Positions 1-64,000 of a stretch of 64,000 nucleotides of DNA are shown here, in pieces. Under the pieces are notes generated by a model. It was not told the DNA's origin. It worked only from the letters and a program-made list of their open reading frames with translations, and did not search any database. The stretch spans positions 761 to 64,760 of the forward strand of contig CADBQN010000037.1 in the NCBI GenBank assembly GCA_902796855.1. The letters are read 5' to 3'. The DNA is from an uncultured Bacillota bacterium (GTDB lineage: Bacteria > Bacillota > Dehalobacteriia > UBA7702). Each line of letters opens with the position of its first letter. Position 1 is the first letter of the stretch. The position numbers were made by a program, and so were the translations under genes.

Positions 1-547
1 GCGCCGCGCCGCAGAGCTCGCAGAGGCCGCGCCACGCTTTGAGCCGGGCAGGGGCTTCCTCCCCGAAGAGACGGCGGGGACGAAAGGCGGAGCAGGGATG
101 CACCACCCCGACCCGCCAGGGGACGGGACGGGCCACGGCGTTTCTCACCGCCGCGGCTTCCCCGGCCAGAAAGGGAACGATGTGCTCCGCCGCTTCCCCG
201 CCGCCACAGCCCAGGCCCAAGGGAGCCAAAAAAGCGTTGATCTCCCGGCGATAGGCTCCGTCCTCCGCCAGCCGCGCCTTCACCCGGGCAAAGGCGTTAT
301 AGCAGCCGCCGCAGAGCGTGACCAGAGGTTTCCCCTCTCTCGCCGCCAGCGCCAGGTTATAGGCGGCCAGCCGGTCCTCGCCGATGCCGGCGCCTCTCAG
401 ATAGGAGCCGCAGCAGACCGCCTCCTTTAAAGGGGCGGCGCTGACGCCGAGACGGCCCAGGACGAAGACGGCGCTCTTTTCGTACTCCGGAAAGCGGTAC
501 GCGACGAGACAGCCGGGATATAACAGAACCTCGCGGGGGAATCCCAT
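1..547 (-). CDS. HdrB-like CCG-domain protein (heterodisulfide reductase subunit B family), partial, runs off the window edge
   Basis: Not in the ORF track. Manual translation from ATG 547 after AGGAAGGTGGTG gives MGFPREVLLYPGCLVAYRFPEYEKSA...EAVCCGS...AYNLALAAREGKPLVTLCGGCYNAF...VVHPCSAFRP, open to position 2; complete CCG motif. Confidence 0.85.
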   Translation of the reverse strand, partial: MGFPREVLLYPGCLVAYRFPEYEKSAVFVLGRLGVSAAPLKEAVCCGSYLRGAGIGEDRLAAYNLALAAREGKPLVTLCGGCYNAFARVKARLAEDGAYRREINAFLAPLGLGCGGGEAAEHIVPFLAGEAAAVRNAVARPVPWRVGVVHPCSAFRPRRLFGEEAPARLKAWRGLCELCGAA

Positions 548-582
548 CTTTCGCCACCACCTTCCTGATAAATCTCAAATGT

Positions 583-1017
583 TCAGCCGCCGAGCTCCGC
601 CAGCTTCCGCTGACGGGCGATTTCCTTTTCCAGCCAGCTCATATACGCTTCGCCGCGGAGCAGCTGCTCCAGATCGGCGGGATCGGTCATTTTGATTTTT
701 ACCATCCAGCCCGCGCCGTAACAGTCGTCGTTGATGAGATTGGGCTCAAACTCCAGTTCCTCGTTGACTTCCAATATCTCGCCGCTGACGAGGGCGTAGA
801 CCCGCCCCACCCATTTGCCGGATTCCACCGACATGAAGGGCTTTTCCCGGATGATCTTTTTGCCGGGATTCGGCGATTCCACATAGACGATCTCCCCGGC
901 GGAATCCACGGCGAAGCTGGTAAAGCCCATCGTCACCACGTCGCCTTCGACTCTGCCCCAAAAATGATGTTTGTCATAGTACAACTCGTCGGGATAATTG
1001 TAATCCTCAAACCGCAT
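583..1017 (-). CDS. Lipoate-binding GcvH-family protein (LbpA-like lipoylation motif)
   Basis: PDELYYDKHHFW, lipoyl-Lys motif SVESGKWVG, INDDCYGAGW; no gcvP/gcvT in the window. Confidence 0.9.
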   Translation of the reverse strand: MRFEDYNYPDELYYDKHHFWGRVEGDVVTMGFTSFAVDSAGEIVYVESPNPGKKIIREKPFMSVESGKWVGRVYALVSGEILEVNEELEFEPNLINDDCYGAGWMVKIKMTDPADLEQLLRGEAYMSWLEKEIARQRKLAELGG

Positions 1018-1041
1018 AACCGCGCCTCCTCTGTTTTTTCT

Positions 1042-2217
1042 TTACTGATTTGCCTCGTAAGCCGCCATGGAGCGATCCACCAGTTCCGTGATGTCCGCGA
1101 AGCGCAGACGGATCTTTTTCCGGCGGGCGTTCCCCTGGAGCGTGCGCTTGCACTGCTGGCACCCGGAAACGACGGTCTTCGCCGCCGTCGCCTCGGCCTC
1201 CCGCAGCCGCGCCTCGGCAATGACCTCGGTCAGGGCGGGGTCCACCGCCTCTAAGTTCCCGCCGCCGCCGCAGCAGGCGGCGTCACTGCCGGAACATTCC
1301 ATTTCCACCAGTTCCAGACCGGGGATCTGGTTCAGCACGTAGCGGGGCTCCTCAAAAACGCCGCTGTTGCGCCCGAGGTCGCAGGGGTCGTGATACGTCA
1401 CGCGCTCTTCCACGGGACCCAGCCGCAGGCGGTCCGCAGCGATTTCCCGGGCCAGCCACTGACTGGCGTGGAGCACCTCAAAGGGCGTTTCCCCGCCGAG
1501 AATTTCCGGGTAAAAGTCGCGCCAGGCGTGGAAGCAGGAAGGACAGGTCGTGACGACGGTCCTGACGCCCAGCTCCTTCGCGGCGGCGACATTGTGTTCC
1601 GCCTGTTTTCTGATCCGCTCCGGTTCCCCGGCGGCGGCCAGGGGAAAACCGCAGCAGGACTCGTTTTCACCCAACACGGTGAAATCCGCGCCGGACCGCG
1701 TCAGGATCCGGGTAAAGGCCTGGGGGATGCCGTAAATCTGGGGATAGAGTGCGCCGGAGCAGCCGGTGAAATAGAGGAGCTCCGCCTTTTGCCCCACCCG
1801 CTTTAAAACCGCTTCGTCGTCCATGGCCTCCAGCCACAGGCGGCGGTTCTCCGGGGCGTCCCCGGCGGTGTTGCCGGTCTCGTCGATGGCGGCGGCCAGG
1901 CGCCGCATGTTTTCGGGGCCCTTTTCCCCGGCGGCAATCCGTCGGCGCATTTCCAGCCAGACCGACACCGTGTCGATCCGGGCGGAACAGGTCTCACGGC
2001 ACTGACCGCAGAGGGTACACTGGAATAGCCGCGCGATGTCCTTTTCCGTCAGCTTACCGTGAAAGGCCAGCTTGCGCGTGATTTCCATTTTTGCCCGGGG
2101 GGAGGCGGATTCCCAGCCGAGGCCTTCGTAAACGGGGCAGTCCACGCGGCAGTAGCCGCAGCGGGCGCAGACGAGGGCCTCCTTTTTCAGATTTTCAAAT
2201 ATCGGTTTCCCGCGCAT
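1042..2217 (-). CDS. Fe-S oxidoreductase with two 4Fe-4S motifs and two CCG domains (GlcF/HdrD-like)
   Basis: CARCGYCRVDCP and CTLCGQCRETC; FTGC..SCCG..TTCPSC and HDPCDLGR..CCGGGG..GCQQC; start moved to ATG 2217 (MRGKPIF) after GGAGG. Confidence 0.9.
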   Translation of the reverse strand: MRGKPIFENLKKEALVCARCGYCRVDCPVYEGLGWESASPRAKMEITRKLAFHGKLTEKDIARLFQCTLCGQCRETCSARIDTVSVWLEMRRRIAAGEKGPENMRRLAAAIDETGNTAGDAPENRRLWLEAMDDEAVLKRVGQKAELLYFTGCSGALYPQIYGIPQAFTRILTRSGADFTVLGENESCCGFPLAAAGEPERIRKQAEHNVAAAKELGVRTVVTTCPSCFHAWRDFYPEILGGETPFEVLHASQWLAREIAADRLRLGPVEERVTYHDPCDLGRNSGVFEEPRYVLNQIPGLELVEMECSGSDAACCGGGGNLEAVDPALTEVIAEARLREAEATAAKTVVSGCQQCKRTLQGNARRKKIRLRFADITELVDRSMAAYEANQ

Positions 2218-2218
2218 G

Positions 2219-3658
2219 TCAACGCCTCCTTCCGATCCGCAGCACGCGGCTGCCGAGGTTCGCCGCGAAACAGGCCAGGCCAAAGAGGGCCGGCGGCATC
2301 AGCTTTGGCGGCCGATAGAATTTCCCCGGGTTCATCCGGTTCTCCGGATCCAGCCGTTCCTTCGCTTCCCGGGCCTCGGCGAGGGACGCCGGATCCCGGG
2401 AGCGTTTCAGATAAACGGTGTTCCAGACGCCGGTGCCGTAGGGCCGTCCGCCGCAGGCGATGGCGGCGTCGTTGATTTTTTTCGTTTTCGCCAGGTAAAA
2501 CAGGTAGCGCAGCGTCTGCGATTCGTCGGCGTAATACTGCGCCATCACGTTGGCCTGCTGACCGCTCATCATGTGACCGTAGACGGACACGCGCTGACGG
2601 AGCTTTTTCACCCGGCCGTAAAAGTCGTTCAGCCGCGCCATCGGCAGGATCACTTCCGCCGCCAGCAGCGTCGGGCCGTTTCGCTTGATCCGCAGGGAAT
2701 AGAGACGCTCTTCCCATTCTTCCGCCGCCGTTTCGTCGGAGCAGAGGCGGACGCCGGTCTTCAGGCGGATCGTCTCGGCGTAGGCGCGGCAGGCGGCCAT
2801 ATCCGCCGCGGCGCCGCGGTAGGAGAGCGTCACCAAAAAGCCGCTGACCTCGGGGACTTCATACCCCATCCGCTTTTGAAAATCGAGGCAGGTGCGGTCG
2901 GCAAAATGACCGTTGAACGGCTTGACCGGGCCTTTTTCCGCCATGTCCATGATCTTTGCCGCGACGATGGCCGAGGGGGCCGCGAAGGAAACGTGATACG
3001 CCGCTTCCGCCAGGGGCACCACCTTAAAGGTGAGGCGGGTCACAATGGCGAGGGTGCCCTCCTTGCCCGCGAAGAGGGAGAGGGGCCGCGGGCCGGCGGC
3101 GTCGGCGTCAAATTCCTCACCGGAGGCCAAAATCACGTGGGCGGATTCCACCAGGTCGTGGAAACAGCCCCAGGCCATGCTGCCGATGCCCTGCCCCTCC
3201 ATACTGAACCAGCCGCCCACCGTGGAGGAAACGGCGCTGCTGGGATAGGAGCAGAGGGTGAACCCCTCCCGGTTCAGGTCTTTTTCCAGCGCGCTCCAGG
3301 CGGTGCCGCACCAGACTTCGGCGACGCCCCGTTCCTTATCGAGGCGGATCAGGCCGCTGAGGCCGGTGAGATCCATCACCATGCCGCCGCTGACCGGCAC
3401 CGCGTTCATATAGGCCGAAGTGCCCCCGGCCCGGGGCGTGATGGCCATGTGATTGTCCCGGGCGTAGGCGACCAGCTGACGGACATCCTCCTCGCTTTGG
3501 GGGCGGGCCGCCAGCTCGGCGCCGACCCGGAACATCAGTTTCACCAGAAAACCGGGGAACGAGGCCATATCCCGGGTATAAAACGACGTTTCAAAGGGAT
3601 CGTCGGTGACGCGGCCGTTCAGTTTTTCCTTTAAGAGATCAAAATTTTCCGCTGTCAT
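2219..3658 (-). CDS. FAD-binding oxidoreductase, GlcD/D-lactate dehydrogenase family
   Basis: RPQSEEDV..ITPRAGGTS, YPSSAVSSTVGGW, GKEGTLAIVT, C-terminal LDPENRMNPGK. Confidence 0.9.
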   Translation of the reverse strand: MTAENFDLLKEKLNGRVTDDPFETSFYTRDMASFPGFLVKLMFRVGAELAARPQSEEDVRQLVAYARDNHMAITPRAGGTSAYMNAVPVSGGMVMDLTGLSGLIRLDKERGVAEVWCGTAWSALEKDLNREGFTLCSYPSSAVSSTVGGWFSMEGQGIGSMAWGCFHDLVESAHVILASGEEFDADAAGPRPLSLFAGKEGTLAIVTRLTFKVVPLAEAAYHVSFAAPSAIVAAKIMDMAEKGPVKPFNGHFADRTCLDFQKRMGYEVPEVSGFLVTLSYRGAAADMAACRAYAETIRLKTGVRLCSDETAAEEWEERLYSLRIKRNGPTLLAAEVILPMARLNDFYGRVKKLRQRVSVYGHMMSGQQANVMAQYYADESQTLRYLFYLAKTKKINDAAIACGGRPYGTGVWNTVYLKRSRDPASLAEAREAKERLDPENRMNPGKFYRPPKLMPPALFGLACFAANLGSRVLRIGRRR

Positions 3659-4959
3659 AGGGTCTCCTTTCTCTTTCTCCCGGGCGGGCGGAACTCCCGC
3701 AGATACGATGATAGCTGATGGGGAATGACGATGTTTCGGCGGATATCGCCGATATCGCCGGCGGCAGCGGGCAGCGCCGCGCCTTTTTCCATCAGCGCCA
3801 GCAGCGGCCCGGCGAATTCCAGCGTTCCCACCATCTGCGCGCCGACAAGGCGGTTCCGCCGCAGCAGCAGACGGGTATAGCCGCCGCCGGCAGACCGTTC
3901 CGCCACACGATACCGCCGCCCTTCCAGATCGTCTTCCGTCGCGCCAAAGGCCAGCACCGGCGTTTCGCCGACGTAGGTCAGCAGCACCGCCAAAGAACCG
4001 GGAAAGGGCTTACGCCGTCCCGCCGCGGCGAGACCGGCGGTCTCGCCCTGACGGGCGGCGGCTTCCCACAGCAGGTTCAGCACCGGCTTTTGGGTAAGCC
4101 GGTCCGTCGATTCGGTACAGTCCCCGGCGGCGTAGAAATCGGGGAGGTTCGTGGCCATGCAGTCATCGACGAGGATGCCGCCGGTCTCGCCCAAAGCGAC
4201 GCCGGCGTCTGCGGCCAACTCGACCCGGGGACGGACCCCCACGGCCCAAAGCACCAGGTCACAGGGGATCTTTTCGTGATTTGTCTCCGCGAAGGCGACT
4301 TTGCCTTCGCCCTTCACGGCGTTGACGCTCTCGCCGGTGAGGACGCGGATTCCGCGTTTTTCCACCTCGGCGGCGACCAGCGCCGCGGTATCCCGGTCGA
4401 GGGATTTCGGGATGACCCGATCCATCAGCTCCACCAACGTCACCCGTTCGCAGCCGCTTTCCTTCAGCGCCAGGGCGCCCTCGAGGCCGATGGCGCCGGA
4501 GCCGACGACCACGGCGGAAGAGGCCTTCTGCGCCAGCAGGCCGTCAACGTCGGCGACGGTCTTCATCACCCGGTTCCCCGGCAGGCCGATGCCCTCGATC
4601 CTCCGGGGCAGAATGGGAAAGCTGCCGGCGGCGTAGATCAGCCGGTCATAAGCGATGACGTGTTTTTCCGTCACGGCTTTTTTCTCCCCGTGGCGGATCT
4701 CCAGCACCTCTTCCCCGAAAAGGACGCCGACGCCGTCTTTTTCGTAATCCTCGGCGCGGCGGATGAAGATCTCCTCCCGGGGGATATGCCCGGCGAGATA
4801 ATCCGGCAGGGCCCCGGCGGCGTAGGCGGGACAGGACTCGCCGCTGACGATGAGGATCCGCAGCGCAGGGTCTTCCCGGCGGGCCGCGGCGGCGGCGCGG
4901 ATACCGGCGACGCCGTTGCCGATGATCAGCAGATCCGTTTCGCGATTCGGTTTTGCCAT
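3655..4959 (-). CDS. FAD-dependent pyridine nucleotide-disulfide oxidoreductase (NirB/AorC-like)
   Basis: IIGNGVAG, VVGSGAIGLE and TNLPDFYAAGDC motifs; start at MAKPNRET. Confidence 0.9.
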   Translation of the reverse strand: MAKPNRETDLLIIGNGVAGIRAAAAARREDPALRILIVSGESCPAYAAGALPDYLAGHIPREEIFIRRAEDYEKDGVGVLFGEEVLEIRHGEKKAVTEKHVIAYDRLIYAAGSFPILPRRIEGIGLPGNRVMKTVADVDGLLAQKASSAVVVGSGAIGLEGALALKESGCERVTLVELMDRVIPKSLDRDTAALVAAEVEKRGIRVLTGESVNAVKGEGKVAFAETNHEKIPCDLVLWAVGVRPRVELAADAGVALGETGGILVDDCMATNLPDFYAAGDCTESTDRLTQKPVLNLLWEAAARQGETAGLAAAGRRKPFPGSLAVLLTYVGETPVLAFGATEDDLEGRRYRVAERSAGGGYTRLLLRRNRLVGAQMVGTLEFAGPLLALMEKGAALPAAAGDIGDIRRNIVIPHQLSSYLREFRPPGRKRKETL

Positions 4960-4963
4960 GGTC

Positions 4964-5881
4964 TCACCTTCCTTTCCCAAGCAGTTCGCGGCCTTGGCGC
5001 GCCGCCTTGCGGGCGGATTCGGTCAGTTCCGTTTCCCGGCAGTTCGCGCCGGTCACGGCGTTATACAAAGCCAGGGCTTTCCTGAGCTTATCATCGATAA
5101 AATCATAGTTCTCCCAGGCGAGGCCGAGGAGGGAAAGGGCCGTTTTTTCCAGTTCCTCCCGGGAATCCGCGAAGGACAGAAGACGCCCGGCGCCGAGGTT
5201 CCGCTCACCGCCCGGGGAGAGATAACGGGCGGGACGCGCCGTCGTTTCCCCTGCGGGACAGTCCCCGCGGAATTCGGCGCAGAGGCGGAGGAACCGTTCG
5301 GGATCGGCGACGGGGATGCCGCCGTGGCCCGACACGACGACGGCGGAGAGGTTCTTTTCCCGGAAGAGACCGGCGAAAAAAGCGTCGCCCAAAGGGAAAT
5401 CGCCGTCTTCCGACAACGCGCCGTCGGCTTCGGTGACGATGACGCGCTCACCGTCGGCGGTAAAGGAGCGAAGCTCCCGCAAAAAGTCCTCTTCCCTTCT
5501 CTTCCGCAGCGGCACGACGGAGACTTCCCCGTCCCGGATCAAAAGCGCCGCTTTTTTCGCGGCTTTTCCCGTGACGCAGAGATGCTCAAAACCGCTGTGC
5601 CGCAGATAGGCCCCGAAACGCCCCTCGGCCGCGGCCGCGGCGAACACGCCGCCGGACGCGCCGCACCAGGTCATGCCGGCGGAACCCGGCGCGCCGGTGC
5701 CGGTGACTTTGCCGGCGGAGACGGAAACAAAGGGACGCCCCTTTTCCAGCAGGCACAGGAAGAGCGGCGGCAGAAAGCCCCAGCCGCTTCGGGGGAACCC
5801 GTTTTCCTCGCCGCCGAGACTCAGCGTCTCGGCGCTTTCGGTATTCAGATCAACAAACAGGCATTTCGATACGTCGCGCAC
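4964..5881 (-). CDS. Shortened, divergent aldehyde:ferredoxin oxidoreductase-like protein (mostly the N-terminal domain)
   Basis: LFVDLNTES, GRFGAYLRHSGFEHLCVTGKAAKKAALLIRDGEV and EKNLSAVVVSG resemble the AOR N-domain; only 305 aa; lies between Fe-S and FAD subunit genes. Confidence 0.65.
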   Translation of the reverse strand: MRDVSKCLFVDLNTESAETLSLGGEENGFPRSGWGFLPPLFLCLLEKGRPFVSVSAGKVTGTGAPGSAGMTWCGASGGVFAAAAAEGRFGAYLRHSGFEHLCVTGKAAKKAALLIRDGEVSVVPLRKRREEDFLRELRSFTADGERVIVTEADGALSEDGDFPLGDAFFAGLFREKNLSAVVVSGHGGIPVADPERFLRLCAEFRGDCPAGETTARPARYLSPGGERNLGAGRLLSFADSREELEKTALSLLGLAWENYDFIDDKLRKALALYNAVTGANCRETELTESARKAARQGRELLGKGR

Positions 5882-5902
5882 GCGCCATCCCCTCCTTTGA
5901 TG

Positions 5903-6367
5903 TCAGCGGTTCCCGCCGAACCGCTCCCGGGCATGACCTTCCCGGAAACGGCGGCTGATTTCGGCTTCCTCAAGATAGGCCAACGCTCCCGTCGGGCAGA
6001 CTTTCACGCAGAGCGGGTCGCCCCCGCACAGATCGCAGGTGACGTAAACGTCACGGACGCTGTCGTACACCGGCGCGCCGAAGGGGCACATGACCTCACA
6101 GGCGCCGCAGGCGAAGCAGCCCTCCTCCCGGCGCGTCACGGCGCCGTCGGCGCCGCGGTCGACGACCCCTTTTAAGCAGGCGGTCACACAGACGGGATCG
6201 GCGCAGTGCTGGCAGTAGACGACGTTCAGACCGTCGGCGCCGGCATAACGCTCCACACGGATGGCGCTTTCGCCGGGGCGCACCTCCCCGGCGCGTTTCA
6301 GGGAGCACAGCGCCTGACAGACGCCGCAGCCGCCGCACTTGGATCGCTCGATCATCAGTTTTTTCAC
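5903..6367 (-). CDS. 4Fe-4S dicluster electron-transfer protein (DmsB/CooF/AorA-like)
   Basis: Four Cys clusters: CGGCGVCQALC, CQHCADPVCVTAC, CFACGACEVMCP, CDLCGGDPLCVKVCP. Confidence 0.92.
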   Translation of the reverse strand: MKKLMIERSKCGGCGVCQALCSLKRAGEVRPGESAIRVERYAGADGLNVVYCQHCADPVCVTACLKGVVDRGADGAVTRREEGCFACGACEVMCPFGAPVYDSVRDVYVTCDLCGGDPLCVKVCPTGALAYLEEAEISRRFREGHARERFGGNR

Positions 6368-6465
6368 AAGGCCTCACCTTCCTCCCCCGGCCCCGCCAAA
6401 GCGCGGATCAGCCGTTGCCGGGGAGCGCCCGAAACGACCGCCCCCGCGCTGTTTGCCTTTGGAAT

Positions 6466-6482
6466 ATGCAAAAACGATACCA
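6466..6482 (-). promoter_or_regulatory. sigma54 (-24/-12) promoter of the redox operon
   Basis: Minus strand TGGTATCGTTTTTGCAT = GG-N10-GC, about 100 bp upstream of the first gene. Confidence 0.7.
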
Positions 6483-6614
6483 AAACGATGCCGGGGCGCA
6501 AAAAAAGAGGAAGCCCGCCGGGCTTCCCTTTGCCAAAGAGCCGTTTTTTTATCATGCGTTTTTCTTATCACCGGCCGCCGCGCCCCCGTTCCCCCGGCCG
6601 AAGCCTCGGCGGGA

Positions 6615-6683
6615 TGTCCCACCGGGCGGCGGCGCGGAACAAAAATGTCTCATTTGCCGGAAGCCGGGACAAATCTGTCTCAT
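6615..6683. promoter_or_regulatory. Putative sigma54 enhancer (activator-binding) repeats
   Basis: TGTCCCAC (6615), TGTCTCAT (6646) and TGTCTCAT (6676) at about 30-bp spacing, with an inverted GGGACA at 6666, 130-200 bp upstream of the sigma54 promoter. Confidence 0.5.
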
Positions 6684-6721
6684 CAAATAAAATCCCTGTT
6701 CAAGATCGGTTCGACGCCGTT

Positions 6722-7378
6722 TCAGCGGCCCCGGTAACGGCGGCGGCGCAGCAGGAGCCGCGCCCGTTCCTCTTCCCGGACGGCATCGATTTTGCCCTCG
6801 TCGGGAACGCAGCCGGAAAAACGGCGGAACGACGCGATGACCTCGGGGAAACGCCGTTCCGGCCGGGGAAAATCCCCGACATCGAGAAGGGAAACCGCCG
6901 CGAAGATCCGCCCCAGCGTCACCTCGGCCGGTTCCTCCATGATGCCGTCCCAGTCGAGGAAGAAGAGCTCTTCCCCATGAACCAGGAGGTTCCTGGCGTT
7001 CACGTCGGGAGGAGAAAACAACGTCGTCGGCCCGCTCCCCGCCGCGGCGAGGCGGGAAACACCCTTTGCCAGCGGCAGCGGCCAGGGTCCGTCCGATTCA
7101 ACGAGAGAGGTCAGCAGCGTCCCCGGGAGATACCGCCGCAGGAGCCAGCCGTCCCCGAGGACGACGGCGGCGGGAGCGGGAAGGCCCAGCTCCCGACAGC
7201 GCTCCAGGACGGAAAATTCCGTTTTCTCGCCGCCGTCGGGGAAGATCTTCAAAATATAGGTCTCATCACCGCCGGCGACGCGGTACACGTCGCCGCGGCG
7301 GCTGAAATAATGCTGTTTTACGGTCAATCGCCGCCCCGATTTTGCCGCCGCCTCGTTCAGAATCCGTTCCGCAATCAT
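6722..7378 (-). CDS. Kinase-like phosphotransferase (APH/Kdo/RIO fold), function unknown
   Basis: VYRV..YILKIF, catalytic-loop-like DVNARNLL and Mg-binding-like FLDWD; RBS GGAGGTGG. Confidence 0.7.
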   Translation of the reverse strand: MIAERILNEAAAKSGRRLTVKQHYFSRRGDVYRVAGGDETYILKIFPDGGEKTEFSVLERCRELGLPAPAAVVLGDGWLLRRYLPGTLLTSLVESDGPWPLPLAKGVSRLAAAGSGPTTLFSPPDVNARNLLVHGEELFFLDWDGIMEEPAEVTLGRIFAAVSLLDVGDFPRPERRFPEVIASFRRFSGCVPDEGKIDAVREEERARLLLRRRRYRGR

Positions 7379-7489
7379 CGTCCCACCTCCATAAAATCGT
7401 TCTTGAGCTGGTATTTTTTAAAACCGGTTCCGTTCTCGCTTTCAGTATGCCACAAAGGACGGAAAAAAGCAACAAACCGAAATCCGTAT

Positions 7490-7518
7490 TTGCCTTTTGA
7501 AAATCCCCGTGGTATAAT
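7490..7518 (+). promoter_or_regulatory. sigmaA promoter of the ABC-mobA operon
   Basis: TTGCCT-N17-TATAAT with extended TGn. Confidence 0.65.
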
Positions 7519-7549
7519 GTGGAAAATTTCAACTGAGGGCAAATATTTA

Positions 7550-7676
7550 CACTCTCCGAGTCGTTTTTCCTGTCTTGAAGAAAGTGGAAATCCGACCTGG
7601 GCGCGGTTCCCGCCGGGAGTCCGGGCCCACGGGGCGCGAAGGGAAACGTTCGCGCCTGCCATTTCGCAAAGGAGCG
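7550..7676 (+). ncRNA. Moco/Tuco-type riboswitch candidate
   Basis: 5' CTCCGAG and 3' GCCTGCCATTTCGCAAAGGAG (cf. recalled consensus GCCUCCCG..UGGAAAGGAG), GCGCGAAG-GGAAAC-GTTCGCGC hairpin; operon ends in mobA. Confidence 0.75.
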
Positions 7677-7775
7677 GTTTTTTTGACGTGCCGTCTTCGG
7701 CTGAATGATCGTATGTATCGCGTCCTTTTTTGGGGGGAACGCGGTTTTTTTGAGGTTTTGGGGAAGAGGTGGCTT

Positions 7776-8813
7776 ATGAGACCGGGAAATGAAACGGCGG
7801 GGTTCCTCCGCCGCCGGAAATACCTTTTGCTGGCGGCGCTGACGTTGGCCGCCGCCGCCGTCAGTCTGACGCTGGGCCGTTATCCCGCCGACGCCGCCGA
7901 CGTCTTCACGGTGATGCGGCTCCGCCTCACCGGCGCGGACCCCGGGGAATACGCCGCGCTCTCCGGCATCATCTTTGCCGTTCGGCTCCCGCGGGTCGCC
8001 GGGGCGCTGCTCATCGGCGCGGCGCTGGCCGTTTCCGGCGCGGCGTATCAGGGTGTTTTCAGGAATCCATTGGTCTCCTCCGACCTCTTGGGAGTCTCCG
8101 CCGGGGCGGGATTCGGCGCGGCCATGGCGATTTTGGCCTCGGCCAACATGATCACCGTCCACTTTGTCTCCTTCTTTTGCGGCCTCGGCGCCGTCGCCGC
8201 CAGCTATTTCATCAGCGCCCGCCTCAGCGGCGGCCTGAAAGAAGGAACCCTCGTGATGGTACTCGCCGGGATATTGGTCTCCACGGTGTTTCAGGCGCTG
8301 ATCGCCTTTATTAAAACGGTGGCGGATCCCTTTAACAAGCTGCCGGCGATTACCTATTGGCTCATGGGCGGCTTATCCTCTCTCACCTCCGCCCAATTGA
8401 GCCTTATCGCGCCGCCGATCATCGTCGGCGCGCTCCCCCTGCTCCTGCTGCGCTGGAAGCTGAACCTGCTCACCCTCGGCGAGGAGGAATCCCTCGCGCT
8501 GGGGCTCCGCCCGGCGCTGGTGCGGACCGTCGCCGTCGTCTGCGCCACGCTGGTGACCGCCGCGGCGGTGAGCGTCAGCGGCATCATCGGCTGGATCGGT
8601 CTGGTCATTCCCCATCTGGTCCGGTCGCTGACGGGGCCGGACTACCGGGATCTGATCCCGATGTCCCTCTTTTTGGGCGGCCTCTATCTGCTGGTCATCG
8701 ACACCGTCGCCCGCACCGTTCTGACGATGGAGATTCCCTTGGGCATTCTCACCGCGCTCATCGGCGCGCCCTTCTTTGTTTATCTTCTGCGGCGCATGAA
8801 GGAGGCCTGGTAA
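7776..8813 (+). CDS. Type II (FecCD/BtuC/MolB) ABC transporter permease
   Basis: VRLPRV..GAALAVSGAAYQGVFRNPLVS, GIIGWIGLVIPH, EIPLGILTALIGAPFF; in-frame TTG at 7683 behind the riboswitch SD is an alternative start. Confidence 0.93.
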   Translation: MRPGNETAGFLRRRKYLLLAALTLAAAAVSLTLGRYPADAADVFTVMRLRLTGADPGEYAALSGIIFAVRLPRVAGALLIGAALAVSGAAYQGVFRNPLVSSDLLGVSAGAGFGAAMAILASANMITVHFVSFFCGLGAVAASYFISARLSGGLKEGTLVMVLAGILVSTVFQALIAFIKTVADPFNKLPAITYWLMGGLSSLTSAQLSLIAPPIIVGALPLLLLRWKLNLLTLGEEESLALGLRPALVRTVAVVCATLVTAAAVSVSGIIGWIGLVIPHLVRSLTGPDYRDLIPMSLFLGGLYLLVIDTVARTVLTMEIPLGILTALIGAPFFVYLLRRMKEAW

Positions 8814-9601
8814 TGAATCTGACGCTGGAAAACGTCATCTATCGCTACGAAACGGGGAACGAGGTGCTGAACGGCATCGACCTGACGCTGAGCGACGGCG
8901 AAATCCTCTGTCTCCTCGGACCCAACGGCAGCGGCAAGACGACGCTGTTCAAGCTGATTTTGGGGCTGATGCCCCCTTCCGGCGGCCGGGTGACGCTGAA
9001 CGGCAGGGACGTCACCGCCTATCCCCGGCGGGAACTGGGGAAGATCCTCGGCTACGTACCGCAGAACCACATCCCCGCCTTTCCCTACAGCGTTTTGGAC
9101 ATGGTCGTGATGGGCCGCAACGCCCACCTGGAGAACGGCCGCGCCCCGAAACAGAGGGATTACGACATCGCCCGCGGCGCCCTTGAGGACATGGGCATCG
9201 AGAGCCTGGCGGAAAAGAACTACATCCGCATCAGCGGCGGCGAACGGCAGCTGGTGCTCATCGCCAGAGCCCTGGCCCAGCAGGCGAAGATCCTCATTTT
9301 GGACGAACCCACCGGCAACCTCGATTTCGGCAATCAGGTCCGGGTGCTGCGGCAGATCCGCCGCCTGGCCAAAACGGGCATCGCCGTCCTGATGTCCTCT
9401 CACTTCCCCGGCGACGCCTTTCAGAACGCCAGCAGAGCGGCGCTTTTGAAGGATGGGAAAATCCGGGAAAGCGGCGCGCCGGAGGAGGTCATCACCGAAA
9501 AGAACCTAAAAGCGCTCTACGGCGTCGACGTCTCTGTCGCCGCCGCCCGGGACAGGGCGGGCAATCTGTACCGCGTCTGCGTACCGGCGCGGCGGGACTG
9601 A
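8813..9601 (+). CDS. ABC transporter ATP-binding protein (FepC/MolC-like)
   Basis: GPNGSGKT, ISGGERQ, ILDEPT; TAATG overlap with the permease stop. Confidence 0.95.
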   Translation: MNLTLENVIYRYETGNEVLNGIDLTLSDGEILCLLGPNGSGKTTLFKLILGLMPPSGGRVTLNGRDVTAYPRRELGKILGYVPQNHIPAFPYSVLDMVVMGRNAHLENGRAPKQRDYDIARGALEDMGIESLAEKNYIRISGGERQLVLIARALAQQAKILILDEPTGNLDFGNQVRVLRQIRRLAKTGIAVLMSSHFPGDAFQNASRAALLKDGKIRESGAPEEVITEKNLKALYGVDVSVAAARDRAGNLYRVCVPARRD

Positions 9602-9701
9602 GCCTTTCTATATAAAACACTGCCAACCAGCTTTTTTTATGACGCGGCCGCCGGGCGGAAAGCTCCGCCGCGCCGCGGCAAAACCCCAAAGGAGGTTCAC
9701 C

Positions 9702-10769
9702 ATGAAAAAAATCATCACCTTGTTTCTCTGCCTGACCCTTTTGTTTTCTTTCTGCGCCTGCGGCGAGGAACCGGAACCCGCCGCGGATACGAGGACCGTC
9801 ACGGACATGGCCGGAAGGGAAGTGGATATCCCGGCAGACGTCGAGACCGTCTTCGCCACCGGCGCCGTCGGCGGCGTGTTCATGTATACCCTGGCTCCGG
9901 ATATGCTGGCGGCCTGGAACGGCGATCTCCGCGACAGCGAAAAGGCCTTCATCGACGAGGCTTATTGGGATCTGCCGGCGCTGGGCACCTGGAAGGGCAC
10001 GAATTTCACCGGAAGCATGGAAGATCTCATCGCCCTGGAGCCCGATATCATCATCAGCATGGGCGACGTCACCGTGGACCACGCCTCGGAAGCCGATGAG
10101 ATCGAATCGTTATGCGGGATTCCCGTGGTCATGGTCGACGGCGGACTCGGGAATTTGGATAAGGCCTACACCTTCCTCGGCGACATCCTGAACCGACAGG
10201 AGCGCGCCGAGGAGCTGGGGGCCTATTGCTCGGAAACGCTTGCCGCCGTGGAAGAAGCGGTGAAGACCGTCCCCGAGGAAGAGATCCGGACCGTCTATTA
10301 CGGTGAGGGCGTCGACGGCCTGGAAACGGAAGTGCCCGGTTCCCTCAACGCCGAAGCCATCGCCGCCGCCGGCGGCGTCAACGTGGCGGAAACGGCGGAG
10401 ACCGGCGTTTCCCGGATCAGCGTCTCCCTGGAACAGGTCGCCGCCTGGGATCCCGATGTCATCCTCCTCAGCGGTGACGGCGACACCGCTCACGAACTCT
10501 ATCAGTACGTCCGCGCCAACGAAGGCTGGGCCACGGTGCCCGCCGCGGCCCGGGGCGACGTCTTTGAAATCCCTTACGGGCCCTACGACTGGATCAACCG
10601 TCCGCCCTCGGTGGCCCGGATCATCGGCGTGGAATGGCTGGCGCGGCTGCTGTATCCCGAAGCGTACCCCGTTGACCTGAACGAGCGCATCCGCCAGTAT
10701 TACTCCCTCTTCTACCACCGTGACCTCACCGACGAGGAAATCACGGCCCTGCTGGAATACGCGGGATAA
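9702..10769 (+). CDS. ABC transporter substrate-binding lipoprotein (type III, BtuF/MolA-like fold)
   Basis: Lipoprotein signal ending FSFCAC, VTDMAGREVDIP, VSLEQVAAWDPDVI; RBS GGAGG. Confidence 0.9.
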   Translation: MKKIITLFLCLTLLFSFCACGEEPEPAADTRTVTDMAGREVDIPADVETVFATGAVGGVFMYTLAPDMLAAWNGDLRDSEKAFIDEAYWDLPALGTWKGTNFTGSMEDLIALEPDIIISMGDVTVDHASEADEIESLCGIPVVMVDGGLGNLDKAYTFLGDILNRQERAEELGAYCSETLAAVEEAVKTVPEEEIRTVYYGEGVDGLETEVPGSLNAEAIAAAGGVNVAETAETGVSRISVSLEQVAAWDPDVILLSGDGDTAHELYQYVRANEGWATVPAAARGDVFEIPYGPYDWINRPPSVARIIGVEWLARLLYPEAYPVDLNERIRQYYSLFYHRDLTDEEITALLEYAG

Positions 10770-10781
10770 GGAGGGAAAAGG

Positions 10782-11372
10782 ATGGAACTGACCGGCATCG
10801 TTTTAGGCGGCGGCAAGAGCCGGCGCATGGGCGGGGAAGATAAGACGCTGCTGAAAATCAACGGCGAGACCTTGGTGGAACGCGCCGTTAAAGCGCTGCG
10901 GCCCTGGTGCGGCGATATCATCATCGCCTCCAACGCCGCCGCCAAATACCGCGTCGCTAACACCGTCGAGGTGATCGACTCCTGGCCGGACATCGGCCCC
11001 CTCGGCGGGATCCACGCGGGCCTCGCCGCCGCGGAACATGACTTTGCCATGGTCGTCGCCGGGGATATGCCCTTCTTTTCCGGCCGTCTGACGGCGTGCC
11101 TGCTTCGCCGCAGAACGCCGGAAGCCCAGATCGTCATCGCAGACGGCGGCAGGGGGCCGGAGCCCCTCTGCGCCCTCTATGGCAGAACGTGCCTGCCGCT
11201 GATCGAGGAGATGGTCCGGCGGGGCGTTTACGCTCCCCGGGAGCTGCTGCGCGAAACAAAGCACGTCATCGTGACGAAGGAGGAACTTCGCCGGGATGAC
11301 GTGCCGGAAAACATCTTTTTTAATCTGAACTCCGCCGAGGACAAACGCCGCTGGCTCGGGGGGACGCTTTGA
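10782..11372 (+). CDS. mobA: Molybdenum cofactor guanylyltransferase
   Basis: GIVLGGGKSRRMGGEDK, GPLGGIHAGL, GDMPF, EPLCALY, FFNLNS. Confidence 0.9.
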   Translation: MELTGIVLGGGKSRRMGGEDKTLLKINGETLVERAVKALRPWCGDIIIASNAAAKYRVANTVEVIDSWPDIGPLGGIHAGLAAAEHDFAMVVAGDMPFFSGRLTACLLRRRTPEAQIVIADGGRGPEPLCALYGRTCLPLIEEMVRRGVYAPRELLRETKHVIVTKEELRRDDVPENIFFNLNSAEDKRRWLGGTL

Positions 11373-11378
11373 CGCGCC

Positions 11379-13685
11379 TCAGCCGCCGCTTTGCCGGAAA
11401 GTCGTGATCTCATAGCCGCCGCCGTCGCTGAAAACGGTGACGGCGCCGTCGAGATCCGTGCGGTAGCAGGGAATCTTCCGCTCCCGCCAGTAGGAGACGA
11501 CGTCGTCATCGGGGTGTCCGTAGTTGTTTTTGCCGACGCTGATGACGGCGGCCTCGGCGTCCACGGCTTCGTAGAAGGCGGGGTCGAAACTGTTTTTACT
11601 GCCGTGATGGGGAATTTTCAGAACGTCGGCGTCCAGGCCGGCGTTTTCTTTTGCCCCCGCGTCGAGGGCGGCGAGGCCGGAACCCTCGACGTCGCCGGTG
11701 AAGAGGACGGAAAAATCACCGTAGGTCAGCCGCGCCACCAGGGAAAGGTCGTTGTCCTCACCTTCGCTGTCCGCGTCGGGCCAGAGGATTTCCAGGCGGA
11801 CACCGCCGCCAAGGTCGAGGACGTCGCCGCTTTTCACGGTGGCGACGGCGGCGTCTTCGCCTTCGGCGACGGCGATCTTATCGGCGAAGCGGCCCTCCGC
11901 CGCGGCGGGGAAGCAGAGGGCTTCCAGCTCGAAATCGGCGGCAAGATACGGCAGGGCGCCGCTGTGATCGTCGTCGTTGTGGGAGAGAAAGACCGTCTCA
12001 ATGTCGTCGACGCCCCGGGAGAGCAGGAAGGGACGCAGCGTATAGTAGGTCTCGCCGCCGCCGCGGCGGTCGCAGGCGTCCATCAGATAGTCGGAGCCGT
12101 CGGGGGTGCGGATATAGATGGCGTCGCCCTCGCCCACGGACAGAAAGGTCACTTCCAGCCCGCTGCCGCCGCCAAAGGACAGGGGCAGCGAAAACAGGAC
12201 GAACACCGCCGTCATGGCGGCGAGGGAAAAGAAGCGCCGCTCCCGGACGGCGGGGAGAAAGACGATGAGGGCGACGGCGGCGTAAACGGCAAGGAGCCAG
12301 ACGAGACCGAAATCGCCTTTATACAGATAGGCGAAGGGCAGACGGGCGCCGAGGGTCGCGACCGTCAGGATGAAACTGCCCAGCAGACCGCAGGGGATCA
12401 GCGCCAGCGCGCCCAGGACCGGCGCGACCAGGCAGAGGATCAGCGCCGTGAAGCAGAGCGCCACCATGGCGCCGACGATCATACAGCAGAAGGAGCCGAG
12501 GAGCACGGCGACGAAACTGACGACGTGGAAGTAATAAGCCAGCATGGGGATCAGGCCGATCTGCGCCGCCAAAGTCACGAAAAGCGCGTCCCGACCGGGG
12601 AAAGACCACGGCACGCGCTGTTTCAGCCAGGGGACCAGAATCAAAATAGAGAAGATCGCCAGGAAAGAGAGCTGGAAGCCGGGGCGCGTCAGCGTCAGCG
12701 GGTCCCAAAGCAGCAGCAGGATTGCCGCCAGACCGAGGCCGTTAAAGGCGTTCCGCTCCCGGCCGAGGAGGACGGCGCCGGCGACCATCAGGCACATCAC
12801 CGCGGCCCGCACCACCGACGGGGAGAACCCCGTCATGGCGGCGTAGAGCAGGAGACAGACGGCGGTGAGCGCCGTTTTGCCCTTTGAACCGAGGCGGAGC
12901 AGGGCGCCGAGAGCGCCGAGGAACAGCGCGGCGTAACCGACGTGCAGACCGGAAACGGCGAAACAGTGCCGGATGCCGCTTTGGGAGAGGACGCTGTTGA
13001 CGCCGTGGCTGAGACCGGAGGTATCGCCGAAAAAGACGCCGCGGATCAGCGCCGCCTGTTCCTGCGGCAGATAGGAGAGGCTCCGCTCAAAACGGTGCTT
13101 GAGGGCGTAGGCCAGCCGCAGCAGCGGCTGACCGCCGCCCCGCTCAGCGACGGTGACACCGCCGCCGTACAGCGCGGAAAAGACGCCGTAAAGGCGGCTT
13201 TGGCGGTGATAGGTCTCAAAATCGAAACTGCCGGGGTTCAGCGTTTCCGAGGAGAGGAACGAGCCGTCGAGAACGAGGCGGTCCCCGTAACCGACGTCGG
13301 CGTCCTTTTCGGTGACGGCGATGACGTCCACGGGATGTATCAGCGCTTCCCCGTCGACATCTTCCACGCGGAAGCGGAAGCGCAGGGAGCGTTCGCGGGG
13401 CGAAGGATCGTCGGCGACGCGGCCGCCGAGGGAGGCCGTTTCCAGGCCTGCGAAGGGATCGGCGGCCGTGATGGCCTCACGGAACTCCCCGTAGACGAAA
13501 CCGAGGACGAGGACGGCCAAAGCCAAGGCGAACAGCGGCTTTTTGCCGAAACGGAGCAGACAGAACACGGCCGCGGCGGCGGGGAGACAGCCAACGGCGA
13601 TGAGGAGCGGCGTAAGGTTGAACAGCAGACTCAGGGTCAGCGACGCCATCAGGGCGGCGGCGCTGACGAACAGCGGCGTTTTCAT
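11379..13685 (-). CDS. comEC: DNA uptake competence protein ComEC/Rec2
   Basis: HCFAVSGLHVG, SPSVVRA, GFQLSF, metallo-beta-lactamase domain SHNDDDHSG and HHGS, YGHP. Confidence 0.95.
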   Translation of the reverse strand: MKTPLFVSAAALMASLTLSLLFNLTPLLIAVGCLPAAAAVFCLLRFGKKPLFALALAVLVLGFVYGEFREAITAADPFAGLETASLGGRVADDPSPRERSLRFRFRVEDVDGEALIHPVDVIAVTEKDADVGYGDRLVLDGSFLSSETLNPGSFDFETYHRQSRLYGVFSALYGGGVTVAERGGGQPLLRLAYALKHRFERSLSYLPQEQAALIRGVFFGDTSGLSHGVNSVLSQSGIRHCFAVSGLHVGYAALFLGALGALLRLGSKGKTALTAVCLLLYAAMTGFSPSVVRAAVMCLMVAGAVLLGRERNAFNGLGLAAILLLLWDPLTLTRPGFQLSFLAIFSILILVPWLKQRVPWSFPGRDALFVTLAAQIGLIPMLAYYFHVVSFVAVLLGSFCCMIVGAMVALCFTALILCLVAPVLGALALIPCGLLGSFILTVATLGARLPFAYLYKGDFGLVWLLAVYAAVALIVFLPAVRERRFFSLAAMTAVFVLFSLPLSFGGGSGLEVTFLSVGEGDAIYIRTPDGSDYLMDACDRRGGGETYYTLRPFLLSRGVDDIETVFLSHNDDDHSGALPYLAADFELEALCFPAAAEGRFADKIAVAEGEDAAVATVKSGDVLDLGGGVRLEILWPDADSEGEDNDLSLVARLTYGDFSVLFTGDVEGSGLAALDAGAKENAGLDADVLKIPHHGSKNSFDPAFYEAVDAEAAVISVGKNNYGHPDDDVVSYWRERKIPCYRTDLDGAVTVFSDGGGYEITTFRQSGG

Positions 13686-13686
13686 C

Positions 13687-14040
13687 CTATTTCACCGTCA
13701 GCGCCGCTTCGATCTCGCTTAGCTTCCCTTGGCCGACGACGCCCCGGGCCGTGAGATCGGCGACGGAGGTGAAGGCGCCTTCCGCCTCGCGGCTGGCGAC
13801 GATCTTTTCGGCGGTGACGGCGCCGATGCCCGGCACCGCCGCCAGTTCCTCCGCCGAAGCCGTGTTGAGGTCGACGGCAGCCTTTTCCGTCTCCGCGCCG
13901 CTTTCGCCGTCCGCGGCGTTCTCCTGATAGACAAAGCCCGTCGCTCTCAGGACGTGCTGACCGCAGAGGACGCCGCCGCCGAAGCAGACCGCGCCGAAAA
14001 TCACCAGCGCCAGCAGGATCCATGTTTTCTTTTCGCTCAT
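13687..14040 (-). CDS. comEA: ComEA-family helix-hairpin-helix DNA-binding protein
   Basis: N-terminal TM segment, VDLNTASAEELAAVPGIG; directly upstream of comEC. Confidence 0.9.
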   Translation of the reverse strand: MSEKKTWILLALVIFGAVCFGGGVLCGQHVLRATGFVYQENAADGESGAETEKAAVDLNTASAEELAAVPGIGAVTAEKIVASREAEGAFTSVADLTARGVVGQGKLSEIEAALTVK

Positions 14041-14067
14041 TATTTTCCCCTCATTTCCCGTTTTCGA

Positions 14068-14097
14068 TTGACAACGCTCCGTTTGTCATTGTATAAT
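14068..14097 (+). promoter_or_regulatory. sigmaA promoter of the tRNA
   Basis: TTGACA-N18-TATAAT. Confidence 0.8.
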
Positions 14098-14114
14098 AAA
14101 TATTGCGTTAAAGC

Positions 14115-14189
14115 GGGCCTATAGCTCAGCGGCAGAGCCCCCGGCTCATAACCGGTTGGTCCTTGGTTCGATCCCAAGTGGGCCCACCA
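14115..14189 (+). tRNA. tRNA with CAT anticodon, most likely tRNA-Ile2 (lysidine)
   Basis: GGGCCTA acceptor pairs with TGGGCCC, then ACCA; anticodon arm CCGG-CTCATAA-CCGG; T-loop GGTTCGATCCC; sequence style of Firmicute Ile2 rather than Met. Confidence 0.92.
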
Positions 14190-14246
14190 AAGGGCGGCGA
14201 GGGCCGAAAGGTCTTTAAAGATTCCGGCCTTCCCCGCCTGCCCGCG

Positions 14247-14277
14247 AAACCGCGCCCGCCGACGGCGCGGTTTTTTT
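14247..14277. terminator. Intrinsic terminator between the tRNA and the Crp/Fnr gene
   Basis: AAACCGCGCC-CGCCGAC-GGCGCGGTTT followed by a T run. Confidence 0.75.
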
Positions 14278-14968
14278 ATTTGAACAGCTCGTCGGGACGC
14301 TTGATGATAAAGTGGTTCTTCTCAAACTCGATGAGCCCTTCTCTCTTCATCCGCGACAGCTCCGCCGACAGCGCCGAACGGTCGGCGCCGAGGTAATCCG
14401 CCATTTCCTGGCGGTTGAAGGGGATCACAAAATCAACGCCGCCCTGATACTGAGCCTGTTCGTCCAAAAAGGAGCTGATTTTCCGGCGCAGGGAGTGCTG
14501 GGTGATGTGGCGGAACTTCCGCATCAGGCTTAGATTCGTCTGAGAAAAAATGGTGATGACGTTGAAGATCATCCGCTTGTGGATATCGCACAGCGTTTCG
14601 CAGCCCCAAAAGAGCCGCTCGGCGTCGATGAGGAGGACATGGCTGTCCTCCGCCGCGACGATGCTGAGATTCTCGTAAAAATCGTCCATCAGCAAAGCCA
14701 TGCCGAAGATCTCGTTTTGGCGGGCGTTCGTCAGGATCGACCGGTTCCCTTCCAGATCGGTGCAGGCCATAAAGACGCTCCCCCGCAAAACGATGCCGAG
14801 GAGGCGCTTTTCCTCGTTTCGGCGGAGGATGGCGCAGTCCTTGGGGAAGAAATAGCCCCGGGCCGAAAGGCAGCCGAGGGCCTTTTCGATCTCGGCCGCG
14901 GTCAGCCCGGCAAAGAGCTGAACTTCGGCCATTTCCGCGGGTTCGATCTTTTCGGAAAAACGCTCCAT
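14276..14968 (-). CDS. Crp/Fnr family transcriptional regulator
   Basis: cNMP-like domain (GIVLRGSV..GNRSIL..EIFG) and HTH IPFNRQEMADYLGADRSALSAELSRM. Confidence 0.92.
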   Translation of the reverse strand: MERFSEKIEPAEMAEVQLFAGLTAAEIEKALGCLSARGYFFPKDCAILRRNEEKRLLGIVLRGSVFMACTDLEGNRSILTNARQNEIFGMALLMDDFYENLSIVAAEDSHVLLIDAERLFWGCETLCDIHKRMIFNVITIFSQTNLSLMRKFRHITQHSLRRKISSFLDEQAQYQGGVDFVIPFNRQEMADYLGADRSALSAELSRMKREGLIEFEKNHFIIKRPDELFK

Positions 14969-15050
14969 TTTTTCTCCTTCCCGTTGTCATTACAACGGAT
15001 TTTTTCCTTATTATACACTATAATTAAGAAAAATCAACAGGAGGTGTTCT

Positions 15051-15425
15051 ATGAATCCCAAATTTTTTATCTGTAAACACTGCGGGAATGTCATAACCCA
15101 TGCCTATGCCTCCGGAGCTACCGTCAGCTGCTGCGGAGAGGAAATGCTCGAATTGATTCCCAACACCGTGGATGCCGCCAAGGAAAAACACGTGCCCGTC
15201 ATCGAAAAGATCGACTGCTGCACCGTGAAAGTCAAGGTCGGCGAAGCGGAACACCCGATGACGGAAAAGCACTACATCAGCTGGATCGCCCTGGATACCG
15301 GGAAGAACCTGCTGCTTCGTCAGCTGACGCCGTCGGACGCGCCGGAAGCCGTTTTTGCCGTTGCCGAAGGGGACGGGCTCACGGCCTACGCCTATTGTAA
15401 TTTACATCAGCTTTGGAAAAACTAA
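15051..15425 (+). CDS. dfx: Desulfoferrodoxin / superoxide reductase
   Basis: [31 protein letters not shown]. Confidence 0.95.
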
Positions 15426-15462
15426 ACCATATTTCACCGAAACAGAAAGGAACCTGAGAAAC

Positions 15463-15624
15463 ATGCAAAAATACGTATGCGAAATCTGCGACTGCATCTA
15501 TGACCCCGCCGTCGGCGATCCCGATAACGGCATCGAACCCGGCACCGCCTTTGAAGATCTTCCCGATGATTGGACCTGCCCCGACTGCGGCGCCGGCAAA
15601 GATTCCTTTGCCCCGATGGACTGA
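15463..15624 (+). CDS. Rubredoxin
   Basis: [32 protein letters not shown]; start ATG 15463 after AGAAAGGAA. Confidence 0.95.
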
Positions 15625-15660
15625 GCGGGAAGCGCTTCTCAACCGTAAGGGAGTAACAAC

Positions 15661-15900
15661 ATGGATAACAAAGTAGCCGTCGTCGGCATCATCCTTCGGG
15701 ACGTTGCCGCCGTACCGGCGCTCAATGAAATTCTCAGCAGCTACGATCAGTACATCGTCGGCAGGATGGGTCTGCCCCACGTCAAGGATGATCTCCGCGT
15801 GATCAGCATCATCATCGACGCCCCCTCTGACGTCATCGCCTTTTTCACCGGAAAGATATCCCAGCTTGAGGGCGTGTCCTCCCAGGCGCTCTACGCCTGA
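15661..15900 (+). CDS. TM1266-family ACT-like protein (putative Fe-hydrogenase system regulator)
   Basis: VAVVGIIL..LNEILSSY..IVGRMGLP..ISIIIDA..TGKISQLEGV. Confidence 0.8.
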   Translation: MDNKVAVVGIILRDVAAVPALNEILSSYDQYIVGRMGLPHVKDDLRVISIIIDAPSDVIAFFTGKISQLEGVSSQALYA

Positions 15901-16027
15901 GCGGCGCGGCCTTAACGGATCGATGGAATTTCCTGCTTACTCTCAAACCTCATAAAAACACTTCAGCGGTTGCGATGCCATTGCAACCGCTTGATGTGCG
16001 TATAATTCCAATTCTTATTCAGAAAGG

Positions 16028-17248
16028 ATGAACGTATACCCCATGAAATGCGTAAAAAAAGTTACCGATAACCTCTACTGGGTCGGCGCCAACGACCGCA
16101 CCACCGAACGCTTTGAAAGCGTCTATCCCATCCCCGAAGGCGTCTCCTACAATGCCTATGTCCTCATCGACGGCGACAAGACCGTGCTCTTCGACACCGT
16201 TGATTTCGCTTTCTGCCGCCCGTTTTTGGAAAACGTCGCCGCGGTGCTCGACGGCAGAAAACTCGACTATATCGTCGTTAACCACATGGAACCGGACCAC
16301 GCCGCTTCCTTTGAGTTCACCGCCAACGCCTACCCCGAAGCGACCATCGTCTGCAACGCCAAGATCCAGACGATGATGGGCCAATATTTCAACACCGACT
16401 TTACCGAACGGTTCCACACCGTGAAGGAAGGCGACACCCTCGCCCTCAACGACCACACTCTGACCTTTGTCATGGCGCCCCTCGTCCATTGGCCCGAAGT
16501 CATGATGACCTATGACATCACCAGCAAAACGCTGTTCTCCGCCGACGCCTTCGGCACCTTCGGCACTCTCAACGGCAAGCTCTTCAACGACGAGTTCGAC
16601 TTTGACCGCGACCTCATCGATCACGCCCGCCGCTATTACTGCAACATCGTCGGCAAATACGGCAAACAGGTCCAGAACGTCCTGAAAAAGGCCGCGTCCA
16701 TCGACATCCAGCGCATCTGCCCCCTCCACGGCCCGATCTGGCGGAGCGATCTCGGCTACTTCATCGAAAAGCACGACCTCTGGAGCAGCTATAAGGAAGA
16801 AAAGAAGGGCATCGTCATCATCTATACCTCGATGTACGGCGGCACCCAGAACATGGCTGAAATCTTCGCCGCCGGCCTCAACGACAGAGGCGTCACCGAA
16901 ATCACGATGTACGACGCCGCGAAGACCCATCCTTCCTACCTCATCGCCGACATCTTCAAATACAGCCACTTCGCCATCGCCTGCCCGACCTACACCGGGG
17001 AAATCCATCCCCTCATCGAAACGCTGCTGATGGAAATGAAGCACCTCTCCGTCCAGAACAAGACCGCCGCGGTGATGGAAAACGGCAGCTGGGCCCCGGC
17101 CTCCGGCAAAAAGATCCGCGCCATGCTGGATGAAATGAAGAACATCAACGTCATCGACCCGACGGTCACCATCAAATCCACGATGAAAGACGCCCAGACC
17201 GCTGATATGGACGCGCTCCTCGACGCGATGGCCGCGTCGCTGAAATGA
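16028..17248 (+). CDS. fprA: Flavodiiron protein (FprA, O2/NO reductase)
   Basis: GVSYNAY, NHMEPDHA, HWPE, FSADAFG, PLHGPIW, flavodoxin SMYGGT; start may be ATG 16043. Confidence 0.95.
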   Translation: MNVYPMKCVKKVTDNLYWVGANDRTTERFESVYPIPEGVSYNAYVLIDGDKTVLFDTVDFAFCRPFLENVAAVLDGRKLDYIVVNHMEPDHAASFEFTANAYPEATIVCNAKIQTMMGQYFNTDFTERFHTVKEGDTLALNDHTLTFVMAPLVHWPEVMMTYDITSKTLFSADAFGTFGTLNGKLFNDEFDFDRDLIDHARRYYCNIVGKYGKQVQNVLKKAASIDIQRICPLHGPIWRSDLGYFIEKHDLWSSYKEEKKGIVIIYTSMYGGTQNMAEIFAAGLNDRGVTEITMYDAAKTHPSYLIADIFKYSHFAIACPTYTGEIHPLIETLLMEMKHLSVQNKTAAVMENGSWAPASGKKIRAMLDEMKNINVIDPTVTIKSTMKDAQTADMDALLDAMAASLK

Positions 17249-17271
17249 GCGGGAACAGGAAGGAGGACACC

Positions 17272-18429
17272 ATGAATCCTACCGCGATGTTCCGCATCGG
17301 CTATGGCCTTTACGTCGTCACCGCCAAGGACGGCAAGGACAACGGCTGCATCGTCAACACCTTTTCCCAGGTCACCTCGGAGCCGAACCGCGTGTCGCTG
17401 ACGGTGAACAAACAAAATTATACCCATGACATGATCGCTTCCACCGGTCTTTTCAACGTCTCCATGCTGACGACGGCGACGCCCTTCTCCGTTTTTGAGC
17501 ATTTCGGGTTTCAAACCGGCAGGGAAACCGACAAATTCGCCGATTTCACCAAAATCGGCAGAAGCGAAAACGGCCTGATCTACCTCACCCAATACACCAA
17601 CGCTTACATCTCCGGCCGGGTGATCCAAAGCATTGACCTCGGCACCCACACGATGTTCATCGCCAACGTCACCGCCGCCGAAGTCCTCAACGACGAAACG
17701 TCGCTGACCTACGATTTTTACCAGAAATTTGTCAAGCCGAAACCGAAAAAGACAAAGAAAAAGGGGTGGCGCTGCCGGATCTGCGGCTACGTCTACGAAG
17801 GCGACGAGCTCCCGGCGGACTTTACCTGCCCGGTGTGCAAACACGGCGCCGCCGACTTTGAGCCGATCCCCTCGGACGAACCGGCGGAAGACGCCGCCGA
17901 CTTTGCCGGCAGCCGCACCGAAGCCAACCTGCAGGAGGCCTTTGCCGGGGAATCCCAGGCGAGGAATAAATACACATATTTCGCCGAGCGGGCCAGAACC
18001 GACGGCTTTGAGGAAATCGCCGCCATCTTTGAGGAAACGGCGCTGAACGAACGGGAGCACGCCAAGATCTGGTTCCGGCTCCTCCATCAGAACCGCGTTC
18101 CCGATACCGCCGAGAACCTCCGCGCCGCCGCCGCCGGGGAAAACGGCGAATGGACCGATATGTATCCCCGGATGGCCGAGGAAGCCAGAAAAGAGGGCTT
18201 CGACGACATCGCCGCTCTCTTTGAGCGGGTCGGCGCCATCGAGAAGGGCCACGAAGCCCGCTATAAGAAGCTCCTGGCCAAGGTGGAAGGGGAAACCGTT
18301 TTTGAAGAGGAAGCGGAAGTCACCTGGATCTGCCGGAACTGCGGCTATGAGGTAAAAGCCGCCGCCGCGCCGAAGGTCTGCCCCATCTGCAGCTACGGCC
18401 AGAGCTACTTTGAAAAAAAGATAAGATAA
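17272..18429 (+). CDS. Flavin reductase-rubredoxin-rubrerythrin fusion protein
   Basis: YGLYVVT..NGCIVNT..GTHTMFI; CRICGY..CPVCKH; AFAGESQARNKY..EREHA..EKGHE..CRNCG..CPIC. Confidence 0.9.
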   Translation: MNPTAMFRIGYGLYVVTAKDGKDNGCIVNTFSQVTSEPNRVSLTVNKQNYTHDMIASTGLFNVSMLTTATPFSVFEHFGFQTGRETDKFADFTKIGRSENGLIYLTQYTNAYISGRVIQSIDLGTHTMFIANVTAAEVLNDETSLTYDFYQKFVKPKPKKTKKKGWRCRICGYVYEGDELPADFTCPVCKHGAADFEPIPSDEPAEDAADFAGSRTEANLQEAFAGESQARNKYTYFAERARTDGFEEIAAIFEETALNEREHAKIWFRLLHQNRVPDTAENLRAAAAGENGEWTDMYPRMAEEARKEGFDDIAALFERVGAIEKGHEARYKKLLAKVEGETVFEEEAEVTWICRNCGYEVKAAAAPKVCPICSYGQSYFEKKIR

Positions 18430-18445
18430 AACGCTGAAACGCGGG

Positions 18446-18480
18446 AAAGCCCGGAACACACCGTTCCGGGCTTTGCTTTT
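18446..18480. terminator. Intrinsic terminator between convergent genes
   Basis: AAAGCCCGGAAC-ACACC-GTTCCGGGCTTT. Confidence 0.75.
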
Positions 18481-18492
18481 GTAAAAACTTCG

Positions 18493-19791
18493 TCACTCTT
18501 CCCGCAGCGCCGCCAACGCCAGCCCCCAGCAGAGGAAGAGGAACGGGGCGGCGATGCAGACACGCAGACCGAAAAAGGCCTGGACACCATAGCCGAAGGC
18601 GCCGCTGCCCCAGATGACGGCAGCATTGTTTTGCCGATGTCTCACGACCAGCGCCAACGAAAGAACGAGGGCGGCAGCATAGGCCGAAAAGGCCAGCAGC
18701 CCCTCGCTGACGAGGATGTTCAGATACTCGTTGTGGGCGGCGTCGATGGCGGCGGTGTAGGTGACGTCCTTCGCCGCGTCGTAGCGCCGGAACTCCGCCG
18801 TCATCCGCTGACCCAGAGTGTCGCAGCCGCCGCCAAAGAGCGGGCGCTCCGGCACGAGGGCGGCGACGCTGCGCCAGATGAAGAGGCGCCCGGTGCCGAA
18901 ACCGTCGTCCCACTCGCCCCGGGACAGGGCGTGGAGCTCATGGAGGGTGCCGCCGCCGATGTCGAAACAGTAAATCCCGGCGATGGCGAGGAGCACCACG
19001 AGGAGCAGGACAAGAGCGAAGCGGCGGCGGTGGGCCGGATTTCTCAGGATCACCGACGGCAGGAGCAGCAGCGTGCCGCCGAAAACGGCGGCGACGGCGG
19101 CGGCGACGCGGATCTTAAGCGTCACCGCCCAGACCATGACGACGGGGATCAGCAAAAGAAAGCGGCTTTTCCCCTGCCCCCGCAGGAGAGCGGCGGTCAG
19201 CAGCGGCCCGGCCGCGGAAAGCACCGCCCCGGTGAGACCGGCGTTGCCGGCGGTGCCGATGAACTCGTAGCGGTACGCGTCGTTGCCGTCGTAGTAAGTG
19301 AGCCCCTCGGGATAGAAATGAAAGGGGTTCCCGCCCAGGAGCTGACTGAAGCAGACCAGGCAGAAGAGAACGACGGAAACGGCGAAAACAGCGATGAGAC
19401 GGCGGGAAGGACGACCGAAAAGCGCCGCGCCGAAAAAGCACAGTCCGTAGCAGGCAACGGTGAGCAGCCCCTCACGGCGGTGGAAGCCGAGGAGCGTTTG
19501 GGGAAAATACGGCGAAAGGCAGGCGCTGACGGCGGTGAAGAGCAGAAACAGCCCCATCAGCGCGAGGACGGCGGCGACGCCCCGGCCGACTTTCGGCCGC
19601 GTGCGGCGGCGGCAGAAAAGCGCCGTCAGACCGAAAGCGTAAGCGCCGCAGATCGCCAGGAAGAGCCCGTATTTAAAGGACGTGATCGACGTATAGCCGC
19701 CCTTTCCCACCGCCAGCAGATAGACGCTGAACAGAACGGCGATGAACAGCGACGTCAGCGCCGACGCCGACAGCGTTTTTCCCTTCTCCAT
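18493..19791 (-). CDS. O-antigen ligase (Wzy_C) family membrane protein
   Basis: Multiple TM segments, GTAGN, GTGRLFIW, PLFGGGCD, DAAHNEYLNILVSEG. Confidence 0.85.
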   Translation of the reverse strand: MEKGKTLSASALTSLFIAVLFSVYLLAVGKGGYTSITSFKYGLFLAICGAYAFGLTALFCRRRTRPKVGRGVAAVLALMGLFLLFTAVSACLSPYFPQTLLGFHRREGLLTVACYGLCFFGAALFGRPSRRLIAVFAVSVVLFCLVCFSQLLGGNPFHFYPEGLTYYDGNDAYRYEFIGTAGNAGLTGAVLSAAGPLLTAALLRGQGKSRFLLLIPVVMVWAVTLKIRVAAAVAAVFGGTLLLLPSVILRNPAHRRRFALVLLLVVLLAIAGIYCFDIGGGTLHELHALSRGEWDDGFGTGRLFIWRSVAALVPERPLFGGGCDTLGQRMTAEFRRYDAAKDVTYTAAIDAAHNEYLNILVSEGLLAFSAYAAALVLSLALVVRHRQNNAAVIWGSGAFGYGVQAFFGLRVCIAAPFLFLCWGLALAALREE

Positions 19792-19954
19792 GGCGAATCC
19801 CTCCCCAAAGTTTTTTTCTATTATACCCCTTCGCCGAAAAAGGCGCAACACCGGTAAAAAATTCCTGCATAACGGCGGCAAAAACGGTCATCCTAAGGAA
19901 AAAGAAGGCCGCCGCGGAACGGCGGCGGCGAAAAACACCAAAGGAGAACGAACC

Positions 19955-20248
19955 ATGAAAAAGATCACAGCGATCCTGCTGATCCTCTGTCTGTGCCTTT
20001 CCTTTGCCGCCTGCGGCGACAACAGCGGCAGCGCCGCCGACGCCGGAGACGACGCCGGGGACATCGTGGAAGACGTCACCGATACCGGCAAAGACGTTGT
20101 GGACGACACCGTCGACGCCGGCAAGGACGTCGCCGACGAAGCCGAAGACGCCGCCAAGGACGTCGGCGACGGTGTGAAGAACGCCGTTGAGGACGAAAAA
20201 GACATGGTGGACGACGCCGTGGACAGCGACACCGAAAACGACCGCTGA
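19955..20248 (+). CDS. Small acidic lipoprotein with 11-residue repeats
   Basis: Lipobox LSFAAC; repeats GKDVVDDTVDA/GKDVADEAEDA/AKDVGDGVKNA; RBS AAAGGAG. Confidence 0.85.
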   Translation: MKKITAILLILCLCLSFAACGDNSGSAADAGDDAGDIVEDVTDTGKDVVDDTVDAGKDVADEAEDAAKDVGDGVKNAVEDEKDMVDDAVDSDTENDR

Positions 20249-20382
20249 AAAACAAGCGCAGAAACGAGCAGAAAGGCCATGCCCGCCCCGGCGGGAGCGG
20301 CCTTTTTCGTTTGACACGGCGGCGAAAATCATCTATAATTTGAGTGGAATCCGTTCCGAAAAACGAGGAGGAAGACCCGGCC

Positions 20383-21192
20383 ATGATGAACGATCCCCTG
20401 TTTCTGTGCCGCATGATGATGCGCCTGTATACCGTCGCCCCGGACGAAAACGGCGTCAGCCGCAGCCCGGCGCTGTGGGAAAGCTATCAGGAAATCGAGG
20501 AAGGGCTTTTCGCGGCCTTTCGGGCCGAGAACATCCGCCCCGTGCCGGTGCGGGTGCTTTCCGATTTCAACGGCACGATCCGTTCCGTACTGGAACTGGT
20601 GTTCTGCGCCGCGGAGCCAACGATCCCCATCCCCGAGGAGCTCTACCGCCTCTTTGGCGATTACGGCGTCAAAGGCTTTACCGCCCCGGCGGAGCCGCCG
20701 GTGATCCGCCTGGCCTATACGGGGCGCTGCTACGACTACGAGACGAAAACGCGGCTCATCACCGACGGCCTGCAGATCGGCTCTCTGGGGAAAATCGCCC
20801 TGGATTTCTACTCCCTGGACGAAATGACAAAGGCCGGCGTCTCCTGCCGCCTGACCCACGAGATCCTCCACGTCTTCGGCGTTTCCGAAGAGGAAATGGT
20901 CTACTATAAACCCAAAGCCTACCTCGGGCTCCTCGACCACGTCAACCGCCTCAGCGATAAAGTCCTCGCCGCCGCCGAAGCGGCGCGGCCGGTCTTTGAG
21001 CGCTCGGCGGGGAGCATCGCCGCGGCGAACCCCCAATGGTTGGCGGCCCTGACCGACCTGGGCCAAAAGCTGAAGGACAGCGGCTATCCCGACGCGCCGG
21101 AGCGCGCCGCCAAAACAGCGCTGCGGCTGCCGGAGAACGTGATCGACGGCGGCACCGTCACCTACGCCGTCCGCGACGTCCTCTATATGTAG
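20383..21192 (+). CDS. Hypothetical protein with HEXXH motif (possible zincin-like metallopeptidase)
   Basis: LTHEILHVFG; RBS GAGGAGG; host-like codon usage; TAG stop. Confidence 0.7.
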   Translation: MMNDPLFLCRMMMRLYTVAPDENGVSRSPALWESYQEIEEGLFAAFRAENIRPVPVRVLSDFNGTIRSVLELVFCAAEPTIPIPEELYRLFGDYGVKGFTAPAEPPVIRLAYTGRCYDYETKTRLITDGLQIGSLGKIALDFYSLDEMTKAGVSCRLTHEILHVFGVSEEEMVYYKPKAYLGLLDHVNRLSDKVLAAAEAARPVFERSAGSIAAANPQWLAALTDLGQKLKDSGYPDAPERAAKTALRLPENVIDGGTVTYAVRDVLYM

Positions 21193-21281
21193 CGCCGCGC
21201 CGGCCTTCAACAAAAAAAAGAATAAACAAGCCTCCTTTCGCGAAAACTATAATTAAAGTTCAGCGTAAGGAGGCCTTTTTT

Positions 21282-21446
21282 ATGTTACACTGCAAGAACT
21301 GCGGCAGCGTCATCGTCCCGGGCAGGATCTACCTGTCCAGCGACGGGTTCTACTGTCACCGCTGCGCCGAGGGAGTCCGTTCGTATCTACCGCTCTCCTT
21401 CCCGGGGAAACGGCCGGAAGGGAGGAACGATCATGTCACGATGTGA
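21282..21446 (+). CDS. Small CxxC...CxxC zinc-finger protein
   Basis: AAGGAGG then MLHCKNCG-x-YCHRCAE (54 aa). Confidence 0.6.
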   Translation: MLHCKNCGSVIVPGRIYLSSDGFYCHRCAEGVRSYLPLSFPGKRPEGRNDHVTM

Positions 21447-21621
21447 GCACTGCGGCAGGACCGTCCGAAACAAAGAGGACGTCTACACCTACAAGGGGAA
21501 AGAGCTCTGCGAGGACTGCGCGGTGATGTTCCAGAACCGCGATTTCAGTTCCACCAAGATCATGGGCTGCGACGGCCCCGTCGGCCGGGCCATGCACAAA
21601 GCGGAGCAGTCCCTGAAATAA
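21433..21621 (+). CDS. Small CxxC...CxxC zinc-finger protein
   Basis: GGAGG then MSRCEHCG..ELCEDCA..GCDG (62 aa). Confidence 0.75.
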   Translation: MSRCEHCGRTVRNKEDVYTYKGKELCEDCAVMFQNRDFSSTKIMGCDGPVGRAMHKAEQSLK

Positions 21622-21655
21622 CCGCGAAAGCGGATGGGAGCACAATACTCCCACA

Positions 21656-21693
21656 AAGAACGCCGCCGGGAGCATTCCTCCGGCGGCGTTCTT
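21656..21693. terminator. Terminator hairpin between convergent genes
   Basis: AAGAACGCCGCCGG...CCGGCGGCGTTCTT, 14-bp stem. Confidence 0.75.
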
Positions 21694-21709
21694 GCCTTCG
21701 TTCTTTATT

Positions 21710-22957
21710 TCAGACGAAGCGGCGGTCAAAGACGCGCTTCGATTTCTTTTCGCTCCGGGGCAGTTCGCCGAGGGCGACGGCTTCCGTCTCCACGGTGATG
21801 TTGATCCTCGTTTTAAACAACGTTTTCAGCTTGGCTTCCAGCGATTTGCGGCTTTCACCGGCGGGGAGGGACGTTTCCACCCGCACCTTCATGTGATCCT
21901 TGCCCTCCAGGTGGTCGATGAGGACCTGATACTCACTGGAGGCGTCGTCCAGTTCCTTTAAAATATCCTCGATCTGACCGGGGAAGATGTTGACGCCCTT
22001 GACCTTGACCATGTCGTCGGTGCGGCCGAGGATCGTGTCGATGCGGGGATAGTCGCGGCCGCAGGGACAGGGCTCGTCGGCGGGGATGATCCGGGTGAGG
22101 TCGTGGGTGCGGTAGCGGATCAGCGGCGCGCCTTCCTTTTCCAGGGTAGTGATGACCAGCTCGCCGAGTTCCCCGTCGGGGAGCACCGCGCCGGTCTTCG
22201 GGTCGATGATCTCAAAATAGAGATAATCGTCAAAATAGTGCATGCCGGTCTCATATTCACAGTTCACGGCGATGCCGGGGCCGTAGATTTCCGTCAGGCC
22301 GTAGATATCGTAGAGCTCGATGCCCAGCTCGTCGGCGATGCGGCGGCGCATCTTCTCGCCCCAGCGTTCGGAACCGATGACGCCCTTTTTCAGTTTGATA
22401 TGCTCCCGGATGCCGCGCTTCTCGATTTCCTCCGCCAGCAGCAGAGCGTAGGACGAAGTGGAGCAGAGCACGGTGGAGCCGAGATCCCGCATGAACTGGA
22501 TCTGCTTTTCGGTGTTGCCGGGGCCCATCGGCACCGCCATAGCGCCGAGGAGCTCCGCGCCAAGCTGAAAGCCGATGCCGGCGGTCCACAGACCGTATCC
22601 CGGCGTGATCTGGATGCGGTCTTCCCGGGTGATGCCGGCGATTTCGTAACAGCGCTTGAAGAGGATCGCCCAGTCGTCGACATCCTTTTGGGTATAAGGG
22701 ATGATGACCGGCGTCCCGGTGGTGCCGCTGGAAGAATGGATACGGACGATCTCCGAATCCGTCACGGCGGAGAGCCCTAAGGGATAGGCGTCCCGGAGGT
22801 CGGCCTTTTCCGAAAAGGGCAGTTGCTCAAAATCCTCTTTGCCGCCGATGGCCTCGATGTCGAAGCCCTCCAATTTCTGAGCGTAGAAGCTCCCGGCCGC
22901 TTTGACGCGGCGGAGCTGTTTTTTGATTTTTTCTAACTGTGTCTGGGATAATTCCAT
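21710..22957 (-). CDS. Phenylacetate-CoA ligase family (aryl-acetate CoA ligase)
   Basis: RIHSSSGTTG, YGLWTAGIG, DIYGLTEIYGPG, RYRTHD, GRTDDMVKVKGVNIFP. Confidence 0.93.
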   Translation of the reverse strand: MELSQTQLEKIKKQLRRVKAAGSFYAQKLEGFDIEAIGGKEDFEQLPFSEKADLRDAYPLGLSAVTDSEIVRIHSSSGTTGTPVIIPYTQKDVDDWAILFKRCYEIAGITREDRIQITPGYGLWTAGIGFQLGAELLGAMAVPMGPGNTEKQIQFMRDLGSTVLCSTSSYALLLAEEIEKRGIREHIKLKKGVIGSERWGEKMRRRIADELGIELYDIYGLTEIYGPGIAVNCEYETGMHYFDDYLYFEIIDPKTGAVLPDGELGELVITTLEKEGAPLIRYRTHDLTRIIPADEPCPCGRDYPRIDTILGRTDDMVKVKGVNIFPGQIEDILKELDDASSEYQVLIDHLEGKDHMKVRVETSLPAGESRKSLEAKLKTLFKTRINITVETEAVALGELPRSEKKSKRVFDRRFV

Positions 22958-22963
22958 GATCTC

Positions 22964-23554
22964 TTATCTCTTTTCTGATAGGGTCTTCGCGCCGAGTTCC
23001 AGCGCTTTTTTGTTCATATCGAGAAACCGCGGCCTGATTTTTTTGGCCATGGCGGTTTCGATTTCACTGAGGGTCAGCCCCATTTCACCGCTTTCGGCGA
23101 GGGCGCCGAGGAGCGCCATGTTGACCACGCGGGGGGACCCGCAGACGGCGACAATGGCAGCGGTATCGAGGACGGCGGCTTTTTCCAGGTGCTCCCGCAG
23201 ATAGGCCAGGATCGCCCCGCCGTCATAGGCGGTGCCGCCGAGGGAGGCGGTGACCGGAGCGACGGTCTCGGGACAGGTGATCACCGTGCCGCCTTCCTTT
23301 AAGTAACGAAGATTGCGGAGCACCTCGCCGGGCTCAAAACCGAGGAGCACATCGGCGCCGCCGTTGGGGATCAGCGGCGAGGGCACCGACGCGCCGACGC
23401 GAACGTGGCTGACGACGGAACCGCCCCGCTGGGCCATGCCGATGGTTTCGGCGGTGCGGGCAAACAGCCCCTTTCCCATGGCGGCGGCGGCAATGATCCG
23501 GGAAGCGAGAACGGTGCCCTGACCGCCGACGCCGCAAAGCAGACAACTCTTCAT
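22964..23554 (-). CDS. iorB: Indolepyruvate:ferredoxin oxidoreductase beta subunit
   Basis: GVGGQGTVLAS, ETIGMAQRGGSV, NMALLGA; start MKSCLL. Confidence 0.92.
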   Translation of the reverse strand: MKSCLLCGVGGQGTVLASRIIAAAAMGKGLFARTAETIGMAQRGGSVVSHVRVGASVPSPLIPNGGADVLLGFEPGEVLRNLRYLKEGGTVITCPETVAPVTASLGGTAYDGGAILAYLREHLEKAAVLDTAAIVAVCGSPRVVNMALLGALAESGEMGLTLSEIETAMAKKIRPRFLDMNKKALELGAKTLSEKR

Positions 23555-23555
23555 C

Positions 23556-25322
23556 TCACTGTTCCTCCTTCCCGATGCAGCCCTTGGGACAGACGCTTTG
23601 ACAGAGGCCGCAGCCGACGCAAAGCGCCGGGTCGATGGCGGTCTTTTCCCCATTCTTCCGCAGAGCGGGACAGCCCAGCTGACGGATGCACTTGCCGCAG
23701 CCGACGCAGGTCTCCGCGTCCACCGCAAGGGGGGTTCCGCCTTTTTCCAGCGCGACGCAGGGAGAGCGGAAGATGATGGCGCGGACGCCCTCTTCCGCGG
23801 CGGCGGCCTTCACGGCATCTTCCGCGGCGGCCCGGTCAAAGGGATCCGCCGTCCGCACCGAGGCGACGCCGCAGCCTTTCAGCACCGACGCGATGTCGAT
23901 GACCTGGGTCGGCTCGTTCATCACGGTAATACCGAGACCGGGATGGGGCTGGTGCCCCGTCATCGCCGTGGTGTGGTTGTCGAGAACGACAAGGATCAGA
24001 TCGGCCTTGTTGTAGACGGCGTTGATGACGCCGGTGATCCCCGAGGCAAAGAAGGTGGAATCGCCGACAAAGGCAAAGGTCTGCCCCTCTTCCCCGGCGT
24101 GATACAGCCCCTGTGCCACGGTGATCCCGGCGCCCATGCAGAGGCAGGTATCCACCATATCGAGGGGCGCGGCGTTGCCTAAGGTGTAACAGCCGATGTC
24201 GCCGCAGAAGATCGCCTTTTTCCCCTTCATCGCCTGTTTCACGGCGTAGAAGGAGGCACGGTGGGGGCATCCGGCGCAGAGCACCGGCGGCCGCGGCGGC
24301 AGGAACGGCGCGTCTTCATTGAAGGGCGGCGCCGCCTTGGCGGTACCGAGAATGCTCCCGACGATGTCGGCGCTGAGCTCCCCGGCGGCGGGGACGGTGC
24401 CGTCCCGTTTCCCAAAAAGGGGAACGGCGGGGCGGAGCATGGTCAGGGCGTCCTCAATGACGGGATCGAGCTCCTCAAAGACATAGACTTTCTCAACACC
24501 GGCCAAAAATGACGCGGCCTTTTCCGCCGGGAAGGGATAGGGCGTGGCGACTTTGAAAACAGTGTAATCCTCTTCATGGCCGCGGATGGCGTCCATGACA
24601 TAGGCAAAGCTGACACCGCCGCAGGCGATGCCGATTCTGCCGCCGCCGATGATCTCGTTGCGGCCGTATCCGGAAAACGTTTCGGCATAAGTCTTTTCCG
24701 CGGCGAAGAGCCGCTTTTTGCTCTCGAAGGAAAGCCGGGGGAAGATCACCCAGCGGGGATCCTTCTCAAAGCCGGGAGCACGCTCCGGCGCTTTCGGTTC
24801 CGGCACGTCCACCGAGGCGCAGGAGTGGCACACCCGGGTGGTGGAACGCAGGATCACCGGCACGCCCTCTTTTTCGGAGAAATCAAAAGCTTCCATGGTC
24901 ATAGCGAAGGCCTCTTCCGGCGAGGAACAGTCGAAAACGGGGATCCGCGCGTAGCGGCCGAAATGGCGGGTATCCTGCTCCGTCTGGGAGGAGATCGGCC
25001 CGGGATCGTCGGCGACATAGACCACCATGCCGCCTTTCACGCCGATGTAGTTGACGCACATCAGCGGGTCCGAAGCGACGTTCAGCCCCACCTGTTTCAT
25101 CGTGACGAGGCTCCGCGCCCCGGCGTAGGCGGCGCCGGCGGCCACTTCCAGACCGGCCTTTTCGTTGACCGACCACTCCACGTGAACAAAACCGGGGTTC
25201 CGTTTGGCAATGGTCTCCAGCACCTCGGTGGAGGGCGTTCCCGGATAGCCGGAGACGACCCGCACACCGGCGGCGATGGCGCCCAGCGCCACGGCCTCGT
25301 TCCCCATGAGCAATTCAAGCAT
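23556..25322 (-). CDS. iorA: Indolepyruvate:ferredoxin oxidoreductase alpha subunit
   Basis: LMGNEA, YPGTPSTE, NEKAGLE, PPVLCAGCPH, GDIGCY, GDSTF, TAMTGHQ, C-terminal ferredoxin; true start ATG 25322. Confidence 0.95.
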   Translation of the reverse strand: MLELLMGNEAVALGAIAAGVRVVSGYPGTPSTEVLETIAKRNPGFVHVEWSVNEKAGLEVAAGAAYAGARSLVTMKQVGLNVASDPLMCVNYIGVKGGMVVYVADDPGPISSQTEQDTRHFGRYARIPVFDCSSPEEAFAMTMEAFDFSEKEGVPVILRSTTRVCHSCASVDVPEPKAPERAPGFEKDPRWVIFPRLSFESKKRLFAAEKTYAETFSGYGRNEIIGGGRIGIACGGVSFAYVMDAIRGHEEDYTVFKVATPYPFPAEKAASFLAGVEKVYVFEELDPVIEDALTMLRPAVPLFGKRDGTVPAAGELSADIVGSILGTAKAAPPFNEDAPFLPPRPPVLCAGCPHRASFYAVKQAMKGKKAIFCGDIGCYTLGNAAPLDMVDTCLCMGAGITVAQGLYHAGEEGQTFAFVGDSTFFASGITGVINAVYNKADLILVVLDNHTTAMTGHQPHPGLGITVMNEPTQVIDIASVLKGCGVASVRTADPFDRAAAEDAVKAAAAEEGVRAIIFRSPCVALEKGGTPLAVDAETCVGCGKCIRQLGCPALRKNGEKTAIDPALCVGCGLCQSVCPKGCIGKEEQ

Positions 25323-25339
25323 AACTCTCTCTCCTCCAA

Positions 25340-25605
25340 AATAAAAAAAGCCCCCGCGAACGCAAGGACAAAACAGCATAATTCTGCGGTGCCACCTTGA
25401 TTGACCGCGAAGGCGGCCCCTCTCACCGCGGCGCATAAGCGCCGCCGCCGTTAACGCCGGCATACGTCCGGGGATACTCTCCCAAAGGGATTTGTCCCCG
25501 CCCCTCAGCGGTCCATATTCCACGCGCAGCCTGCCGGGGAGCTTCCACCGTCCTCCCCTCGCTCAGCGGCGCTTACGCGCTTTTCTCCGCTTCAGCGGTT
25601 TAGAT
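25340..25605 (-). ncRNA. T-box riboswitch, Trp (UGG) specifier
   Basis: T-box AATCAAGGTGGCACCGC (25402-25386), terminator with U-tract; stem I closes AGCGG/CCGCT with specifier loop GAATA-TGG-A (TGG at 25515-25513). Confidence 0.85.
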
Positions 25606-25619
25606 TGTGTGTATCATTT

Positions 25620-25648
25620 ATTGTACCATTGAAACGGAGCCGTGTCAA
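25620..25648 (-). promoter_or_regulatory. sigmaA promoter of the T-box/iorAB operon
   Basis: TTGACA-N17-TACAAT. Confidence 0.8.
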
Positions 25649-26185
25649 AGGTTTTTGAGCGAAAAGTCCGCAAAATCCGATTTTTTGGTCAGGGCCGAAA
25701 AAACCGACCGATGACCCCTACTGTCAAAAAGCGCATCAGCGTGGTGTTCCGGAACCTTGTTTATCCGTATATTGACACGGATTTTTGCTGATGACGTTAA
25801 AGAACGACAGGGCAACAGAAAGGTGAGGCAGCCGTTTTTTGCTCCCTTTGCGCTTACCTTTTTATCAAAGAACATTTTTCTTTTCAACATATTTCTTTCC
25901 GGGACGCGTGTTCCCGGGGGTCTTTCACATACCGCCAAAGGAAAGGGCTCCCCTCGGCGGATCAAAACGACCCTTCCGTTTTATTCAATAAGGCGCCGCG
26001 TCCTCTTTCATCCGTTTTCCTCCCGAGAGACTAAAAGGTTCCATATTCGGAAGGGGGACGGGAGGAACCCCGGCGATAAAACGTCAGCAGACCTCCGCGC
26101 GAAAAGAAGCGATTGAAATCGCGTGCCGCCTATGGTAAAATTTTCCCAGAGGAACATTGATCCGAAAAAAGGAGCTGACCACAAC

Positions 26186-26839
26186 GTGAGCGAAAACGCC
26201 AAACAGAACAATTACGAAAAGACCCTGCTTCGGGCCGAAAAGGAATTTACCGCCTTCGATCAGGATGAGATCATCGCCGCCTCAAACCTCCGGGCCGACG
26301 ACGACTACGTCTACGTGACCTTTTTCTACGCCCCCTACCGCGTCGACCGGAAGACCGGCCGTGTAGAGGCCATAGAGGCCGACGGCTCCTGCCGCCACGC
26401 CACCTTCAACGAGGGCATGTCGATTTTGGACGCCATCTGCGAACCGCCGCCCTTCCGCTGCCTCAGCGGCGATCTGGTGGACATCGGCTACTTCAACAAC
26501 GTCAATTTCAACATGAACAAGAGCCACATCCGCTACTGCCAGTTCTTCCTCGATCATCAGCAGCGCTTTCAGGAAGTCTGCGCCGAGCTGGGAGCCAAGC
26601 CCTACGGCCGCTGCGACGTCGGCTTTCTCTTCGATCTCTTTGACTTCCTGCCCGTGGCGATCCAGCTTTGGGAGGGGGAAGAAGGAATCCCCCCGGCGAT
26701 GCGCTTTCTCTGGGACCGCAACACCAAGGATTTCCTCCGCTTTGAGACGATGTTCTACGCCCTTGGCCATGTCCTGCGGACACTGACCATCGCCGTCGGT
26801 GGGGATGAAGTGGAAGAAGTACTGAACTACTGGGTCTGA
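26186..26839 (+). CDS. DUF3786-like protein
   Basis: GTG start after AAAGGAG; C-terminal LPVAIQLWEGEEGIPPAMRFLWDRN matches the recalled family pattern. Confidence 0.7.
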   Translation: MSENAKQNNYEKTLLRAEKEFTAFDQDEIIAASNLRADDDYVYVTFFYAPYRVDRKTGRVEAIEADGSCRHATFNEGMSILDAICEPPPFRCLSGDLVDIGYFNNVNFNMNKSHIRYCQFFLDHQQRFQEVCAELGAKPYGRCDVGFLFDLFDFLPVAIQLWEGEEGIPPAMRFLWDRNTKDFLRFETMFYALGHVLRTLTIAVGGDEVEEVLNYWV

Positions 26840-26857
26840 CCGGCCGCCGCGCCGCCC

Positions 26858-26885
26858 AACCGCGCCCGCCGAAGGCGCGGTTTTT
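26858..26885 (+). terminator. Intrinsic terminator
   Basis: AACCGCGCC-CGCCGAA-GGCGCGGTT followed by a T run; near-identical to the one at 14248. Confidence 0.75.
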
Positions 26886-26994
26886 CCTTTGGGGCGCTGT
26901 ACTTTTCCGTTTTTGCGGACTTCGCCCCAAACCCTTGACTTTTTCACAGCCATGAGGTATGTTAAAAACACAAAGGAAAAAGGAGAGTGACCCG

Positions 26995-27963
26995 ATGAAG
27001 AGAATGGTGAACATGACGACCAGCTGCGATGACCTCGACCGCTTTGAAAAGCGCGAAGATATGCTGAATCTCATCGAAGGTTTTGACGGCGTGGAGCTGA
27101 TGTACTTCGGCGAGGATGAGCGGGAGATCATCCCCCATGAGCGCATCATCGGCTACCACATGAGCTATTACCCCTATTGGTTCGATTTTTGGCGGGGCGA
27201 TACGGAAGCCGTGCTGAAGGAATTCGACACCAAGGAAAATTACGTCCGCTACTACGGCGGCGAGGACAAAGACGCCATCATCCGCCGCTTTAAAAAGGAA
27301 ATGGCAAACGCCCACCGCTACGGCGCGGAATACGCCGTGTTCCACGTCTCCGACGCCACCATCGAGGAGTCCTTTACCTGGAACTACCGGCACGGCTCCG
27401 CCGAAGTGCTGGAAGCCACGGCGGAAATCCTCAACGAGGTCTTTCGGGACGAGGACGGTTCCGTCGCCCTGCTGATGGAGAACCTATGGCAGCCGGGGCT
27501 GACGATGACGGACCCCGCCATGACAAAGCTCCTGCTGGACGCCGTGGATTACGAAAACAAAGGGATCATGCTGGATACCGGGCATCTGCTCCACACCAAT
27601 CTGGAGCTCCGCACCGAGGAACAGGGCGTGGCCTACATCAACGAAATGCTGGACCGCCACGGCGATCTGATCAAAAACATCCGCGGCATCCACCTGAACC
27701 AATCCCTCACCGGGGAATACTGCCAAAAGACCATCGCGAACCCGCCGACCATGGGCAAGACCTTTGAGGAGCGCTACATCCAAATGTTCACCCACGCCTT
27801 TGCCGTGGATGGGCACCGCCCCTTCACCTGCCCCGGCGTGGATCGGCTCATTGAGCGGATCGCCCCGGAATACCTGACCTTTGAGTTCATCACCGACAAC
27901 AACGAGCAGCACCGCGGTTTTCTCGCCGCCCAGAAGGAAGCGCTGAAGGACTTGAAACTGTAA
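26995..27963 (+). CDS. AP endonuclease 2 / xylose isomerase-like TIM barrel protein
   Basis: GVELM, AVFHVS, LMENLW, MLDTGH, GIHLN, TFEF metal-binding pattern. Confidence 0.8.
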   Translation: MKRMVNMTTSCDDLDRFEKREDMLNLIEGFDGVELMYFGEDEREIIPHERIIGYHMSYYPYWFDFWRGDTEAVLKEFDTKENYVRYYGGEDKDAIIRRFKKEMANAHRYGAEYAVFHVSDATIEESFTWNYRHGSAEVLEATAEILNEVFRDEDGSVALLMENLWQPGLTMTDPAMTKLLLDAVDYENKGIMLDTGHLLHTNLELRTEEQGVAYINEMLDRHGDLIKNIRGIHLNQSLTGEYCQKTIANPPTMGKTFEERYIQMFTHAFAVDGHRPFTCPGVDRLIERIAPEYLTFEFITDNNEQHRGFLAAQKEALKDLKL

Positions 27964-28042
27964 AAAAAGATAAAAAAAGGACGCCCCAACGGTCTGTGCC
28001 AAGACCCGGCGGGACGCCCTTTTTTTCTGTTCAGCGGTTATT

Positions 28043-28696
28043 TTACTCAAATTCCGCGCGGTCATTCGCCGCGAAGTAGTTCACGGCCTCGATGATCAGA
28101 TCCGCCGTGGGCCTCAGTCCCAGCCGCCCCGAATCGAGGATCAGATCGAAGCTGCCGGCGCTCCCCCAGGTACGGTCGGTGTGGGCTTCGTAGTAGGCGG
28201 CGCGGATCTTGTCGGTGCGCCGGATCAGCTTTTTCGCCTCCGACGGCGAAATATCGTAGAGCCGCTCGGCCCGGGCCATCCGCTTTTCCATATCCGCCCG
28301 GATGAAAACGGAGAGCACGTCATCGCGGTCGCTCAGGACGTAATCGGCGCAGCGGCCGATGAGGACGCAGGGCCCTTCCTCGGCGAAGCGGCGGATCTCG
28401 GCGAACTGCGCTTCGGCGATGGAATCGTGGAGCGGCTGCACGAGGGCGGGATCATAAGTATACCAGCCGTAGCCGTACTGATAGCCGGAGAAATTCCGCC
28501 ACATGCTGTTGGAACGCTCATCATATTTTTCCACCAATTCTTTATCAACGTGGAGCTTTTCCGCGGTTTTATCGAGGATCGTCTTGTTATAGCAGGGAAT
28601 CCCGAAATGATCGGCGACCATATGACCGATATCGGCGCCGCCGCTGCAGAATTCTCTGCCGATGGTGATGATTTTGGATTTGGACATCATTTCCAT
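28043..28696 (-). CDS. Cytidylate kinase-like family protein
   Basis: IITIGREFCSGG, CVLIGRCADYVL, DKIRAAYY. Confidence 0.88.
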   Translation of the reverse strand: MEMMSKSKIITIGREFCSGGADIGHMVADHFGIPCYNKTILDKTAEKLHVDKELVEKYDERSNSMWRNFSGYQYGYGWYTYDPALVQPLHDSIAEAQFAEIRRFAEEGPCVLIGRCADYVLSDRDDVLSVFIRADMEKRMARAERLYDISPSEAKKLIRRTDKIRAAYYEAHTDRTWGSAGSFDLILDSGRLGLRPTADLIIEAVNYFAANDRAEFE

Positions 28697-28787
28697 GATC
28701 GCGCCTCCCGTCTTTTGATGATTCCATTGTACCACAAAACGAAAACGGTTTCAAAAGAAAATCGGGCCGCGGCCCGATTTTCTTTTC

Positions 28788-29063
28788 TTATAACTGTATT
28801 TCTTCTTCTTTGACGCGCCTGTCCTCCAGGACCTCATACAAAGTATCGGCCTCGGCGGCGCGGACAGTCTCCCGCAGCTCCGCCACGCGGATCTTCAGCC
28901 GGCGGCTGCCCATGGACACGGTGACGGTGTCCCCTACCTTCAGCTCCTTCCCGGCTTTGGCCGGGAGGTCGTTGACGAGGATCTTTCCCGCCTCGCAGAT
29001 CTCTTTTGCCACGGTGCGCCGCTTGATGACGCGGCTCACCTTCAAAAACTTATCCAGTCGCAT
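28788..29063 (-). CDS. yabO: S4-domain RNA-binding protein YabO/RqcP
   Basis: MRLDKFLKVSRVIKRRTVAKE; conserved mazG-hup-yabO order. Confidence 0.92.
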   Translation of the reverse strand: MRLDKFLKVSRVIKRRTVAKEICEAGKILVNDLPAKAGKELKVGDTVTVSMGSRRLKIRVAELRETVRAAEADTLYEVLEDRRVKEEEIQL

Positions 29064-29093
29064 CGGTCTTCCCTCTTCCTCACGGGGTCTTCC

Positions 29094-29366
29094 TCAGCGG
29101 AGCGCCTCTTTCAGATTCTTCCCGCAGCGAAAGACCACGGTCTTCCCGGCGGGGATCGTCAGCGCCTCGCCGGTGCGGGGGTCTCGGCCCCGGCGCGCCG
29201 CCCTTGACCGGGGCTCAAAAGCGCCAAAACCGATGAACCGCACCGTTTCCCCGGCGGCCAGCGCTGAGGTCAGCGTTTCGCCCAGGGCGATGAGGAACAG
29301 CTCCGTATCTTTTTTGGTCGCGCCGCGCCGCTTCGCGACGTCGGCGATGACTTCCTGTTTCGTCAT
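29094..29366 (-). CDS. hup: HU family DNA-binding protein
   Basis: MTKQEVI..GFGAF..RAARRGRDPRTGE. Confidence 0.93.
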   Translation of the reverse strand: MTKQEVIADVAKRRGATKKDTELFLIALGETLTSALAAGETVRFIGFGAFEPRSRAARRGRDPRTGEALTIPAGKTVVFRCGKNLKEALR

Positions 29367-29435
29367 AAAAAAACAGCCTCCTTTTTTAGCTTCCTTACAA
29401 AGTCTGCCCTGCGGAGGCTGTTCTTATGTATGGTC

Positions 29436-30239
29436 TTATTCTTCTTCCGCCTTGATTTCTTCCCAATAGCGGTCCATTTCCGCTAAACTCATGGCGGAGA
29501 GGTCTTTGCCGTCGGCGGCAATGCGGTCCTCCATGGCGTAAAAGCGGCGGCGGAATTTTTCGGTGCTCTCCCGGAGCGCCTCTTCGGCGTCGACCCGGAA
29601 AAAGCGGCTCCAGTTCACAACGGCAAAGAGCAGATCGCCGATTTCATCCTGGACCGCGGCTTTGTCGCCTTTGGCGGCGGCCTCGCGGACCTCGCCGATC
29701 TCTTCCAGCACTTTTTCCTTTACCTCGTCGCTCTCGTCCCAGTCAAAGCCGACGTCGGCGGCTTTTTTCTGTACCTTTTCGGCGCGGTAGAGCGCCGGAA
29801 ACGTGGCGGGGATGTCGAGGCGGCGGCTCACTTTGCCCTTGTCCTTTTTTTCCTCCTCCTTGATGGCGGCCCAGTTGACAAGCACCTCGTCGGAGGTGTC
29901 GCAGTGGATGTCGCCGAAAACGTGGGGATGGCGGCGCACCATCTTCTCGCTGATGCCGTCGGCAACGTCGGCAAAATTAAACACGCCCCGTTCCCGGCCG
30001 ATTTCGGCGTGGAAAACGACCTGGAGCAGCAAGTCGCCTAATTCCTCGGCGAGATCGTCGTCATCCTCGCGGTCGATGGCGTCGATGACCTCATAGGATT
30101 CCTCGATGAGGTATTTTCTCAGGGAGACATGATCCTGCTCCTTATCCCAGGGGCAGCCGTTCTCCGAGCGGAGCTTCTCCATCACCGTGAGCAGACGGCT
30201 CATCGCCGACGTGTTTCGTTCCATTTCTTCTTTGGTCAT
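29436..30239 (-). CDS. mazG: Nucleoside triphosphate pyrophosphohydrolase MazG
   Basis: GCPWDKEQ, EELGDLLLQVVFH, RRHPHVF, EIGDLLF. Confidence 0.95.
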   Translation of the reverse strand: MTKEEMERNTSAMSRLLTVMEKLRSENGCPWDKEQDHVSLRKYLIEESYEVIDAIDREDDDDLAEELGDLLLQVVFHAEIGRERGVFNFADVADGISEKMVRRHPHVFGDIHCDTSDEVLVNWAAIKEEEKKDKGKVSRRLDIPATFPALYRAEKVQKKAADVGFDWDESDEVKEKVLEEIGEVREAAAKGDKAAVQDEIGDLLFAVVNWSRFFRVDAEEALRESTEKFRRRFYAMEDRIAADGKDLSAMSLAEMDRYWEEIKAEEE

Positions 30240-30261
30240 ATCGTTTTATTCCTTTTTTCTT

Positions 30262-31602
30262 CTATTCGTTTTCGTCCCCGTTCCGGGTCATCAGTTCCAG
30301 CAGCTCCTGATTTTGGACGCGGAGCTGCTGCATCTGATGGAGCCTGGTGAGGATCGTGGCGGCCTGGGCGCGGGTGGCGTTGTCCAGCGGCGAAAAAGCG
30401 CCGCCGCCGGTGCCGTTCATCACGCCTTTTTCCGTCACCGAGGCCACGGCTCCCTTCGCCCAGTGGTGGATATCGGCTTCGTCGGTGTAGCTGACCTGGG
30501 GCTGGTCGCCGACGTGGAAACCGATGAATTTCATGTAGTTGACGATCATCACCGCCGCCTGTTCCCTGGTAACGTAATCATCGGGGCCGAACCTGCCGCC
30601 GCCGTAGCCGGAAACGATGCCGTTCTCGGCGGCCCAGGCCACGGCGTCGCTGTAATATTTGCCCAAAGCGACGTCGTCAAAGGGCGTTTCCTTCGCCGCG
30701 GGGATGCTCTCCCCGGACATACGGCAGAGCACCGTGGCGAACATCGCCCGGGTCATCGGGTATTCGGGGCCGAATTTATCCTCGCTGAACCCCAGCATCA
30801 GACCGTTTTCCTTGACGTAGCAGATGTATTCATAGGCCCAGTGCTCCGAAAGCTTCGTTTCGTCGTAGGCGTAGGGATCCACCGGTTCCGGCGGACCGAG
30901 GTCGACGCCGTCGGCGGGAGCGTTCGTATAGGTGCGTCCGTCCGCCATTTCAATGCCCTTGCGGCGGAAGAGCTCGCTGACGGTGACAAAGGTATAGCCC
31001 TGGCTTTGCAGCTCGTCGATGGCGGCGACGGAGCCCTTCACCGACGTGGGGTGGATATCGTGGACGAGAATGATGGAGCCTTCCCTGGCGGCGCTGACGA
31101 TGTTCCGCTTCACGGTGGCGGCATCGCGGTATTTCCAGTCCAGTGGATCCACGGACCAAAGGATGATCTTGCGCCCGGCCATGCTCTTCTGAGAGGCGGA
31201 GATACTGCCGTAAGGCGGGCGGAGCATCAGTTTGCCGACATCCTCACCGACGGCGCTGTCAATGGCGTTTTCCGTGGATTCCAGCTGATTGAAGAAAGCG
31301 CTCTGCCCCAGGGTGGTGAGTTTTGGGTGGTTCCAGGTGTGGTTGGCAAGCTGGTGGCCTTCTTCGTATTCCCGCTTCACCACGGCGGGATATTTCTGGA
31401 CGCAGGTGCCGACGAGGAAGAACGTGGCTTTGACGTTGCGGACCGCTAAAGCGTCCAGGAGTTCGTTGGTATAGGCGCCGGGGCCGTCATCGTAGGTGAT
31501 GGCGATGAGCTTCTCAGCGGCGGCGACGCTGCGCGGCGCTGCGGCGGTTCCGGTTAGAGCCAGCGCGGCCGCGAGTACGATTATGAGCAGTGTTTTTTTC
31601 AT
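30262..31602 (-). CDS. Polysaccharide (NodB) deacetylase with three SLH domains
   Basis: Signal peptide, TYDDGP, NHTWNHP, RPPYG, LVHD; SLH repeats FGPEYPMTRA/FGPDDYVTRE/FSPLDNATRA. Confidence 0.92.
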   Translation of the reverse strand: MKKTLLIIVLAAALALTGTAAAPRSVAAAEKLIAITYDDGPGAYTNELLDALAVRNVKATFFLVGTCVQKYPAVVKREYEEGHQLANHTWNHPKLTTLGQSAFFNQLESTENAIDSAVGEDVGKLMLRPPYGSISASQKSMAGRKIILWSVDPLDWKYRDAATVKRNIVSAAREGSIILVHDIHPTSVKGSVAAIDELQSQGYTFVTVSELFRRKGIEMADGRTYTNAPADGVDLGPPEPVDPYAYDETKLSEHWAYEYICYVKENGLMLGFSEDKFGPEYPMTRAMFATVLCRMSGESIPAAKETPFDDVALGKYYSDAVAWAAENGIVSGYGGGRFGPDDYVTREQAAVMIVNYMKFIGFHVGDQPQVSYTDEADIHHWAKGAVASVTEKGVMNGTGGGAFSPLDNATRAQAATILTRLHQMQQLRVQNQELLELMTRNGDENE

Positions 31603-32725
31603 TTGAACGTTCCTTTCCGGCGCGGACATCAAATCTTGAGCGGTTTCGGTTCCCGGCGGTCCGGGCGGCGGCAGCCGTGCCGTTCCTGCCGAGGTGACGG
31701 ACAATCCCCACGGCGGAGACGATGATCACACAGCCGCAGAAAATCAGATAAGCCCAGGGAAAACCTTCTTCCTCATCGTTTTCCCCCGTTTTGGCGCTGT
31801 CTTTCGCCGTTTCCTCCGTCTTCGTCTGATCCTTCGTTTCCTCCGTATCGGCGCTGTCCGCGGCGGGAGCGGCGGCGCCGTTCTTCATCGCCGCCTGTTC
31901 TTCCGCGCTCAGCGGGCCGAGATCCACACCGTTATACTCGGCGTTCATATAAATCTTGCCGGCTTCCAGCGTTTCGCCCTTACGGCGGAAGAGCTCGCTG
32001 ACGGTGACAAAGGTATAGCCCTCGTCCATCAGCTCATCGAGGGTGGCGACACAGCCGTCGACGGAGGTGTCGTAGAGATCGTGCATCAGGATGATGGCGC
32101 CGTCGGCGGCCTGGGCGCGGATCCGCGAGGCCACGGCGTCGGCGTTGCGCGATTTCCAGTCCAGCGTATCCACGGACCAGAGGATCAGCGGCACGTCCAC
32201 GGCGGCGCAGACGGCTTCGTTGGCGCTGCCCCCGGGGGGACGCAGCAGCGTTTTGCCGATGTCGGTGCCGATAACGTTGGAGATGGCCTCGTTGGTGCGG
32301 TTGACCTGGTCGTTGATCGTGGCGGCGTCACCGCCGGTGAGGGTGAAATGGGTATACGTGTGGTTGGCGATTTCGTGGCCTTCATCGTATTCCCTTTTGA
32401 TCAGATCGCTGAATTCTTCAATCCGCTCACCGACAACGAAGAACGTGGCTTTGATGTTTCGGGCTTTCAGTTCGTCCAAAAGCTTTTCCGTATTGGCGCT
32501 GGGCCCGTCGTCAAAGGTCAGGGCCATGAGGCCGCCTTTGATTTTCACCGAGGAGGTCTCCCCGGCGGCCTTCAGCTCCTGCGCCTTGGCGGCGGCGTTT
32601 TCCTTGCCCGCGGCGACGGTATCGGCGAAGGAGGTGCCTCCTTCCCCGGCGCCGAGAACGGGCAGGGCGTATATCATCAGCGAAACAGCGATCACGGACA
32701 GGATCGCGACGATTTTTCTTTTCAT
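31514..32725 (-). CDS. Polysaccharide (NodB) deacetylase with C-terminal membrane anchor
   Basis: TFDDGP, NHTYTH, RPPGG, LMHD; acidic linker then TM FPWAYLIFCGCVIIVSAVGIV. Confidence 0.9.
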   Translation of the reverse strand: MKRKIVAILSVIAVSLMIYALPVLGAGEGGTSFADTVAAGKENAAAKAQELKAAGETSSVKIKGGLMALTFDDGPSANTEKLLDELKARNIKATFFVVGERIEEFSDLIKREYDEGHEIANHTYTHFTLTGGDAATINDQVNRTNEAISNVIGTDIGKTLLRPPGGSANEAVCAAVDVPLILWSVDTLDWKSRNADAVASRIRAQAADGAIILMHDLYDTSVDGCVATLDELMDEGYTFVTVSELFRRKGETLEAGKIYMNAEYNGVDLGPLSAEEQAAMKNGAAAPAADSADTEETKDQTKTEETAKDSAKTGENDEEEGFPWAYLIFCGCVIIVSAVGIVRHLGRNGTAAAARTAGNRNRSRFDVRAGKERSNEKNTAHNRTRGRAGSNRNRRSAAQRRRR

Positions 32726-33744
32726 GATACCGGACTCTTTTTCTGTGCAGATTTCGGGCAGATCAGCCCGATGAGGAAGCCGTAGACCCCGTGGAAGGCA
32801 CGGCGGTAGAGCGGCGTGGAGAACACGGCGACCAGGAGGACGCAGAGGGAAAGAACAACGGCGTATTCCGCGCCGTGGGGCAGGGAGACAGCGGCAAAGA
32901 GCATGTCGCAGAGGATCAGGAAATAGGTGTGCGAAAGGTAGAGCGGCAGCGTATCGCCGCCGATATAGGCGAGGAAGTTCTTTTTCGCCGGCATGGCGGC
33001 AAGAACGAGGCCGCCGGTGAGCACCGCCATGGCAAGGGCGCCGTAATAGAGACCGAGGCCCAGCCAGACGCTGTCGAAGGACGCCATGTTCATGGTGTGC
33101 AGCAAAAGGCTCTTCGCGCCGCCGTAGGAGAGGATCCCCGCTTTCATCAGCATGACCGTGGCAGCGTAGATCGCCGCGAGGAGCGCGATTGCCAGAGGCC
33201 GCGGCAGACGCCGTACTTTGGCGACGTGCTCCGGTCCCGCGCAGTAGCCCAGCAGAAAGAAGAAGAGGAAACCGACGGTCTTATTGATCGCCAGCACCAG
33301 CTCAGCGTCGCTCAGAAACATGATCAGCGGCGAGACGAGAAAGGAGATCAGCAGAATATGCGGGATCCGGATCAGGTCTTTCAGGAACAGCCGCCAGAAA
33401 AACAGCGCCACGATGTACCAGATGGCGTAGCCGGGGTCGAGAAAATGGCGGATGTAGTGGACGCTGCCGTTGGTGAGATATTTGAAGATCACCCAGAAGA
33501 CCTGGGCGACGACGTAGACGAGAAACAGGTTCCGAAACGCCGTTTCCCGGCACTTTTCGACATTCTTTGAGAAAAAGCCGGAAATAAAGATGAACAGCGG
33601 CATATGGAAATAGTAGATGAACACTACAAGGGACCGGGGGATGAGATCCTGTTTCGCGATACAGCAGCCCAGCAGGTGACAGAGGACGACGGTAATGATC
33701 AGCAGGCCTTTTACGTTGTCATACAGATAATCTCGTTCCGACAT
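32722..33744 (-). CDS. Acyltransferase-3 family membrane protein
   Basis: DNVKGLLI..H, IYYFHMPLFIFISGFF, WYI, LYLSH. Confidence 0.9.
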   Translation of the reverse strand: MSERDYLYDNVKGLLIITVVLCHLLGCCIAKQDLIPRSLVVFIYYFHMPLFIFISGFFSKNVEKCRETAFRNLFLVYVVAQVFWVIFKYLTNGSVHYIRHFLDPGYAIWYIVALFFWRLFLKDLIRIPHILLISFLVSPLIMFLSDAELVLAINKTVGFLFFFLLGYCAGPEHVAKVRRLPRPLAIALLAAIYAATVMLMKAGILSYGGAKSLLLHTMNMASFDSVWLGLGLYYGALAMAVLTGGLVLAAMPAKKNFLAYIGGDTLPLYLSHTYFLILCDMLFAAVSLPHGAEYAVVLSLCVLLVAVFSTPLYRRAFHGVYGFLIGLICPKSAQKKSPVS

Positions 33745-33911
33745 AGCGACTCCTTGCGGCGGCGCGGCGTTCCCGCCGCGAAATAGGGATAGCCCTTCTT
33801 ACCATTATATAAAAAACGGCACGTTTTTACAATTGATTTTATCAATATTTAATAAAAAAAACAAAACGGATCCCGCGGGGCGGTTTCCACCGCGAAAGCC
33901 CCGGCGCGGCG

Positions 33912-34895
33912 TCAGCGAAGACCTTCGCCCCGAACGGGAGCCGCGGCGTCATGCTTCGCGAAGAACGACACCGTTTCCCCGAAGCAGAGATCGGGATCGG
34001 TATAGAAGCACTTGCCGTGGGCGGCGCCGCCGACAAAGACCAGCTCCTTTTCGCCGCCGCTGGCGGCGTAGTTCCGCCGGGTCATCGCCGTGGGGACAAA
34101 ATCATCGTCGAGACCGTGAAAGAACAGAACGGGATAACGGTTCTTCGGCAGCAGCGCCTCGGTGGTGGGAGCGTCGATATCGAAGCCGCAGCGGCGGCGG
34201 ATGTGCTCCCGATACACCGCGGCGACGGTCTTTTCGCCAAAGCGGAGCCGCTTTTTGATGAGGTGCTCCATTTCCTCCCGGGCCCCGGTAAAGCCGCAGT
34301 CGGCGATAATACCACGCAGGGAAGCGGGGAGTTCCTCCACGGAAGCCGCCCGAAGCACCGTCGTGCTCCCCATCGAAAGTCCCCAAAGGTACAGCGGCAG
34401 GCCGGGGAACTCCGCCGCCGCGGAAGCCGCCCAAAGGGCGCAGTCCTCCGCCTCTTTAATACCGTAGGTGATATAGTCGCCGCCGCTCTTGCCGTGGGCG
34501 CGCTCGTCGGCAAACAGCAGCGCGCAGCCCATTTCAAGCAGCGGCTTCACCAGCACGGCGAAGTCCTTCATCCAGGAGGAGCGCCAGCCGTGCATCAGAA
34601 CGACAACCCGTTTCGGCTCCCGGGGAACGAACAGCTCCGCCCGGAGCAGCAGGCCGTCGCCGCTGCGGAGCGTCCGCCGCCGCCGGGGAAGGTCGTCGAT
34701 TTCCCGTTCCAGCGCGGTGACGACGGGGCCGTAAACGTCGTCGCCCTGTTCCTTCGCGAGGAGCCGCCGGATCGGTCCGGGGATCCGCGGCGGTTCCCGG
34801 CAGACAGCCATTTCAAAAAAATAACGGTAGACCCACGCGGCGGCGATCCCGCCGGCGGCGGCGCCGGTCAAAAGCGCTTTTTTCACGGTCAGCAC
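33912..34895 (-). CDS. Alpha/beta hydrolase
   Basis: HGW, DERAHGKS, GLSMG nucleophile, HGLDDDFVP, GAAHG. Confidence 0.9.
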   Translation of the reverse strand: MLTVKKALLTGAAAGGIAAAWVYRYFFEMAVCREPPRIPGPIRRLLAKEQGDDVYGPVVTALEREIDDLPRRRRTLRSGDGLLLRAELFVPREPKRVVVLMHGWRSSWMKDFAVLVKPLLEMGCALLFADERAHGKSGGDYITYGIKEAEDCALWAASAAAEFPGLPLYLWGLSMGSTTVLRAASVEELPASLRGIIADCGFTGAREEMEHLIKKRLRFGEKTVAAVYREHIRRRCGFDIDAPTTEALLPKNRYPVLFFHGLDDDFVPTAMTRRNYAASGGEKELVFVGGAAHGKCFYTDPDLCFGETVSFFAKHDAAAPVRGEGLR

Positions 34896-34993
34896 CTCCT
34901 TTTTCTCCTCTCAGTTTAGCACAGGGAAGCCGAAAAGAAAAGCGGCGATCGCTTCTTTCCGAAAGACTTCACCTTTTGGACACTTCAAAAAAA

Positions 34994-35021
34994 GGGGACG
35001 GTTCCAAAAAGGAACCGTCCC
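34994..35021. repeat. REP-like inverted repeat / terminator after ppdK
   Basis: GGGACGGTTCC-AAAAA-GGAACCGTCCC with a minus-strand U-tract. Confidence 0.6.
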
Positions 35022-35036
35022 GCAGAAAACCGTTTC

Positions 35037-37688
35037 TTATTCGCCGCGTTTTTCGCGAATGGCGGCCTGGGCGGCGGCCAGACGGGCGATGGGCACCCGG
35101 TAAGGCGAGCAGCTGACAAAGTCGAGGCCGAGGCGGTGGCAGAGATCGATGGAATCGGGGTCGCCGCCGTGTTCGCCGCAGATGCCGATGAGGAAGTCGG
35201 GCTTGACTTCTCTGGCGCCTTCAATGGCGATGTTCATCAGTTTGCCGACGCCCTTTTCATCCAGGGAGACGAAGGGGCTGATGGGCAGGACTTTCTGTTC
35301 CACATAGGAGTGGAGGAACTTCCCTTCGGCGTCGTCGCGGGAGAAGCCGAAAGTCGTCTGGGTCAGGTCGTTGGTGCCGAAGGAGAAGAAATCGGCTTCC
35401 ACGGCGAGCTCATCGGTGGTGAGAGCGGCCCGGGGCACTTCGACCATGGTGCCGACGGTATAGGAGAACTTGACGTTTTCTCTCGCCATGATTTCTTTGG
35501 CGACTTCGTCGACGATGGCGCGGAGACGATGGAACTCATTGATATGCACGACGAGGGGAATTTCCACTTCGGGAACGACTTCCACGCCTTCCTTCGTCAG
35601 GTCGGCGCAGGCTTCAAAGACGGCTCTGGCCTGCATTTCGTAGATTTCCGGATAGGTGATGCCGAGGCGGCAGCCGCGGTGACCGAGCATCGGGTTGAAT
35701 TCGGAGAGGGCGACGACTTTCTTCATCAGCTCTTCCTTTTCGGCGATGACGGCGGGGTCGCCGTTGGTGCATTTCAGCGTCGTGATTTCCACCAGGAGGT
35801 CTTCCTTGTTGGGGAGGAACTCATGGAGCGGCGGATCCAGGAAGCGGATGGTAACGGGGAAACCGGCCATGACTTTGAGGATACCGTAGAAATCACCTTT
35901 CTGCATCGGCAGGAGCTTCGCCAGAGCGGCTTTGCGGCCTTCCACGTCGTCGGCCATGATCATTTCCTGAACGGCGGGGAGACGGTCCACTTCCATGAAC
36001 ATATGCTCCGTTCTGGTGAGGCCAATGCCCTGGGCGCCGAAATCGCGGGCTTTCTGGGCGTCGGGCGGATTGTCGGCGTTGGCGCGGACGCCGAGGGTAC
36101 GGACGTCGTCGGCCCAGCCGAGGTATTTTTCAAAATTGTCGTCCATGGCGGAGGAGGTCATCGGCACTTCACCGATGAAGATGCGGCCGGTGGCGCCGTC
36201 GATGGAGACGATGTCGTTTTCGGTGAGGGTTTCGCCGCCGATGGTGACTTTCTTCCCTTCGGCGTCGATGTTCAGGGCTTCGGCGCCGCAGACGGCGGGA
36301 ACGCCCATGCCCCGGGCCAGGACCGCCGCGTGGGAGGTCATACCGCCGTGGCTCGTCAGGATCCCCTGAGCCTGCACCATGCCGTGAATGTCCTCGGGGG
36401 TGGTTTCGGTGCGGATCAGGATGACTTTTTCACCGGCTTTGCCCATTTCCTCGGCGGTGTCGGCGTCAAAGACGCATTTGCCGCAGGCGGCGCCGGGGGA
36501 GGCGGGGAGACCGCCGGCGACGGCTTCGATCTTCGCTTTCGGGTCGATGCCGGGGTGGAGCAGCTGGTTGATCTGGAGGGGATCGAGGCGCATCAGCGCT
36601 TCTTCCTTATCGATGAGGCCTTCTTCCACCATTTCAACGGCGGCGCGGACAGCGGCGGCAGCGGTGCGCTTGCCGTTTCTCGTCTGGAGCATAAAGAGCT
36701 TGCCGCGTTCAACGGTGAATTCCATATCCTGCATATCGCGGTAATGTTTTTCCAGGGTGGAGGCGATGTTCAGGAACTGCCCGTAGACTTCGGGCATATC
36801 CTGTTCCAGGCTGGCGATGGGCTGGGGAGTGCGGATCCCGGCGACGACGTCTTCGCCCTGGGCGTTGATGAGGTATTCGCCAAAGAGGCCCTTTTCGCCG
36901 GTGGCGGGATTGCGGGTAAAGGCCACGCCGGTGCCGCAGTCGTTGCCCATGTTCCCAAAGACCATGCACTGGACGTTGACGGCGGTGCCGAGGTCATCGG
37001 GGATCTTGTTGGCTTTGCGGTAATAGATGGCGCGGTCGGAATTCCAGGAGCGGAACACGGCCATAACGGCTAAGAGAAGCTGTTTTTCCGGTTCCTGGGG
37101 GAATTCGTCGCCGGTGCCTTCTTTATAGATGGCTTTGTAGGTGTCGATGAGGCCGGCCAGAGCTTCGGCGGAGAGCTGATGGTCGTGCTGAACGCCTTCG
37201 GCGTCTCTCAGTTTGGCGAGAGCGTTTTCAAAGAGGGCGGCGTCCACGCCCATGGCCACGTCGCCGAACATCTGGATAAAGCGGCGGTAGCAGTCCAAAG
37301 CGAAGCGGCGGTTATCGGTGGCGGCGGCCATGCCTTCCACCGTATCGTCATTGAGACCGAGATTCAAGATGGTGTCCATCATCCCGGGCATCGAGATCTT
37401 CGCGCCGGAACGGACGGAGACAAGAAGCGGGTTTTCTCTGTCGCCCAATTTTTTGCCGATGGTTTCTTCCACGACTTTGAGTTTTTCCTTCAGTTCCTCC
37501 TCAAGGCCGGCGGGAAGCTGCTCGTTCTGAACGTAGTATTCATTGCAGGCTTCGGTCGTAATGGTCAAACCGGGAGGTACCGGCAGGCCGATGTTGGTCA
37601 TTTCGGCAAGGTTGGCGCCCTTCCCCCCTAAAAGTTCTCTCATCTCGCTGTTACCTTCGTTAAAAAGGTAAACATACTTCTTACTCAT
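35037..37688 (-). CDS. ppdK: Pyruvate phosphate dikinase
   Basis: LLGGKGANLAEM, SMPGMMDT, GGMTSHAAV, FSFGTNDLTQ, GICGEHGG. Confidence 0.98.
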   Translation of the reverse strand: MSKKYVYLFNEGNSEMRELLGGKGANLAEMTNIGLPVPPGLTITTEACNEYYVQNEQLPAGLEEELKEKLKVVEETIGKKLGDRENPLLVSVRSGAKISMPGMMDTILNLGLNDDTVEGMAAATDNRRFALDCYRRFIQMFGDVAMGVDAALFENALAKLRDAEGVQHDHQLSAEALAGLIDTYKAIYKEGTGDEFPQEPEKQLLLAVMAVFRSWNSDRAIYYRKANKIPDDLGTAVNVQCMVFGNMGNDCGTGVAFTRNPATGEKGLFGEYLINAQGEDVVAGIRTPQPIASLEQDMPEVYGQFLNIASTLEKHYRDMQDMEFTVERGKLFMLQTRNGKRTAAAAVRAAVEMVEEGLIDKEEALMRLDPLQINQLLHPGIDPKAKIEAVAGGLPASPGAACGKCVFDADTAEEMGKAGEKVILIRTETTPEDIHGMVQAQGILTSHGGMTSHAAVLARGMGVPAVCGAEALNIDAEGKKVTIGGETLTENDIVSIDGATGRIFIGEVPMTSSAMDDNFEKYLGWADDVRTLGVRANADNPPDAQKARDFGAQGIGLTRTEHMFMEVDRLPAVQEMIMADDVEGRKAALAKLLPMQKGDFYGILKVMAGFPVTIRFLDPPLHEFLPNKEDLLVEITTLKCTNGDPAVIAEKEELMKKVVALSEFNPMLGHRGCRLGITYPEIYEMQARAVFEACADLTKEGVEVVPEVEIPLVVHINEFHRLRAIVDEVAKEIMARENVKFSYTVGTMVEVPRAALTTDELAVEADFFSFGTNDLTQTTFGFSRDDAEGKFLHSYVEQKVLPISPFVSLDEKGVGKLMNIAIEGAREVKPDFLIGICGEHGGDPDSIDLCHRLGLDFVSCSPYRVPIARLAAAQAAIREKRGE

Positions 37689-38496
37689 GAAGTGCCTCCT
37701 TATAGATTTCTAATATATTTCCTGCCGTTTCCTCCACCGCTTTGTTGGTGACATCCAGCACGCGGCAGCCGAGACGGCGGTAAACCTTGTTGGCGTAGTC
37801 CAGCTCTTCCAAAAGCCGGTTGGGGTCGGCGTAATTGGTGCCGCAGGCGGCGGCGCCCATGATCCTCAGCCGTTCGCTGCGGATCTCGTTCAAAACGCCG
37901 GGACGGATCGTCAGGCCGATGAGTTTTCGGCGGGGAAGCTCCGCAACAACCTGAGGCAAAGGGACCTCGGGGACGAGAGGCAGATTGGCCACGCGGAGAC
38001 CCCGGTTGGCCAGATACATCGAGACCGGCGTTTTCGACGTCCGGGAGACGCCCAAAATCACCAGATCCGCCCCGCGAAAGCCGCGGGGGTCTTTGCCGTC
38101 GTCGTACTGAACGGCGAATTCCACGGCGGAAACGCGGTGGAAGTAATCCTCGTCGAGCTGACGGAGTTTGCCCACCTCATAGCCGGGAGCCAGGCGAAAG
38201 CCGGTGGCGATGGCGTCGATGCAGGGCGAGAGCACATCCACGGCGGTGACGTCCCTTGCCGCGGTCTCCGCCCACATCACGCTCTTCAGATCCGGCGTGA
38301 CCAGGGTATAGAAAATCACGGCTTTTTCCGCGGCGGCCTCGGCGACGATCTCGCCGATCCGGGCGGCGTCGTCGACCCGATGAAAGCGGCGCGTTTCCAG
38401 GGCGCCGTCGCTGAACTGCGACAGCGCTGCCTTGGCGACGACTTCCGCCGTCTCGCCGATGGAGTCGGAAACAATGTATACGTAGTGATCAGCCAT
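37681..38496 (-). CDS. PPDK regulatory kinase/pyrophosphorylase (YqfL/PpsR family)
   Basis: SDSIGETAE, YDDGKD, GVSRTSKTP, AVEETA. Confidence 0.93.
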   Translation of the reverse strand: MADHYVYIVSDSIGETAEVVAKAALSQFSDGALETRRFHRVDDAARIGEIVAEAAAEKAVIFYTLVTPDLKSVMWAETAARDVTAVDVLSPCIDAIATGFRLAPGYEVGKLRQLDEDYFHRVSAVEFAVQYDDGKDPRGFRGADLVILGVSRTSKTPVSMYLANRGLRVANLPLVPEVPLPQVVAELPRRKLIGLTIRPGVLNEIRSERLRIMGAAACGTNYADPNRLLEELDYANKVYRRLGCRVLDVTNKAVEETAGNILEIYKEALHE

Positions 38497-38644
38497 ATGC
38501 ACCTCATTCACGTCAAAACGCGGCGGCGGCTCTCTCCAAAAGAAAAAAGACGGTAAAACTTCCGCGCCGGCGCGGACCCGCGCCGGAGACGAAGATTTTT
38601 TACCGAATTTCAGTTTCAATAGACCGCTTTCCCCGTACACATTT

Positions 38645-38672
38645 ATTGTATACGATAAAAATCCCATGTCAA
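38645..38672 (-). promoter_or_regulatory. sigmaA promoter of the regulator-ppdK operon
   Basis: TTGACA-N16-TACAAT. Confidence 0.65.
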
Positions 38673-38816
38673 GGGATTTCCGCGAAATTGACGGAGTTTT
38701 TTTGTCTTTTTTCTGAAAATAAATGAAGAATTACCGCATTTTTGTTAATCGATTTATAAGATTTTTTTCATTGTTCTTTTATGGAACAAATCGGCGGCAT
38801 ATGGTATGATACAGAT

Positions 38817-38912
38817 AACCGGGAAAGTAAACGCACTGTTCCTTTCCTTCTCCTTTCTTTTTTCCCTTTCATAAAAGTTCCCCGCGCCGAACGGCACGGG
38901 GAACCTTTTTTT
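38817..38912 (+). ncRNA. Candidate small regulatory RNA with C/U-rich anti-SD tract
   Basis: Extended -10 TGGTATGAT (38802-38810), tract TTCCTTTCCTTCTCCTTTC, terminator GTTCCCCG...CGGGGAAC followed by a T run. Confidence 0.5.
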
Positions 38913-39063
38913 ACCGACGCGGCAAAACGGGTCACGAAAGTTTTAAAAATGTTCCACCGAACGTCTATGGCTTTTTGCGGCAAATCGGGTTATTCTGTTA
39001 GTGGGTTATTTATATATATTTTGTTGTTTTACTTCTTCTCCGAAATAACAACAGGAACCCCGG

Positions 39064-39093
39064 ACCCCCGCGATTTCATTCGCGGGGGTTTTT
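39064..39093. terminator. Hairpin downstream of glyS
   Basis: ACCCCCGCGA-TTTCAT-TCGCGGGGGT. Confidence 0.65.
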
Positions 39094-39107
39094 GGTTTGA
39101 CACGTCT

Positions 39108-41183
39108 TTATTTCGCCATAACGATCTGCGTGAAATCGGCGGCTTTCAGCATATCGTCGCTGATGGCTCTAAGCAGGCCGAGGCGGCTCGCTTTCAGCGC
39201 TTCGTCGTCGCACATCACCATGATGTCGGTGAGGAAAGCGTCGATGGGGGCGCGGAGAGCGGCAATGGCGGAAAAGGCCGCTTTGAAATCGTCCTTCGCC
39301 AAGGAGGCGGAAAGCTCTTCCTTAAAGCGCTTCCCGGCGGCGACCAGCTGCCGTTCGGCGTCTTCCGTCAGCAGACTTTCGTCAAAGACGGCGCTTTCGG
39401 CGTTCTTCGCCAGATTGTTGACGCGGGTGAAGCCCGCCATCAGCGGCTCGAAATCAGCGTCGCCGCGGAAGGCTTCCAGCGCCTCGCCCTTGCGGCGGAT
39501 GAGGCAAAAATCGTCGGGCGTATCGCTCATCACGGCGTTGACGGTGTCATAGCTCAGTCCCTCGTCGCTGAGGACGTTGTTGAGCCGCTGGGCCATAAAG
39601 GCGTAGACCCGTTCTTTCGTTTCCTCTTTCGACTTTTTCGTTTCATAGCCGGCGGCGATCTGCGCGTAGGCCACGTCGACGAGGGCGCCGAAATCCAGCG
39701 TGAGGCCGCCGTTTAAGATAATCTGGGTGATGCCCATGGCCTGACGGCGCAGGGCGTAGGGGTCCTGGGAACCGGTAGGTTCCAGATCCATCGAAAAGAA
39801 ACCGACGACACTGTCGATCTTGTCGGCGATGGAGACGATCATCCCCAAAAGGCTTTCGGGGAGGTCGTCACCGGCGAACCGGGGCATATAGCTTTCGCGG
39901 ATGCTCCGCCCCACTTCGACGTCTTCGCCCTGGGCGACGCTGTAATACTCGCCCATGATCCCCTGGAGCTCGGGGAATTCATAGACCATGTTGGAGACAA
40001 GGTCGGCCTTGGCCAGATACGCGCCGCGGCGGGCCTTTTCCTCATCGGCGCCGAGGTTCTTCGCCAGATACCCGGCGAGATCCACCATGCGTTCCACCTT
40101 TTCGTAGAGGGTGCCCATGGTGATGTGGAAGACGATGGGCTTCAGCCGTTCCACGTTGGAGCCGAGGTCAATCTTGAGATCCTCGTCATAAAAGAACTCG
40201 GCGTCGGCGAGACGGGCGCGGAGCACCTTTTCGTTGCCGGCGGTAACGATATCGATGTGACGGGGCAGACCGTTGCGGACGGTGACAAAGTGCGGGAGCA
40301 GATTGCCGTTCTCATCGGTCACGGGGAAATAACGCTGGTGCTCCTTCATCGGCGTGATGACGGCTTCCTTCGGGATGCGCAGGTATTTTTCCTCAAAGGA
40401 GCCCATCAGCGCCGTGGGATATTCCAAAAGGAAGACGACTTCGTCGAGGAGCTCCTCGTCCTTCTCAACGAGGACATGATGCTCCCGCTCGATGGCGGCG
40501 ATCTGCTCTTTGATGACGGCGCGGCGTTCCTCGGGATCCACCATCACGTAGTTCTCCCGCAGCTGATCCACGTAGGTGCCGGGATTTTCAATGACGACGT
40601 CGCCGCTGCCGTAGAAGCGGTGGCTCCGGGAGACGCGGCCGCTCTCCACATCGACGATGCGGACGGGAACAATCTCTTCGCCGAAGAGGGCGACGATCCA
40701 GTGAATGGGACGGATAAAACGCAGGTCGTGGTCGCTCCAGCGCATCGGTTTCGGGAATTTGAGGCTGAGCACCGTTTTCGCGAGGAGCTCCGGCAGAATC
40801 GCCATGGCGCTTTCGCCTTTTTCCTCTTTGACGGCAAAGACGTATTCGCCGCCTTTCAGCGCCCGGATGGTGATGTCCTCGGCGCTGAGCCCCTTGGAGC
40901 GCAAAAACCCTTCCAACGCTCTGGTGGGGCTGCCCTCGGCGTCAAAGGCGGCTTTCCGGGCCGGCCCTTTGATCTCCTCTTTCAAATCCTTCTGCTGTTC
41001 GGCGAGACCGTCGACGAAGAGGGTCAGGCGGCGGGGCGTACCCATGCCGCGGACGTTTTCAAAATCAAGGCGCGCTTCGGTCAGCGCTTTTTTCGCCGCT
41101 TCGACGAGGCCGCTGATGCTCCCGGCCATAAAACGGGCGGGAATCTCTTCCACGCCGATTTCAAATAAAAGATCTCTTGCCAT
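39108..41183 (-). CDS. glyS: Glycine--tRNA ligase beta subunit
   Basis: LFEIGVEEIP, TPRRL, FIRPIHWI, HQRYF, GNEKVLRARLADA, SQDPYALRR. Confidence 0.98.
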   Translation of the reverse strand: MARDLLFEIGVEEIPARFMAGSISGLVEAAKKALTEARLDFENVRGMGTPRRLTLFVDGLAEQQKDLKEEIKGPARKAAFDAEGSPTRALEGFLRSKGLSAEDITIRALKGGEYVFAVKEEKGESAMAILPELLAKTVLSLKFPKPMRWSDHDLRFIRPIHWIVALFGEEIVPVRIVDVESGRVSRSHRFYGSGDVVIENPGTYVDQLRENYVMVDPEERRAVIKEQIAAIEREHHVLVEKDEELLDEVVFLLEYPTALMGSFEEKYLRIPKEAVITPMKEHQRYFPVTDENGNLLPHFVTVRNGLPRHIDIVTAGNEKVLRARLADAEFFYDEDLKIDLGSNVERLKPIVFHITMGTLYEKVERMVDLAGYLAKNLGADEEKARRGAYLAKADLVSNMVYEFPELQGIMGEYYSVAQGEDVEVGRSIRESYMPRFAGDDLPESLLGMIVSIADKIDSVVGFFSMDLEPTGSQDPYALRRQAMGITQIILNGGLTLDFGALVDVAYAQIAAGYETKKSKEETKERVYAFMAQRLNNVLSDEGLSYDTVNAVMSDTPDDFCLIRRKGEALEAFRGDADFEPLMAGFTRVNNLAKNAESAVFDESLLTEDAERQLVAAGKRFKEELSASLAKDDFKAAFSAIAALRAPIDAFLTDIMVMCDDEALKASRLGLLRAISDDMLKAADFTQIVMAK

Positions 41184-41184
41184 C

Positions 41185-42102
41185 TTATTTTCCTCCTTTC
41201 AGCGGGGAAAGTCCCATCGCCGCGCGTTTCGCCTCGTCTTTGATCAGCGGATAACCGAGCCGTTCGCGCTGGGCGCAGTAGGCTTCGGCGGCGATCCGGG
41301 CCAGATTGCGGACGCGGAAAATGTAGTTCTGCCGTTCCGCCACGGAAATGGCGTTCCTGGCGTCGAGGAGATTAAAGGTGTGGGAGCATTTGAGGATATA
41401 ATCATACCCCGGGAGCACCAGTCCCTTATCGAGGACGCGGGTGGCTTCCTTTTCGTACATATCGTAGAGCTTGAAGAGCATGTCGATATCGGCTTCCTCA
41501 AAGTTATAGTGGCTGTGTTCCACCTCGCCCTGATGATGGACGTCGCCGTAGGTGATGCCGTCGACCCATTCGATGTCGTAGACGCTGTCCACCTTCTGAA
41601 TGAACATGGCCAGCCGCTCGATGCCGTAGGTGATCTCCCCGGAGACGGGTTTACAGTCGATGCCGCCGAACTGCTGGAAGTAGGTGAACTGGGTCACTTC
41701 CATGCCGTCGAGCCAGACTTCCCAGCCGAGGCCCCAGGCGCCGAGGTTGGCGCTTTCCCAGTTGTCCTCCACAAGGCGGATATCGTGTTCGTCGGGGTCA
41801 ATGCCGATGGCCTTGAGGCTGTCCATGTAGAGTTCCACGATGTTTTCCGGCGACGGCTTTAAGATGACCTGATACTGATAGTAATGCTGGAGCCGGTTGG
41901 GGTTCTCGCCGTAGCGGCCGTCGGTGGGACGGCGGGACGGTTCCACATAGGCCACGTTCCACGGTTCCGGGCCCAAAGCGCGGAGCGCCGTAGCCGGGTT
42001 CATCGTCCCGGCGCCTTTTTCCATATCGTAGGGCTGCTGGATGATGCAGCCCTGTTTCCCCCAGAACTCATTGAGGGTCAGGATGAGGTCTTGAAAATTC
42101 AT
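41185..42102 (-). CDS. glyQ: Glycine--tRNA ligase alpha subunit
   Basis: [49 protein letters not shown]. Confidence 0.98.
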
Positions 42103-42144
42103 TTTTTCACTCCTTCGGTTTTTAACTTTATCTGTGATCGGACG

Positions 42145-42345
42145 AAATAAAAAAACTCCCCCGCCGCAAGGGACGGCCAAAGCCGCGGTTCCACCCTTTT
42201 TGACAGAAAAGTCCTCTCATGAGCCGTATAACGGCGGCAGGCCGGCGGTGATGAGACCGCTGCTCCGGGGCGCCTTCTCTCTCCACGCCGCCTCTCACCG
42301 CCGCGGCTCGCTTGTTTCGGAAAGATACTTGTTCCCTTCATCGCG
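42145..42345 (-). ncRNA. T-box riboswitch, Gly (GGC) specifier
   Basis: AAGGGTGGAACCGCG T-box plus terminator; specifier GAA-GGC-G (42274-42272); upstream of glyQ; promoter TTGACA-N17-TACATT at 42396-42368. Confidence 0.9.
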
Positions 42346-42434
42346 TTTCGTTTTCGTGTACCTATATAATGTATCAAATCGCCGCGCCGATGTCAAGTCC
42401 AACCTGTTGTTTTCCCGCGGCGGAACGGCGGCCG

Positions 42435-43163
42435 TCAGGGCCGCAGCTGTTTCAAAATATCCAGGGACTTCACCTTTTTCTCAAGGCTCGTCTCAATGAG
42501 CCGCCGCGTCACGGCGGCAAGGAGCTCCAGCGTCGCCTCATCCACCTTTAAGCGGCGGACGAGACCGATCTCGGCGGAGACGAGGTATTTCAGGGCGAAC
42601 AGCGCCTTGGGAGGGACCTCAAAACCGCCGCCGCAGCGGCCGCAGGTCAGCCCGGCGGCCCGGGGGCCGAAAAAGCCGTTCCGCAGCGGCGCGCCGCAGA
42701 GCGCGCAGGTGCCGAAATCCGGCGCGTAGCCCGAAAGCGTCAGCAGGCGGAGTTCAAAGAACCGCGCCAAAAGCGCCGGTTCCGTCGCCGAAAGCTCCTT
42801 TAAAGCGCCGTCCAGGAGGTCAAAGAGCGTCGGATCGGGCTGATCCTCGGGAACGAAGTCGTTGAGCAGCTCCAGAAAATAGGACATATAAAAGTAGCGG
42901 TCGGCGTTTTCCCGGTTGGCGGGATACGTCTCCTTCGCCTGGGCCGAAGCGATGGTGGGCAGCCCCCGGCCGCGCACCAGCTGCAGGTCGCACCTGTTGC
43001 CGAGCTGCAGGTGGCCCTTGAGTTTGCTCTTCGGCTTCCGCACCCCCCGGGCCACGGCGGAGAACTTCCCCTCTTCCCGGCCAAAGCAGGTAAAGATGCG
43101 GTTCCCCTCGCCGTAGCTGACGGCGCGGAGCAGGATGGCGTCGGCGGACAGATGTTTCTCCAT
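42435..43163 (-). CDS. recO: DNA repair protein RecO
   Basis: YGEGNRI, ARGVRKPKSKL, FELRLL..GYAP, CxxC..CxxC. Confidence 0.93.
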   Translation of the reverse strand: MEKHLSADAILLRAVSYGEGNRIFTCFGREEGKFSAVARGVRKPKSKLKGHLQLGNRCDLQLVRGRGLPTIASAQAKETYPANRENADRYFYMSYFLELLNDFVPEDQPDPTLFDLLDGALKELSATEPALLARFFELRLLTLSGYAPDFGTCALCGAPLRNGFFGPRAAGLTCGRCGGGFEVPPKALFALKYLVSAEIGLVRRLKVDEATLELLAAVTRRLIETSLEKKVKSLDILKQLRP

Positions 43164-43176
43164 GGCGTCACGCTCC

Positions 43177-44547
43177 TCAGATAAGGTTCAGCAGCAGGGG
43201 CATAAAGGCCGAGGCCAGAACGGAATAGATCAGCAGGCCGATGATGTCGATGCCGGTGCTGATGAAGGGCGCCGAGGCCACCGCCGGATCGATGCCGACG
43301 CGTTTCAGCGTCAGCGGCACAAAGGTGCCGATGAAGGCCGAAAGGAACATATTGCAGAGCAGCGTCACGCCGACGAGGAGGCTCAGCGCCGGGCTTTTGA
43401 GCCAGACATAGGCCACGACGCAGAGAACGACGGCGCAGCAGACGCCGGCGATAAGGCCGACGCAGGATTCTCTCAGAACATTGATGAAGATGCGGGAGGA
43501 ATCGACCTGGCCCGTGGAGATCCCGCGCACCGTCACGGTGGAGCTCTGAGTACCGACGTTGCCGCCGAGCCCCAGCAGCAGCGGGATGAAATAGGCCAAA
43601 GCGACGACGGCCTCGAGGTCCGCCTCAATGTTGTTCATGATGAGCCCCGAGACGAAGCCGCCGAACAGCGTCACCAGCAGCCAGGGCAGCCGCGCCCGGA
43701 CAGCCTTGACGATCTTTTCGCCAAAGTGATCGTCCTCGTCGAGCTCATCCTCGCTGGAACCGGCCATACGCAGGACGTCCTCGGTGGTTTCTTCTTCGAT
43801 GACGTCCAGGATGTCGTCGACGGTGATGATGCCGACGAGGCGGTGATCCTTGTCGGTGACGGGGATCGCCATGATGTCGTAGCGCGAGACCAGGGAAGCG
43901 ACTTCTTCCTGGTCGGTATAGTCGGTGACGAACTTCACCCGGGTGTGCATGATGTGCTCAATGGTCCAGTTCGGCGGTGTGACGATGAGGTCTCTCAGCG
44001 ACAGCACGCCGACGAGGACGCCGTCGTCATCGACGACGTACACATAGTAGACCGTTTCCGCCGACGGCGCGTTCTCACGCAGGATGTTGATGGCCTCCTC
44101 GGCGGTGACGTTTTCGTTCAGCGCCACAAATTCCGTGGTCATGATGGAACCGGCGGTATCTTCCGGGTAGACCATCAGTTCCCGGACGTCTTCGGCGTCT
44201 TCGTCCTCCATCATGTCGAGGAGGGCGTTCTGTTCGGTGGGTTCCAGTTCTCCGAGAATATCCGCGACATCGTCAAGATTCATCGAATCGAGAATCGCCG
44301 AGCCTTTGACCTCGCCGAGGGCGCTGAGGATTTCCGGCGCCAGGTCGGGATCGAGATAGGTCATGATCTCCCCGGTGATATCGGCGGGGAGGTATTTCAG
44401 GATCTTAATGACCGTATCCGTTTCCAGCTCCGACAGGAGCTCCCCGATATCAACGGGAGCCGAGGGCGCGAGAATGGCGGCAATCGCGGGATAATCACGG
44501 TTTTCCAGGAACGGAGAGATCCGTTCCATTTTTTCCTTGATATCCAT
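43177..44547 (-). CDS. mgtE: Magnesium transporter MgtE
   Basis: YPEDTAGSIMT, CBS pair, RLPWL, GGNVGTQS, DPAVASAPFI. Confidence 0.96.
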   Translation of the reverse strand: MDIKEKMERISPFLENRDYPAIAAILAPSAPVDIGELLSELETDTVIKILKYLPADITGEIMTYLDPDLAPEILSALGEVKGSAILDSMNLDDVADILGELEPTEQNALLDMMEDEDAEDVRELMVYPEDTAGSIMTTEFVALNENVTAEEAINILRENAPSAETVYYVYVVDDDGVLVGVLSLRDLIVTPPNWTIEHIMHTRVKFVTDYTDQEEVASLVSRYDIMAIPVTDKDHRLVGIITVDDILDVIEEETTEDVLRMAGSSEDELDEDDHFGEKIVKAVRARLPWLLVTLFGGFVSGLIMNNIEADLEAVVALAYFIPLLLGLGGNVGTQSSTVTVRGISTGQVDSSRIFINVLRESCVGLIAGVCCAVVLCVVAYVWLKSPALSLLVGVTLLCNMFLSAFIGTFVPLTLKRVGIDPAVASAPFISTGIDIIGLLIYSVLASAFMPLLLNLI

Positions 44548-44591
44548 GATTCATTTCCTTTCCCCGAGGGAAACGAAATCGGAAAGCGGAT

Positions 44592-44666
44592 TCAGCCGAT
44601 GTTTCCCTCGTCTGTTTTGTTGTCTTTCAAAGATGCTTTTTCACGCCATCGAGGGACACCGTCCAT
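44592..44666 (-). CDS. Candidate 24-aa leader peptide (uORF) of mgtE
   Basis: RBS AAAGGAAGTGAG then MDGVPRWREKASLKDNKTDEGNIG*; its stop lies inside a hairpin abutting the mgtE RBS. Confidence 0.35.
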   Translation of the reverse strand: MDGVPRWREKASLKDNKTDEGNIG

Positions 44667-44715
44667 GGTCTCACTTCCTTTCATGCCGGAGCTTTCTCCG
44701 GGAAAATAAAGCATA

Positions 44716-45624
44716 TCATTCGTCTAAGGTCTTTTTGTCAAAACCGAAATTGCGCAGGTAGATTTCCTTGTTGCGCCAGTCCTTTTTCACCTTGACCCAC
44801 AGTTCCAGATAAAACTTGGAGCCGAGGGTCCGTTCCATCTCGATCCGGGCGGCGCGCCCGATCTTTTTCAGCATCGCGCCGTGCTTGCCGATGAGGATGC
44901 CCTTTTGGGACTCGCGCTCGGTGTAAATGACGGCGCTGGCGTAAACGGTGCCGTCGGGCCGTTCCCTCACTTCCAGCATTTCCACGGCGACGGCGTGGGG
45001 GATCTCGTCGCTCGTCGATTCCAGCACCTTCTCGCGGACGATCTCCGCCATGATGGCCCGTTCCGGCTGGTCGGTCACCATGTCCTCCGGATAGTAGCAG
45101 GGGCCTTCCGGCAGGTAGGAGACGACCGTTTCCAAAAGCCGGTCCACATTATCCCTTTTCAGCGCCGAGACCGGCACGATCTCGGCAAAGGGAAAGCGCT
45201 CGCTGTATTCGGCGGTCAGCCGGAAGAGATCTTCCTTCTGCATCAGGTCGATCTTGTTCAGCAGCAGAAAAACAGGGACGTCCTTCGGCAGGGAGGAGAT
45301 GATAAAGGCCTCCCCTTTGCCGTAGGGCTCGTGACCGTCGACGATGTAGAAAATGACGTCCACGCCGCTGACGGCGCTTTTGGCCGCCTCGTTCATGAAC
45401 TCGCCGAGTTTATGCTTGGGTTTGTGGATCCCCGGCGTGTCGATAAAGATCAGCTGGGCGCTGTCGGTGGTGTAAAAGCCGCGGATCTTGTTTTGGGTCG
45501 TCTGGGGCTTATCAGAGACGATGGCGATCTTCTGTTCAAGGATCGTGTTCATCAGCGTGCTCTTGCCGGCGTTGGGCCGGCCGATGATGGTGATGAACCC
45601 GGAGCGGAAGGGGGTCTTTGTCAT
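44716..45624 (-). CDS. era: GTPase Era
   Basis: GRPNAGKST, DTPG, NKID, KH domain GILIGKHG. Confidence 0.97.
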   Translation of the reverse strand: MTKTPFRSGFITIIGRPNAGKSTLMNTILEQKIAIVSDKPQTTQNKIRGFYTTDSAQLIFIDTPGIHKPKHKLGEFMNEAAKSAVSGVDVIFYIVDGHEPYGKGEAFIISSLPKDVPVFLLLNKIDLMQKEDLFRLTAEYSERFPFAEIVPVSALKRDNVDRLLETVVSYLPEGPCYYPEDMVTDQPERAIMAEIVREKVLESTSDEIPHAVAVEMLEVRERPDGTVYASAVIYTERESQKGILIGKHGAMLKKIGRAARIEMERTLGSKFYLELWVKVKKDWRNKEIYLRNFGFDKKTLDE

Positions 45625-45625
45625 A

Positions 45626-46669
45626 TCAGTCCTCGCCTCCGCCGCTCAGCGTGTATTCCGCCTTCCGGTCGGGAGAAATCACCTGGATGATCGTTCTCCC
45701 CGGCAGCAGTTTGACGGCGGAACCGTCCTCGGCGTCGTAGAAGGAGAAGCCGCGGCCGTTCTGCTGATCCCAGGTGATGGGAATGGCGCGGCCGTACTGC
45801 AGCAGGAGGCCCTCGCCGGCGTCGATGTCCATATCGAGGCGGCCCTCGCTGTCGATGACGGAACTGCTGACATAGAGCACGACGACATTGTCGGCGGTGA
45901 CGGCCTCATCGAGGCCTTCATCCATGTGAAGGTGACCGTCGGAATAGCGCTGATACGTTTCGGCGCTCTCGTCCCATTCGTAGCGGACGGGCTTATAGCG
46001 GTAAGGGAGCGACAGCTCGCTGACGCCGCCGAAGGTGAGTTCATCGGCTTCCGCTTCCGTGAGGAAGGAGAAAGCGGGACAGTCGTCGAGGGAGACCGCG
46101 CCGTAGCCGCGCTTATCCGCGGCGGCGCGGAGGTCTTTATACGAGGTATAGAGATTGTGGGGCGCCTTGCGGCCGCCGACACGGCGGAACGGGCCGCTGA
46201 GACTGATTTCGTCGATGTCCTTGACCGGCGTGTTCTCAATGACGTTATAGGCCTGCTCGCTGCCGCCGCAGTGGACCATGATCGCGTCGTAGCCGTTGAC
46301 GACGTCATAGAAATAGTGGCGGGCGGAACGGACCGGGCCGATGGAATCGGGCATGTGATGATAGAAGAACGCCATAAAACGGGTGATCCCGGCCTCTACC
46401 GGCACCTCAATGAGAAGATCGGCCTCGCCGATGGCGGTCTGCGGCTCCGAGTCGGGGCCGTTCTCGATGGAGACGATAAAGACGTAATCGCCGACGGAGG
46501 CGGGGGAATCGAGCCGTTCACCGTCGAGGGGACAGGTCACGGACGCTTTTTCGCCGCTGTCAGGGACGTAGGAGGCGTCCTCCTCCCCTCCGCCGCCGCA
46601 GGCGGCAAAGGACATCAGCAGCAGCGCGGCGGTGACGCCGGTGAGACAAAGTTTCAGCCATTGTTTCAT
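45626..46669 (-). CDS. DUF3048-family lipoprotein
   Basis: Lipobox SFAAC, VEAGITRF, IGPVRSAR, APHNLY. Confidence 0.85.
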   Translation of the reverse strand: MKQWLKLCLTGVTAALLLMSFAACGGGGEEDASYVPDSGEKASVTCPLDGERLDSPASVGDYVFIVSIENGPDSEPQTAIGEADLLIEVPVEAGITRFMAFFYHHMPDSIGPVRSARHYFYDVVNGYDAIMVHCGGSEQAYNVIENTPVKDIDEISLSGPFRRVGGRKAPHNLYTSYKDLRAAADKRGYGAVSLDDCPAFSFLTEAEADELTFGGVSELSLPYRYKPVRYEWDESAETYQRYSDGHLHMDEGLDEAVTADNVVVLYVSSSVIDSEGRLDMDIDAGEGLLLQYGRAIPITWDQQNGRGFSFYDAEDGSAVKLLPGRTIIQVISPDRKAEYTLSGGGED

Positions 46670-46694
46670 TTTTTCTCTCCCATCTTGAATAAAC

Positions 46695-47072
46695 TCATAA
46701 ATTGATTTGAAGCAGTTCCGCCAGATGCGGAGCGAAGAGCAGCACGCCGATGACAACGGCGATGACGCAGACGATGAGGACGGCGCCGGCGGCGACGTCC
46801 TTGACGACGGCGGCCAGGGGATGATACTCCCGGGTGAACAGATCGACGAGATTCTCCAGGGCGGTGTTGATCATCTCGGCAAAGAGCACAAAGGCGACGA
46901 GCAGCGACAGAACCGCCAGTTCCGTCCCGGAAAGGCCGAGGACCGCGCCGAGAAGAAAGGCGGCGCAGCCCATGACGAGATGCACGCGGAAATTCCGCTC
47001 ATGACGGAGACAGTGCAGAAGCCCGCGGCAGGCGTAGCCGAAACTCTCCCGAAAGGAGGACGCTTTTTTCAT
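46695..47072 (-). CDS. dgkA: Diacylglycerol/undecaprenol kinase family
   Basis: ERNFRVH, EMINTALE, KDVAAGAV. Confidence 0.92.
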   Translation of the reverse strand: MKKASSFRESFGYACRGLLHCLRHERNFRVHLVMGCAAFLLGAVLGLSGTELAVLSLLVAFVLFAEMINTALENLVDLFTREYHPLAAVVKDVAAGAVLIVCVIAVVIGVLLFAPHLAELLQINL

Positions 47073-47548
47073 CGCGTCACCCCCATGGCCGTCAGGCAGC
47101 GGTCGGCGGCGTCTTCCATCTCAAGGCGGTCCGCCTCCTCGATGTGGTCGTAACCGAGCAGGTGCAGAAAACCGTGAAGCGCCAGAAAGCAGATTTCCCG
47201 CTCAAAGCCGTGGCCGTACTCGGCGGCCTGAGCGGCGCAGCGCTCCGTCGAGATCAAAATATCCCCGAGGGACGGCCGCTCCATTCCGGGCAGCGGCGCG
47301 GGCAGAGCGGACCATTCGGCTCTCCCCGCCGTCATCGGGAAGGAGAGGACGTCGGTGGCGCGGTCAATCCCGCGGAACCGCCGGTTAAAGCGGCGGATCG
47401 TCGCGTCGTCGGTAAAACCGATGGTCACGGAGAAAAAGCCGGGCACCGCCTCGGTCTTGGCCGCGCGGCGCAGCACGGAGCCTGTTTTTTTCATCATCGC
47501 CGCGTCGGGAGCGAGCTCCCGACGGCGGGCGCGCATTTCAATCCTCAT
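47069..47548 (-). CDS. ybeY: rRNA maturation endoribonuclease YbeY
   Basis: TDVLSFP, LGDILIS, HGFLHLLGYDH. Confidence 0.95.
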   Translation of the reverse strand: MRIEMRARRRELAPDAAMMKKTGSVLRRAAKTEAVPGFFSVTIGFTDDATIRRFNRRFRGIDRATDVLSFPMTAGRAEWSALPAPLPGMERPSLGDILISTERCAAQAAEYGHGFEREICFLALHGFLHLLGYDHIEEADRLEMEDAADRCLTAMGVTR

Positions 47549-49794
47549 GATTCGATCCTCGCCGCTTCCTTTTCCTCGCCTTCCGCGCCTTTTTCCCGGT
47601 CATCATCATGGACGCCGTCCTTTTCCGCCATCTTCGACACCATTTTGATACCGGATTTCTTGGCCAATGCTTTCAGGTCGGGGTAACGGATGCGGTGGTG
47701 GGTCATGCCGTCGTAGACGGCGACAAAGGCGTCCTGAATGACGTGGAGATCACGGAAAGTCAGGTCGCATTCCTCGAACTGTCCCTCTTCCAGCTTATCG
47801 GTGATGAGCCCGTGGATCTTCGCCGCCATTTCCCGCTTGGACATCGGCGGCATGCTCTGGAGCGCGGCCTGCACCGTATCGGCCATCATCACCAGGGCGC
47901 TTTCCCGCGTCTGCGGCTTCGGGAAGGGATAGGAAAACTCTTCCTCGGTGACGTCGTCGCCGTTCTCCTTGGCTTTGTGGTAGAAATACTTGACGACGCT
48001 GCTGCCGTGGTGTTCGGCAATGATGTTGACGACGACGTCGGGAAGGCCGTATTCCCGGGCCATTTCAACTCCGTCCTTCACGTGGGAGACGAGGATCAGC
48101 GTGGACATCGCCGGGGTCAGTTTATCGTGGGGGTTTGTCCCACCCTCCTGATTTTCGGTAAAGTAAGCGGGCCGCTCCAATTTGCCGATATCGTGATAGT
48201 ACGAAGCCACCCGGGTCAGCAGCGGATCGGCGCCGATGGCGTCGGCGGCGGATTCCGCCAGGTTGGCCACGAGGATGCTGTGGTAATACGTCCCCGGCGC
48301 CTCGGCCATCAGCCGCTTGATCAGCGGGTGGCCCGTCGAGGAGAGTTCCATCAGTTTCATCGGCGTCGCCAGTTTCAGCGTGTTTTCCAAAAGGGGAATC
48401 GCCCCCAGGGCGATGAGGGAGGAGAGCAGGCCGCTGATGAAGCCCACGGCGCCGCCGATGAGAGCCGTCCGCGGCGACTGCTCACCGATGAGGGCGAGGA
48501 CGAGAATCATCAGGAAATTGACGAGACCAAGGTACAGGCCGAAACTGACAAGCTGATAGCGCTCGCGGATGCGGCCGACGGTATAAAGGGTAAACAGCGA
48601 GGCCACCGCCGCCACAATCAGGTACAGCGGCTGGCTCAGCACGAGGACGAACATCATCAGCCCGGCAAAGGTCGTGGTGATGAAGGCCACGCGCTGGTTC
48701 GTCAGGGTCGAAAAGATCATCGCCACCGCCGGCAGGGGCAGCAGGAAGCCGAGGACGCTGTGGAGCGTCCCCGTGGCCGAGGAGACCATCAGCATGATCC
48801 CCTGACAGAGCAGGAGAAAGACGATGATGACGAGGCCGACCATGAGGATCCCTTCCCGCTCATAGGCGTAAAGGGGGAAATAGCGTTTGCAGTAGACGAA
48901 GAGGAGCAGATAGAGGAAGAAAACGTAGAGCAGCACGCCGAAGAAATAGGCAATGCCCTTCCCTTCCGTAAGCATCCCGGCTTTTTGCAGCGCTTCCAGC
49001 TGTTCCGCCGTGATTTCGGTGCCCTCGTCCACGATCTTTTCGCCGGAGCGCAGCGTCACTTCCTCGGGCTGGATCTCGGCGACGCGCTTCGCCGTGATCG
49101 CCGCCGTTTCTTCCTCATCAAGGATGTAGTTGGCCTCGATGTCGAGGGTGCTGATGACGGCGTGGCCGACGACTTTTTCATCGTCGCTGTAATCGCTCTC
49201 GTCGATCCACTCGTTGAGCTCGGCGACGTAGTTTTCCAAATCCGAGTCTTTGACGCCGTCAGCGTAGGAAGCGGAAAGATAGGAACGGACGGAAGCGGTG
49301 ACGGTGGCGATGGCTTCCAGGGAGACGCTGTTCAGCGCCGATTCATAGACGGCGGCGTCATCACCGTCGCCAAAAATGTCATGGTAGAGGGAAACGGCTT
49401 CCTCGGAGTCGTGATCCTCAATGGCTTTGATCTCGCTCATATCATTGAGGAACTGATCGAGAGCGTCGTTCAGCGCCTCCAGCTTCGTCTTGTCGAGGAT
49501 ATAGACGTCGTTGACGGCGGCCTCGACTTCGGCCACGGCCTTTTCGTAGGCGACGTCGCTGGTATAGGTGAACGTCGCCCCCTCATAGATCAGGGACTGG
49601 GAGGCGATGTCGCCGGCCTCATAGGAGCGGCTGGAACCAACGGACGTCAGCAGCAGGATGACGGCGGAAAGGACGGCGAAACCGATCCAGTACCAAATCA
49701 GGTTCGTTTTCAGCAGTTTCTCCCGGACTTCCGCGGAGAACAGGCTGCCGGCGGAAAAGAGCCGCCGGGATTTGCGGGTATTATTCTGTGCCAT
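47545..49794 (-). CDS. 7TM-HD phosphohydrolase (YqfF/PgpH-like c-di-AMP phosphodiesterase)
   Basis: Extracellular domain, TM block, EAPGTYYHS, YYHDIGK, EHHG, MMAD. Confidence 0.92.
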   Translation of the reverse strand: MAQNNTRKSRRLFSAGSLFSAEVREKLLKTNLIWYWIGFAVLSAVILLLTSVGSSRSYEAGDIASQSLIYEGATFTYTSDVAYEKAVAEVEAAVNDVYILDKTKLEALNDALDQFLNDMSEIKAIEDHDSEEAVSLYHDIFGDGDDAAVYESALNSVSLEAIATVTASVRSYLSASYADGVKDSDLENYVAELNEWIDESDYSDDEKVVGHAVISTLDIEANYILDEEETAAITAKRVAEIQPEEVTLRSGEKIVDEGTEITAEQLEALQKAGMLTEGKGIAYFFGVLLYVFFLYLLLFVYCKRYFPLYAYEREGILMVGLVIIVFLLLCQGIMLMVSSATGTLHSVLGFLLPLPAVAMIFSTLTNQRVAFITTTFAGLMMFVLVLSQPLYLIVAAVASLFTLYTVGRIRERYQLVSFGLYLGLVNFLMILVLALIGEQSPRTALIGGAVGFISGLLSSLIALGAIPLLENTLKLATPMKLMELSSTGHPLIKRLMAEAPGTYYHSILVANLAESAADAIGADPLLTRVASYYHDIGKLERPAYFTENQEGGTNPHDKLTPAMSTLILVSHVKDGVEMAREYGLPDVVVNIIAEHHGSSVVKYFYHKAKENGDDVTEEEFSYPFPKPQTRESALVMMADTVQAALQSMPPMSKREMAAKIHGLITDKLEEGQFEECDLTFRDLHVIQDAFVAVYDGMTHHRIRYPDLKALAKKSGIKMVSKMAEKDGVHDDDREKGAEGEEKEAARIES

Positions 49795-50743
49795 GTCTTT
49801 CTGCCCTCTCATAGGCGTTGATGATTTTCTGCACCAGGGGATGACGGACGACGTCCAGATGGGTCATATAGGCAAAGCCGATGCCGTCGACATCGCGGAG
49901 AATCCGTTCGGCGTGGACGAGGCCGCTCTTTTCCCCGGGGCCGAGATCCACCTGGGTGATGTCGCCGGTGACGACGGCCCTGGAGCCGAATCCGATGCGG
50001 GTGAGGAACATTTTCATCTGGGGGATCGTCGTGTTCTGCGCCTCGTCGAGGATGATGAAGGCGTCGTCCAGCGTGCGGCCGCGCATATACGCCAGGGGCG
50101 CGACCTCAATGACGCCCTTTTCCATCATCTTCCGGGCGGTATCGCCGCCGAGGATGTCCGAGAGGCTGTCGTAGAGCGGGCGGAGGTAGGGATCGACCTT
50201 GTCCTGGAGGTCGCCGGGGAGAAAGCCGAGCTTTTCACCGGCCTCCACGGCGGGACGGGTCAGCAAAATGCGGCGGACTTCCTTCCGTTTCAGGGCCAGC
50301 ACCGCCTCGACAACGGCGAGATACGTCTTGCCGGTGCCGGCGGGGCCCACGGCAAAGACGATGTCGTTTTCGCCGAGAAGGTCGATATAGCGCCGCTGCC
50401 CCAGCGTCCGCGCCTTGATCTTTTTGCCCCGGGGCGTCACGTAGATGTTCCCCGTCAGCGACGGCGCGACGTTTTCGCCGCTTTCCGCAGCGGAGGCCAG
50501 GGCGTAGTTCAGCACCGTTTCGTTGATCTCGACCCCGGCGGAAGCCAGGGTTTTCAGATGAGCGAAGACCCTGGTGACGGTTTCCCGCTCCGCGTCGCCG
50601 CCTTTGATATGCACTTCATCGCCGCGAACGAGGATCTCGGCGTCGGTTTCCTTCTCGATCCGGAGGAGATTTTCGTCACAGCGGCCGAGAACGGCGGCAC
50701 TCTCCTCGCCCAGGGACAGCACCGTTACATTTTTATTACTCAA
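49781..50743 (-). CDS. phoH: PhoH family ATPase
   Basis: GPAGTGKT, RPAVEAGEKLGFLPG, AYMRGRT, DEAQN. Confidence 0.96.
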   Translation of the reverse strand: MSNKNVTVLSLGEESAAVLGRCDENLLRIEKETDAEILVRGDEVHIKGGDAERETVTRVFAHLKTLASAGVEINETVLNYALASAAESGENVAPSLTGNIYVTPRGKKIKARTLGQRRYIDLLGENDIVFAVGPAGTGKTYLAVVEAVLALKRKEVRRILLTRPAVEAGEKLGFLPGDLQDKVDPYLRPLYDSLSDILGGDTARKMMEKGVIEVAPLAYMRGRTLDDAFIILDEAQNTTIPQMKMFLTRIGFGSRAVVTGDITQVDLGPGEKSGLVHAERILRDVDGIGFAYMTHLDVVRHPLVQKIINAYERAERHGTE

Positions 50744-50870
50744 AAGGCATAATCTCCCAATGTAAAATACTTAAGTTACCGTTATTATACTCCTTTTTTT
50801 TTCGGAGCACAACCCTTTTTCAAAAAACGCCGAAAAACGGGGAAGCGGCCGCTCCCCTTTCGGCGCGTCC

Positions 50871-52046
50871 TCAGCGTTCCCCGGCGGTCATGGCGATGTC
50901 CTCCTCCGTTTCCAGCGTCACGGCGACGCCGACGGCGCCGGGAACGTCCCGGAGGACGCGGCGCTGACGGCCGACGATGACGGCGTTTTCCGGGATCTCC
51001 CGCTCCGCCAGGTTCCCGGCCTTCTTTTCGGCGGCGGCGAGGGCCCGTTCCTCCTTTCGGCGGGAGAGCCGCGGCGCGGAGCGCCGGTACGACACCGCCT
51101 CCACCGTCCAGCCAAAGAGGGAAAGCCGCCGCGTCCCGGTGACAAAATCGTCAAAATCGTTGCCTGGCCCCTCAAAGAGGATCACCTCGGCGCCGTCCTT
51201 TTCCGCCCGGACGCTGCCGGTCACCGCGCCGCCGGGGGAGCCGCTGACGGCGGCGAGGCTGACATAGGCGACCCCCTCGTACCAGACGGCGGCGGTGACG
51301 ACGCCTTTGGCGGCGGTATCAACGAAGACCGGTTCCCGCCCCTCCTCCTCGTAGACGACGTGACCGGAGATGAGGACGTCGCCTTTGCGCACCGTCTGCC
51401 CCACCGCCGCCCGGCCCTGCCCCCGAAGGACGAGGAGCTGTTTAATGACGCCGTCCTTGGCGGCGACGACGTCATCGCCGCCGGGCCCGGTCTCGGCCTC
51501 GGTTCTGGCGGCGACATGGAGCTTTAAGGCAACGCCGCCGGTCTCCACCTCGGCCCAGGAGAGATCGGGGCAGCGGCGCAGCAGGGAATGGGCGATCTCC
51601 CTGCCGTCCACGGCGGATTTGAGCACCGGCGTTTTCAGCCCCGCTTCCCGCGCCGCCGCGGCGATTTCCCTTTTCTCCCCGGCGGAGAGGCCGCCGCCGT
51701 CGTCGACGATCTCCGTCCGCCAGGAGACGGAGGAGACAAAGAGCAGGGCGACGAGGATCAGGCCGAGGGTGACCCAGACCGGTAACCGGCGGCGCAGATA
51801 CCGGGGGAAAAGGACGGCGCCGCCGAAAGCGACAACACGCGGATGGACGTTTTCCGACGCGGCGGCGGCGCGGAGCAGAGGGAGATCCGCCGCGGCGACG
51901 CGGAAGCGGACGCCGTCCTTTTCCTTCCGCGCGGCGGCAACGGAAACGCCGGCGGCGGCGAGACGGCGCAGAAAGGATTCGCCCCCGCCGCTTTCGCAGG
52001 GAAGGAACACCTCGGCGCTGCCGCCGCGCTCTCCGGGGATCCTCAT
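50871..52046 (-). CDS. yqfD: Sporulation protein YqfD (divergent)
   Basis: VVAAKDGVI..G..V.KGDVLISG, ETEEDIA; synteny with phoH. Confidence 0.8.
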   Translation of the reverse strand: MRIPGERGGSAEVFLPCESGGGESFLRRLAAAGVSVAAARKEKDGVRFRVAAADLPLLRAAAASENVHPRVVAFGGAVLFPRYLRRRLPVWVTLGLILVALLFVSSVSWRTEIVDDGGGLSAGEKREIAAAAREAGLKTPVLKSAVDGREIAHSLLRRCPDLSWAEVETGGVALKLHVAARTEAETGPGGDDVVAAKDGVIKQLLVLRGQGRAAVGQTVRKGDVLISGHVVYEEEGREPVFVDTAAKGVVTAAVWYEGVAYVSLAAVSGSPGGAVTGSVRAEKDGAEVILFEGPGNDFDDFVTGTRRLSLFGWTVEAVSYRRSAPRLSRRKEERALAAAEKKAGNLAEREIPENAVIVGRQRRVLRDVPGAVGVAVTLETEEDIAMTAGER

Positions 52047-52333
52047 CGTTCCATCCCCCCTTCCGCCGGGAAGCGGACGCTGTCGACGCGGCCCTCCACG
52101 GCGAGGTCCCTTTCGGTGAGGACCGCGAGGACGAGGCCGCCGCCGCTGACGACGATTTCCCCGACGCCGCTGGCGATCCGCACCTCCTCACCGCTGAAAC
52201 GGCGGACGCCGCCGTGGTTCTCCACGCGCAGACCGTTCCGGCCGGTGACGACGATCCGCGGCACCCCGGCGGCGAGCTCCCCGGGGAGATCCAGGGCGGA
52301 CGTGACAAAACGGCTCAGCTGTTCTCTGTTCAA
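52043..52333 (-). CDS. yqfC: Sporulation protein YqfC/YabP family
   Basis: LDLPGEL..PRIVVTG..VENHGGV..VEGRV; TTG start. Confidence 0.8.
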   Translation of the reverse strand: MNREQLSRFVTSALDLPGELAAGVPRIVVTGRNGLRVENHGGVRRFSGEEVRIASGVGEIVVSGGGLVLAVLTERDLAVEGRVDSVRFPAEGGMER

Positions 52334-52496
52334 GGAAATCCCTCCGCTCTTTCGTTCCCGGACCGGCGGCCCGGGAAAAATGTCTTCAAAAAAGGAACCA
52401 TATGTGGTATAATGAATTATTATCCGGCCCACCGGCCGGGAAAGCGACAAATCGGTTCTACGCCATAAATAATACTATTAAAAAGAGGAACGTCCT

Positions 52497-54236
52497 ATGA
52501 AACAACTGATGACAGGCAATGAAGCCATCGCCTTAGGCGCCTGGGAAGCCGGTGTCCGCGTCGTGGCGGCCTATCCCGGCACGCCCTCGACGGAGATCAC
52601 GGAAAACGCCGCCAAATACGACGAGATCTACGCCGAATGGGCCCCCAACGAAAAGGTCGCCATGGAAGTCGCCATCGGCGCCGCCCTCAGCGGCGGCCGC
52701 GCCATGGCCTGCATGAAGCATGTCGGCGTCAACGTCGCCATGGACCCCCTGATGACCGTGGCCTTTTCCGGCGTCAAAGGCGGTCTCGTGCTGATCACCG
52801 CCGACGACCCCGGGATGCACAGCTCCCAGAACGAGCAGGACAACCGCCGTCTCGGCCGCTTCGCCAAGATCCCCGTGCTGGAACCTTCCGATTCCGAGGA
52901 GTGCCGCGATTTCATCAAGGCCGCCTTTGAGATCAGCGAAGCGTTCGATACCCCGGTGATGCTGCGGCTCACCACCCGGGTGGCGCACTCCCAGTCCCTC
53001 CTCGAAAAGGGGCTGCGGGTGGAAAAGGAACTCCCTCCCTACGAACGGGATCCCCAAAAATACGTCATGGTCCCGGCCAACGCCCGGCCCCGCCACGTCA
53101 TCGCCGAGGAGCGGCTTTTAAAGCTGGCGGCGATGAGCGACGAATCGCCGCTGAACCGCGCCGAGATCAACGATAAAAAAATCGGCGTCATCTGCGCCGG
53201 GATCGTCTATCAGTACGTCAGGGAAGCCCTGCCCGAAGCCTCGGTGCTGAAGATCGGCCTCTCCAACCCCCTGCCCAAAAAGATGATCCGCGCCTTCGCC
53301 GCCGAAGTCGAAAAACTCTATGTCATTGAGGAACTCGACGACGTCATGGAAGAACAGATCCGCGGCATGGGCCTGGACGTCACCGGCAAGGACGTCTTTC
53401 CCCTCGTCGGCGAGATCTTCCCCGAGACCATCCGGGAAAAACTCCTTGGCGAAAAAAAGGAAATCGCCTATCGGTACGACGGCGACATCGTCGTCCGGCC
53501 GCCGGTCCTCTGCGCCGGCTGTCCCCACCGCGGCACCTTCCACGTGCTGAAAAAGGCCAAAGTCAATGTTTTGGGCGACATCGGCTGCTACACCCTGGGG
53601 GCCCAGCCGCCGCTGGCCGCCATCGACACCACCATCTGCATGGGCGCCGGCGTCGGCATGGCGCTGGGCATGGAAAAAGTCCGGGGAAAAGATTTCTCCA
53701 AAGAGACCGTCGCCGTCATCGGCGATTCCACCTTTATGCATTCGGGCATCACCGGCCTCGTCGACGTTTTCTACAACAAGGGCTGCACCACGACGATCGT
53801 TCTCGACAACCACATCACCGCCATGACCGGCCATCAGCAAAACCCCCTCACCGGTTTCACCGTCAAGGGCGAGCCCACCAACGCGGTGGATCTGGAAGCG
53901 CTGATCCGCGGCATCGGCATCCGCCGTGTCACCGTCGTGGATCCCTTTGACGTCAAGGGCTTTGCCAAAGTCCTCAAAGAAGAGCTGGCCGCCGAGGAAC
54001 CCTCGGTCATCATCGCCCGCCGCCCCTGCGAACTGCTGCTCAAAGGCGAAAAGGACAGCTACTACATCGAGGCCGAACGCTGCCTCCGCTGCGGCAAGTG
54101 CCTGAAGATCGGCTGCCCCGCCATTGAGAAAACGGCGAGCAAGGTCCCGATCATTCACGGCGATCAATGCGTCGGCTGCGGCCTCTGCCAGAACGTCTGC
54201 GGCAACGACGGCGTCATCCGAAAGGAAGGTGAATGA
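52497..54236 (+). CDS. iorA: Indolepyruvate:ferredoxin oxidoreductase alpha subunit (second copy)
   Basis: LMTGNEA, YPGTPSTE, SSQNEQD, PPVLCAGCPH, GDIGCY, TAMTGHQ. Confidence 0.95.
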   Translation: MKQLMTGNEAIALGAWEAGVRVVAAYPGTPSTEITENAAKYDEIYAEWAPNEKVAMEVAIGAALSGGRAMACMKHVGVNVAMDPLMTVAFSGVKGGLVLITADDPGMHSSQNEQDNRRLGRFAKIPVLEPSDSEECRDFIKAAFEISEAFDTPVMLRLTTRVAHSQSLLEKGLRVEKELPPYERDPQKYVMVPANARPRHVIAEERLLKLAAMSDESPLNRAEINDKKIGVICAGIVYQYVREALPEASVLKIGLSNPLPKKMIRAFAAEVEKLYVIEELDDVMEEQIRGMGLDVTGKDVFPLVGEIFPETIREKLLGEKKEIAYRYDGDIVVRPPVLCAGCPHRGTFHVLKKAKVNVLGDIGCYTLGAQPPLAAIDTTICMGAGVGMALGMEKVRGKDFSKETVAVIGDSTFMHSGITGLVDVFYNKGCTTTIVLDNHITAMTGHQQNPLTGFTVKGEPTNAVDLEALIRGIGIRRVTVVDPFDVKGFAKVLKEELAAEEPSVIIARRPCELLLKGEKDSYYIEAERCLRCGKCLKIGCPAIEKTASKVPIIHGDQCVGCGLCQNVCGNDGVIRKEGE

Positions 54237-54237
54237 G

Positions 54238-54813
54238 ATGAGCGTAAAAAACATCCTCATCGCCGGCGTCGGCGGTCAAGGCACCGTCCTCACGGCAAAA
54301 GTCCTCTCCCGCCTGCTGATCCGGAAGGGGTACGATATCAAGGTTTCCGAAATCCACGGCATGTCCCAGCGCGGCGGCAGCGTCGTCACCCAGGTGCGCT
54401 ACGGCGAAAAGGTCTTCTCCCCGATCATCGCGCCGGCGACCGCCGACGTGATTCTGGCCTTTGAGAAATTAGAGGCCGTCCGCGCCCTGCCCTACCTGAA
54501 AGAGGGCGGCGCCGTCATCGTCAACGAGCGGGAGATCAACCCGATGCCCGTCGTCATGGGCAAGGCCAAATACCCGGCGGATCTCGAGTCGTTCTTAAAC
54601 TGCTGCGGCGCCGAAGCGTACATTTTCGACGCCTACATCCAGGCCGTTGCCGCCGGGAACCCCAAATGCCTCAACATGGTGATGCTCGGCGCCTGGGCGA
54701 AAAAGGCCGGCTTCGACCCGGAAGAATGCCTCGCCGTCATCGAAGAGAACGTGCCGCCGAAATTCCTGGAAGTCAACAAAAAAGGCTTTATGAGAGGGTA
54801 CGATGTCTTCTAA
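54238..54813 (+). CDS. iorB: Indolepyruvate:ferredoxin oxidoreductase beta subunit (second copy)
   Basis: GVGGQGT, SEIHGMSQRGGSV, NMVMLGA. Confidence 0.93.
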   Translation: MSVKNILIAGVGGQGTVLTAKVLSRLLIRKGYDIKVSEIHGMSQRGGSVVTQVRYGEKVFSPIIAPATADVILAFEKLEAVRALPYLKEGGAVIVNEREINPMPVVMGKAKYPADLESFLNCCGAEAYIFDAYIQAVAAGNPKCLNMVMLGAWAKKAGFDPEECLAVIEENVPPKFLEVNKKGFMRGYDVF

Positions 54814-55072
54814 GAAGCTCTACGCCCCCTTCGTCGACGGCAAACGGTTCCTCTGCTCCCGCTGTTTTTCCAAACTGAATCCCATCGAAAAATACGGCTC
54901 CGACGAGACGGGGCTCTGGTTCATCGCCTCCTGTGCCGGCTGCGGCGCGAAAATGCGCTGGTACCGTCGGGCCGACGGCAACGTGGACACGCCGGACGAG
55001 GAACAGAGCGAGGAAAACGCCTTTTCCTTCCATATCGAGAACGGCGAAGTGCTGATGACAACAGAAGAATGA
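54803..55072 (+). CDS. Small zinc-ribbon protein with acidic tail
   Basis: CSRC...CAGC; overlaps the iorB stop; followed by a terminator. Confidence 0.65.
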   Translation: MSSKKLYAPFVDGKRFLCSRCFSKLNPIEKYGSDETGLWFIASCAGCGAKMRWYRRADGNVDTPDEEQSEENAFSFHIENGEVLMTTEE

Positions 55073-55074
55073 CA

Positions 55075-55101
55075 AAAACCACCGGTTTTACCGGTGGTTT
55101 T
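55075..55101 (+). terminator. Intrinsic terminator
   Basis: AAAACCACCGGT-TTT-ACCGGTGGTTTT. Confidence 0.8.
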
Positions 55102-55169
55102 GCTTTTTCCGCGGCGCTTCCTTAGACACAAAAAAACAGGAGACATAAATCACATCCCCGCTCAAAACA

Positions 55170-55213
55170 TTGGGAACGGTTCCTCTTGACCTATCATTCG
55201 GAACCGTTCCCAA
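55170..55213. repeat. REP-like inverted repeat at the island edge
   Basis: TTGGGAACGGTTCC...GGAACCGTTCCCAA, 14-bp perfect arms; same core as 34994. Confidence 0.6.
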
Positions 55214-55218
55214 CGCTC

Positions 55219-55605
55219 TTAATTATCTTTTTTTAAAACCTGTACAAGTTTCAACAAAAAACTAAAAAACAGGATAAAAACACAGGGATAACCGGGAAAG
55301 AAAGGATGGAAGACCATAAAAGCGCCGCCCATTTCCTCCCAGAAGATACCGTAAGGCAAGGAAAAAAAGATTAAACAGACGCAGGGGATCATCAGCGCGA
55401 TCCACATTTTTCCGGTGTACTCCGATGTAAAAAGGAAATAGAGAAATGCGGACACAAAAAGATAATAGAAAAACAATCCCCAATACGCCGGGCTCGCCCA
55501 GGAAGGCGCCGCAGTGAAATGGGCGAAACCCGAGACCCAATGACCCAGCCATAACAAAAGGATCGGCGCTGAAATCGTAACAACGAATGCCGCTTTTTTT
55601 CGCAT
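55219..55605 (-). CDS. Hypothetical small membrane protein (about 4 TM)
   Basis: Very hydrophobic, Phe-rich; RBS GGGAGTGAG. Confidence 0.6.
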   Translation of the reverse strand: MRKKAAFVVTISAPILLLWLGHWVSGFAHFTAAPSWASPAYWGLFFYYLFVSAFLYFLFTSEYTGKMWIALMIPCVCLIFFSLPYGIFWEEMGGAFMVFHPFFPGYPCVFILFFSFLLKLVQVLKKDN

Positions 55606-55826
55606 CAATCTCACTCCCATCATTTTCACTTACATCAAAAAGACATTTCCTCCGCTGACCGCGGATGAGTCGCTTAAGTTATATTATATAAAAAAATTAA
55701 CATAAATCCATTAAAACCGCAGAGAAAATGGTTGATAAATTTAATCATCACGTATGGTGAAATTTTTCATCGGTATTGAGTTTTGCGTTAAGTGTATAAT
55801 TTTGCGATAAAAAAAGTTATTATACA

Positions 55827-57221
55827 TCAAATATTATGTTTTTTCTTTAACTGTATTACGGTACTTTGTGCGATGTCCAATGCTTTTGCCACCTCGTAAG
55901 AGGATTTATATTTATGATACGCATTGATCAGTAATTGTTTTTCCAGTTCGGCTTTAGCTTTTTTCAGCGGGATGATATCGGAGCAGTGCACTGTAGTTTC
56001 GGTTTTTGCTTCGGGGGAAATCAGCACGGAAAGTGCTTCTCCCGTCAGTTCCGTTCCGTCCTCACTTATCCAAAGCCGTTCCAGGATGTGTTCCAATTCA
56101 CGGATATTACCGGGCCATTCGTAACATAAGAGATGAGATAATATATCTGCCCGAAATGTTTTGCGTCCGTTGTATTTTTTGTTATAACGATTCAGGAAAA
56201 ACAGGGCCAGGAGATAAATATCGTTGCCCCAGGTGCGAAGAGGCGGTACGGTGATGGGGAAGACATTAAGACGATAATAAAGGTCTTCGCGGAAAGTGCC
56301 TTCCTTGCACATGGTTTCCAGGTCGCGGTGGGTCGCCGTAACGATACGGGTATTTATGGGGATCTTTTTGTGACCGCCTACTCGGGTGATGGTTTTTTCC
56401 TGAATAAAATCAAGGAGCTTCACCTGAACCGAAAGGGGCAGTTCCCCGATTTCATCCAAAAATAGGGTTCCGTTGTCGGCAAGTTCCACTTTCCCCACTT
56501 TGCCACCTTTTGCGGCGCCGGTAAAGGCGCCTTCTTCATAGCCGAACAGCTCCGACTCAAATAGATTTTCCGGGATCATTCCGCAGTTGATCTTGATAAA
56601 AGGGCCGCTGCTGTTTTTGCCGAGTTTATGAACCAGCTTGGCGATATCGGTTTTTCCTGTGCCTGTTTCGCCTCGGATCAGGATGCTAATATCCAAGGGT
56701 GCTACTTTTGATAATTCCGTGATGATATGATCATAAACTTTGCCGGAAAGGAATATATCATCGGAGTTGATATATTCCTCCTTCATCCGTGAAAGCAATT
56801 TGATCTCTTGCTGCAGATGGAGATTCTCACGGATCAAACTGTTGCTCAATTCGTTTAATTCGGCAGAGTTTTGCGCGGTGGTGATCACATATTCGATTTC
56901 ACCTTTTTCGTTGAAGATCGGACTGCTGATAGAAACGAGATTTTCTCCTCCGCTTGATTTTAAAACCACTTTACATGTTTTTTTCTCTTTCAGCACTTTC
57001 AATGTGGCGCTGTCGGAAATGGTGCCGTCGTTAACGATGTCGCAGACATTTCGTCCGATGATATTTTGATCGGTTCTTCCGGTGAGAAATTTTGAGATGG
57101 GATTCATGTAAAGAATGGTACCTTTTTGGTCGGTAACAAAAATCTCAAAGATACAATTTTCCACCATTTTTTCAAAAAAGTCTGTGGGGAGAGAGTTTTC
57201 CGAGTGGTTCATATCAATCAT
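55827..57221 (-). CDS. PAS-domain sigma54-dependent transcriptional activator
   Basis: N-terminal PAS, GETGTGK, ESELFGYEEGAFTGA, LFLDEIGE, WPGNIREL, C-terminal HTH. Confidence 0.95.
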   Translation of the reverse strand: MIDMNHSENSLPTDFFEKMVENCIFEIFVTDQKGTILYMNPISKFLTGRTDQNIIGRNVCDIVNDGTISDSATLKVLKEKKTCKVVLKSSGGENLVSISSPIFNEKGEIEYVITTAQNSAELNELSNSLIRENLHLQQEIKLLSRMKEEYINSDDIFLSGKVYDHIITELSKVAPLDISILIRGETGTGKTDIAKLVHKLGKNSSGPFIKINCGMIPENLFESELFGYEEGAFTGAAKGGKVGKVELADNGTLFLDEIGELPLSVQVKLLDFIQEKTITRVGGHKKIPINTRIVTATHRDLETMCKEGTFREDLYYRLNVFPITVPPLRTWGNDIYLLALFFLNRYNKKYNGRKTFRADILSHLLCYEWPGNIRELEHILERLWISEDGTELTGEALSVLISPEAKTETTVHCSDIIPLKKAKAELEKQLLINAYHKYKSSYEVAKALDIAQSTVIQLKKKHNI

Positions 57222-57396
57222 CCTTTTCTGGGTCTTATCTCATTTTTAAGGTCACTGCTTAATATACTTGTTAAATTAATTATATCACAAAAACATGAAT
57301 TCCGGAAGGAACTGTTCGGGGGTATCCTTCCGGTGATTCATGTTTTATTTAAGAAGCGTGAAAACGCTGCTTAGTATGGAGAGGATGAGCCGTTCT

Positions 57397-58317
57397 TTAT
57401 TTTGCGACGGCTTCTGGCTGTGTTTTGGCTTTTCTTGCGCTGCGGAACATGGTGATCGATGTGATGACAAGAACACCGGAAACCATCCATTTAATGGCAT
57501 CAAGAGGAATCGACGTAATGATAAACAATCCGATGAGAACACCTACTGTGCCGGCCAGGCTGACGGCAATGATTGTTTTGATATCATAGAGAGGTTTGCC
57601 GGTTTTCTTATATTCACGAACAAAGCGATAGCTGGCAAAAGGCTGCATGATCGCGGCGGATCCCATAAAGAGGGGATAAGCTACCAAAGGGCTCAACCCG
57701 AGAAGGAATACGGTGGCCATCATAGGGGCATACATCCCGATCCCGATTGTCATAAGAGAACCGAGTATGAAAGCCACTACGCCTAGAACAGCCAGTTTCC
57801 AGCCAAAGAGACCTGTTGCCTCGCCGCCGCCGGGCATCAAGCCGAGCTGACGGGCAACAATGATGGCGGCAACGATGATGAGAGCCACTCCCATGGCATA
57901 CCGAATGGCATTGATATTCAGTTTAGAAACAATGCCTGCACCGATAAAACCGCCCAAACCGCAGCAGGCGGCACTGACGATCAAGGTGATCGGAGCTACT
58001 TCAATGGTCGTGATGGTCCCCAGATTCATAACGATCAACGTAAATAAAGTGCAGGTGTTGAGTGTTCCCGGAATGAGATTATCGGGAACGGCTTTGGTAA
58101 ATTTAAACCATGCGGTTAATGTAGCAAAAGAGCCGATTCCCATAAAATCAAAGAACTGTGTTACAAGACCCGCAAGGCTCAAGTTGATCCAGCCTTTCTT
58201 TTCTTTTAGCGGTTCCCGGAGTTCTTTTTTCTTGAAAACATCGGTAAAAAGATAGGCGAGGACTGCGCCGTTAACCAAAACAACAACAGCGAGAAAGATA
58301 ATTGCTAATGTATCCAT
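57397..58317 (-). CDS. TauE/SafE (TSUP) family permease
   Basis: FFDFMGIGSFAT, IPGTLN, MTIGIGMYAP, AYPLFMGSAA; multiple TM segments. Confidence 0.85.
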   Translation of the reverse strand: MDTLAIIFLAVVVLVNGAVLAYLFTDVFKKKELREPLKEKKGWINLSLAGLVTQFFDFMGIGSFATLTAWFKFTKAVPDNLIPGTLNTCTLFTLIVMNLGTITTIEVAPITLIVSAACCGLGGFIGAGIVSKLNINAIRYAMGVALIIVAAIIVARQLGLMPGGGEATGLFGWKLAVLGVVAFILGSLMTIGIGMYAPMMATVFLLGLSPLVAYPLFMGSAAIMQPFASYRFVREYKKTGKPLYDIKTIIAVSLAGTVGVLIGLFIITSIPLDAIKWMVSGVLVITSITMFRSARKAKTQPEAVAK

Positions 58318-58549
58318 GTGAAACTCCTTTTCTCAGCCGGAATCGGAATATGACAAAAAACGAAAGGTACCGCGATGCAAAACGAATTGTCGTGATATTC
58401 CGTTAAAATAGTTTAGGCCGCGGCAGATTCAGAGAGTCGGCTGTCGCGGCCCGGGAAAAAGCAGTGAGAGAAATAATTTAAAGAAATATGTGAACCGAGG
58501 AGGATCCCGGCGGTAATTATGGCGCTTACCGCCGGTCAAAAAAGTGATC

Positions 58550-59194
58550 TTAGCTTAAAAGTTCCAATGCTTTTTCAACTGCTTCCGCGGCGTCTTCACC
58601 GTAGGCGTCGGCACCGATGCGCTTTGCGAAACGTTCGGTGACGGGCGCGCCGCCAATCATTGTTTTAAAGCGATCCTTTAATCCTCTTTCTTTGAGGATG
58701 TTTTCGAGTTTCTGGCATTCAGCCATGGTGGTGGTCAACAGAGCGGAAGTACCGATGAGCTGTGCGTCATGTTCCACCGCGGCATCAACGATTTTTTCCG
58801 CGGCAACGTCACGGCCGATATCGATCACTTCAATACCCTGGGTTTTGATAAGGGAAGCAACGATACCTTTACCGATGTCATGTACGTCACCCTGTACAGT
58901 AGCAAGGATCATAACGCCCTTCTTTTCCTGAGCGGCGCCGGATTTTGCCATTTCAGCATTGAGTACATCGGATACTTTCTGCATTACATCAGCGGCGAGC
59001 ATCAGTTCGGGAAGGAATACGCGGCCTTTACCGAAGAGGTCACCAACTTCGCGGATACCTGCGGAGAAGCCTTCGGAGAGAACTTCTACCGCGCAACCTT
59101 CCGCAATAGCGTTGTTCATCACTTCAAGAGCAACTTTTTCATCATATTTGACCATGGAATCGATGGCTTGTTTGATCAATGTTTCTTTGGACAT
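58550..59194 (-). CDS. mtbC: Methyltransferase cognate corrinoid protein (MtbC-like)
   Basis: FLPELMLAA, B12 motif GDVHDIGKGIV, SALLTTTM, IGGAP, GADAY. Confidence 0.92.
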   Translation of the reverse strand: MSKETLIKQAIDSMVKYDEKVALEVMNNAIAEGCAVEVLSEGFSAGIREVGDLFGKGRVFLPELMLAADVMQKVSDVLNAEMAKSGAAQEKKGVMILATVQGDVHDIGKGIVASLIKTQGIEVIDIGRDVAAEKIVDAAVEHDAQLIGTSALLTTTMAECQKLENILKERGLKDRFKTMIGGAPVTERFAKRIGADAYGEDAAEAVEKALELLS

Positions 59195-59233
59195 ATTATT
59201 TCCTCCAAATGATTGAGTATAATTAGATTGGGA

Positions 59234-60622
59234 TCAAAGAAGGCCTGCTTCTTTTTTGAATTTGGTTACACTGTTGATGGGAACGTCAAGAATATCGGCA
59301 ATGCGGAATTTTGTCTGAATGCCAAGGCCTGCGTCCGGTCTTACCTGAACCGTACCGATGTTAAGTTCTTCCCTGAGTTCTTTCATTTCGGCACAGTCTG
59401 CAAGATAACTTACAGGACAGTTCAATTTATCCGCGACATATTTTTTTGCGTCGTCGATTTTATAACCTTGAAGCTGCATACGGAAAACGAGGTCGCCGGC
59501 AGTTCTTATGCCGCCCATACCCGCGCATGCTTCATGGGTGAGACCCTGACCGAAGGTGTCTCCACCGCCTACCTACAATCCGTCAACACCGGCGATTTCG
59601 ACCAGAGCCTTATCCACACGGGAAACCGCATCGGCAGAAGGAATGAGGGAAAGCGGGATCGCGCCAACGCCCATGCCTACATTGGCATGAACAGGGATCT
59701 TCGCGACTTTTACGGTTTCTTTGGCAAAGGTTACCACACGGGCAAGATTCCATGCGAGGGATTTGGAGCTGTTGGTATTTACCGCCATACCAAAGATGGA
59801 TACCCCGGCTCTTTCTGCCATTTTTACCTGCTGATGGGGATAAAGGCCGGCAATGATCTCATCGTCAAATTTTAATTCGCCGTGCATACCGATGTTGAAT
59901 TCACCTGCCATACCGACTTCAAAACCGGTGGTGGGGTATTTTTCTCGCAGGATGCGAACGGCTTCGAGGGATGCTTTTACATCAGCGTCGCCGGATGCGC
60001 CAACGGTATCGAAGTTGATGCCGTCTGCGCCGGACTCGATCATGCCCGAGGCAACGTAAACGATATCGCTAATAGCGTGTTCGATTGCTTCTTCCTGAGC
60101 TTCCCTTGCTTCTGTGATCTTACCTGCGGGGAGAAGTTCTGCCCAGTTATCACAAGGACCATCGGGTTTGGTATAGAGCCCCATATTGGGCATCGCACCG
60201 TAAAGCAAAGGCAAAGTGGTCAATAATTGAGCCTGTTCCATTGCCTGGCGTTCTTCGGCTGCAATGGCTTTTAAGGGTTTGTAACTGTAGTCCACATGGC
60301 AAAGTTCAAAACTGTCGGAAGCGAGAGCGCGTTCTTGTGTAATGATGGCCTGCAGACGATCCATGGGGATACCGTTGCGGATGCTGAGTTTCAAGGTACC
60401 CGCGTCATAGGAAAGAACAATCTCTTTTCCCGGTTCCACGGATACGATCTTTTGGGGGCTAGCAATGATTTCATAGAGATAATCCATTTCATCCTGAGTC
60501 ATTGCGGGGATCTGAGCGCGTTCTGCCGCGTCCTGAGTACCGGCTTCGATATCGGCACGGATCTCGGCTTCGGTCATTTCTGCTACAAAGTTGTCGCCGT
60601 AGCGAGTGAGAATTTCAGACAT
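59234..60622 (-). CDS. mtbB: Pyrrolysine-containing dimethylamine:corrinoid methyltransferase family protein (462 aa, UAG at codon 350)
   Basis: The 349-aa and 94-aa ORFs are one frame joined across TAG 59575-59573: AGVDGL-(TAG)-VGGGDTFG..GIRTAGDLV; MtbB motifs DYSYKP, YGAMPNMGLY, ADGINFDT, PHQQ, AWNLAR, GMGVG. Confidence 0.93.
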
Positions 60623-60663
60623 TGAGCATATCCTCCTTCATTTTTTCTTTTGATATTATTTAT

Positions 60664-60679
60664 AGCAATTACCGTGCCA
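60664..60679 (-). promoter_or_regulatory. sigma54 promoter of mtbB-mtbC
   Basis: TGGCACGGTAATTGCT, essentially consensus -24/-12. Confidence 0.9.
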
Positions 60680-60742
60680 AAAAATAATCGCAAATAAATC
60701 ACCTGCTTGATGCGGTGATTGCTGAGGAAGTTATCGATGTAA

Positions 60743-60782
60743 AAAAATTAAGCAATGAAAAAATGATCATTGCTTAATTTTT
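60743..60782. terminator. Inverted repeat after the upstream activator gene (terminator or binding site)
   Basis: AAAAATTAAGCAATGA...TCATTGCTTAATTTTT. Confidence 0.55.
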
Positions 60783-60820
60783 GGATTTGTATGGATCACT
60801 TAAGTCCCTACTAAACGGGG

Positions 60821-60859
60821 ATCAAAAAAATGATTGGCGATAATCAAAAAAATGATTGG
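60821..60859. promoter_or_regulatory. Putative upstream activator sequences
   Basis: ATCAAAAAAATGATTGG repeated exactly at 60821 and 60843 (22-bp period, ATCA-N6-TGAT dyad). Confidence 0.65.
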
Positions 60860-61798
60860 TCATAAATTATGCTTTTTCTTTAGTTTGATCACGGTGCTTT
60901 GGTCAATGCCGAGGGCTCGTGCCACCTCATAGGAGGAGTTGTATTGACTGTATGCTTTGGTAAGCAGCTGTTTCTCGATTTCTGCTTTAGCCTCTTTCAG
61001 AGGTACGATCTCGGAGCAGACGATGCTGTTCCCTACTTCCTCTTTTTTGCTCAGAAGTTTGGTGAGATCGGAACCTGTGATTTCGTTTGTATCTTTATAA
61101 ATATACAGTCGCTCGATGATATGTTCCATTTCTCGGATGTTGCCGGGCCAATCGTGTTGTTTCAGAGGTACCACAACATCTTTGCTGAAGGTTTTTGTCT
61201 TTTCGTATTTCTTATTATATTGGTAGAGAAAGAATTGAGCCAAATGGAGAATATCGTCGCCCCAGTTTCGAAGAGGTGGTACGGTGATGGGGAATACATC
61301 CAATCGGTAGTAAAGGTCCTGACGGAAGGTTCCTTCTTCGCTCATGGCGCGGAGGTCTCGGTGGGTTGCTGCCACGATACGGGTATTGATCGGGATCTTT
61401 TTGTGACCGCCCACTCGTGTGATGGTTTTTTCCTGGATGAAATCCAGCAGTTTTACCTGAACGGGGAGGGGGAGTTCACCGATTTCATCGAGGAACAGCG
61501 TTCCGCCGTCGGCCATTTCGATTTTCCCTTTTTTCCCGGAACGGCTGGCGCCGGTAAAGGATCCGGCCTCATATCCGAAGAATTCCGATTCCAGCAAATG
61601 CTCGGGGATCATGGCGCAGTTGATTTTTACCATGGGTTTATCGCTGCGGGCGCTGAGCTTATGAATAAGATCGGCGGCAACCTCTTTCCCCGTACCGCTT
61701 TCCCCGTCGATCAATACCGTGGCGTCTGTCGGCGCCACTTTCTCAATATTTCGTTCCGCCTCGCGCATCGCGGGGCATCCTCTTTCCCCGGCAATCAA
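60860..61798 (-). CDS. sigma54-dependent activator lacking an N-terminal sensor domain
   Basis: GESGTGK, GSFTGA, LFLDEIGE, WPGNIRE, HTH; starts just before the AAA+ domain (TTG 61798 or ATG 61768). Confidence 0.88.
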   Translation of the reverse strand: MIAGERGCPAMREAERNIEKVAPTDATVLIDGESGTGKEVAADLIHKLSARSDKPMVKINCAMIPEHLLESEFFGYEAGSFTGASRSGKKGKIEMADGGTLFLDEIGELPLPVQVKLLDFIQEKTITRVGGHKKIPINTRIVAATHRDLRAMSEEGTFRQDLYYRLDVFPITVPPLRNWGDDILHLAQFFLYQYNKKYEKTKTFSKDVVVPLKQHDWPGNIREMEHIIERLYIYKDTNEITGSDLTKLLSKKEEVGNSIVCSEIVPLKEAKAEIEKQLLTKAYSQYNSSYEVARALGIDQSTVIKLKKKHNL

Positions 61799-61829
61799 AA
61801 TTTTGCCGTACCGATCCGCGGACCTCCTT

Positions 61830-62372
61830 TTAAAAGGTCAGCTCGGCGTCAATGAGGCGGCAGTAAAGCTGATCGTCCTCCATATAGGTATCGAAAACGC
61901 CGGTCACGGTGATCTCACTGTCAATGGCGGGGTAATCGTCGGGGTAGCTGTGATCTCCCTCCCAGACGAACTCGATGCCCTGGGCGCAGCAGGCGGTGGC
62001 GTCGGCGATGAGGCAGGCGAAATAATTCTGGCTTTCCCCCTCATACACCTGGAACGTCCCGGCCATTTTCACCGATTTGCCGAGATAGGAATCGGGGTCG
62101 TTGACCATATCGAAGACCTGGGAATAGACCATCGTGGCGTTGAGCTCCGTCAGGTCGATGTCATAGCTGCCGCTGTCCGTCCCGGCATCGCCGGAGGAAG
62201 CGGCGTTCCCGCCGCCGTTTTCGTCACCGCCGCCGTTCTCCGCTTCGTCCATGATATCGGAGACCGTCGGCGAAGTGCTGTTATCGCCGCGGCTCGCGGC
62301 GGAATCGCCGCCGCAGCCGACGAAAAAGACAACAAGACACAGCGACAAAAGAATCAAAACTGTTTTTTTCAT
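61830..62372 (-). CDS. Lipoprotein associated with a metal ABC transporter
   Basis: Lipobox FFVGC, YLGKSVKMAG, ACLIADATACCAQGIEF; ends the metal ABC operon. Confidence 0.8.
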   Translation of the reverse strand: MKKTVLILLSLCLVVFFVGCGGDSAASRGDNSTSPTVSDIMDEAENGGGDENGGGNAASSGDAGTDSGSYDIDLTELNATMVYSQVFDMVNDPDSYLGKSVKMAGTFQVYEGESQNYFACLIADATACCAQGIEFVWEGDHSYPDDYPAIDSEITVTGVFDTYMEDDQLYCRLIDAELTF

Positions 62373-63223
62373 GATCTGACACCTCCGGGAATCATACCGA
62401 TCAGATAGCAGAGAGCGAACACGACGATGTCCACGGCGACGATGGTGGAGCCGACGGGCGTACCGCCGACGATGGAAACAACCATCCCCAGCAGGGAACA
62501 GGCCACCGAAAGCACGGCGGAACAGATCGTCACCGAGCGGAAGCTCTTGAAGAGCCGCATCGCCGAAAGCGCCGGGAAGATCACCAGCGCCGAAATGAGC
62601 AGGGAACCGACGAGGTTCATGGCCAGAACGATGATGACGGCGATGATGACGGCGATCAGCAGGTTATAGCCGTTGGCCTTTGTCCCCGCGGCTCTGGCGA
62701 AATCCTCGTCAAAGGTAACGGCGAAGATCTTGTTGTAAAAGAGAATGAACACGGCGACAACGATGACGGAGAGGATGATGCAGAGCCACACCACCGGCAG
62801 GGTCAGCGTCAGGATCGACGTGGAACCGAACAGCGTGGAACAGACGTCGCCGGAGATGTTGGCGGATTTGGAGAACAGGTTCATCAGCAGATAGCCGATG
62901 GCCAGGGAGCCGACGGAGATCATGGCGATGGCGGCGTCCCCCTTGATCTTCGCGTTCTGCCCGGTGCGCAGCAGCAGCACGGCGCAGGCCACGGTAATCA
63001 CCAGCACCAGCGGCATTTCGTTGCTCATGTCGAGGATCGTCGCCACGGCCAGCGCGCCGAAGGCCACGTGGGAGAGACCGTCGCCGATGAAGGAGAACCG
63101 TTTCAGCACCAGCGTCACGCCGAGGAGCGAGGAGCAGAGGGCGATGAGCACACCGACGATGAGGGCGTAGCGGACGAAGGGATATTGAAAATAGAGAAAG
63201 AGCTTTTCCCAAAGGGCGTCCAT
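62369..63223 (-). CDS. Zn/Mn ABC transporter permease (ZnuB-like)
   Basis: GDGLSHVAF, LFGS, TFDEDFA, VGSLLISAL. Confidence 0.93.
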   Translation of the reverse strand: MDALWEKLFLYFQYPFVRYALIVGVLIALCSSLLGVTLVLKRFSFIGDGLSHVAFGALAVATILDMSNEMPLVLVITVACAVLLLRTGQNAKIKGDAAIAMISVGSLAIGYLLMNLFSKSANISGDVCSTLFGSTSILTLTLPVVWLCIILSVIVVAVFILFYNKIFAVTFDEDFARAAGTKANGYNLLIAVIIAVIIVLAMNLVGSLLISALVIFPALSAMRLFKSFRSVTICSAVLSVACSLLGMVVSIVGGTPVGSTIVAVDIVVFALCYLIGMIPGGVRS

Positions 63224-63924
63224 CAGCGATCCCCTCCTTTCCCGAAACCGCTGGCGGCGGCGGTCAGATACTCCTCTTTCGTGCCGAAAAAGACGGCGCC
63301 GCCGACGCGGAGGATGTGACTGCCGTAGCGCAGGGCGGCGTCGATGTCGTGGGAGATCATGATGACCGTGATGCCGTCCTCACCGTTGAGCCTGGCGATG
63401 AGGTCATACATCTCCCCGGTGACCTGGGGATCGAGACCGGAAACCGGCTCGTCCAGCAGGAGCATCTTCCCGGTGGCGCAGAGCGCCCGGGCCAGCAGAA
63501 CGCGCTGCTGCTGACCGCCGGCAAGCTCCCGAAAGCACCGTTTTGTCAGGGGTGTGAGCCCCATCTTGGCGATGTTTTCCGCGGCGAGGGCCTTTTCCGC
63601 CCTGCCGTAGAAGGGGCGCAGGCCGCGGCGGCCCTGACAGCCGGAGAGCACGACCTCCCAGACGGAGGCGGGGAAATCCCGCTGAATGGCGGTCTGCTGC
63701 GGCAGATAGCCGATCTCCGTCCGTTTCAGTCCGTCCCCGGTCAGGACGCGGCCGCCGAGAGGGGCGCGCAGACCGAGGATCGTCTTCATCAGCGTCGATT
63801 TCCCGGAGCCGTTCTCCCCGACGACGCAGAGATAATCGCCGGCCTCCACCTGAAAATTCAAATCCTTTAAAATCGCTTTCCCTTCGTAGCCGAGGGAAAG
63901 GTCTTCACAGATGAGCTGTGCCAT
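63223..63924 (-). CDS. Zn/Mn ABC transporter ATPase (ZnuC-like)
   Basis: GENGSGKST, YLPQ, LAGGQQQR, LLDEP, ISHD. Confidence 0.93.
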   Translation of the reverse strand: MAQLICEDLSLGYEGKAILKDLNFQVEAGDYLCVVGENGSGKSTLMKTILGLRAPLGGRVLTGDGLKRTEIGYLPQQTAIQRDFPASVWEVVLSGCQGRRGLRPFYGRAEKALAAENIAKMGLTPLTKRCFRELAGGQQQRVLLARALCATGKMLLLDEPVSGLDPQVTGEMYDLIARLNGEDGITVIMISHDIDAALRYGSHILRVGGAVFFGTKEEYLTAAASGFGKGGDR

Positions 63925-63941
63925 GTTCTTTCAACTTCTCC

Positions 63942-64000
63942 TTACTGAAGCGCTTTTTTGAGGACGGCGAGGTTATCCTCCATCACCGAAAGATAGGTCA
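63942..64000 (-). CDS. Zn/Mn ABC substrate-binding protein, C-terminal fragment
   Basis: TYLSVMEDNLAVLKKALQ*, a typical ZnuA/AdcA C-terminus. Confidence 0.75.
   Translation of the reverse strand, partial: TYLSVMEDNLAVLKKALQ

Follow-up and report, generated by a model that had tools for sequence, protein, structure and literature searches.

An operon in which a lipoyl-carrier H protein is encoded among heterodisulfide-reductase-like (Hdr-like) proteins raises the question of what protein-bound lipoate does in a bacterium with no glycine cleavage system. The host is an anaerobic spore former of the gut or of digesters, whose 2.11-Mb genome is 98.4% complete and encodes RpoN, and the window analyzed is a 64-kb stretch of its contig C37. 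With moderate confidence, the sequence evidence points to half of a sigma-54 regulon encoding a lipoyl-protein-dependent, Hdr-like redox system, in which lipoyl-H would act as the dithiol/disulfide partner.

All seven tightly coupled minus-strand genes described in an earlier sequence-only reading are present (window 1-6367), with junctions of 21, 4, -4 (an ATGA overlap), 1, 24 and 35 nt and a Shine-Dalgarno-like run at each. The sigma-54 promoter proposed there (TGGTATCGTTTTTGCA, positions 6467-6482, minus strand, -24 TGGTAT and -12 TTGCA) matches TGGYAYN5TTGCW exactly and lies ~95 nt upstream of the first gene; the 64-kb window contains two such exact matches versus 0.10 expected from shuffles. 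The listed open reading frame starts are too long for two genes, for which the likely ATG codons are at 4959 (FAD protein) and 2217 (HdrD-like protein). Contig C37 extends 760 nt left of the window, which completes the HdrB-like gene and adds an eighth gene, encoding an HdrC-like protein.

The first three genes had been read as an AOR-type electron module, of which the AorA- and AorC-like electron-transfer parts stand but the AOR itself does not. The 154-aa AorA/PadI-N-like polyferredoxin (5903-6367, minus strand) contains 16 Cys and four [4Fe-4S] motifs matched by Pfam Fer4 families, its best NCBIfam match being the N-terminal part of PadI (85.9 bits, below cut-off). The AorC/PadH-like FAD, NAD(P)H oxidoreductase (434 aa from ATG; 3655-4959, minus strand; Pyr_redox_2, 200 bits) scores 183 bits with PadH and 190 bits with the N-terminal part of NirB, each below cut-off, and aligns over residues 18-398 with the AOR subunit 8c0z_E; it has Gly at the CoADR/Nox redox Cys position and no Pyr_redox_dim domain. 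Between them, a 305-aa protein (4964-5881, minus strand) carries AFOR_N alone (42.6 bits), and has neither an AFOR_C domain nor any conserved Cys. It aligns with PDB 1aor at residues 60-223 only, and with a 597-aa AOR (hhalign, 99.3% probability) over the first 230 AOR residues only. Such AFOR_N-only proteins form a family of ~26 representative clusters, roughly 260-430 aa and mostly ~300 aa in length. Judged by its domains, the protein is a catalytically dead AOR relic that lacks the W-pterin/[4Fe-4S] domains and probably serves as a scaffold.

The genome contains four CCG domains, all in two proteins of this operon. One is the HdrD/GlcF-like protein (391 aa from ATG; 1042-2217, minus strand), with two [4Fe-4S] clusters and two complete CCG domains (CCG, 111.9 bits over two stretches, plus Fer4_8), for which none of the TfrB, LdhH, GlpC and DsrK models reaches its cut-off. 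The other is the 292-aa HdrB-like protein (1-547 in the window, full gene C37:429-1307, minus strand), with two CCG domains and 10 conserved Cys, which scores 123 bits with TIGR03288 (cut-off 345) and 83-89 bits with PDB HdrB chains. Its gene overlaps by 37 nt that of the HdrC-like protein (128 aa, two [4Fe-4S] clusters; C37:79-465, minus strand), a partner that the sequence-only reading had suggested seeking further left on the contig. The HdrD-like protein is preceded by a divergent GlcD-like flavoprotein of the VAO/PCMH family (479 aa; 2219-3658, minus strand; FAD_binding_4 and FAD-oxidase_C). It scores 89 bits with TIGR00387 (cut-off 568) and 68 bits with its best PDB match, LctD (7qh2_C), and the Atlas clusters nearest to it bear the automatic name D-lactate dehydrogenase (cytochrome) family. 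This divergence is too great for a substrate to be assigned, which counts against the favored reading.

The H protein itself, H1 (144 aa; 583-1017, minus strand; GCV_H, 135 bits), has a predicted lipoyl-Lys68 in VESGKWVGR. The genome encodes a second H protein, H2. Of the 120 best database matches, 119 carry GKW and one carries AKW. In a tree containing no LbpA rows, 37 GKW rows separate from canonical and other paralogous H proteins with support of 97/89, in line with the earlier proposal to place H1 phylogenetically, so that H1 and H2 constitute a distinct H subfamily with the lipoyl-lysine motif ESGKWVG. The absence of gcvP and gcvT, noted previously for the locus, extends to the entire genome (98.4% complete), where domain searches (GCV_T, GDC-P) and tblastn found neither. 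Because the genome lacks gcvT/P and H1 falls outside the canonical GcvH clade, the sequence data support the view that H1 is not a glycine-cleavage component; two genomes with the lipoyl-H system retain a canonical gcvT-gcvH-gcvP set as well. Every classical lipoate client is absent from the genome, in which no real E2 was found (one partial match, 24.8 bits). Dihydrolipoamide dehydrogenase (Lpd) and HdrA, also named as partners to look for, were not found in the genome, outcomes that we count in favor of the sequence-only reading; the sole Pyr_redox_dim protein is a CoADR-rhodanese. Yet genes for H1, H2, Lpl(AB), LipT, LipS2 and LipS1 are all present. The H protein, the lipoate ligase domain and the HdrB clade of the operon were found in none of six other same-genus genomes searched, so that the system appears to have been acquired as a package.

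The association of this H subfamily with CCG proteins extends to other organisms. In an H-centered sample of 80 metagenome loci, the 18 loci with GKW-H had an adjoining CCG gene in 13 cases, a lipoate ligase in 10, GlcD in six and GcvT/P in none, whereas the 49 loci with a canonical-motif H had GcvT/P in 37 and neither a CCG gene nor a ligase in any. Against the favored reading, five of the 18 GKW-H loci show no CCG gene, although three of these are no longer than 3.3 kb. In an HdrB-centered sample of 52 loci, GKW-H was present in 21 (17 of the 28 with an upstream flank of at least 7 kb), a ligase in 29, an HdrD-like gene in 23 and GcvT/P in none; HdrC adjoined HdrB in 46 loci (39 with a stricter overlap filter), and weak Mo-like tblastn matches occurred in 12. 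A Syntrophomonadaceae MAG has the whole gene set in a single cluster (L020 and L167), and a Desulfitobacterium MAG (L069) has the set too. A complete genome from the host's class (G028) likewise contains GlcD, HdrD and H(GKW) as a triad, and GlcD-HdrD-H is the smallest unit conserved. The conserved synteny that had been sought thus exists, and comparison across phyla supports a recurrent tie of H to CCG proteins, the GlcD/HdrD pair and a lipoylation set of its own, Lpl(AB)-LipS1/S2-LipT.

These neighborhoods also bear on whether adjacency implies a common chemistry at all. H could be a housekeeping lipoyl-relay carrier, as Bacillus GcvH is, with GlcD/GlcF acting as a D-lactate/glycolate dehydrogenase and HdrBC reducing a small-molecule disulfide. 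H1 passes the NCBIfam model for the GcvH subfamily and narrowly clears that for the equivalog, TIGR00527 (116.5 vs cut-off 115.85), its relatives are named GcvH in databases, and five of seven long homologs are GlcD-HdrD fusions without an H domain. However, such an arrangement is improbable, given that the genome has no E2 or GcvT/P to receive relayed lipoate, that GKW-H accompanies CCG genes in most cases and GcvT/P in none of the 18 H-centered or 52 HdrB-centered loci, that the lipoylation genes share the sigma-54 control, and that H protein and ligase are missing from the six other genomes of the genus searched. One Anaerolineae ORF (L068) fuses three H-like domains, GlcD and HdrD, a fusion that speaks for the favored reading. 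The lipoyl lysine is lost from all three domains, however, which counts against it; because of this loss, the H fold may there be a docking domain instead of a cofactor carrier.

A second contig, C44, holds H2, the lipoate ligase Lpl(AB), LipT, LipS2 and LipS1, of which the ligase and LipS1/S2 had been on the list of partners to find, together with a sigma-54 activator and a second sigma-54 operon. LipS1 (176 bits vs 230) and LipS2 (229 vs 270) both fall below their NCBIfam equivalog cut-offs, a point against the favored reading. The second operon encodes a Psr/Phs-like Mo enzyme, a DmsB-like FeS protein and an AhpD-like CxxC protein, all outside the window and hence missed earlier. Exact sigma-54 promoters precede both the H1 operon and the Mo operon, and the activator gene sits between the two. 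Upstream of the first promoter, two copies of RGACA-N4-TGTYY, 30 bp apart (6637-6680), are candidate activator binding sites, and this region shares a 12-mer and repeats with that upstream of the second promoter. The motif, derived post hoc from these two regions themselves, has 22 matches in the 2.11-Mb genome, and pairs within 120 bp occur only at the two sigma-54 promoters. L069 has four exact sigma-54 promoters, each heading one of the transcription units there, the lipoylation genes included, and L167 has one, between the activator and the first gene. The promoters, paired sites, activator gene and L069/L167 promoters together indicate that the two operons are one sigma-54 regulon. Synteny suggests that C37 and C44 are neighbors, but no sequence overlap was found between their ends. 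Divergent from the H1 operon, a FecCD-type ABC importer (permease, ATPase and Peripla_BP_2 binding protein) and a MobA-like gene (7575-11372, plus strand), with homologs 47-56% identical inside L020, probably supply Mo/W cofactor to the co-regulated Mo enzyme. Unassigned genes in these loci encode a 225-aa protein, a LipS2-like third radical-SAM protein (L020, L069) and extra ligase-like paralogs.

LbpA, the one H-like protein known to partner Hdr-like enzymes, acts in sulfur metabolism, and the sequence-only reading had drawn a parallel with it. The tie of H to Hdr-like CCG proteins stands, whereas the Cys pair that defines LbpA is missing from H1 and the sHdr gene set is incomplete. A bona fide sHdr-LbpA sulfur-oxidation system, which likewise combines an H-like protein, HdrB, HdrC and Lpl(AB)-LipS1/S2-LipT in sulfur oxidizers, is highly improbable: neither of the published defining gene sets (shdrC1B1AHC2B2, or shdrC1B1AHB3-etfAB-emo) is present, no HdrA was found, neither TusA nor DsrE was found anywhere in the genome, and the host is an anaerobe from rumen, gut and digester samples. 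Membership was rejected, and by its gene content the lipoyl-H locus is a parallel system rather than sHdr.

A broader link to sulfur is unlikely but deserves consideration, in which the lipoyl arm would carry sulfur as well, with a dihydrolipoyl-H persulfide/trisulfide, as in DsrC, processed by the CCG and Psr/Phs-like Mo enzymes in a cytoplasmic pathway that reduces or disproportionates sulfur. Among solved structures, the Mo enzyme has its best relative in the Thermus polysulfide reductase PsrA (2vpw, 236 bits), its nearest Atlas cluster is auto-named thiosulfate/polysulfide reductase chain A, an Anaerolineae H gene adjoins a cytochrome c/cytochrome b/HdrD set resembling DsrMK/Hmc, and the LbpA precedent and the CoADR-rhodanese fit as well. 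However, the absence of TusA, DsrE and the Cys pair argues against it, the Mo enzyme lacks a twin-arginine signal (N-terminus read) and lies outside the widely conserved core, being absent from a 20-kb Anaerolineae locus (L021) whose ORFs were scanned with Pfam, and the recurrent GlcD-type partner points to an organic substrate. To our knowledge, all classical lipoyl proteins carry an organic group, and an acyl, aminomethyl or similar group might here come from an unrecognized enzyme of the locus, such as one of the unassigned proteins, with the CCG enzymes only re-oxidizing or re-reducing the arm. This is decidedly improbable, as no decarboxylase, E1-like or transferase domain was found in any of three full loci, and the minimal unit is confined to GlcD, HdrD and H.

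The Hdr-like redox system remains our preferred explanation, and the earlier interpretation is supported by comparative evidence for the links of H to CCG proteins, GlcD/HdrD and the lipoylation set, though not for AOR or sHdr membership. In the mechanism that we infer, from H lipoylation and contact with CCG sites to donor, acceptor and direction of electron flow, H1 (and H2) would be lipoylated by the Lpl(AB)/LipS2/LipS1/LipT machinery encoded with them, and the dithiolane of lipoyl-H would be reduced or oxidized at the non-cubane Fe-S (CCG) sites of the HdrD-like protein and HdrBC. The GlcD-type partner of the HdrD-like protein may oxidize an organic substrate, for which a 2-hydroxyacid is the likeliest candidate, with NAD or ferredoxin as the presumed acceptor. 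HdrBC would be linked to NAD(P)(H) via the AorA-like polyferredoxin and the AorC-like flavoprotein, in place of the missing dihydrolipoamide dehydrogenase, with the dead AOR (AFOR_N) protein as scaffold. The second operon, under the same control, may provide a further redox partner or sink, comprising the cytoplasmic Psr/Phs-like Mo/W-bisPGD enzyme, the DmsB-like FeS protein and the AhpD-like CxxC protein. In the latter a PCKYC motif is retained, and the versions from phylogenetically separate carriers share 76% identity; mycobacterial AhpD is reportedly reduced by protein-bound dihydrolipoamide. However, the midpoint potential of free lipoamide is low (about -290 mV), so that electron transfer to it from lactate or glycolate would be uphill and it would be ill suited as a high-potential acceptor for the HdrA/MvhD modules that adjoin the Anaerolineae homologs. 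If this explanation is correct, protein-bound lipoate would be a redox substrate of Hdr-like iron-sulfur enzymes in an organism with no glycine cleavage system present.

Seven coupled minus-strand genes occupy positions 1-6482 of the window (G000:C37:761-64760, G000 being assembly GCA_902796855.1 and C37 its contig CADBQN010000037.1), all of them where the sequence-only reading had placed them. G000 comprises 2.11 Mb in 84 contigs and is 98.4% complete with 1.84% contamination. From the promoter onward, the operon encodes an FeS protein with 16 Cys in four motifs (5903-6367), a 305-aa AFOR_N protein (4964-5881), a Pyr_redox_2 flavoprotein (3655-4959), a GlcD-like flavoprotein with FAD_binding_4 and FAD-oxidase_C domains (2219-3658), an HdrD/GlcF-like protein carrying 2x[4Fe-4S] and two CCG domains (1042-2217), the GCV_H protein H1 (583-1017), and an HdrB-like CCG protein cut by the window edge (1-547). 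The gene junctions measure 21, 4, -4, 1, 24, and 35 nt, with a ribosome-binding site at each, and the G+C content is 0.60-0.67 across the first 12 kb. C37 extends 760 nt to the left of the window, where the HdrB-like gene is completed at 292 aa and followed by a gene for a 128-aa HdrC-like protein with two CxxCxxCxxxC motifs, one of the genes that the sequence-only reading had proposed to look for there; the contig ends 78 nt past this gene. The system is thus more extensive than the view that the window alone provides.

The GG-N10-GC promoter noted ahead of the operon is an exact sigma-54 consensus match, TGGTATCGTTTTTGCA at 6467-6482, with -24 GG and -12 GC elements at the correct spacing; it is one of two such matches in 64 kb, against 0.10 expected. 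The genome encodes both rpoN (Sigma54_DBD, 172.9 bits, on contig C12) and a GAF-PAS-AAA+-HTH sigma-54 activator (C44:6294-8273, on a second contig of G000). On C44, an exact sigma-54 promoter, TGGCATCGGAATTGCA (C44:8516-8531), precedes an operon whose products are a Mo/W-bisPGD enzyme of 741 aa, a DmsB-like protein with four clusters, and an AhpD-like protein of 115 aa that has a PCKYC motif. Each of the two promoters has, 150-200 bp upstream, a pair of RGACA-N4-TGTYY sites spaced by 30-33 bp, and in a genome-wide motif search of G000 the paired sites occur at these two promoters only. The motif was derived from the two promoter regions themselves, so this pairing is no more than supportive of a single sigma-54 regulon that would comprise the window operon and the Mo operon. 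Of the 24 runs listed for the stretch, none is RNA. The only other exact sigma-54 promoter in the window (60664-60679, minus strand) lies just upstream of a gene for the dimethylamine methyltransferase MtbB (59222-60622, minus strand), which has one in-frame TAG at codon 350 and yields a full-length 462-aa protein when this codon is read through as pyrrolysine; a PrdR-like sigma-54 activator is encoded nearby (55827-57221, minus strand).

Among the redox proteins, the FeS protein and the Pyr_redox_2 flavoprotein resemble the electron-transfer subunits AorA/PadI and AorC/PadH, respectively. The flavoprotein aligns over residues 18-398 to PDB 8c0z_E, a subunit of the AorABC tungsten aldehyde oxidoreductase of Aromatoleum. 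It lacks a Pyr_redox_dim domain and has Gly at the position of the CoADR/Nox redox Cys, which excludes it as a dihydrolipoamide dehydrogenase. For the 305-aa protein, Pfam gives a match to AFOR_N alone even at E<=1, and none to AFOR_C; AORs have about 600 aa, and the alignment to 1aor covers residues 60-223 only. Its family forms 26 clusters at E<=1e-10 among 1.84 billion representatives, mostly of about 300 aa, with full-length AORs appearing only at lower scores, and no Cys is invariant across 25 aligned members. In profile alignment with hhalign, the homology of the family to an AOR was confined to its first 230 residues; as only the first ~212 columns of the family align to a full-length AOR, a resemblance of the family's tail to the AOR C-terminus was not supported. 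Lacking AFOR_C and conserved Cys, the protein cannot coordinate tungstopterin or a cluster as AORs are known to do, and we infer that it is a non-catalytic scaffold. Hence, of the AOR-type electron module proposed from the sequence, the AorA/AorC-like electron-transfer parts are retained, whereas the AOR itself is reduced to domain 1.

The GlcD-like flavoprotein scores 101.5 bits for FAD_binding_4 and 57.4 for FAD-oxidase_C, but only 89.1 bits for TIGR00387 (cut-off 567.9) and 43.5 for PRK11230 (cut-off 897), and its best solved relative is LctD at 68 bits. Lying below equivalog level, it is too divergent for a substrate to be called. The HdrB-like protein has two CCG stretches by Pfam and all the Cys needed to ligate two non-cubane [4Fe-4S] clusters: C13, C45, C46, C79, C82, C152, C192, C193, and C228 are invariant among 23 clade members, and C231 is conserved in at least 90% of them. 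It belongs to a rare clade (matches at 98%, the next at 49%, and the rest at 42% or less), shares 25-28% identity with ordinary HdrB-like proteins of relatives, and scores 123.3 bits against TIGR03288, whose cut-off is 345.15.

H1 and H2, the putative lipoyl-carrier H proteins encoded on C37 and C44, carry the lipoyl-lysine motifs VESGKWVGR and LEAGKWVGG, compared with ESVKA in canonical GcvH. GKW is present in 119 of the 120 best H1 matches among 5.8 billion proteins, with AKW in the remaining one; these 120 homologs include proteins of Neomoorella humiferrea and Desulfocarbo indianensis. The predicted lipoyl-lysine, K68, is invariant across a 38-row alignment. In a maximum-likelihood tree of 45 H proteins, which addresses separation from canonical GcvH only, the 37 GKW sequences fall apart from canonical GcvH and other paralogs with 97/89 support, so the phylogeny proposed in the sequence-only reading does not place H1 with canonical GcvH. 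The GKW proteins are, on these sequence criteria, a distinct subfamily. On the GcvH equivalog model TIGR00527 (cut-off 115.85), H1 scores 116.5 bits (0.65 above) and H2 95.0 (below); in system-carrying genomes, five canonical GcvH proteins score 149-167.5 and eight GKW proteins 78.5-120.1, so annotation pipelines name many of the latter GcvH, as the source names show. The genomes behind five metagenome loci (L020, L069, L021, L050, and L065) contain two to four H paralogs each, and two of the five keep a canonical gcvT-gcvH-gcvP set elsewhere.

The partners of canonical GcvH are GcvT and GcvP, normally encoded next to it or at any rate somewhere in the same genome. The absence of gcvP and gcvT noted near the operon extends to the whole 98.4%-complete genome, in which searches returned no GCV_T domain, no GDC-P domain, and no tblastn match. 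No real E2 was found in G000, nor was the dihydrolipoamide dehydrogenase (Lpd) that the sequence-only reading had proposed to look for. The sole Pyr_redox_dim protein of the genome is a CoA-disulfide-reductase-like flavoprotein with a C-terminal rhodanese domain (CoADR-rhodanese), which stands alone on the 2198-bp contig C71. The lipoyl arm could alternatively carry an acyl or aminomethyl group, which we regard as improbable. All CCG domains of G000 are the four in the window operon.

The lipoate ligase and LipS proteins that the sequence-only reading had suggested as companions are encoded on C44, beside H2. This contig opens inside a ligase-like gene whose 5' end is cut, and the following genes, read in one direction, encode the 139-aa H2, a ligase in which LplA and LplB are fused, a LipT-like protein of the geranylgeranyl-reductase family, and LipS2-like and LipS1-like radical-SAM proteins (C44:762-5313 from H2 to LipS1-like); a 225-aa protein with no assigned function lies between the LipS1-like gene and the activator. 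The LipS2-like protein scores 229 bits against a cut-off of 270 and the LipS1-like protein 176 against 230, both below the NCBIfam equivalog cut-offs. No consensus sigma-54 promoter was found ahead of H2 on C44. The linkage of an H gene with Lpl(AB)/LipS1/LipS2/LipT genes was also seen at L020, L069, L050, L065, L092, L099, and L105. In the relatives L019 and L020, the order HdrB, HdrC, ligase-like genes, H2, Lpl(AB), LipS2, LipS1 suggests that the heads of C37 and C44 are neighbors and that the window operon continues into the lipoylation genes. The head of C37 shares no 21-mer with any other contig end, so this adjacency rests on synteny and stays an inference. Neither an H protein nor a lipoate ligase domain nor a member of this HdrB clade turned up in searches of six other genomes of the same genus and five of the neighboring genus. 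Lipoate metabolism in G000 thus apparently exists only for this system and arrived with it; the system and its cofactor-assembly pathway appear to be a mobile package brought into a genus whose other searched genomes are without lipoate metabolism. The four genes immediately downstream of the Mo/DmsB/AhpD-like operon (G000:C44:11956-16909; L070:3956-8909) make up a complete methyl-transfer system: they encode a corrinoid protein, an MtmB-family methyltransferase whose reading frame is unbroken and free of a Pyl codon, a methyl-THF:corrinoid methyltransferase, and a corrinoid activator resembling AcsV/RamA.

The gene combination, for which the sequence-only reading knew of no characterized precedent, is conserved in other genomes. 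When 80 metagenome loci centered on H genes were grouped by sequence motif and their neighboring genes counted, the GKW-motif loci (n=18) contained a CCG gene in 13 cases, a lipoate ligase in 10, GlcD in 6, LipS in 4, and GcvT/P in none. The canonical-motif loci (n=49) had GcvT/P in 37 and no CCG, ligase, GlcD, or LipS gene; the loci with other motifs (n=13) likewise had none of these four, and GcvT/P in two. That H1 is a housekeeping H protein that merely happens to adjoin the other genes is, set beside these counts, a slim prospect, marginally less so than the acyl or aminomethyl carrier. Among 52 HdrB-centered loci, mostly from Anaerolineae/Chloroflexota MAGs plus Bacillota, a GKW-H gene occurs in 21 (17 of the 28 whose upstream flank spans 7 kb or more), a ligase-like gene in 29 (in many cases immediately ahead of HdrB), an HdrD-like gene in 23, HdrC in 46 (39 under a stricter overlap filter), and GcvT/P in none.

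The whole gene set lies in one cluster in a Syntrophomonadaceae MAG (L167 and L020), in the order activator, sigma-54 promoter, MFS transporter, archaemetzincin-like protein, Mo enzyme, DmsB-like, AorA-like, AFOR_N-only, AorC-like, GlcD, HdrD, H, LipS2-like radical-SAM, AhpD-like, HdrB, HdrC, FecCD-type ABC importer, NTPase, two ligase-like proteins, H2, Lpl(AB), LipS2, LipS1. In a Desulfitobacterium MAG (L069), these parts are divided among four transcription units, all of which have an exact sigma-54 promoter in front, and a complete genome of the same class as G000 has GlcD-HdrD-H(GKW) only. The Mo enzyme of G000 is 80.6% identical to its Syntrophomonadaceae counterpart, with the other parts at 33-76%. 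In an Anaerolineae locus (L021), the H gene accompanies multihaem cytochrome c, cytochrome b, HdrD, ligase, and HdrBC genes, together with a second HdrC'B' pair, HdrA-like genes, and MvhD.

In both the Syntrophomonadaceae and the Desulfitobacterium MAG (L167:14162-15936; L069:7823-9616), the first two genes of the sigma-54 operon encode an MFS transporter, of the aromatic-acid or anion:cation symporter type by models that all score below cut-off, and a small protein resembling archaemetzincin; tblastn found neither in G000. A third, LipS2-like radical-SAM protein (67-80 bits, cut-off 270) is encoded beside the H and AhpD-like genes (L020:8498-9565; L069:13228-14349), and no separate copy was found in G000. 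In an Anaerolineae MAG, a single 1436-aa ORF (L068:3992-8302, plus strand) joins three GCV_H-like domains, GlcD, and HdrD (Fer4 + 2xCCG) and adjoins a ligase-like gene and HdrB; the lipoyl lysine is lost in all three H-like domains. Among longer GlcD homologs, GlcD-HdrD fusions were found with an H domain in 0 of 7, and the L068 ORF is the single such fusion seen.

The host carries genes for sporulation (YqfD and PdaB-like, within 50871-52046 and 31514-32725 of the window), indolepyruvate:ferredoxin oxidoreductases, rubrerythrin, and a flavorubredoxin-like protein, and the stretch is present in 20 runs from nine studies of bovine and sheep gut, digesters, and bioreactors. We read the host as an anaerobic member of Bacillota. 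Two indolepyruvate:ferredoxin oxidoreductase alpha subunits and a phenylacetate-CoA ligase (21710-25523, minus strand; 52497-54236, plus strand) suggest a potential for aromatic amino acid fermentation. Divergent from the operon lie genes for a FecCD/BtuCDF-type ABC importer and a MobA-like protein (7575-11372, plus strand); importer homologs sit inside the Syntrophomonadaceae cluster. Type II MolBCA importers take up molybdate or tungstate, and by analogy this importer may do the same.

[quoted passage not shown] 2018, PMC6067878; Tanabe et al. 2023, PMC10332631; 2024, PMC11094781). In both, HdrB/HdrC-type CCG and Fe-S proteins are encoded together with a single-domain lipoyl protein that resembles GcvH, lipoate assembly has its own Lpl(AB)-LipS1-LipS2-LipT pathway, and more than one H-like protein occurs per locus; the lipoyl-lysine of LbpA has its predicted equivalent in H1 (K68). 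However, sHdr is defined there by a syntenic shdrC1B1AHC2B2 set, or shdrC1B1AHB3 with etfAB (PMC11094781), whereas this locus has only HdrB, HdrC, and an HdrD-like fusion, without sHdrA, sHdrH, or any Etf/EMO homolog among its genes. G000 has no TusA (PF01206) or DsrE (PF02635) match, and its one rhodanese domain is that fused to CoADR. LbpA is marked, in the passages that define it, by an N- and C-terminal Cys pair (10.64898/2026.10.01.755906, PMC6067878), whereas the only Cys of H1 is C99 and those of H2 are C29 and C40, none of them terminal, and the lysine motif is ESGKWVG; their pI values, 4.63 and 4.10, straddle the 4.5 mark given in that preprint (10.64898/2026.10.01.755906). The partners also differ (GlcD-type flavoprotein, AorA/AorC-like NAD module, and Mo enzyme), as do the hosts, which are strict anaerobes, and the sigma-54 control. 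The suggested likeness to LbpA/sHdr therefore stands for the H-like lipoyl protein, Hdr-like proteins, and lipoylation genes, and falls for the gene set, sulfur transferases, and Cys pair; that the locus is a true sHdr system is, with all three of the latter missing, very improbable.

In the DsrC/DsrMK and HdrDE-type complexes of sulfate reducers, as outlined in the relevant part of PMC3949148, a small protein bears the dithiol/disulfide for an HdrD-like CCG subunit in place of CoM-S-S-CoB. The Anaerolineae H(GKW) gene beside a cytochrome c/cytochrome b/HdrD set recalls this arrangement, whereas the redox group here would be a lipoyl on lysine rather than the C-terminal-arm Cys pair of DsrC, and there is no dsrAB context. 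As in methanogen HdrABC/HdrDE (solved HdrB chains such as 5odc and 8rvv), a two-CCG HdrB-like protein with all 10 Cys is followed by an HdrC-like 2x[4Fe-4S] protein; however, the HdrB-like protein is far below the HdrB equivalog cut-off, and a search of G000 for HdrA, which the sequence-only reading had proposed beside HdrC, and for MvhD gave no match. We expect no CoM/CoB chemistry in a bacterium. The FAD_binding_4/FAD-oxidase_C flavoprotein coupled translationally to a 2x[4Fe-4S]+2xCCG protein resembles GlcDEF glycolate oxidase and LctD of Ldh-Etf (7qh2), and Desulfovibrio D-LDH has an HdrD-like subunit. In contrast to these enzymes, the pair is very divergent, has neither GlcE nor Etf, and is recurrently followed by an H(GKW) gene, once being fused to H-like domains. 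The order polyferredoxin, AOR-fold protein, FAD/NAD subunit matches AorABC and the PadH/PadI part of phenylglyoxylate dehydrogenase, AorC and PadH being the closest full-length matches of the flavoprotein, but the AOR-fold protein here keeps its first domain only. For Culexarchaeia, which lack CoM/CoB, the relevant passage of Kohtz et al. (2022, PMC9723716) raised as an open idea that HdrB could be offered the lipoyl disulfide of a GcvH whose gene accompanies those for HdrBC and HdrA2B2C2; that case, as set out there, is archaeal and hydrogenase-linked, without a defined H subfamily, a link to lipoylation genes, or a survey. Full-text searches of the literature found no description of the present architecture or of the GKW subfamily, with supplementary tables (PMC10332631 S2-S5, PMC6067878 Figure 2) possibly listing such Chloroflexota/Bacillota loci.

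Taken as a system, the parts, their intact cofactor motifs, co-location, shared promoters, and the absence of other lipoate clients from the genome point to protein-bound lipoamide as a redox carrier. H1 and H2 are probably lipoylated by the locus's own pathway, with the CCG sites of HdrD and HdrB acting on the lipoyl dithiolane as their disulfide, a reading that we favor on balance. Since the ligase is encoded next to H2 and the redox enzymes next to H1, H2 may serve as a carrier for assembly or relay. The specific electron path is a doubtful proposition by comparison: electrons from an organic substrate would pass via GlcD to HdrD, and HdrC-HdrB would be in electron exchange with NAD(P)(H) via the AorA-like and AorC-like proteins, together an iron-sulfur substitute for dihydrolipoamide dehydrogenase, and the Mo enzyme/DmsB pair and the AhpD-like CxxC protein could be further partners of the same pool. 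Lipoamide has a low midpoint potential, which counts as a difficulty for this scheme, and the lysine-less H domains of L068 are another. The best solved relative of the Mo enzyme, which has no twin-arginine leader, is Thermus PsrA, and the strongest rival explanation accordingly has the lipoyl arm carry sulfur, as a persulfide or trisulfide, with this Psr-like enzyme; in a genome without TusA or DsrE we consider it unlikely. All four rival explanations are weaker than the lipoyl-redox scheme.

Hdr-like CCG proteins are widespread outside methanogens, where their thiol/disulfide substrate is mostly unknown; the known substrates are DsrC for sulfate reducers and LbpA for sulfur oxidizers. The locus and its relatives point to a third, which could be tested with a few recombinant proteins, making the question of what Hdr-like enzymes reduce in non-methanogens directly testable. 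More tentatively, GKW lipoyl-H may be a general bacterial heterodisulfide, the dithiol/disulfide substrate of HdrD-/HdrB(A)C-type CCG enzymes and a mobile redox hub that moves between lineages with its lipoate pathway. If so, it would serve non-methanogenic, non-sulfate-reducing anaerobes, including Chloroflexota/Anaerolineae, Bacillota, and Desulfarculales-like bacteria, coupling flavoprotein dehydrogenases, NAD modules, Mo enzymes, membrane cytochrome/quinone modules, and HdrA/MvhD modules. The present labeling of the GKW subfamily as "glycine cleavage system protein GcvH" is a systematic mis-annotation that can mislead pathway reconstruction in MAGs, such as calls of glycine cleavage or the reductive glycine pathway. 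The role of lipoate as a pure redox cofactor would, if the scheme is true, extend to fermentative and anaerobic metabolism.

Follow-up and report, generated by a model that had tools for sequence, protein, structure and literature searches.

A tRNA-Trp T-box leader ahead of an iorAB–CoA ligase operon in a gut clostridial genome and its probable role in tryptophan salvage from indole-3-acetate

In a bovine or sheep gut bacterium of the Clostridium class that has no de novo tryptophan branch, the genes for the two subunits of an indolepyruvate:ferredoxin oxidoreductase (IOR) and for a PaaK-like AMP-forming ligase are preceded by a full T-box leader with a tryptophan specifier. The operon was found in a 64,000-nucleotide stretch of the draft genome, here called the window, and we put at about 0.75 the probability that it constitutes a salvage pathway switched by a tRNA-Trp T-box, through which indole-3-acetate would be converted to tryptophan; the direction of the IOR, the substrate of the ligase, the last aminotransferase and the read-through are the parts of this reading that we infer. 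Each component of the system is already known. The link between a T-box and iorAB-ligase genes was reported nowhere in the literature searched, and the terms T-box and indolepyruvate occurred together in no paper of it; the T-box regulon survey of Vitreschak et al. 2008 could list ior genes.

The leader and its specifier codon

The minus strand carries all elements of the operon, which fall within the interval 21710..25648 where they were first noted. Upstream stands a sigma-70-type promoter (25620..25648; TTGACA-17-TACAAT with an extended TG, 11 of 12 matches), in a region that holds five promoter-type sites against 1.3 expected. The leader that follows (25361..25604), from Stem I to the antiterminator/terminator, spans the whole RF00230 covariance model (model positions 1-219, 66.8 bits, E 4.6e-14). 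With this score it misses the Rfam gathering score of 93, and a scan of the window at default gathering thresholds returned no T-box, the match having surfaced in E-value mode; the gathering score is a curation threshold and not a structural feature, and four of the seven T-boxes in this genome fall under 93 bits, among them the glyQS (85.4) and serS (61.6) leaders. An intrinsic terminator (25343..25369), with a stem of 8 pairs at 25369-25350, a GUUC loop and seven U, overlaps in its 5' arm with the antiterminator's 3' arm, which makes the two helices mutually exclusive. Across 13 distinct leaders found upstream of iorA, compensatory changes affect 15 of the 28 predicted pairs, in Stem I, antiterminator and terminator; the minimum free energy fold of the entire leader is not distinctive (z -1.94). 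The proposal of the earlier note, that a full T-box leader precedes iorA, iorB and a PaaK-like gene, is borne out by the RF00230 match, the promoter, the terminator and the gene models.

The specifier loop reads GGAAUA-UGG-A and is followed by a CCGC helix, the UGG codon occupying 25513..25515. According to the available part of TBDB, UGG followed by one base and then the helix corresponds to the +0 specifier frame, and in 13 of 13 leaders UGG sits in this canonical frame, a single base separating it from the helix. It is also in this frame that the covariance model places UGG, so that the specifier first proposed, tryptophan, is confirmed over UAU and AUG. The T-box bulge UGGC (25391..25394) is complementary to the GCCA 3' end of tRNA-Trp, whose gene (anticodon CCA, discriminator G73) was located on contig C35; both tRNA-Met genes of the genome carry A73. 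The bulge is UGGC in four of the leaders and UGGU in nine, and since C and U at the fourth position both pair with G, this pattern is the one expected for a G73 partner; in the accessible TBDB material, U occupies this position in 46% of Trp T-boxes. All 13 leaders are of the Trp type and none is of the Phe or Tyr type. From its sequence, the assignment of the leader as a T-box for tRNA-Trp holds, tRNA-dependent read-through itself being predicted.

The operon genes

The first gene, iorA (23556..25322; 588 aa), encodes the alpha subunit and passes the TIGR03336 equivalog model (698.5 bits, cut-off 650.9), with POR_N, TPP_enzyme_C and Fer4 domains. It starts with the ATG at 25322, which a GGAGG precedes; an open reading frame from a GTG at 25523 was rejected as iorA, as it reads through the leader. 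The start of iorB (22964..23554; 196 aa), the beta subunit gene, overlaps the iorA stop, and its product contains a POR gamma-type domain (PF01558, 126.8 bits) and scores 151-169 bits with the IOR-beta equivalog models, under their cut-offs (169 vs 237). The third gene (21710..22957; 415 aa) encodes a putative aryl-acetate-CoA ligase with AMP-binding (PF00501) and AMP-binding_C_2 (PF14535) domains, which fails the TIGR02155 equivalog cut-off (387.9 vs 646.3 bits) and is for this reason filed as a PaaK-like AMP-forming ligase and not as PaaK proper.

Past the ligase stop, and before a small ORF that converges on the operon, lies a 14-bp perfect inverted repeat (21656..21693) that probably acts as a terminator shared by both. 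The operon ends after the ligase in four of seven related loci examined, the other three having further unannotated downstream ORFs, and no aminotransferase gene is found within the operon in the window. Contigs from RNA libraries exist that are identical to parts of the operon, a kind of record that is evidence of neither transcription nor regulation and shows no levels, ends or strand; none of them spans the leader region (25299-25700).

Tryptophan genes and distribution of the leader

In the 98.4%-complete draft genome (84 contigs) no trpA, trpC/IGPS or trpB1 was found, and the sole trpE-like gene is PabB, with PabC coming after it; the absence of trp genes, which the earlier note had proposed to look for, is thus seen for trpA, trpC/IGPS and trpB1. 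Chorismate synthase and a TrpB2-like gene are kept. An orphan TrpD-like gene is also present, for which a tryptophan salvage reading offers no explanation, and the genome encodes a second iorAB and two further PaaK-like ligases. A search of the genome with the L056 protein for a TrpP transporter gave no match, and one with the L054 binding protein gave only a weak match (28% identity).

The TrpB2-like gene stands under its own GAA-UGG-A T-box in four of four relatives checked, which places iorAB-ligase and a tryptophan-forming enzyme in one tryptophan-starvation regulon. In two other genomes, iorAB(-ligase) is directly followed by the UGG T-box of the ECF component TrpP or of a PF04392 binding protein.

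The UGG leader ahead of iorAB-ligase is conserved in 13 distinct genomes, with an Rfam T-box match for each (59.8-96.7 bits). For this search a motif regex was rejected, having given two false positives inside coding sequences (L025, L027) and missed a locus with a variant motif (L034), and was replaced by an nhmmer profile together with Rfam. The three-gene cluster is present in 69 of the 80 closest public loci and the leader in at least seven of the 80, a count that rests on Rfam, the same seven loci having seeded the nhmmer profile; this leaves 62 loci (69 minus 7) with the cluster and no T-box, many of them in genomes having trpB1. Among 12 assessable relatives that have the operon, six carry the T-box and none of these has trpB1 or IGPS, whereas of the six without it four have trpB1 and three IGPS. 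The association is not strict: the nearest relative (G023/L041; iorA 78% identical) has a plain promoter, yet is also without trpB1 and IGPS. The T-box as a strict marker of genomes lacking the trp pathway was rejected, since trpB1 is present in 3 of 13 T-box genomes and absent from 5 of 16 genomes without a T-box; the former count also indicates that the operon is no strict replacement for the pathway.

Proposed mechanism and alternative explanations

T-boxes activate their genes in response to uncharged cognate tRNA. With tRNA-Trp in the charged state, the terminator (25369-25343) would form and transcription would halt ahead of iorA. Uncharged tRNA-Trp would pair through its CCA anticodon with the UGG specifier and through its free GCCA 3' end with the UGGC bulge, and both pairings would stabilise the antiterminator and allow read-through into iorA. 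The ligase would then convert indole-3-acetate to indoleacetyl-CoA, spending ATP to AMP; AMP-forming ligases favour thioester synthesis. IorAB would carry out the reductive carboxylation of indoleacetyl-CoA with CO2 and reduced ferredoxin to indolepyruvate, from which an unlinked aminotransferase would form tryptophan. Together with the T-box-controlled TrpB2, which would use indole and serine, the operon may thereby rebuild tryptophan from the products of its breakdown by neighbours. The direction from indoleacetate through indoleacetyl-CoA and indolepyruvate to tryptophan is well supported, on indirect grounds: the conserved UGG leader, the co-regulation with TrpB2 and the bias of the leader to genomes without the trp pathway. 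As the sole signal relayed by a T-box is starvation for its amino acid, the leader provides an independent regulatory argument for this anabolic direction.

The chemistry could also be broader than tryptophan. A general assimilation of aryl acids, in which phenylacetate, 4-hydroxyphenylacetate and indoleacetate would yield Phe, Tyr and Trp through a ligase not specific for indoleacetate, would agree with the action of IORs on all three arylpyruvates, with the acceptance of HPA, PA and IA by the Bacteroides and C. difficile ligases, as given in the available text of PMC13285125, and with the many loci that have the cluster and no T-box; the tryptophan wiring would then reflect the cell's inability to make tryptophan, alone among the aromatic amino acids. 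We consider this explanation unlikely, as the leaders are uniformly of the Trp type, chorismate synthase is retained, and the second iorAB and the two additional PaaK-like ligases could serve Phe and Tyr. A catabolic operon is considerably less probable still. Tryptophan would in that case be deaminated to indolepyruvate and oxidized by the IOR to indoleacetyl-CoA and on to indoleacetate, with the ligase reversed or merely recycling CoA, in line with the role classically ascribed to IOR in archaea that ferment peptides (available part of PMC5817080). The IOR of B. thetaiotaomicron has likewise been implicated in the conversion of Phe to phenylacetate (as cited in the accessible text of PMC13285125), so this type of cluster can run oxidatively; however, in the oxidative routes known, the place of an AMP-forming ligase is taken by an ADP-forming synthetase or by a phosphotransacylase with a kinase. 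The induction of tryptophan breakdown under tryptophan starvation would be self-defeating, the more so in an organism with no de novo supply to spare, and co-regulation with TrpB2 points away from it too.

Doubts of another kind concern the leader: the T-box might be decayed or wrongly assigned, and either lack function or respond to tRNA-Met through an AUG overlapping the UGG. The sequence A-U-G-G does not vary among the 13 leaders and contains an AUG frame, and both the score under the gathering threshold and the undistinguished fold would fit decay. Yet the AUG frame leaves two bases before the helix and is not the +0 frame, A73 of tRNA-Met has no pairing partner in the UGGC bulge of four leaders, more than half of the predicted pairs show compensatory changes, and promoter, terminator and antiterminator are each intact; we regard a decayed or Met-responsive leader as the most improbable of the explanations considered. 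A functional tRNA-Trp T-box that controls salvage from indoleacetate remains the preferred reading.

Relation to known systems

The leader resembles the Trp T-box leaders of Firmicutes that precede trp operons, trpS, rtpA and TrpX/TrpP, with which it shares the RNA family, the UGG specifier, the UGG(C/U) bulge and the terminator/antiterminator switch, as described in the available portions of Wels 2008; a further paper concerns trpX of S. suis. The genes under its control differ, being a 2-oxoacid:ferredoxin oxidoreductase and a CoA ligase and not tryptophan biosynthesis genes, a synthetase or a transporter.

An IOR-dependent conversion of aryl acids to aromatic amino acids has been reported in Methanococcus maripaludis (Porat et al., as cited in the accessible part of PMC4162585). 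As far as the route is set out there, its chemistry is like that proposed here, an aryl-acetate giving aryl-acetyl-CoA, then an arylpyruvate by reductive IOR activity, and finally an amino acid by transamination; the archaeal system supplies the whole set of three aromatic amino acids and stands beside a de novo route, whereas the present one is bacterial, has tryptophan-only wiring and lacks the tryptophan branch. We know of no tRNA-sensing switch for the M. maripaludis route.

Bacteroides genomes have the same gene neighbourhood, iorAB with an adjacent AMP-forming ligase, and a solved ligase of this kind, 4r1l, is the top PDB match of the window's ligase (347.8 bits). Jiang et al. 2026 (PMC13285125), in the text available, identified the Bacteroides IOR-linked ligase as an arylacetate-CoA ligase that accepts HPA, PA and IA and suggested an anabolic role for it, so that an anabolic role of an IOR with a neighbouring AMP-forming ligase has already been put forward for Bacteroides. 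The same portion of that paper leaves the direction open and contains no regulatory evidence, for which the T-box described here supplies an argument. In Geobacter the same three genes, iorAB-paaK, with a conserved 5' sequence, have been filed as a 'tryptophan' biosynthetic operon (PMC2700814); the 5' element, about 90-100 nt long, is not called a T-box there, the only T-box of that paper preceding leuA, and Geobacter has a full trp operon, unlike the genome studied here. The archaeal IOR with ADP-forming acyl-CoA synthetase and the HpdDEFG-HpdJ-HpdK system of C. scatologenes involve the same oxidoreductase superfamily and aryl-acetyl-CoA intermediates. These routes are catabolic and conserve ATP through the ADP-forming synthetase or through phosphotransacylase and kinase, in contrast with the AMP-forming ligase partner and the starvation signal of the present operon.

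Biological meaning

The conversion of indoleacetate to tryptophan was described decades ago in rumen bacteria, and the operon offers concrete candidate genes for this route in anaerobes; if the salvage reading is true, the T-box would, for the first time, assign genes to the rumen conversion on regulatory evidence. For Bacteroides, the available text of PMC13285125 reopened in 2026 the question of whether aromatic amino acids are formed or degraded by a bacterial IOR that neighbours an AMP-forming ligase. Together with the T-box of TrpB2, the leader predicts the consumption of both indole and indoleacetate by tryptophan-auxotrophic gut Clostridia. With slightly better than even odds, a set of Clostridia from gut and rumen may have given up de novo tryptophan synthesis for a two-armed salvage sensed by tRNA-Trp, with TrpB2 working from indole and the ligase and IOR from indole-3-acetate, and would thus be dedicated sinks for the tryptophan waste of their neighbours. 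The waste products that would be recycled to tryptophan are also host-active and plant-active signals, and their consumption would bear on the pools of host-signalling microbial metabolites.

Architecture of the operon

Minus-strand positions 21710-25648 form a single transcription unit, arranged in the order promoter, T-box leader, iorA, iorB and ligase. The unit opens with a strong sigma-70-type promoter (25648-25620, minus strand; TTGACA-17-TACAAT with an extended TG), followed by a leader at 25604-25361 (minus strand) that matches the Rfam T-box family RF00230 over its full length (positions 1-219; 66.8 bits, E 4.6e-14) and ends in a terminator, an 8-pair hairpin with seven U (25369-25343, minus strand). 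GGAGG and then the iorA ATG at 25322 are found 3' of this terminator; an ORF opening with a GTG at 25523 was rejected as the gene start, as it merely reads through the leader. The complete T-box leader that the earlier note had described ahead of iorA-iorB-paaK-like is therefore borne out, with a promoter and a terminator of its own. It went unreported in a default Rfam scan of the window because its score is under the RF00230 gathering score of 93, a threshold that is conservative for this genome, where four of the seven T-box matches score under 93, including the glyQS (85.4 bits) and serS (61.6 bits) leaders. In the window, a Gly (GGC) T-box with 85.4 bits lies at 42166-42350 (minus strand), ahead of glyQ (42180-41185) and glyS (41183-39108).

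The iorA product (25322-23556, minus strand; 588 aa) scores 698.5 bits with TIGR03336, above the curated cut-off of 650.9, and that of iorB (23554-22964, minus strand; 196 aa) has a PF01558 domain and matches the models for the beta subunit of indolepyruvate:ferredoxin oxidoreductase (IOR) under their cut-offs. The last gene (22957-21710, minus strand) encodes a PaaK-like AMP-forming ligase of 415 aa with PF00501 and PF14535 domains, whose best solved relative is 4r1l (347.8 bits); as its TIGR02155 score (387.9 bits) is far under the cut-off of 646.3, the enzyme is not PaaK proper. Between the operon and a convergent 62-codon ORF (21433-21621, plus strand) lies a 14-bp perfect inverted repeat (21656-21693) that the ORF shares with the ligase gene; the ORF encodes two CxxC pairs and finds no match in Pfam. 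On the operon's 5' side lies a divergent promoter for a DUF3786 gene.

The window also carries a second iorAB of another type (type-2; 52497-54813, plus strand), 42% identical in iorA, with neither leader nor adjacent ligase and adjoining yqfD and yabP, two sporulation genes; some relatives have this type beside a ligase about 40% identical to that of the operon. Two more PaaK-like ligases of the genome are 39% and 46% identical to the operon ligase. The former lies with an ACT-pair protein on contig C30 (3660-7208; loci L001 and L019); next comes a Tyr (UAC) T-box controlling a sodium:solute symporter that may transport tyrosine or an aryl acid, for instance 4-hydroxyphenylacetate. Further elements in the window are a molybdenum/tungsten cofactor riboswitch (RF01055, 65.4 bits; 7542-7690, plus strand) and, in 58550-60622 (minus strand), mtbB, encoding a dimethylamine methyltransferase (PF09505), with a corrinoid protein gene after it; the mtbB frame stops at an in-frame TAG beside a PYLIS_2 match (59476-59575), probably read as pyrrolysine since tRNA-Pyl is encoded on contig C5.

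Specificity of the leader

The covariance-model alignment gives the specifier loop, on its 3' side, as GGAAUA-UGG-A, followed by the helix strand CCGC. Homologous leaders 5' of iorA, including those of other genomes, were collected in 14 rows; L031 and L113 share one sequence, which leaves 13 distinct leaders. Every one matches the Rfam T-box (59.8-96.7 bits) and has UGG exactly one base ahead of the helix. The specifier helix covaries, columns 25-27 pairing with 111-113 and both sides being changed in 2 to 8 of the 13 sequences. As the base 5' of UGG is always A, an AUG (Met) frame also exists, and it leaves two bases before the helix. The T-box bulge reads UGGC in the window leader and three others and UGGU in nine. 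Either base can pair with G, but A is matched by U alone. Position 73 is G in the tRNA-Trp of the genome (anticodon CCA, encoded on contig C35) and A in both tRNA-Met genes, so that the UGGC bulge of four leaders cannot pair with tRNA-Met; the AUG specifier was rejected on this ground and for its frame, two bases off the helix. In TBDB, one base before the helix is the +0 frame, and 46% of Trp T-boxes carry U at this bulge position, facing G73. Specifier frame, bulge and tRNA position 73 therefore identify the specifier as Trp, not Met or Tyr, in agreement with the UGG reading of the earlier note and with the Infernal-type check it had proposed.

Tryptophan genes in the genome and its relatives

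The genome is a 2.11-Mb draft of 84 contigs (98.4% complete, 57% G+C) with sporulation genes, tRNA-Pyl and a Pyl-type mtbB. Absent trp genes had been proposed as a further check, and family searches of this draft gave no match for trpA, IGPS (trpC) or trpB1. A trpE match was reassigned to PabB (TIGR00553 372 bits vs 328), with PabC next to it, and a weak trpB match corresponds to 278 C-terminal residues of an enzyme of the TrpB2 type (NF009057 398 bits vs 366), its gene (C73:1-837) being truncated where contig C73 begins. Chorismate synthase is present; the shikimate trunk therefore exists, and no Trp branch was found in the draft. A TrpD-like orphan gene (C16:38099-39106, L017; TIGR01245 245 bits, above cut-off) adjoins a Zn-dependent dehydrogenase gene in this genome without trpC, trpA and trpB1.

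Among the best 80 public iorA loci by closeness, mostly from gut and rumen Clostridia, iorB and a 60-82% identical ligase lie directly downstream in 69, and in three the sequence stops too soon for this to be judged. A T-box lies directly 5' of iorA in seven of the 80, all with UGG; the count is a minimum, as divergent leaders could have escaped detection. The operon ends at the ligase, with opposite-strand genes next, in four of seven T-box loci examined (L031, L034, L037, L053), and same-strand ORFs follow in three (L035, L045, L052). A set of 41 genomes of the same class, the window's own included, gave 13 relatives with an orthologous type-1 locus, 12 with upstream sequence; six of these carry the leader, and the other six have no Rfam T-box match upstream of iorA at E up to 0.01. 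None of 16 type-2 iorAB loci matches the leader profile. The nearest relative (G023, locus L041; iorA 78% identical) has a plain promoter only, and in the iorA tree the leader-bearing rows are scattered over the deeper branches of type-1, the operon's own type, forcing at least five state changes, which implies repeated gain or loss of the T-box link.

The presence of the leader goes with a missing Trp pathway as a tendency, with exceptions both ways. Among same-class relatives with the operon, trpB1 above cut-off and IGPS were each found in 0/6 with the leader, against 4/6 and 3/6 without it. In a wider set trpB1 was found in 3/7 with and 7/11 without the leader, and after pooling and de-duplication, the window's genome included, in 3/13 and 11/16; as the genomes are interrelated, many of them being metagenome bins of uncertain completeness, these counts show a tendency and are not a statistical test.

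In 4/4 relatives checked (G019, G022, G031, G033; loci L134-L137) the TrpB2-like gene has a T-box to itself, in which the specifier reads GAA-UGG-A and the bulge UGGC or UGGU; this suggests that indole salvage responds to the same Trp-starvation signal. Both leaders being UGG in these genomes, uncharged tRNA-Trp would thus switch on TrpB2 together with iorAB-ligase. The window's genome has seven T-boxes vs nine in each of two same-genus relatives, probably because the 5' end of TrpB2 was lost at the contig edge. Two other Clostridia have a UGG T-box directly after iorAB(-ligase), where it controls a TrpP-type ECF component with ATPases (L056:5505-7490) or a PF04392 ABC binding protein (L054:6752-7794).

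Proposed role and direction

The best reading of the unit is a tRNA-Trp-sensing attenuator that would induce a Trp salvage route. The ligase would convert indole-3-acetate, ATP and CoA to indoleacetyl-CoA, IorAB would carboxylate this with CO2 and reduced ferredoxin to indolepyruvate, and an unlinked aminotransferase would yield Trp. The opposite, oxidative direction is known from routes that use ADP-forming synthetases or phosphotransacylase plus kinase (PMC13285125, PMC5817080). The operon ligase is of the AMP-forming kind, which favours thioester formation and so argues for the anabolic direction, as do the starvation signal reported by a T-box, the co-regulated, Trp-making TrpB2 and a cell that would have no Trp source left but uptake. 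The synthesis of Trp from indole-3-acetate postulated in the earlier note is thereby supported by regulatory and comparative arguments beyond its two computational checks.

Near-identical DNA occurs in bovine gut, sheep gut and digester metagenomes; eight runs contain half or more of the sampled words, and the runs with matches come from 10 studies. Exact matches to the operon occur among contigs of three RNA libraries from two studies, within iorA at 23956-24206, 24430-24580 and 24720-24870 and within the ligase gene at 22297-22447 and 22585-22735; this is no proof of transcription or regulation.

Trp synthesis from indoleacetate in the rumen is known from older work, and Aromatoleum has an indoleacetate-CoA ligase. 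An IOR-linked AMP-forming ligase of Bacteroides was shown by Jiang et al. 2026 to be an arylacetate-CoA ligase, for which they proposed an anabolic role (PMC13285125), and M. maripaludis uses aryl acids via IOR, as cited in PMC4162585. Wels et al. 2008 describe a T-box ahead of a trpB-like gene in Dehalococcoides, with no mention of oxidoreductases or ligases among the targets. The searchable literature contained no paper with both 'T-box' and 'indolepyruvate', and for T-box together with iorA, iorB or paaK a Geobacter genome paper alone (PMC2700814). Its list of operons that have conserved 5' sequences includes 'tryptophan (iorAB-paaK)'; as in the window, a 5' element precedes the same genes, but the element is not termed a T-box. 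The RNA family is known already, as are the enzymes and the chemistry; what appears to be new is the inclusion of iorAB-ligase, with TrpB2, in a Trp T-box regulon of Trp-auxotrophic gut Clostridia, a finding of interest because it makes the question of bacterial IOR direction directly testable.

Follow-up and report, generated by a model that had tools for sequence, protein, structure and literature searches.

The window analysed here is a 64,000-nucleotide stretch of a contig from an uncultured Bacillota bacterium, and it contains, between iorAB and a lipoprotein-znuBC operon, an island of distinct composition carrying a methyltransferase gene, a corrinoid protein gene, a permease gene and two activator genes. 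A sequence-only reading had listed these genes as an activator, Pyl-mtbB, mtbC, TauE and a PAS activator, and family searches found them as described. It had also claimed a GC content below that of the flanks, which was borne out: GC over 55100-61760 is 0.459, a value matched or undercut by only 0.63% of the 3326 windows of 6 kb taken across the 2.11-Mb genome (mean 0.5746, sd 0.0372), and in 1-kb windows across 55001-61000 it ranges from 0.405 to 0.486 versus 0.59-0.70 in the adjoining windows. The preference for A/T-ending codons was likewise recovered, as GC3 of the island genes is 0.50-0.53 (about 0.50 vs 0.76-0.85 in the flanking genes: iorA 0.82, iorB 0.82, lipo180 0.76, znuB 0.85, znuC 0.81), while the genome mean is 0.713 (sd 0.108, 1183 long ORFs) with GC3 at or below 0.50 in 2.5% of ORFs. 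At the left edge, GC drops from 0.59 to 0.40 at a bidirectional terminator-like hairpin (55075..55101), and similarity to congeners extends to window positions 55047-55069. The left end of the island is occupied by a 136-aa hydrophobic membrane ORF (55219..55629, minus strand, GC 0.436), which matched nothing in Pfam or NCBIfam and had no counterpart at the 34 MtbB loci or in the rest of the genome. At the right edge, GC changes gradually, and the shift is complete by about 61475, within the activator gene act2, rather than at 61760 where the limit had been drawn earlier.

The gene mtbB (59234..60622, minus strand) encodes a 462-aa MtbB-family methyltransferase that matches PF09505 (Dimeth_Pyl; 1e-142 over residues 4-349 and 2.5e-26 for the C-terminal part) and TIGR02368 (482.2 bits vs a cut-off of 369.1). 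Its single in-frame TAG, the pyrrolysine codon, is codon 350 (59573-59575), and 41 of 41 homologs have their TAG in this alignment column. Judged by a dN/dS of 0.05-0.075 against congeners (about 0.06), the gene is evidently under purifying selection. An MtbC-like corrinoid protein with B12-binding_2 and B12-binding domains is encoded 39 nt downstream (58550..59194, minus strand; family search), scoring 203.4 vs the TIGR02370 cut-off of 215.3 and 201.5 vs 350 for the MtbC equivalog. Between mtbC and the permease gene lies a 232-nt spacer with G+C-rich hairpins (58318..58549, minus strand), in which neither a T-run terminator nor a sigma-54 promoter match was found; an RNA-library contig covers 58392-58583 with 0 differences, spanning the 3' end of mtbC and 158 nt of the spacer. 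A long hairpin followed by a T-run 3' of the permease gene (57288..57343, minus strand), identified by direct reading of the sequence and absent from the scan list, is likely the terminator of an mtbB-mtbC-tauE operon. This operon anatomy suggests that tauE is co-transcribed with mtbBC.

Upstream of mtbB, a perfect sigma-54 -24/-12 promoter, TGGCACGGTAATTGCT (60664..60679, minus strand), begins 57 nt before the ATG and is the sole perfect match to TGGCAC-N5-TTGCW in the 64-kb window. About 150-190 nt upstream of it, at the act2 stop codon, are two tandem 22-bp repeats, each with a palindrome (60821..60864, no strand assigned), which likely constitute the upstream activator sequence. Between act2 and the promoter, a perfect inverted repeat of 16 bp with a T-rich stretch after it (60743..60782, also without strand) may serve as the act2 terminator, as a third activator site, or as both. 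Loci L010, L011, L012 and L020 and contig C44 of genome G000 show a like arrangement, in which the activator stop codon is followed by tandem palindromes and then by a sigma-54 promoter at -54 to -59.

Of the two activator genes, act1 (55827..57221, minus strand) encodes a complete sigma-54 enhancer-binding protein of 464 aa with PAS, AAA+, lid and HTH_50 domains (PF00158 at 5.7e-66, PAS PF13426 at 6.1e-7), and a promoter scan placed a sigma-70-like match (9/12) upstream of it (57261..57290, minus strand). The product of act2 (60860..61798, minus strand; AAA+, lid and HTH_50, with PF00158 at 1e-68) is 312 aa long from a TTG start or 302 aa from an internal ATG, and the family search found no N-terminal sensing domain in it. 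Its 5' end is cut at 61776/61777, whereas the congener's gene runs on into an N-terminal domain, and the gene is a mosaic of two paralog types that switches from one to the other near 61475, where the Walker B motif is encoded. The right-hand activator of the sequence-only reading is a 5'-truncated hybrid without a sensor domain. Just past the act1 stop codon, two tandem ATGA...TCA-type palindromic sites (55731..55772, minus strand) resemble the activator-to-mtbB spacer of locus L012; neither a sigma-54 promoter nor a methyltransferase gene lies downstream of them, and we read them as a putative remnant of a second module.

The permease (57397..58317, minus strand, 306 aa) is of the TauE/TSUP type, as had been proposed, with a PF01925 score of 48 bits vs a gathering threshold of 32.6; the match consists of two stretches, each of half length, and a genome scan recovers both halves. 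No NCBIfam model matched it and no relative was found among solved structures, and the database entries closest to it carry the names TauE/SafE, YfcA or anion permease. All three TauE-family genes of the genome sit in mtbB or mttB clusters. A TauE-like gene was found within 8 kb at 8 of 15 loci of the MtbB clade defined at 76% or above, as against 0 of 19 other MtbB loci, and at the class level an MtbB, MttB or MtbC gene lies no more than about 1.5 kb away at 16 of 30 TSUP loci. The association of TSUP permeases with methyltransferases is a lineage-wide property; in the wider TSUP subfamily (39-49% identity; Clostridia, Bacteroidota), one of these three genes was present within 6 kb in 0 of 80 loci. 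Since the association covers MttB-type as well as MtbB genes, it is not a specific pointer to dimethylamine. The gene neighbourhood points to methylated amines, rather than sulfite, sulfonates or other anions, as candidate cargo. The TSUP family has not been linked to methylamines earlier. Speaking against dimethylamine uptake, TSUP proteins bear annotations as anion or sulfite exporters, dimethylamine is a cation at physiological pH, and we found no precedent for its uptake by this family.

The module had been described as self-contained, a description that does not hold because it lacks the pyl genes as well as those for a methyl-THF methyltransferase and RamA, which are on other contigs. 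One other contig (C5) carries PylSc, PylD, tRNA-Pyl(CUA), PylB and PylC, all above their cut-offs, and the genome further contains rpoN (one Sigma54_DBD gene), three RACo/RamA-type genes and, as corrinoid:THF methyltransferase candidates, four pterin-binding methyltransferase genes; a gene of the MtbA/URO-D type was not found in it. The TAG-containing methyltransferase genes of the genome total 16, and 10 of its 18 MttB-superfamily genes have a TAG. Contig C53 bears an array that encodes a non-Pyl MttB, a Pyl-MttB, a Pyl-MtbB, MtbC and BCCT transporters. Nor is the island a foreign novelty, because five more Pyl-mtbB genes, of native GC, are present in the genome, two of them likewise with a TSUP gene in the cluster; it evidently brings no new capability to its host.

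With respect to origin, a maximum-likelihood tree joined the island MtbB to six genus copies in a 7-row clade (support 98/96) that is internally an unresolved polytomy, the island branch being longer (0.14). The MtbB phylogeny, proposed earlier as a check, therefore placed the gene within its own genus clade with no incongruence beyond the long branch, so that the case for transfer is one of composition and synteny. GC3 of mtbB is 0.52-0.60 in the orthologs of five congeners vs 0.69-0.76 in the four other full-length copies of its own genome. When presence in relatives was checked, the island genes were missing beside iorAB in all four congeners whose contigs run past iorB (G001-G004; those of G005 and G006 are too short to judge), and in G002, G003 and G004 the genes next after iorAB are homologous to G000 contig C50. 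At the DNA level, four congeners match the island at 75-77% at best, save for a single piece of 220 nt that matches at 99%. A scan of six island ORFs gave no match to integrase or transposase families, in agreement with the absence of an integrase noted before, the repeat search found no flanking direct repeats, and no tRNA or mobility gene marks the segment.

The compositional break and the absence at this site thus speak for the horizontal acquisition claimed earlier, whereas a foreign, distant source is contradicted by the position of MtbB in its own genus clade. Because of that position, and because its GC3 is like that of lower-GC congeners, the likely donor would be an unsampled close relative and not a distant taxon. 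With moderate confidence, we regard the segment as a fragment of a methylamine-methyltransferase array that was laterally acquired from an unsampled, lower-GC relative of the same genus clade, and whose core is a sigma-54-dependent mtbB-mtbC-TSUP operon. The transfer itself, in kind an ordinary event, probably took place.

It is also conceivable, though unlikely in our judgement, that the low-GC stretch comes from a lower-GC species of this genus living alongside the host and was wrongly joined to the contig during metagenome assembly, in which case there would be neither island nor transfer. The island GC3 (about 0.50) equals that of the congener orthologs, and the tree shows its MtbB as one more genus-level lineage. 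The right-hand side offers several features that would fit such splicing: the parentage of act2 switches at the conserved Walker B motif, where assemblers can cross over; the 220 nt after this crossover are 99% identical to congener G005, a similarity that stops abruptly at 61776/61777; depth in the likely source run is 0 at 61525-61825; the sole independent contig over 61467-61776 differs in sequence on both sides; and the contig ends only 3.5 kb past the island. Independent contigs bridge neither junction, and synteny on both sides of the island is unlike that of the congeners. A chimera, however, requires at least three wrong joins in 6.7 kb, two of them (at 55.1 kb and 61776) in non-conserved sequence where shared words are unexpected. 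Island and flanks are similar in contig depth in run X1 (about 2-5), and in run X4, which stems from an independent study, the left flank (54569-54805) and the left half of the island (55173-57982) are both present with 0 differences and at similar depth; moreover, the missing N-terminal half of the type-B activator is on no other contig of the bin.

For this probably laterally acquired operon, composition, protein families, the conserved TAG, the Pyl machinery, the promoter and the recurrent gene neighbourhoods were observed, and we infer the substrate, the transport direction, the acting activator and the transfer. A PAS-type enhancer-binding protein would sense the amine or its metabolite, bind to the upstream tandem palindromes and open the RpoN promoter; the intact act1, with an HTH almost identical to that of the truncated act2, is the most likely candidate. 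The TSUP permease would then import dimethylamine or a closely related secondary methylamine, and MtbB would activate this substrate through its pyrrolysine, supplied by the host pylTSBCD, and methylate Co(I)-MtbC. From there, a host pterin-binding methyltransferase would pass the methyl group to tetrahydrofolate, and host RamA-type activases would repair the oxidised corrinoid.

Other assignments of substrate and direction have to be weighed against this scheme. The enzyme may not serve free dimethylamine at all, the six diverged MtbB paralogs of the genome, each with its own PAS sigma-54 sensor, demethylating different secondary amines (R-NH-CH3) that TSUP proteins import, maybe in anionic or zwitterionic form; we hold this to be possible, yet on the doubtful side. 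A different N-methyl compound had also been considered in the sequence-only reading. The mutual identity of the six paralogs (55-82%), the diverged N-terminal domains of 16 further sigma-54 activator homologs in the genome and the annotation of TSUP proteins as anion permeases are in keeping with it, as is the C53 array, whose make-up would suit the removal of methyl groups from a quaternary amine one after another. The residues flanking the pyrrolysine also vary among the paralogs, and in the island copy 5 of 16 positions near it depart from a motif that is otherwise near-invariant in its clade; no solved structures of MtbB relatives were found in which the substrate pocket could be viewed. 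On the other hand, the five full-length paralogs all pass the TIGR02368 equivalog cut-off for dimethylamine methyltransferase (482-500 bits vs 369), and from bacteria to Methanomassiliicoccales there is no variation at the pyrrolysine position or in 68 of 470 alignment columns. Less probable still appears an export function, by which dimethylamine would be made inside the cell by the ten Pyl-MttB enzymes and monomethylamine, perhaps not demethylated by this genome, would leave through TSUP. In its favour, the genome has ten TAG-containing MttB genes but only a single, TAG-less MtmB homolog, those family members that have names are annotated as exporters (TauE/SafE), and on C53 the TSUP gene follows a Pyl-MttB gene beside a BCCT importer. 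Yet each TSUP paralog is tied to its own methyltransferase module, and identity among the paralogs is only 39-66%, which fits substrate-specific uptake better than the export of a common product.

A wider proposal, which we put forward tentatively, is that the TSUP clade is the dedicated transporter of Pyl-methyltransferases in this class of gut Firmicutes and in module-carrying Coriobacteriia, and that the many diverged Pyl-MtbB and Pyl-MttB paralogs, each under its own PAS sigma-54 sensor, demethylate varied secondary and tertiary amines beyond dimethylamine and trimethylamine. If so, arrays of the C53 type would strip all three methyl groups off a quaternary amine, bacterial pyrrolysine enzymes would have an undescribed substrate range, and the TSUP family would gain its first amine substrates. 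Should the permease move methylamines, this would mean a new substrate class for the family and a marker for gut inventories of methylamine-consuming, non-methanogenic bacteria, which bear on the human trimethylamine load and on ruminant methane precursors. The host is a 2.1-Mb gut or rumen bacterium whose methyltransferase operons repeat a layout of sensor, promoter, enzyme, corrinoid protein and TSUP permease, and the island offers a compact, clone-sized copy of it. Pyrrolysine-containing methyltransferases have up to now been connected only with archaeal methanogenesis (PMC9768040).

Among known systems, the archaeal MtbB/MtbC pairs of Methanosarcina and Methanomassiliicoccales share with the island a full-length PF09505/TIGR02368 match above the cut-offs, one UAG at the conserved site, an adjacent B12-binding corrinoid protein and dependence on pylTSBCD. 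The island differs from them in its bacterial host, its identity of about 49% to the Methanomassiliicoccales copies, its methyl acceptor, presumably tetrahydrofolate reached via a pterin-binding methyltransferase, its control by sigma-54 and a PAS activator, and its TSUP protein in place of the permeases known from archaeal operons. The bacterial MttB-superfamily systems, with MtgB, MtpB, MtcB and MtyB acting alongside MtqC/MtqA in Desulfitobacterium and Eubacterium limosum, resemble the island in that an anaerobic Firmicute joins a methyltransferase I to a corrinoid protein and a methyltransferase II directed to THF, and in including transporters in their clusters (PMC12155760, PMC9768040). 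Unlike the island MtbB, those enzymes belong to PF06253, lack pyrrolysine and use quaternary amines, and the transporters of these systems are of the BCCT type. The island permease matches the TSUP/TauE-SafE family (PF01925), but its clade adjoins corrinoid methyltransferase genes in this class. Finally, the PAS-containing sigma-54 activators of Firmicute catabolic operons, with PrdR as the best NCBIfam resemblance, share the PAS-AAA+-HTH_50 architecture, the -24/-12 promoter and the upstream tandem palindromes, whereas the island activators score far under every curated cut-off (359 vs 795 for PrdR), and one of the two copies, act2, is a sensor-less hybrid of two paralog types.

The source genome of the window (G000) amounts to 2.11 Mb in 84 contigs with a GC content of 0.574, and the window is part of its contig C37. 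In 1-kb windows, GC drops to 0.41-0.49 from about 55.1 to 61.5 kb, as against about 0.60 on both sides; the interval 55100-61760 has a GC of 0.459, and a value as low is reached by only 0.63% of the genome's 3326 6-kb windows. GC at third codon positions (GC3) is 0.50-0.53 in the genes of this island versus 0.76-0.85 in five flanking genes, the genome mean being 0.713 (sd 0.108; 1183 long ORFs). These contrasts with the flanks and the genome confirm the lower-GC island with its shifted codon usage that a sequence-only reading had noticed, and its remark that no integrase is present was also correct, since none of the six island ORFs matched an integrase or transposase family in a family scan; a repeat search found no direct repeats flanking the island. 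At 14001-18000, 25001-29000 and 38001-39000, the window shows further, milder dips in GC (0.53-0.58). Every island gene lies on the minus strand. In transcription order, they are act2 (60860-61798), a sigma-54 activator with AAA+, lid and HTH_50 domains and without a sensor domain; mtbB (59234-60622), encoding 462 aa with a full-length match to the dimethylamine methyltransferase family and a single TAG at codon 350; mtbC (58550-59194), for a B12-binding corrinoid protein; a TauE/TSUP permease gene (57397-58317; 306 aa); act1 (55827-57221), a complete PAS/AAA+/HTH_50 activator; and a hydrophobic ORF of 136 aa without relatives (55219-55629).

TGGCAC-N5-TTGCW is matched perfectly at a single place in the 64-kb window, 60664-60679, which starts 57 nt before the mtbB ATG; allowing up to two mismatches gave 14 matches in the window versus 20.7 expected. 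Upstream of this promoter, two tandem 22-bp repeats, each containing a palindrome (60821-60864), begin at the act2 stop codon and are followed by a 16-bp perfect hairpin at 60743-60782. The same order of activator stop codon, tandem palindromes, third palindrome and sigma-54 promoter at -54 to -59 was found at four further methyltransferase loci (L010, L011, L012 and L020) and on contig C44 of G000, and a relaxed sigma-54 pattern matched 10 of the 20 upstream regions examined. The 232-nt spacer between mtbC and the permease gene holds G+C-rich hairpins, with neither a T-run terminator nor a sigma-54 match, and a contig from an RNA library, which spans 58392-58583 (the mtbC 3' end and 158 nt of spacer) with 0 differences, gives a weak hint of read-through from mtbC toward the permease gene. 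By inspection of the sequence, a long hairpin with a T-run, absent from the scan's list, lies 3' of the permease gene, and a sigma-70-like promoter match is found between it and act1. We read this layout as a putative operon of mtbB, mtbC and tauE under the sigma-54 promoter, with act1 probably under a promoter of its own.

The permease matches PF01925 above the gathering score and no NCBIfam model; its nearest database relatives (66-68% identical) are unnamed and those further off carry the names TauE/SafE, YfcA or anion permease, and a sequence search returned no relative of solved structure for either MtbB or the permease. All three TauE-family genes of the genome, its only ones, are within mtbB or mttB clusters, two of them directly after mtbC and the third on contig C53 between a pyrrolysine (Pyl)-containing MttB gene and a BCCT transporter gene. 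Within 8 kb, a permease homolog occurs at 8 of 15 loci of the MtbB clade of at least 76% identity versus 0 of the 19 other MtbB loci. Homologs are present in 18 of 73 genomes of the host's bacterial class and in 10 of 13 of its family, and at 16 of the best 30 permease loci in the class, a gene for MtbB, MttB or MtbC is no more than about 1.5 kb away. As a control we used the wider TSUP subfamily (39-49% identity; Clostridia, Bacteroidota), for which the genome collection was scanned with an alignment as query, a single permease sequence having returned no relative; no such gene lay within 6 kb at any of 80 loci. The link between this TSUP permease and methyltransferases is thus recurrent and specific. 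From these neighbourhood counts, the earlier suggestion of an unusual transporter type stands; however, the association is a trait of the whole lineage that includes MttB-type enzymes and does not point to dimethylamine in particular.

The host reads TAG as pyrrolysine. Contig C5 groups genes for PylSc, PylD, tRNA-Pyl(CUA), PylB and PylC next to a methyl-THF:corrinoid methyltransferase gene, and TAG serves as stop in only 93 of 1513 long ORFs. The genome carries six MtbB-family genes with one TAG each (five full length, one cut by a contig end) and 18 MttB-superfamily genes, ten with one TAG and eight without, which gives 16 TAG-containing methyltransferase genes in 2.1 Mb. It also has one MtmB homolog without TAG, one rpoN, 16 further sigma-54 activator homologs, three RamA-type genes and four pterin-binding methyltransferase genes; a URO-D/MtbA-type gene was not found in it. 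The island therefore contributes a sixth mtbB copy to a specialist in methylated-amine demethylation. The island had been described as a self-contained module, which it is not, because pyrrolysine, the second methyl transfer (methyltransferase II) and corrinoid repair are supplied by genes elsewhere in the host. Large arrays of methyltransferase modules are found at C53:11500-31500 and C44:20500-33500 (loci L158 and L159). On C53, the order is non-Pyl MttB, PAS sigma-54 activator, Pyl-MttB, TSUP, BCCT, activator, non-Pyl MttB, Pyl-MttB, Pyl-MtbB, MtbC, BCCT and amino-acid permease, which would fit the stepwise loss of all three methyl groups from a quaternary amine. Elsewhere on C44 (11977-16912), the non-pyrrolysine MtmB homolog accompanies a corrinoid protein, a pterin-binding methyltransferase and a RamA-type match with one in-frame TGA.

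As for the substrate of the island enzyme, the five full-length MtbB paralogs score 482-500 bits against a curated dimethylamine-methyltransferase cut-off of 369, and the pyrrolysine column is common to 41 of 41 homologs; scores and column together favour dimethylamine, or something very like it, as the probable substrate. There is room left for other secondary amines and for the permease being an exporter of the product, as the six paralogs are only 55-82% identical and each adjoins its own diverged sensor, residues beside the pyrrolysine vary among them, with the island copy departing from the motif of its clade at 5 of 16 positions, the C53 array joins non-Pyl MttB, Pyl-MttB and Pyl-MtbB with BCCT transporters, and the TSUP family is annotated as anion-transporting.

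Scanning the genome collection with the MtbB protein gave 34 loci, the best of which (82-87% identical; L010-L013 and L020) are in genomes of the same genus (G001, G006, G004, G005 and G002). In a careful maximum-likelihood tree of 40 full-length MtbB copies, which excluded the partial copy of 305 aa on contig C17, the island MtbB clusters with six copies of the genus, including the host's own C53 copy, at a support of 98/96; this clade is unresolved internally, and the island copy has its longest branch (0.14). A distant donor was rejected on account of this placement inside the genus clade and because five of the best-matching loci belong to same-genus genomes. Compared with the congener copies, the island mtbB has a dN/dS of 0.05-0.075 and a dS of 1.2-2.2, so that purifying selection acts on the gene and none of the sampled copies is close to it; these dN/dS values and the intact frame also led us to reject gene decay. 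The other mtbB copies of the host are native in composition, with GC of 0.56-0.61 and, in the four full-length ones measured, GC3 of 0.69-0.76, as against 0.50 for both in the island copy. Congener mtbB copies have a GC3 of 0.52-0.60 and the congener regions retrieved a GC of 0.49-0.54; within its genus, G000 is thus rich in GC, and the island resembles the relatives of G000 in composition. As for relatives, the island genes are absent next to iorAB, the left flank, in G001-G004; in G002, G003 and G004, iorAB leads into homologs of the beginning of contig C50 of G000, and in G005 homologs of another part of C50 adjoin znuBC of the right flank. An iorA paralog lies in the window at 23907-25304 (C37:24667-26064). 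The most economical reading is that the island was acquired, at a rearrangement site, from an unsampled species of the same genus-level clade. Of the proposed horizontal acquisition, then, the foreign composition holds and acquisition is most likely, the donor being, on the MtbB tree, probably a close relative.

Several observations touch on the mobility of such modules. Locus L057 of G005 (C111:1-8579) is a patchwork of pieces located on C53 and C44 in G000, and methyltransferase modules are shuffled among species of the genus. The mtbB genes at G000 C53:26602-27984 and in G005 (L013:4861-6243) differ by a dN of 0.009 and a dS of 0.93, with GC3 of 0.72 versus 0.57, a sign that the protein was very strongly conserved while base composition shifted. 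In G000, genes of the MttB superfamily, TAG-containing in some cases (C51:14240-18832; C19:58170-59576), also overlap the low-GC stretches C51:9001-25501 and C19:54001-60501, whose minima over 6-kb windows are 0.459 and 0.474, and methyltransferase modules in this genome may often lie on compositionally foreign DNA. Two MtbB copies of Coriobacteriia (Actinomycetota; L017 and L018), which belong to the at least 76% clade and have an adjacent TSUP gene, nest among Firmicute copies in the tree, suggesting that the MtbB-TSUP module may also be transferred between phyla.

From alignments of its parts, act2 is a mosaic. Its residues 7-107 are identical at 90 of 101 positions to the activator of the C53 cluster and at only 52-61 to act1 and to the activators preceding mtbB in L012 and L020, whereas residues 108-312 are identical at 152-155 of 205 positions to the L012 and L020 activators and at 87 to the C53 type. 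The switch in parentage lies near 61475, at the conserved Walker B motif, where GC shifts too. Positions 61557-61776 share 99% identity with the beginning of a G005 contig, in which the gene runs on into an N-terminal domain; this likeness ends sharply at 61776/61777, with the stop codon of the adjacent lipoprotein gene 53 nt away, and the sensor domain of act2 has therefore been lost. A 17-nt near-repeat (16/17 identical) occurs at 61676-61692 and 61774-61790, 98 nt apart; one copy sits exactly at the breakpoint, and the repeat may have been left by the event that truncated act2. In contrast, act1 is complete, it has nearly the same HTH as act2, and two palindromes much like those of L012 follow its stop codon, after which neither a promoter nor a methyltransferase gene is present. 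With act2 cut and the palindromes of act1 lacking their module, the island looks like a fragment of a tandem module array that would have been truncated at both ends.

These breakpoints also bear on the question of whether the island is a chimera of the assembly and not a real insertion, which we consider unlikely. Public sequencing runs covered the region by short, low-depth contigs; stretches without cover carry no information, and no independent contig bridged either junction: the run that contains most of the stretch has a depth of 0 at 61525-61825, and in another run the sequences flanking the contig over 61467-61776 match on neither side. An assembler crossing over would likewise change parentage at a conserved motif and then run through 220 nt belonging to another species. 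However, the joins at 55.1 kb and 61776 fall in non-conserved sequence, flank and island have a similar depth in run X1, a run from a different study (X4) contains both the left flank and the left half of the island with 0 differences, and the missing half of the activator, sought among the contigs of the bin, was not found there. We thus retain as most likely a compositionally foreign segment that carries an operon derived from a close relative.

Literature searches outside subscription journals gave no TSUP/TauE permease linked to methylamine or corrinoid methyltransferases, and no description of the pyrrolysine genes of this lineage. The transfer event itself is ordinary; what deserves pursuit is the association with the transporter, along with the genome's many pyrrolysine enzymes. 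Set against known systems, the operon is real, well-formed and of a known kind, with a recurrent and unusual permease partner and sigma-54 control.
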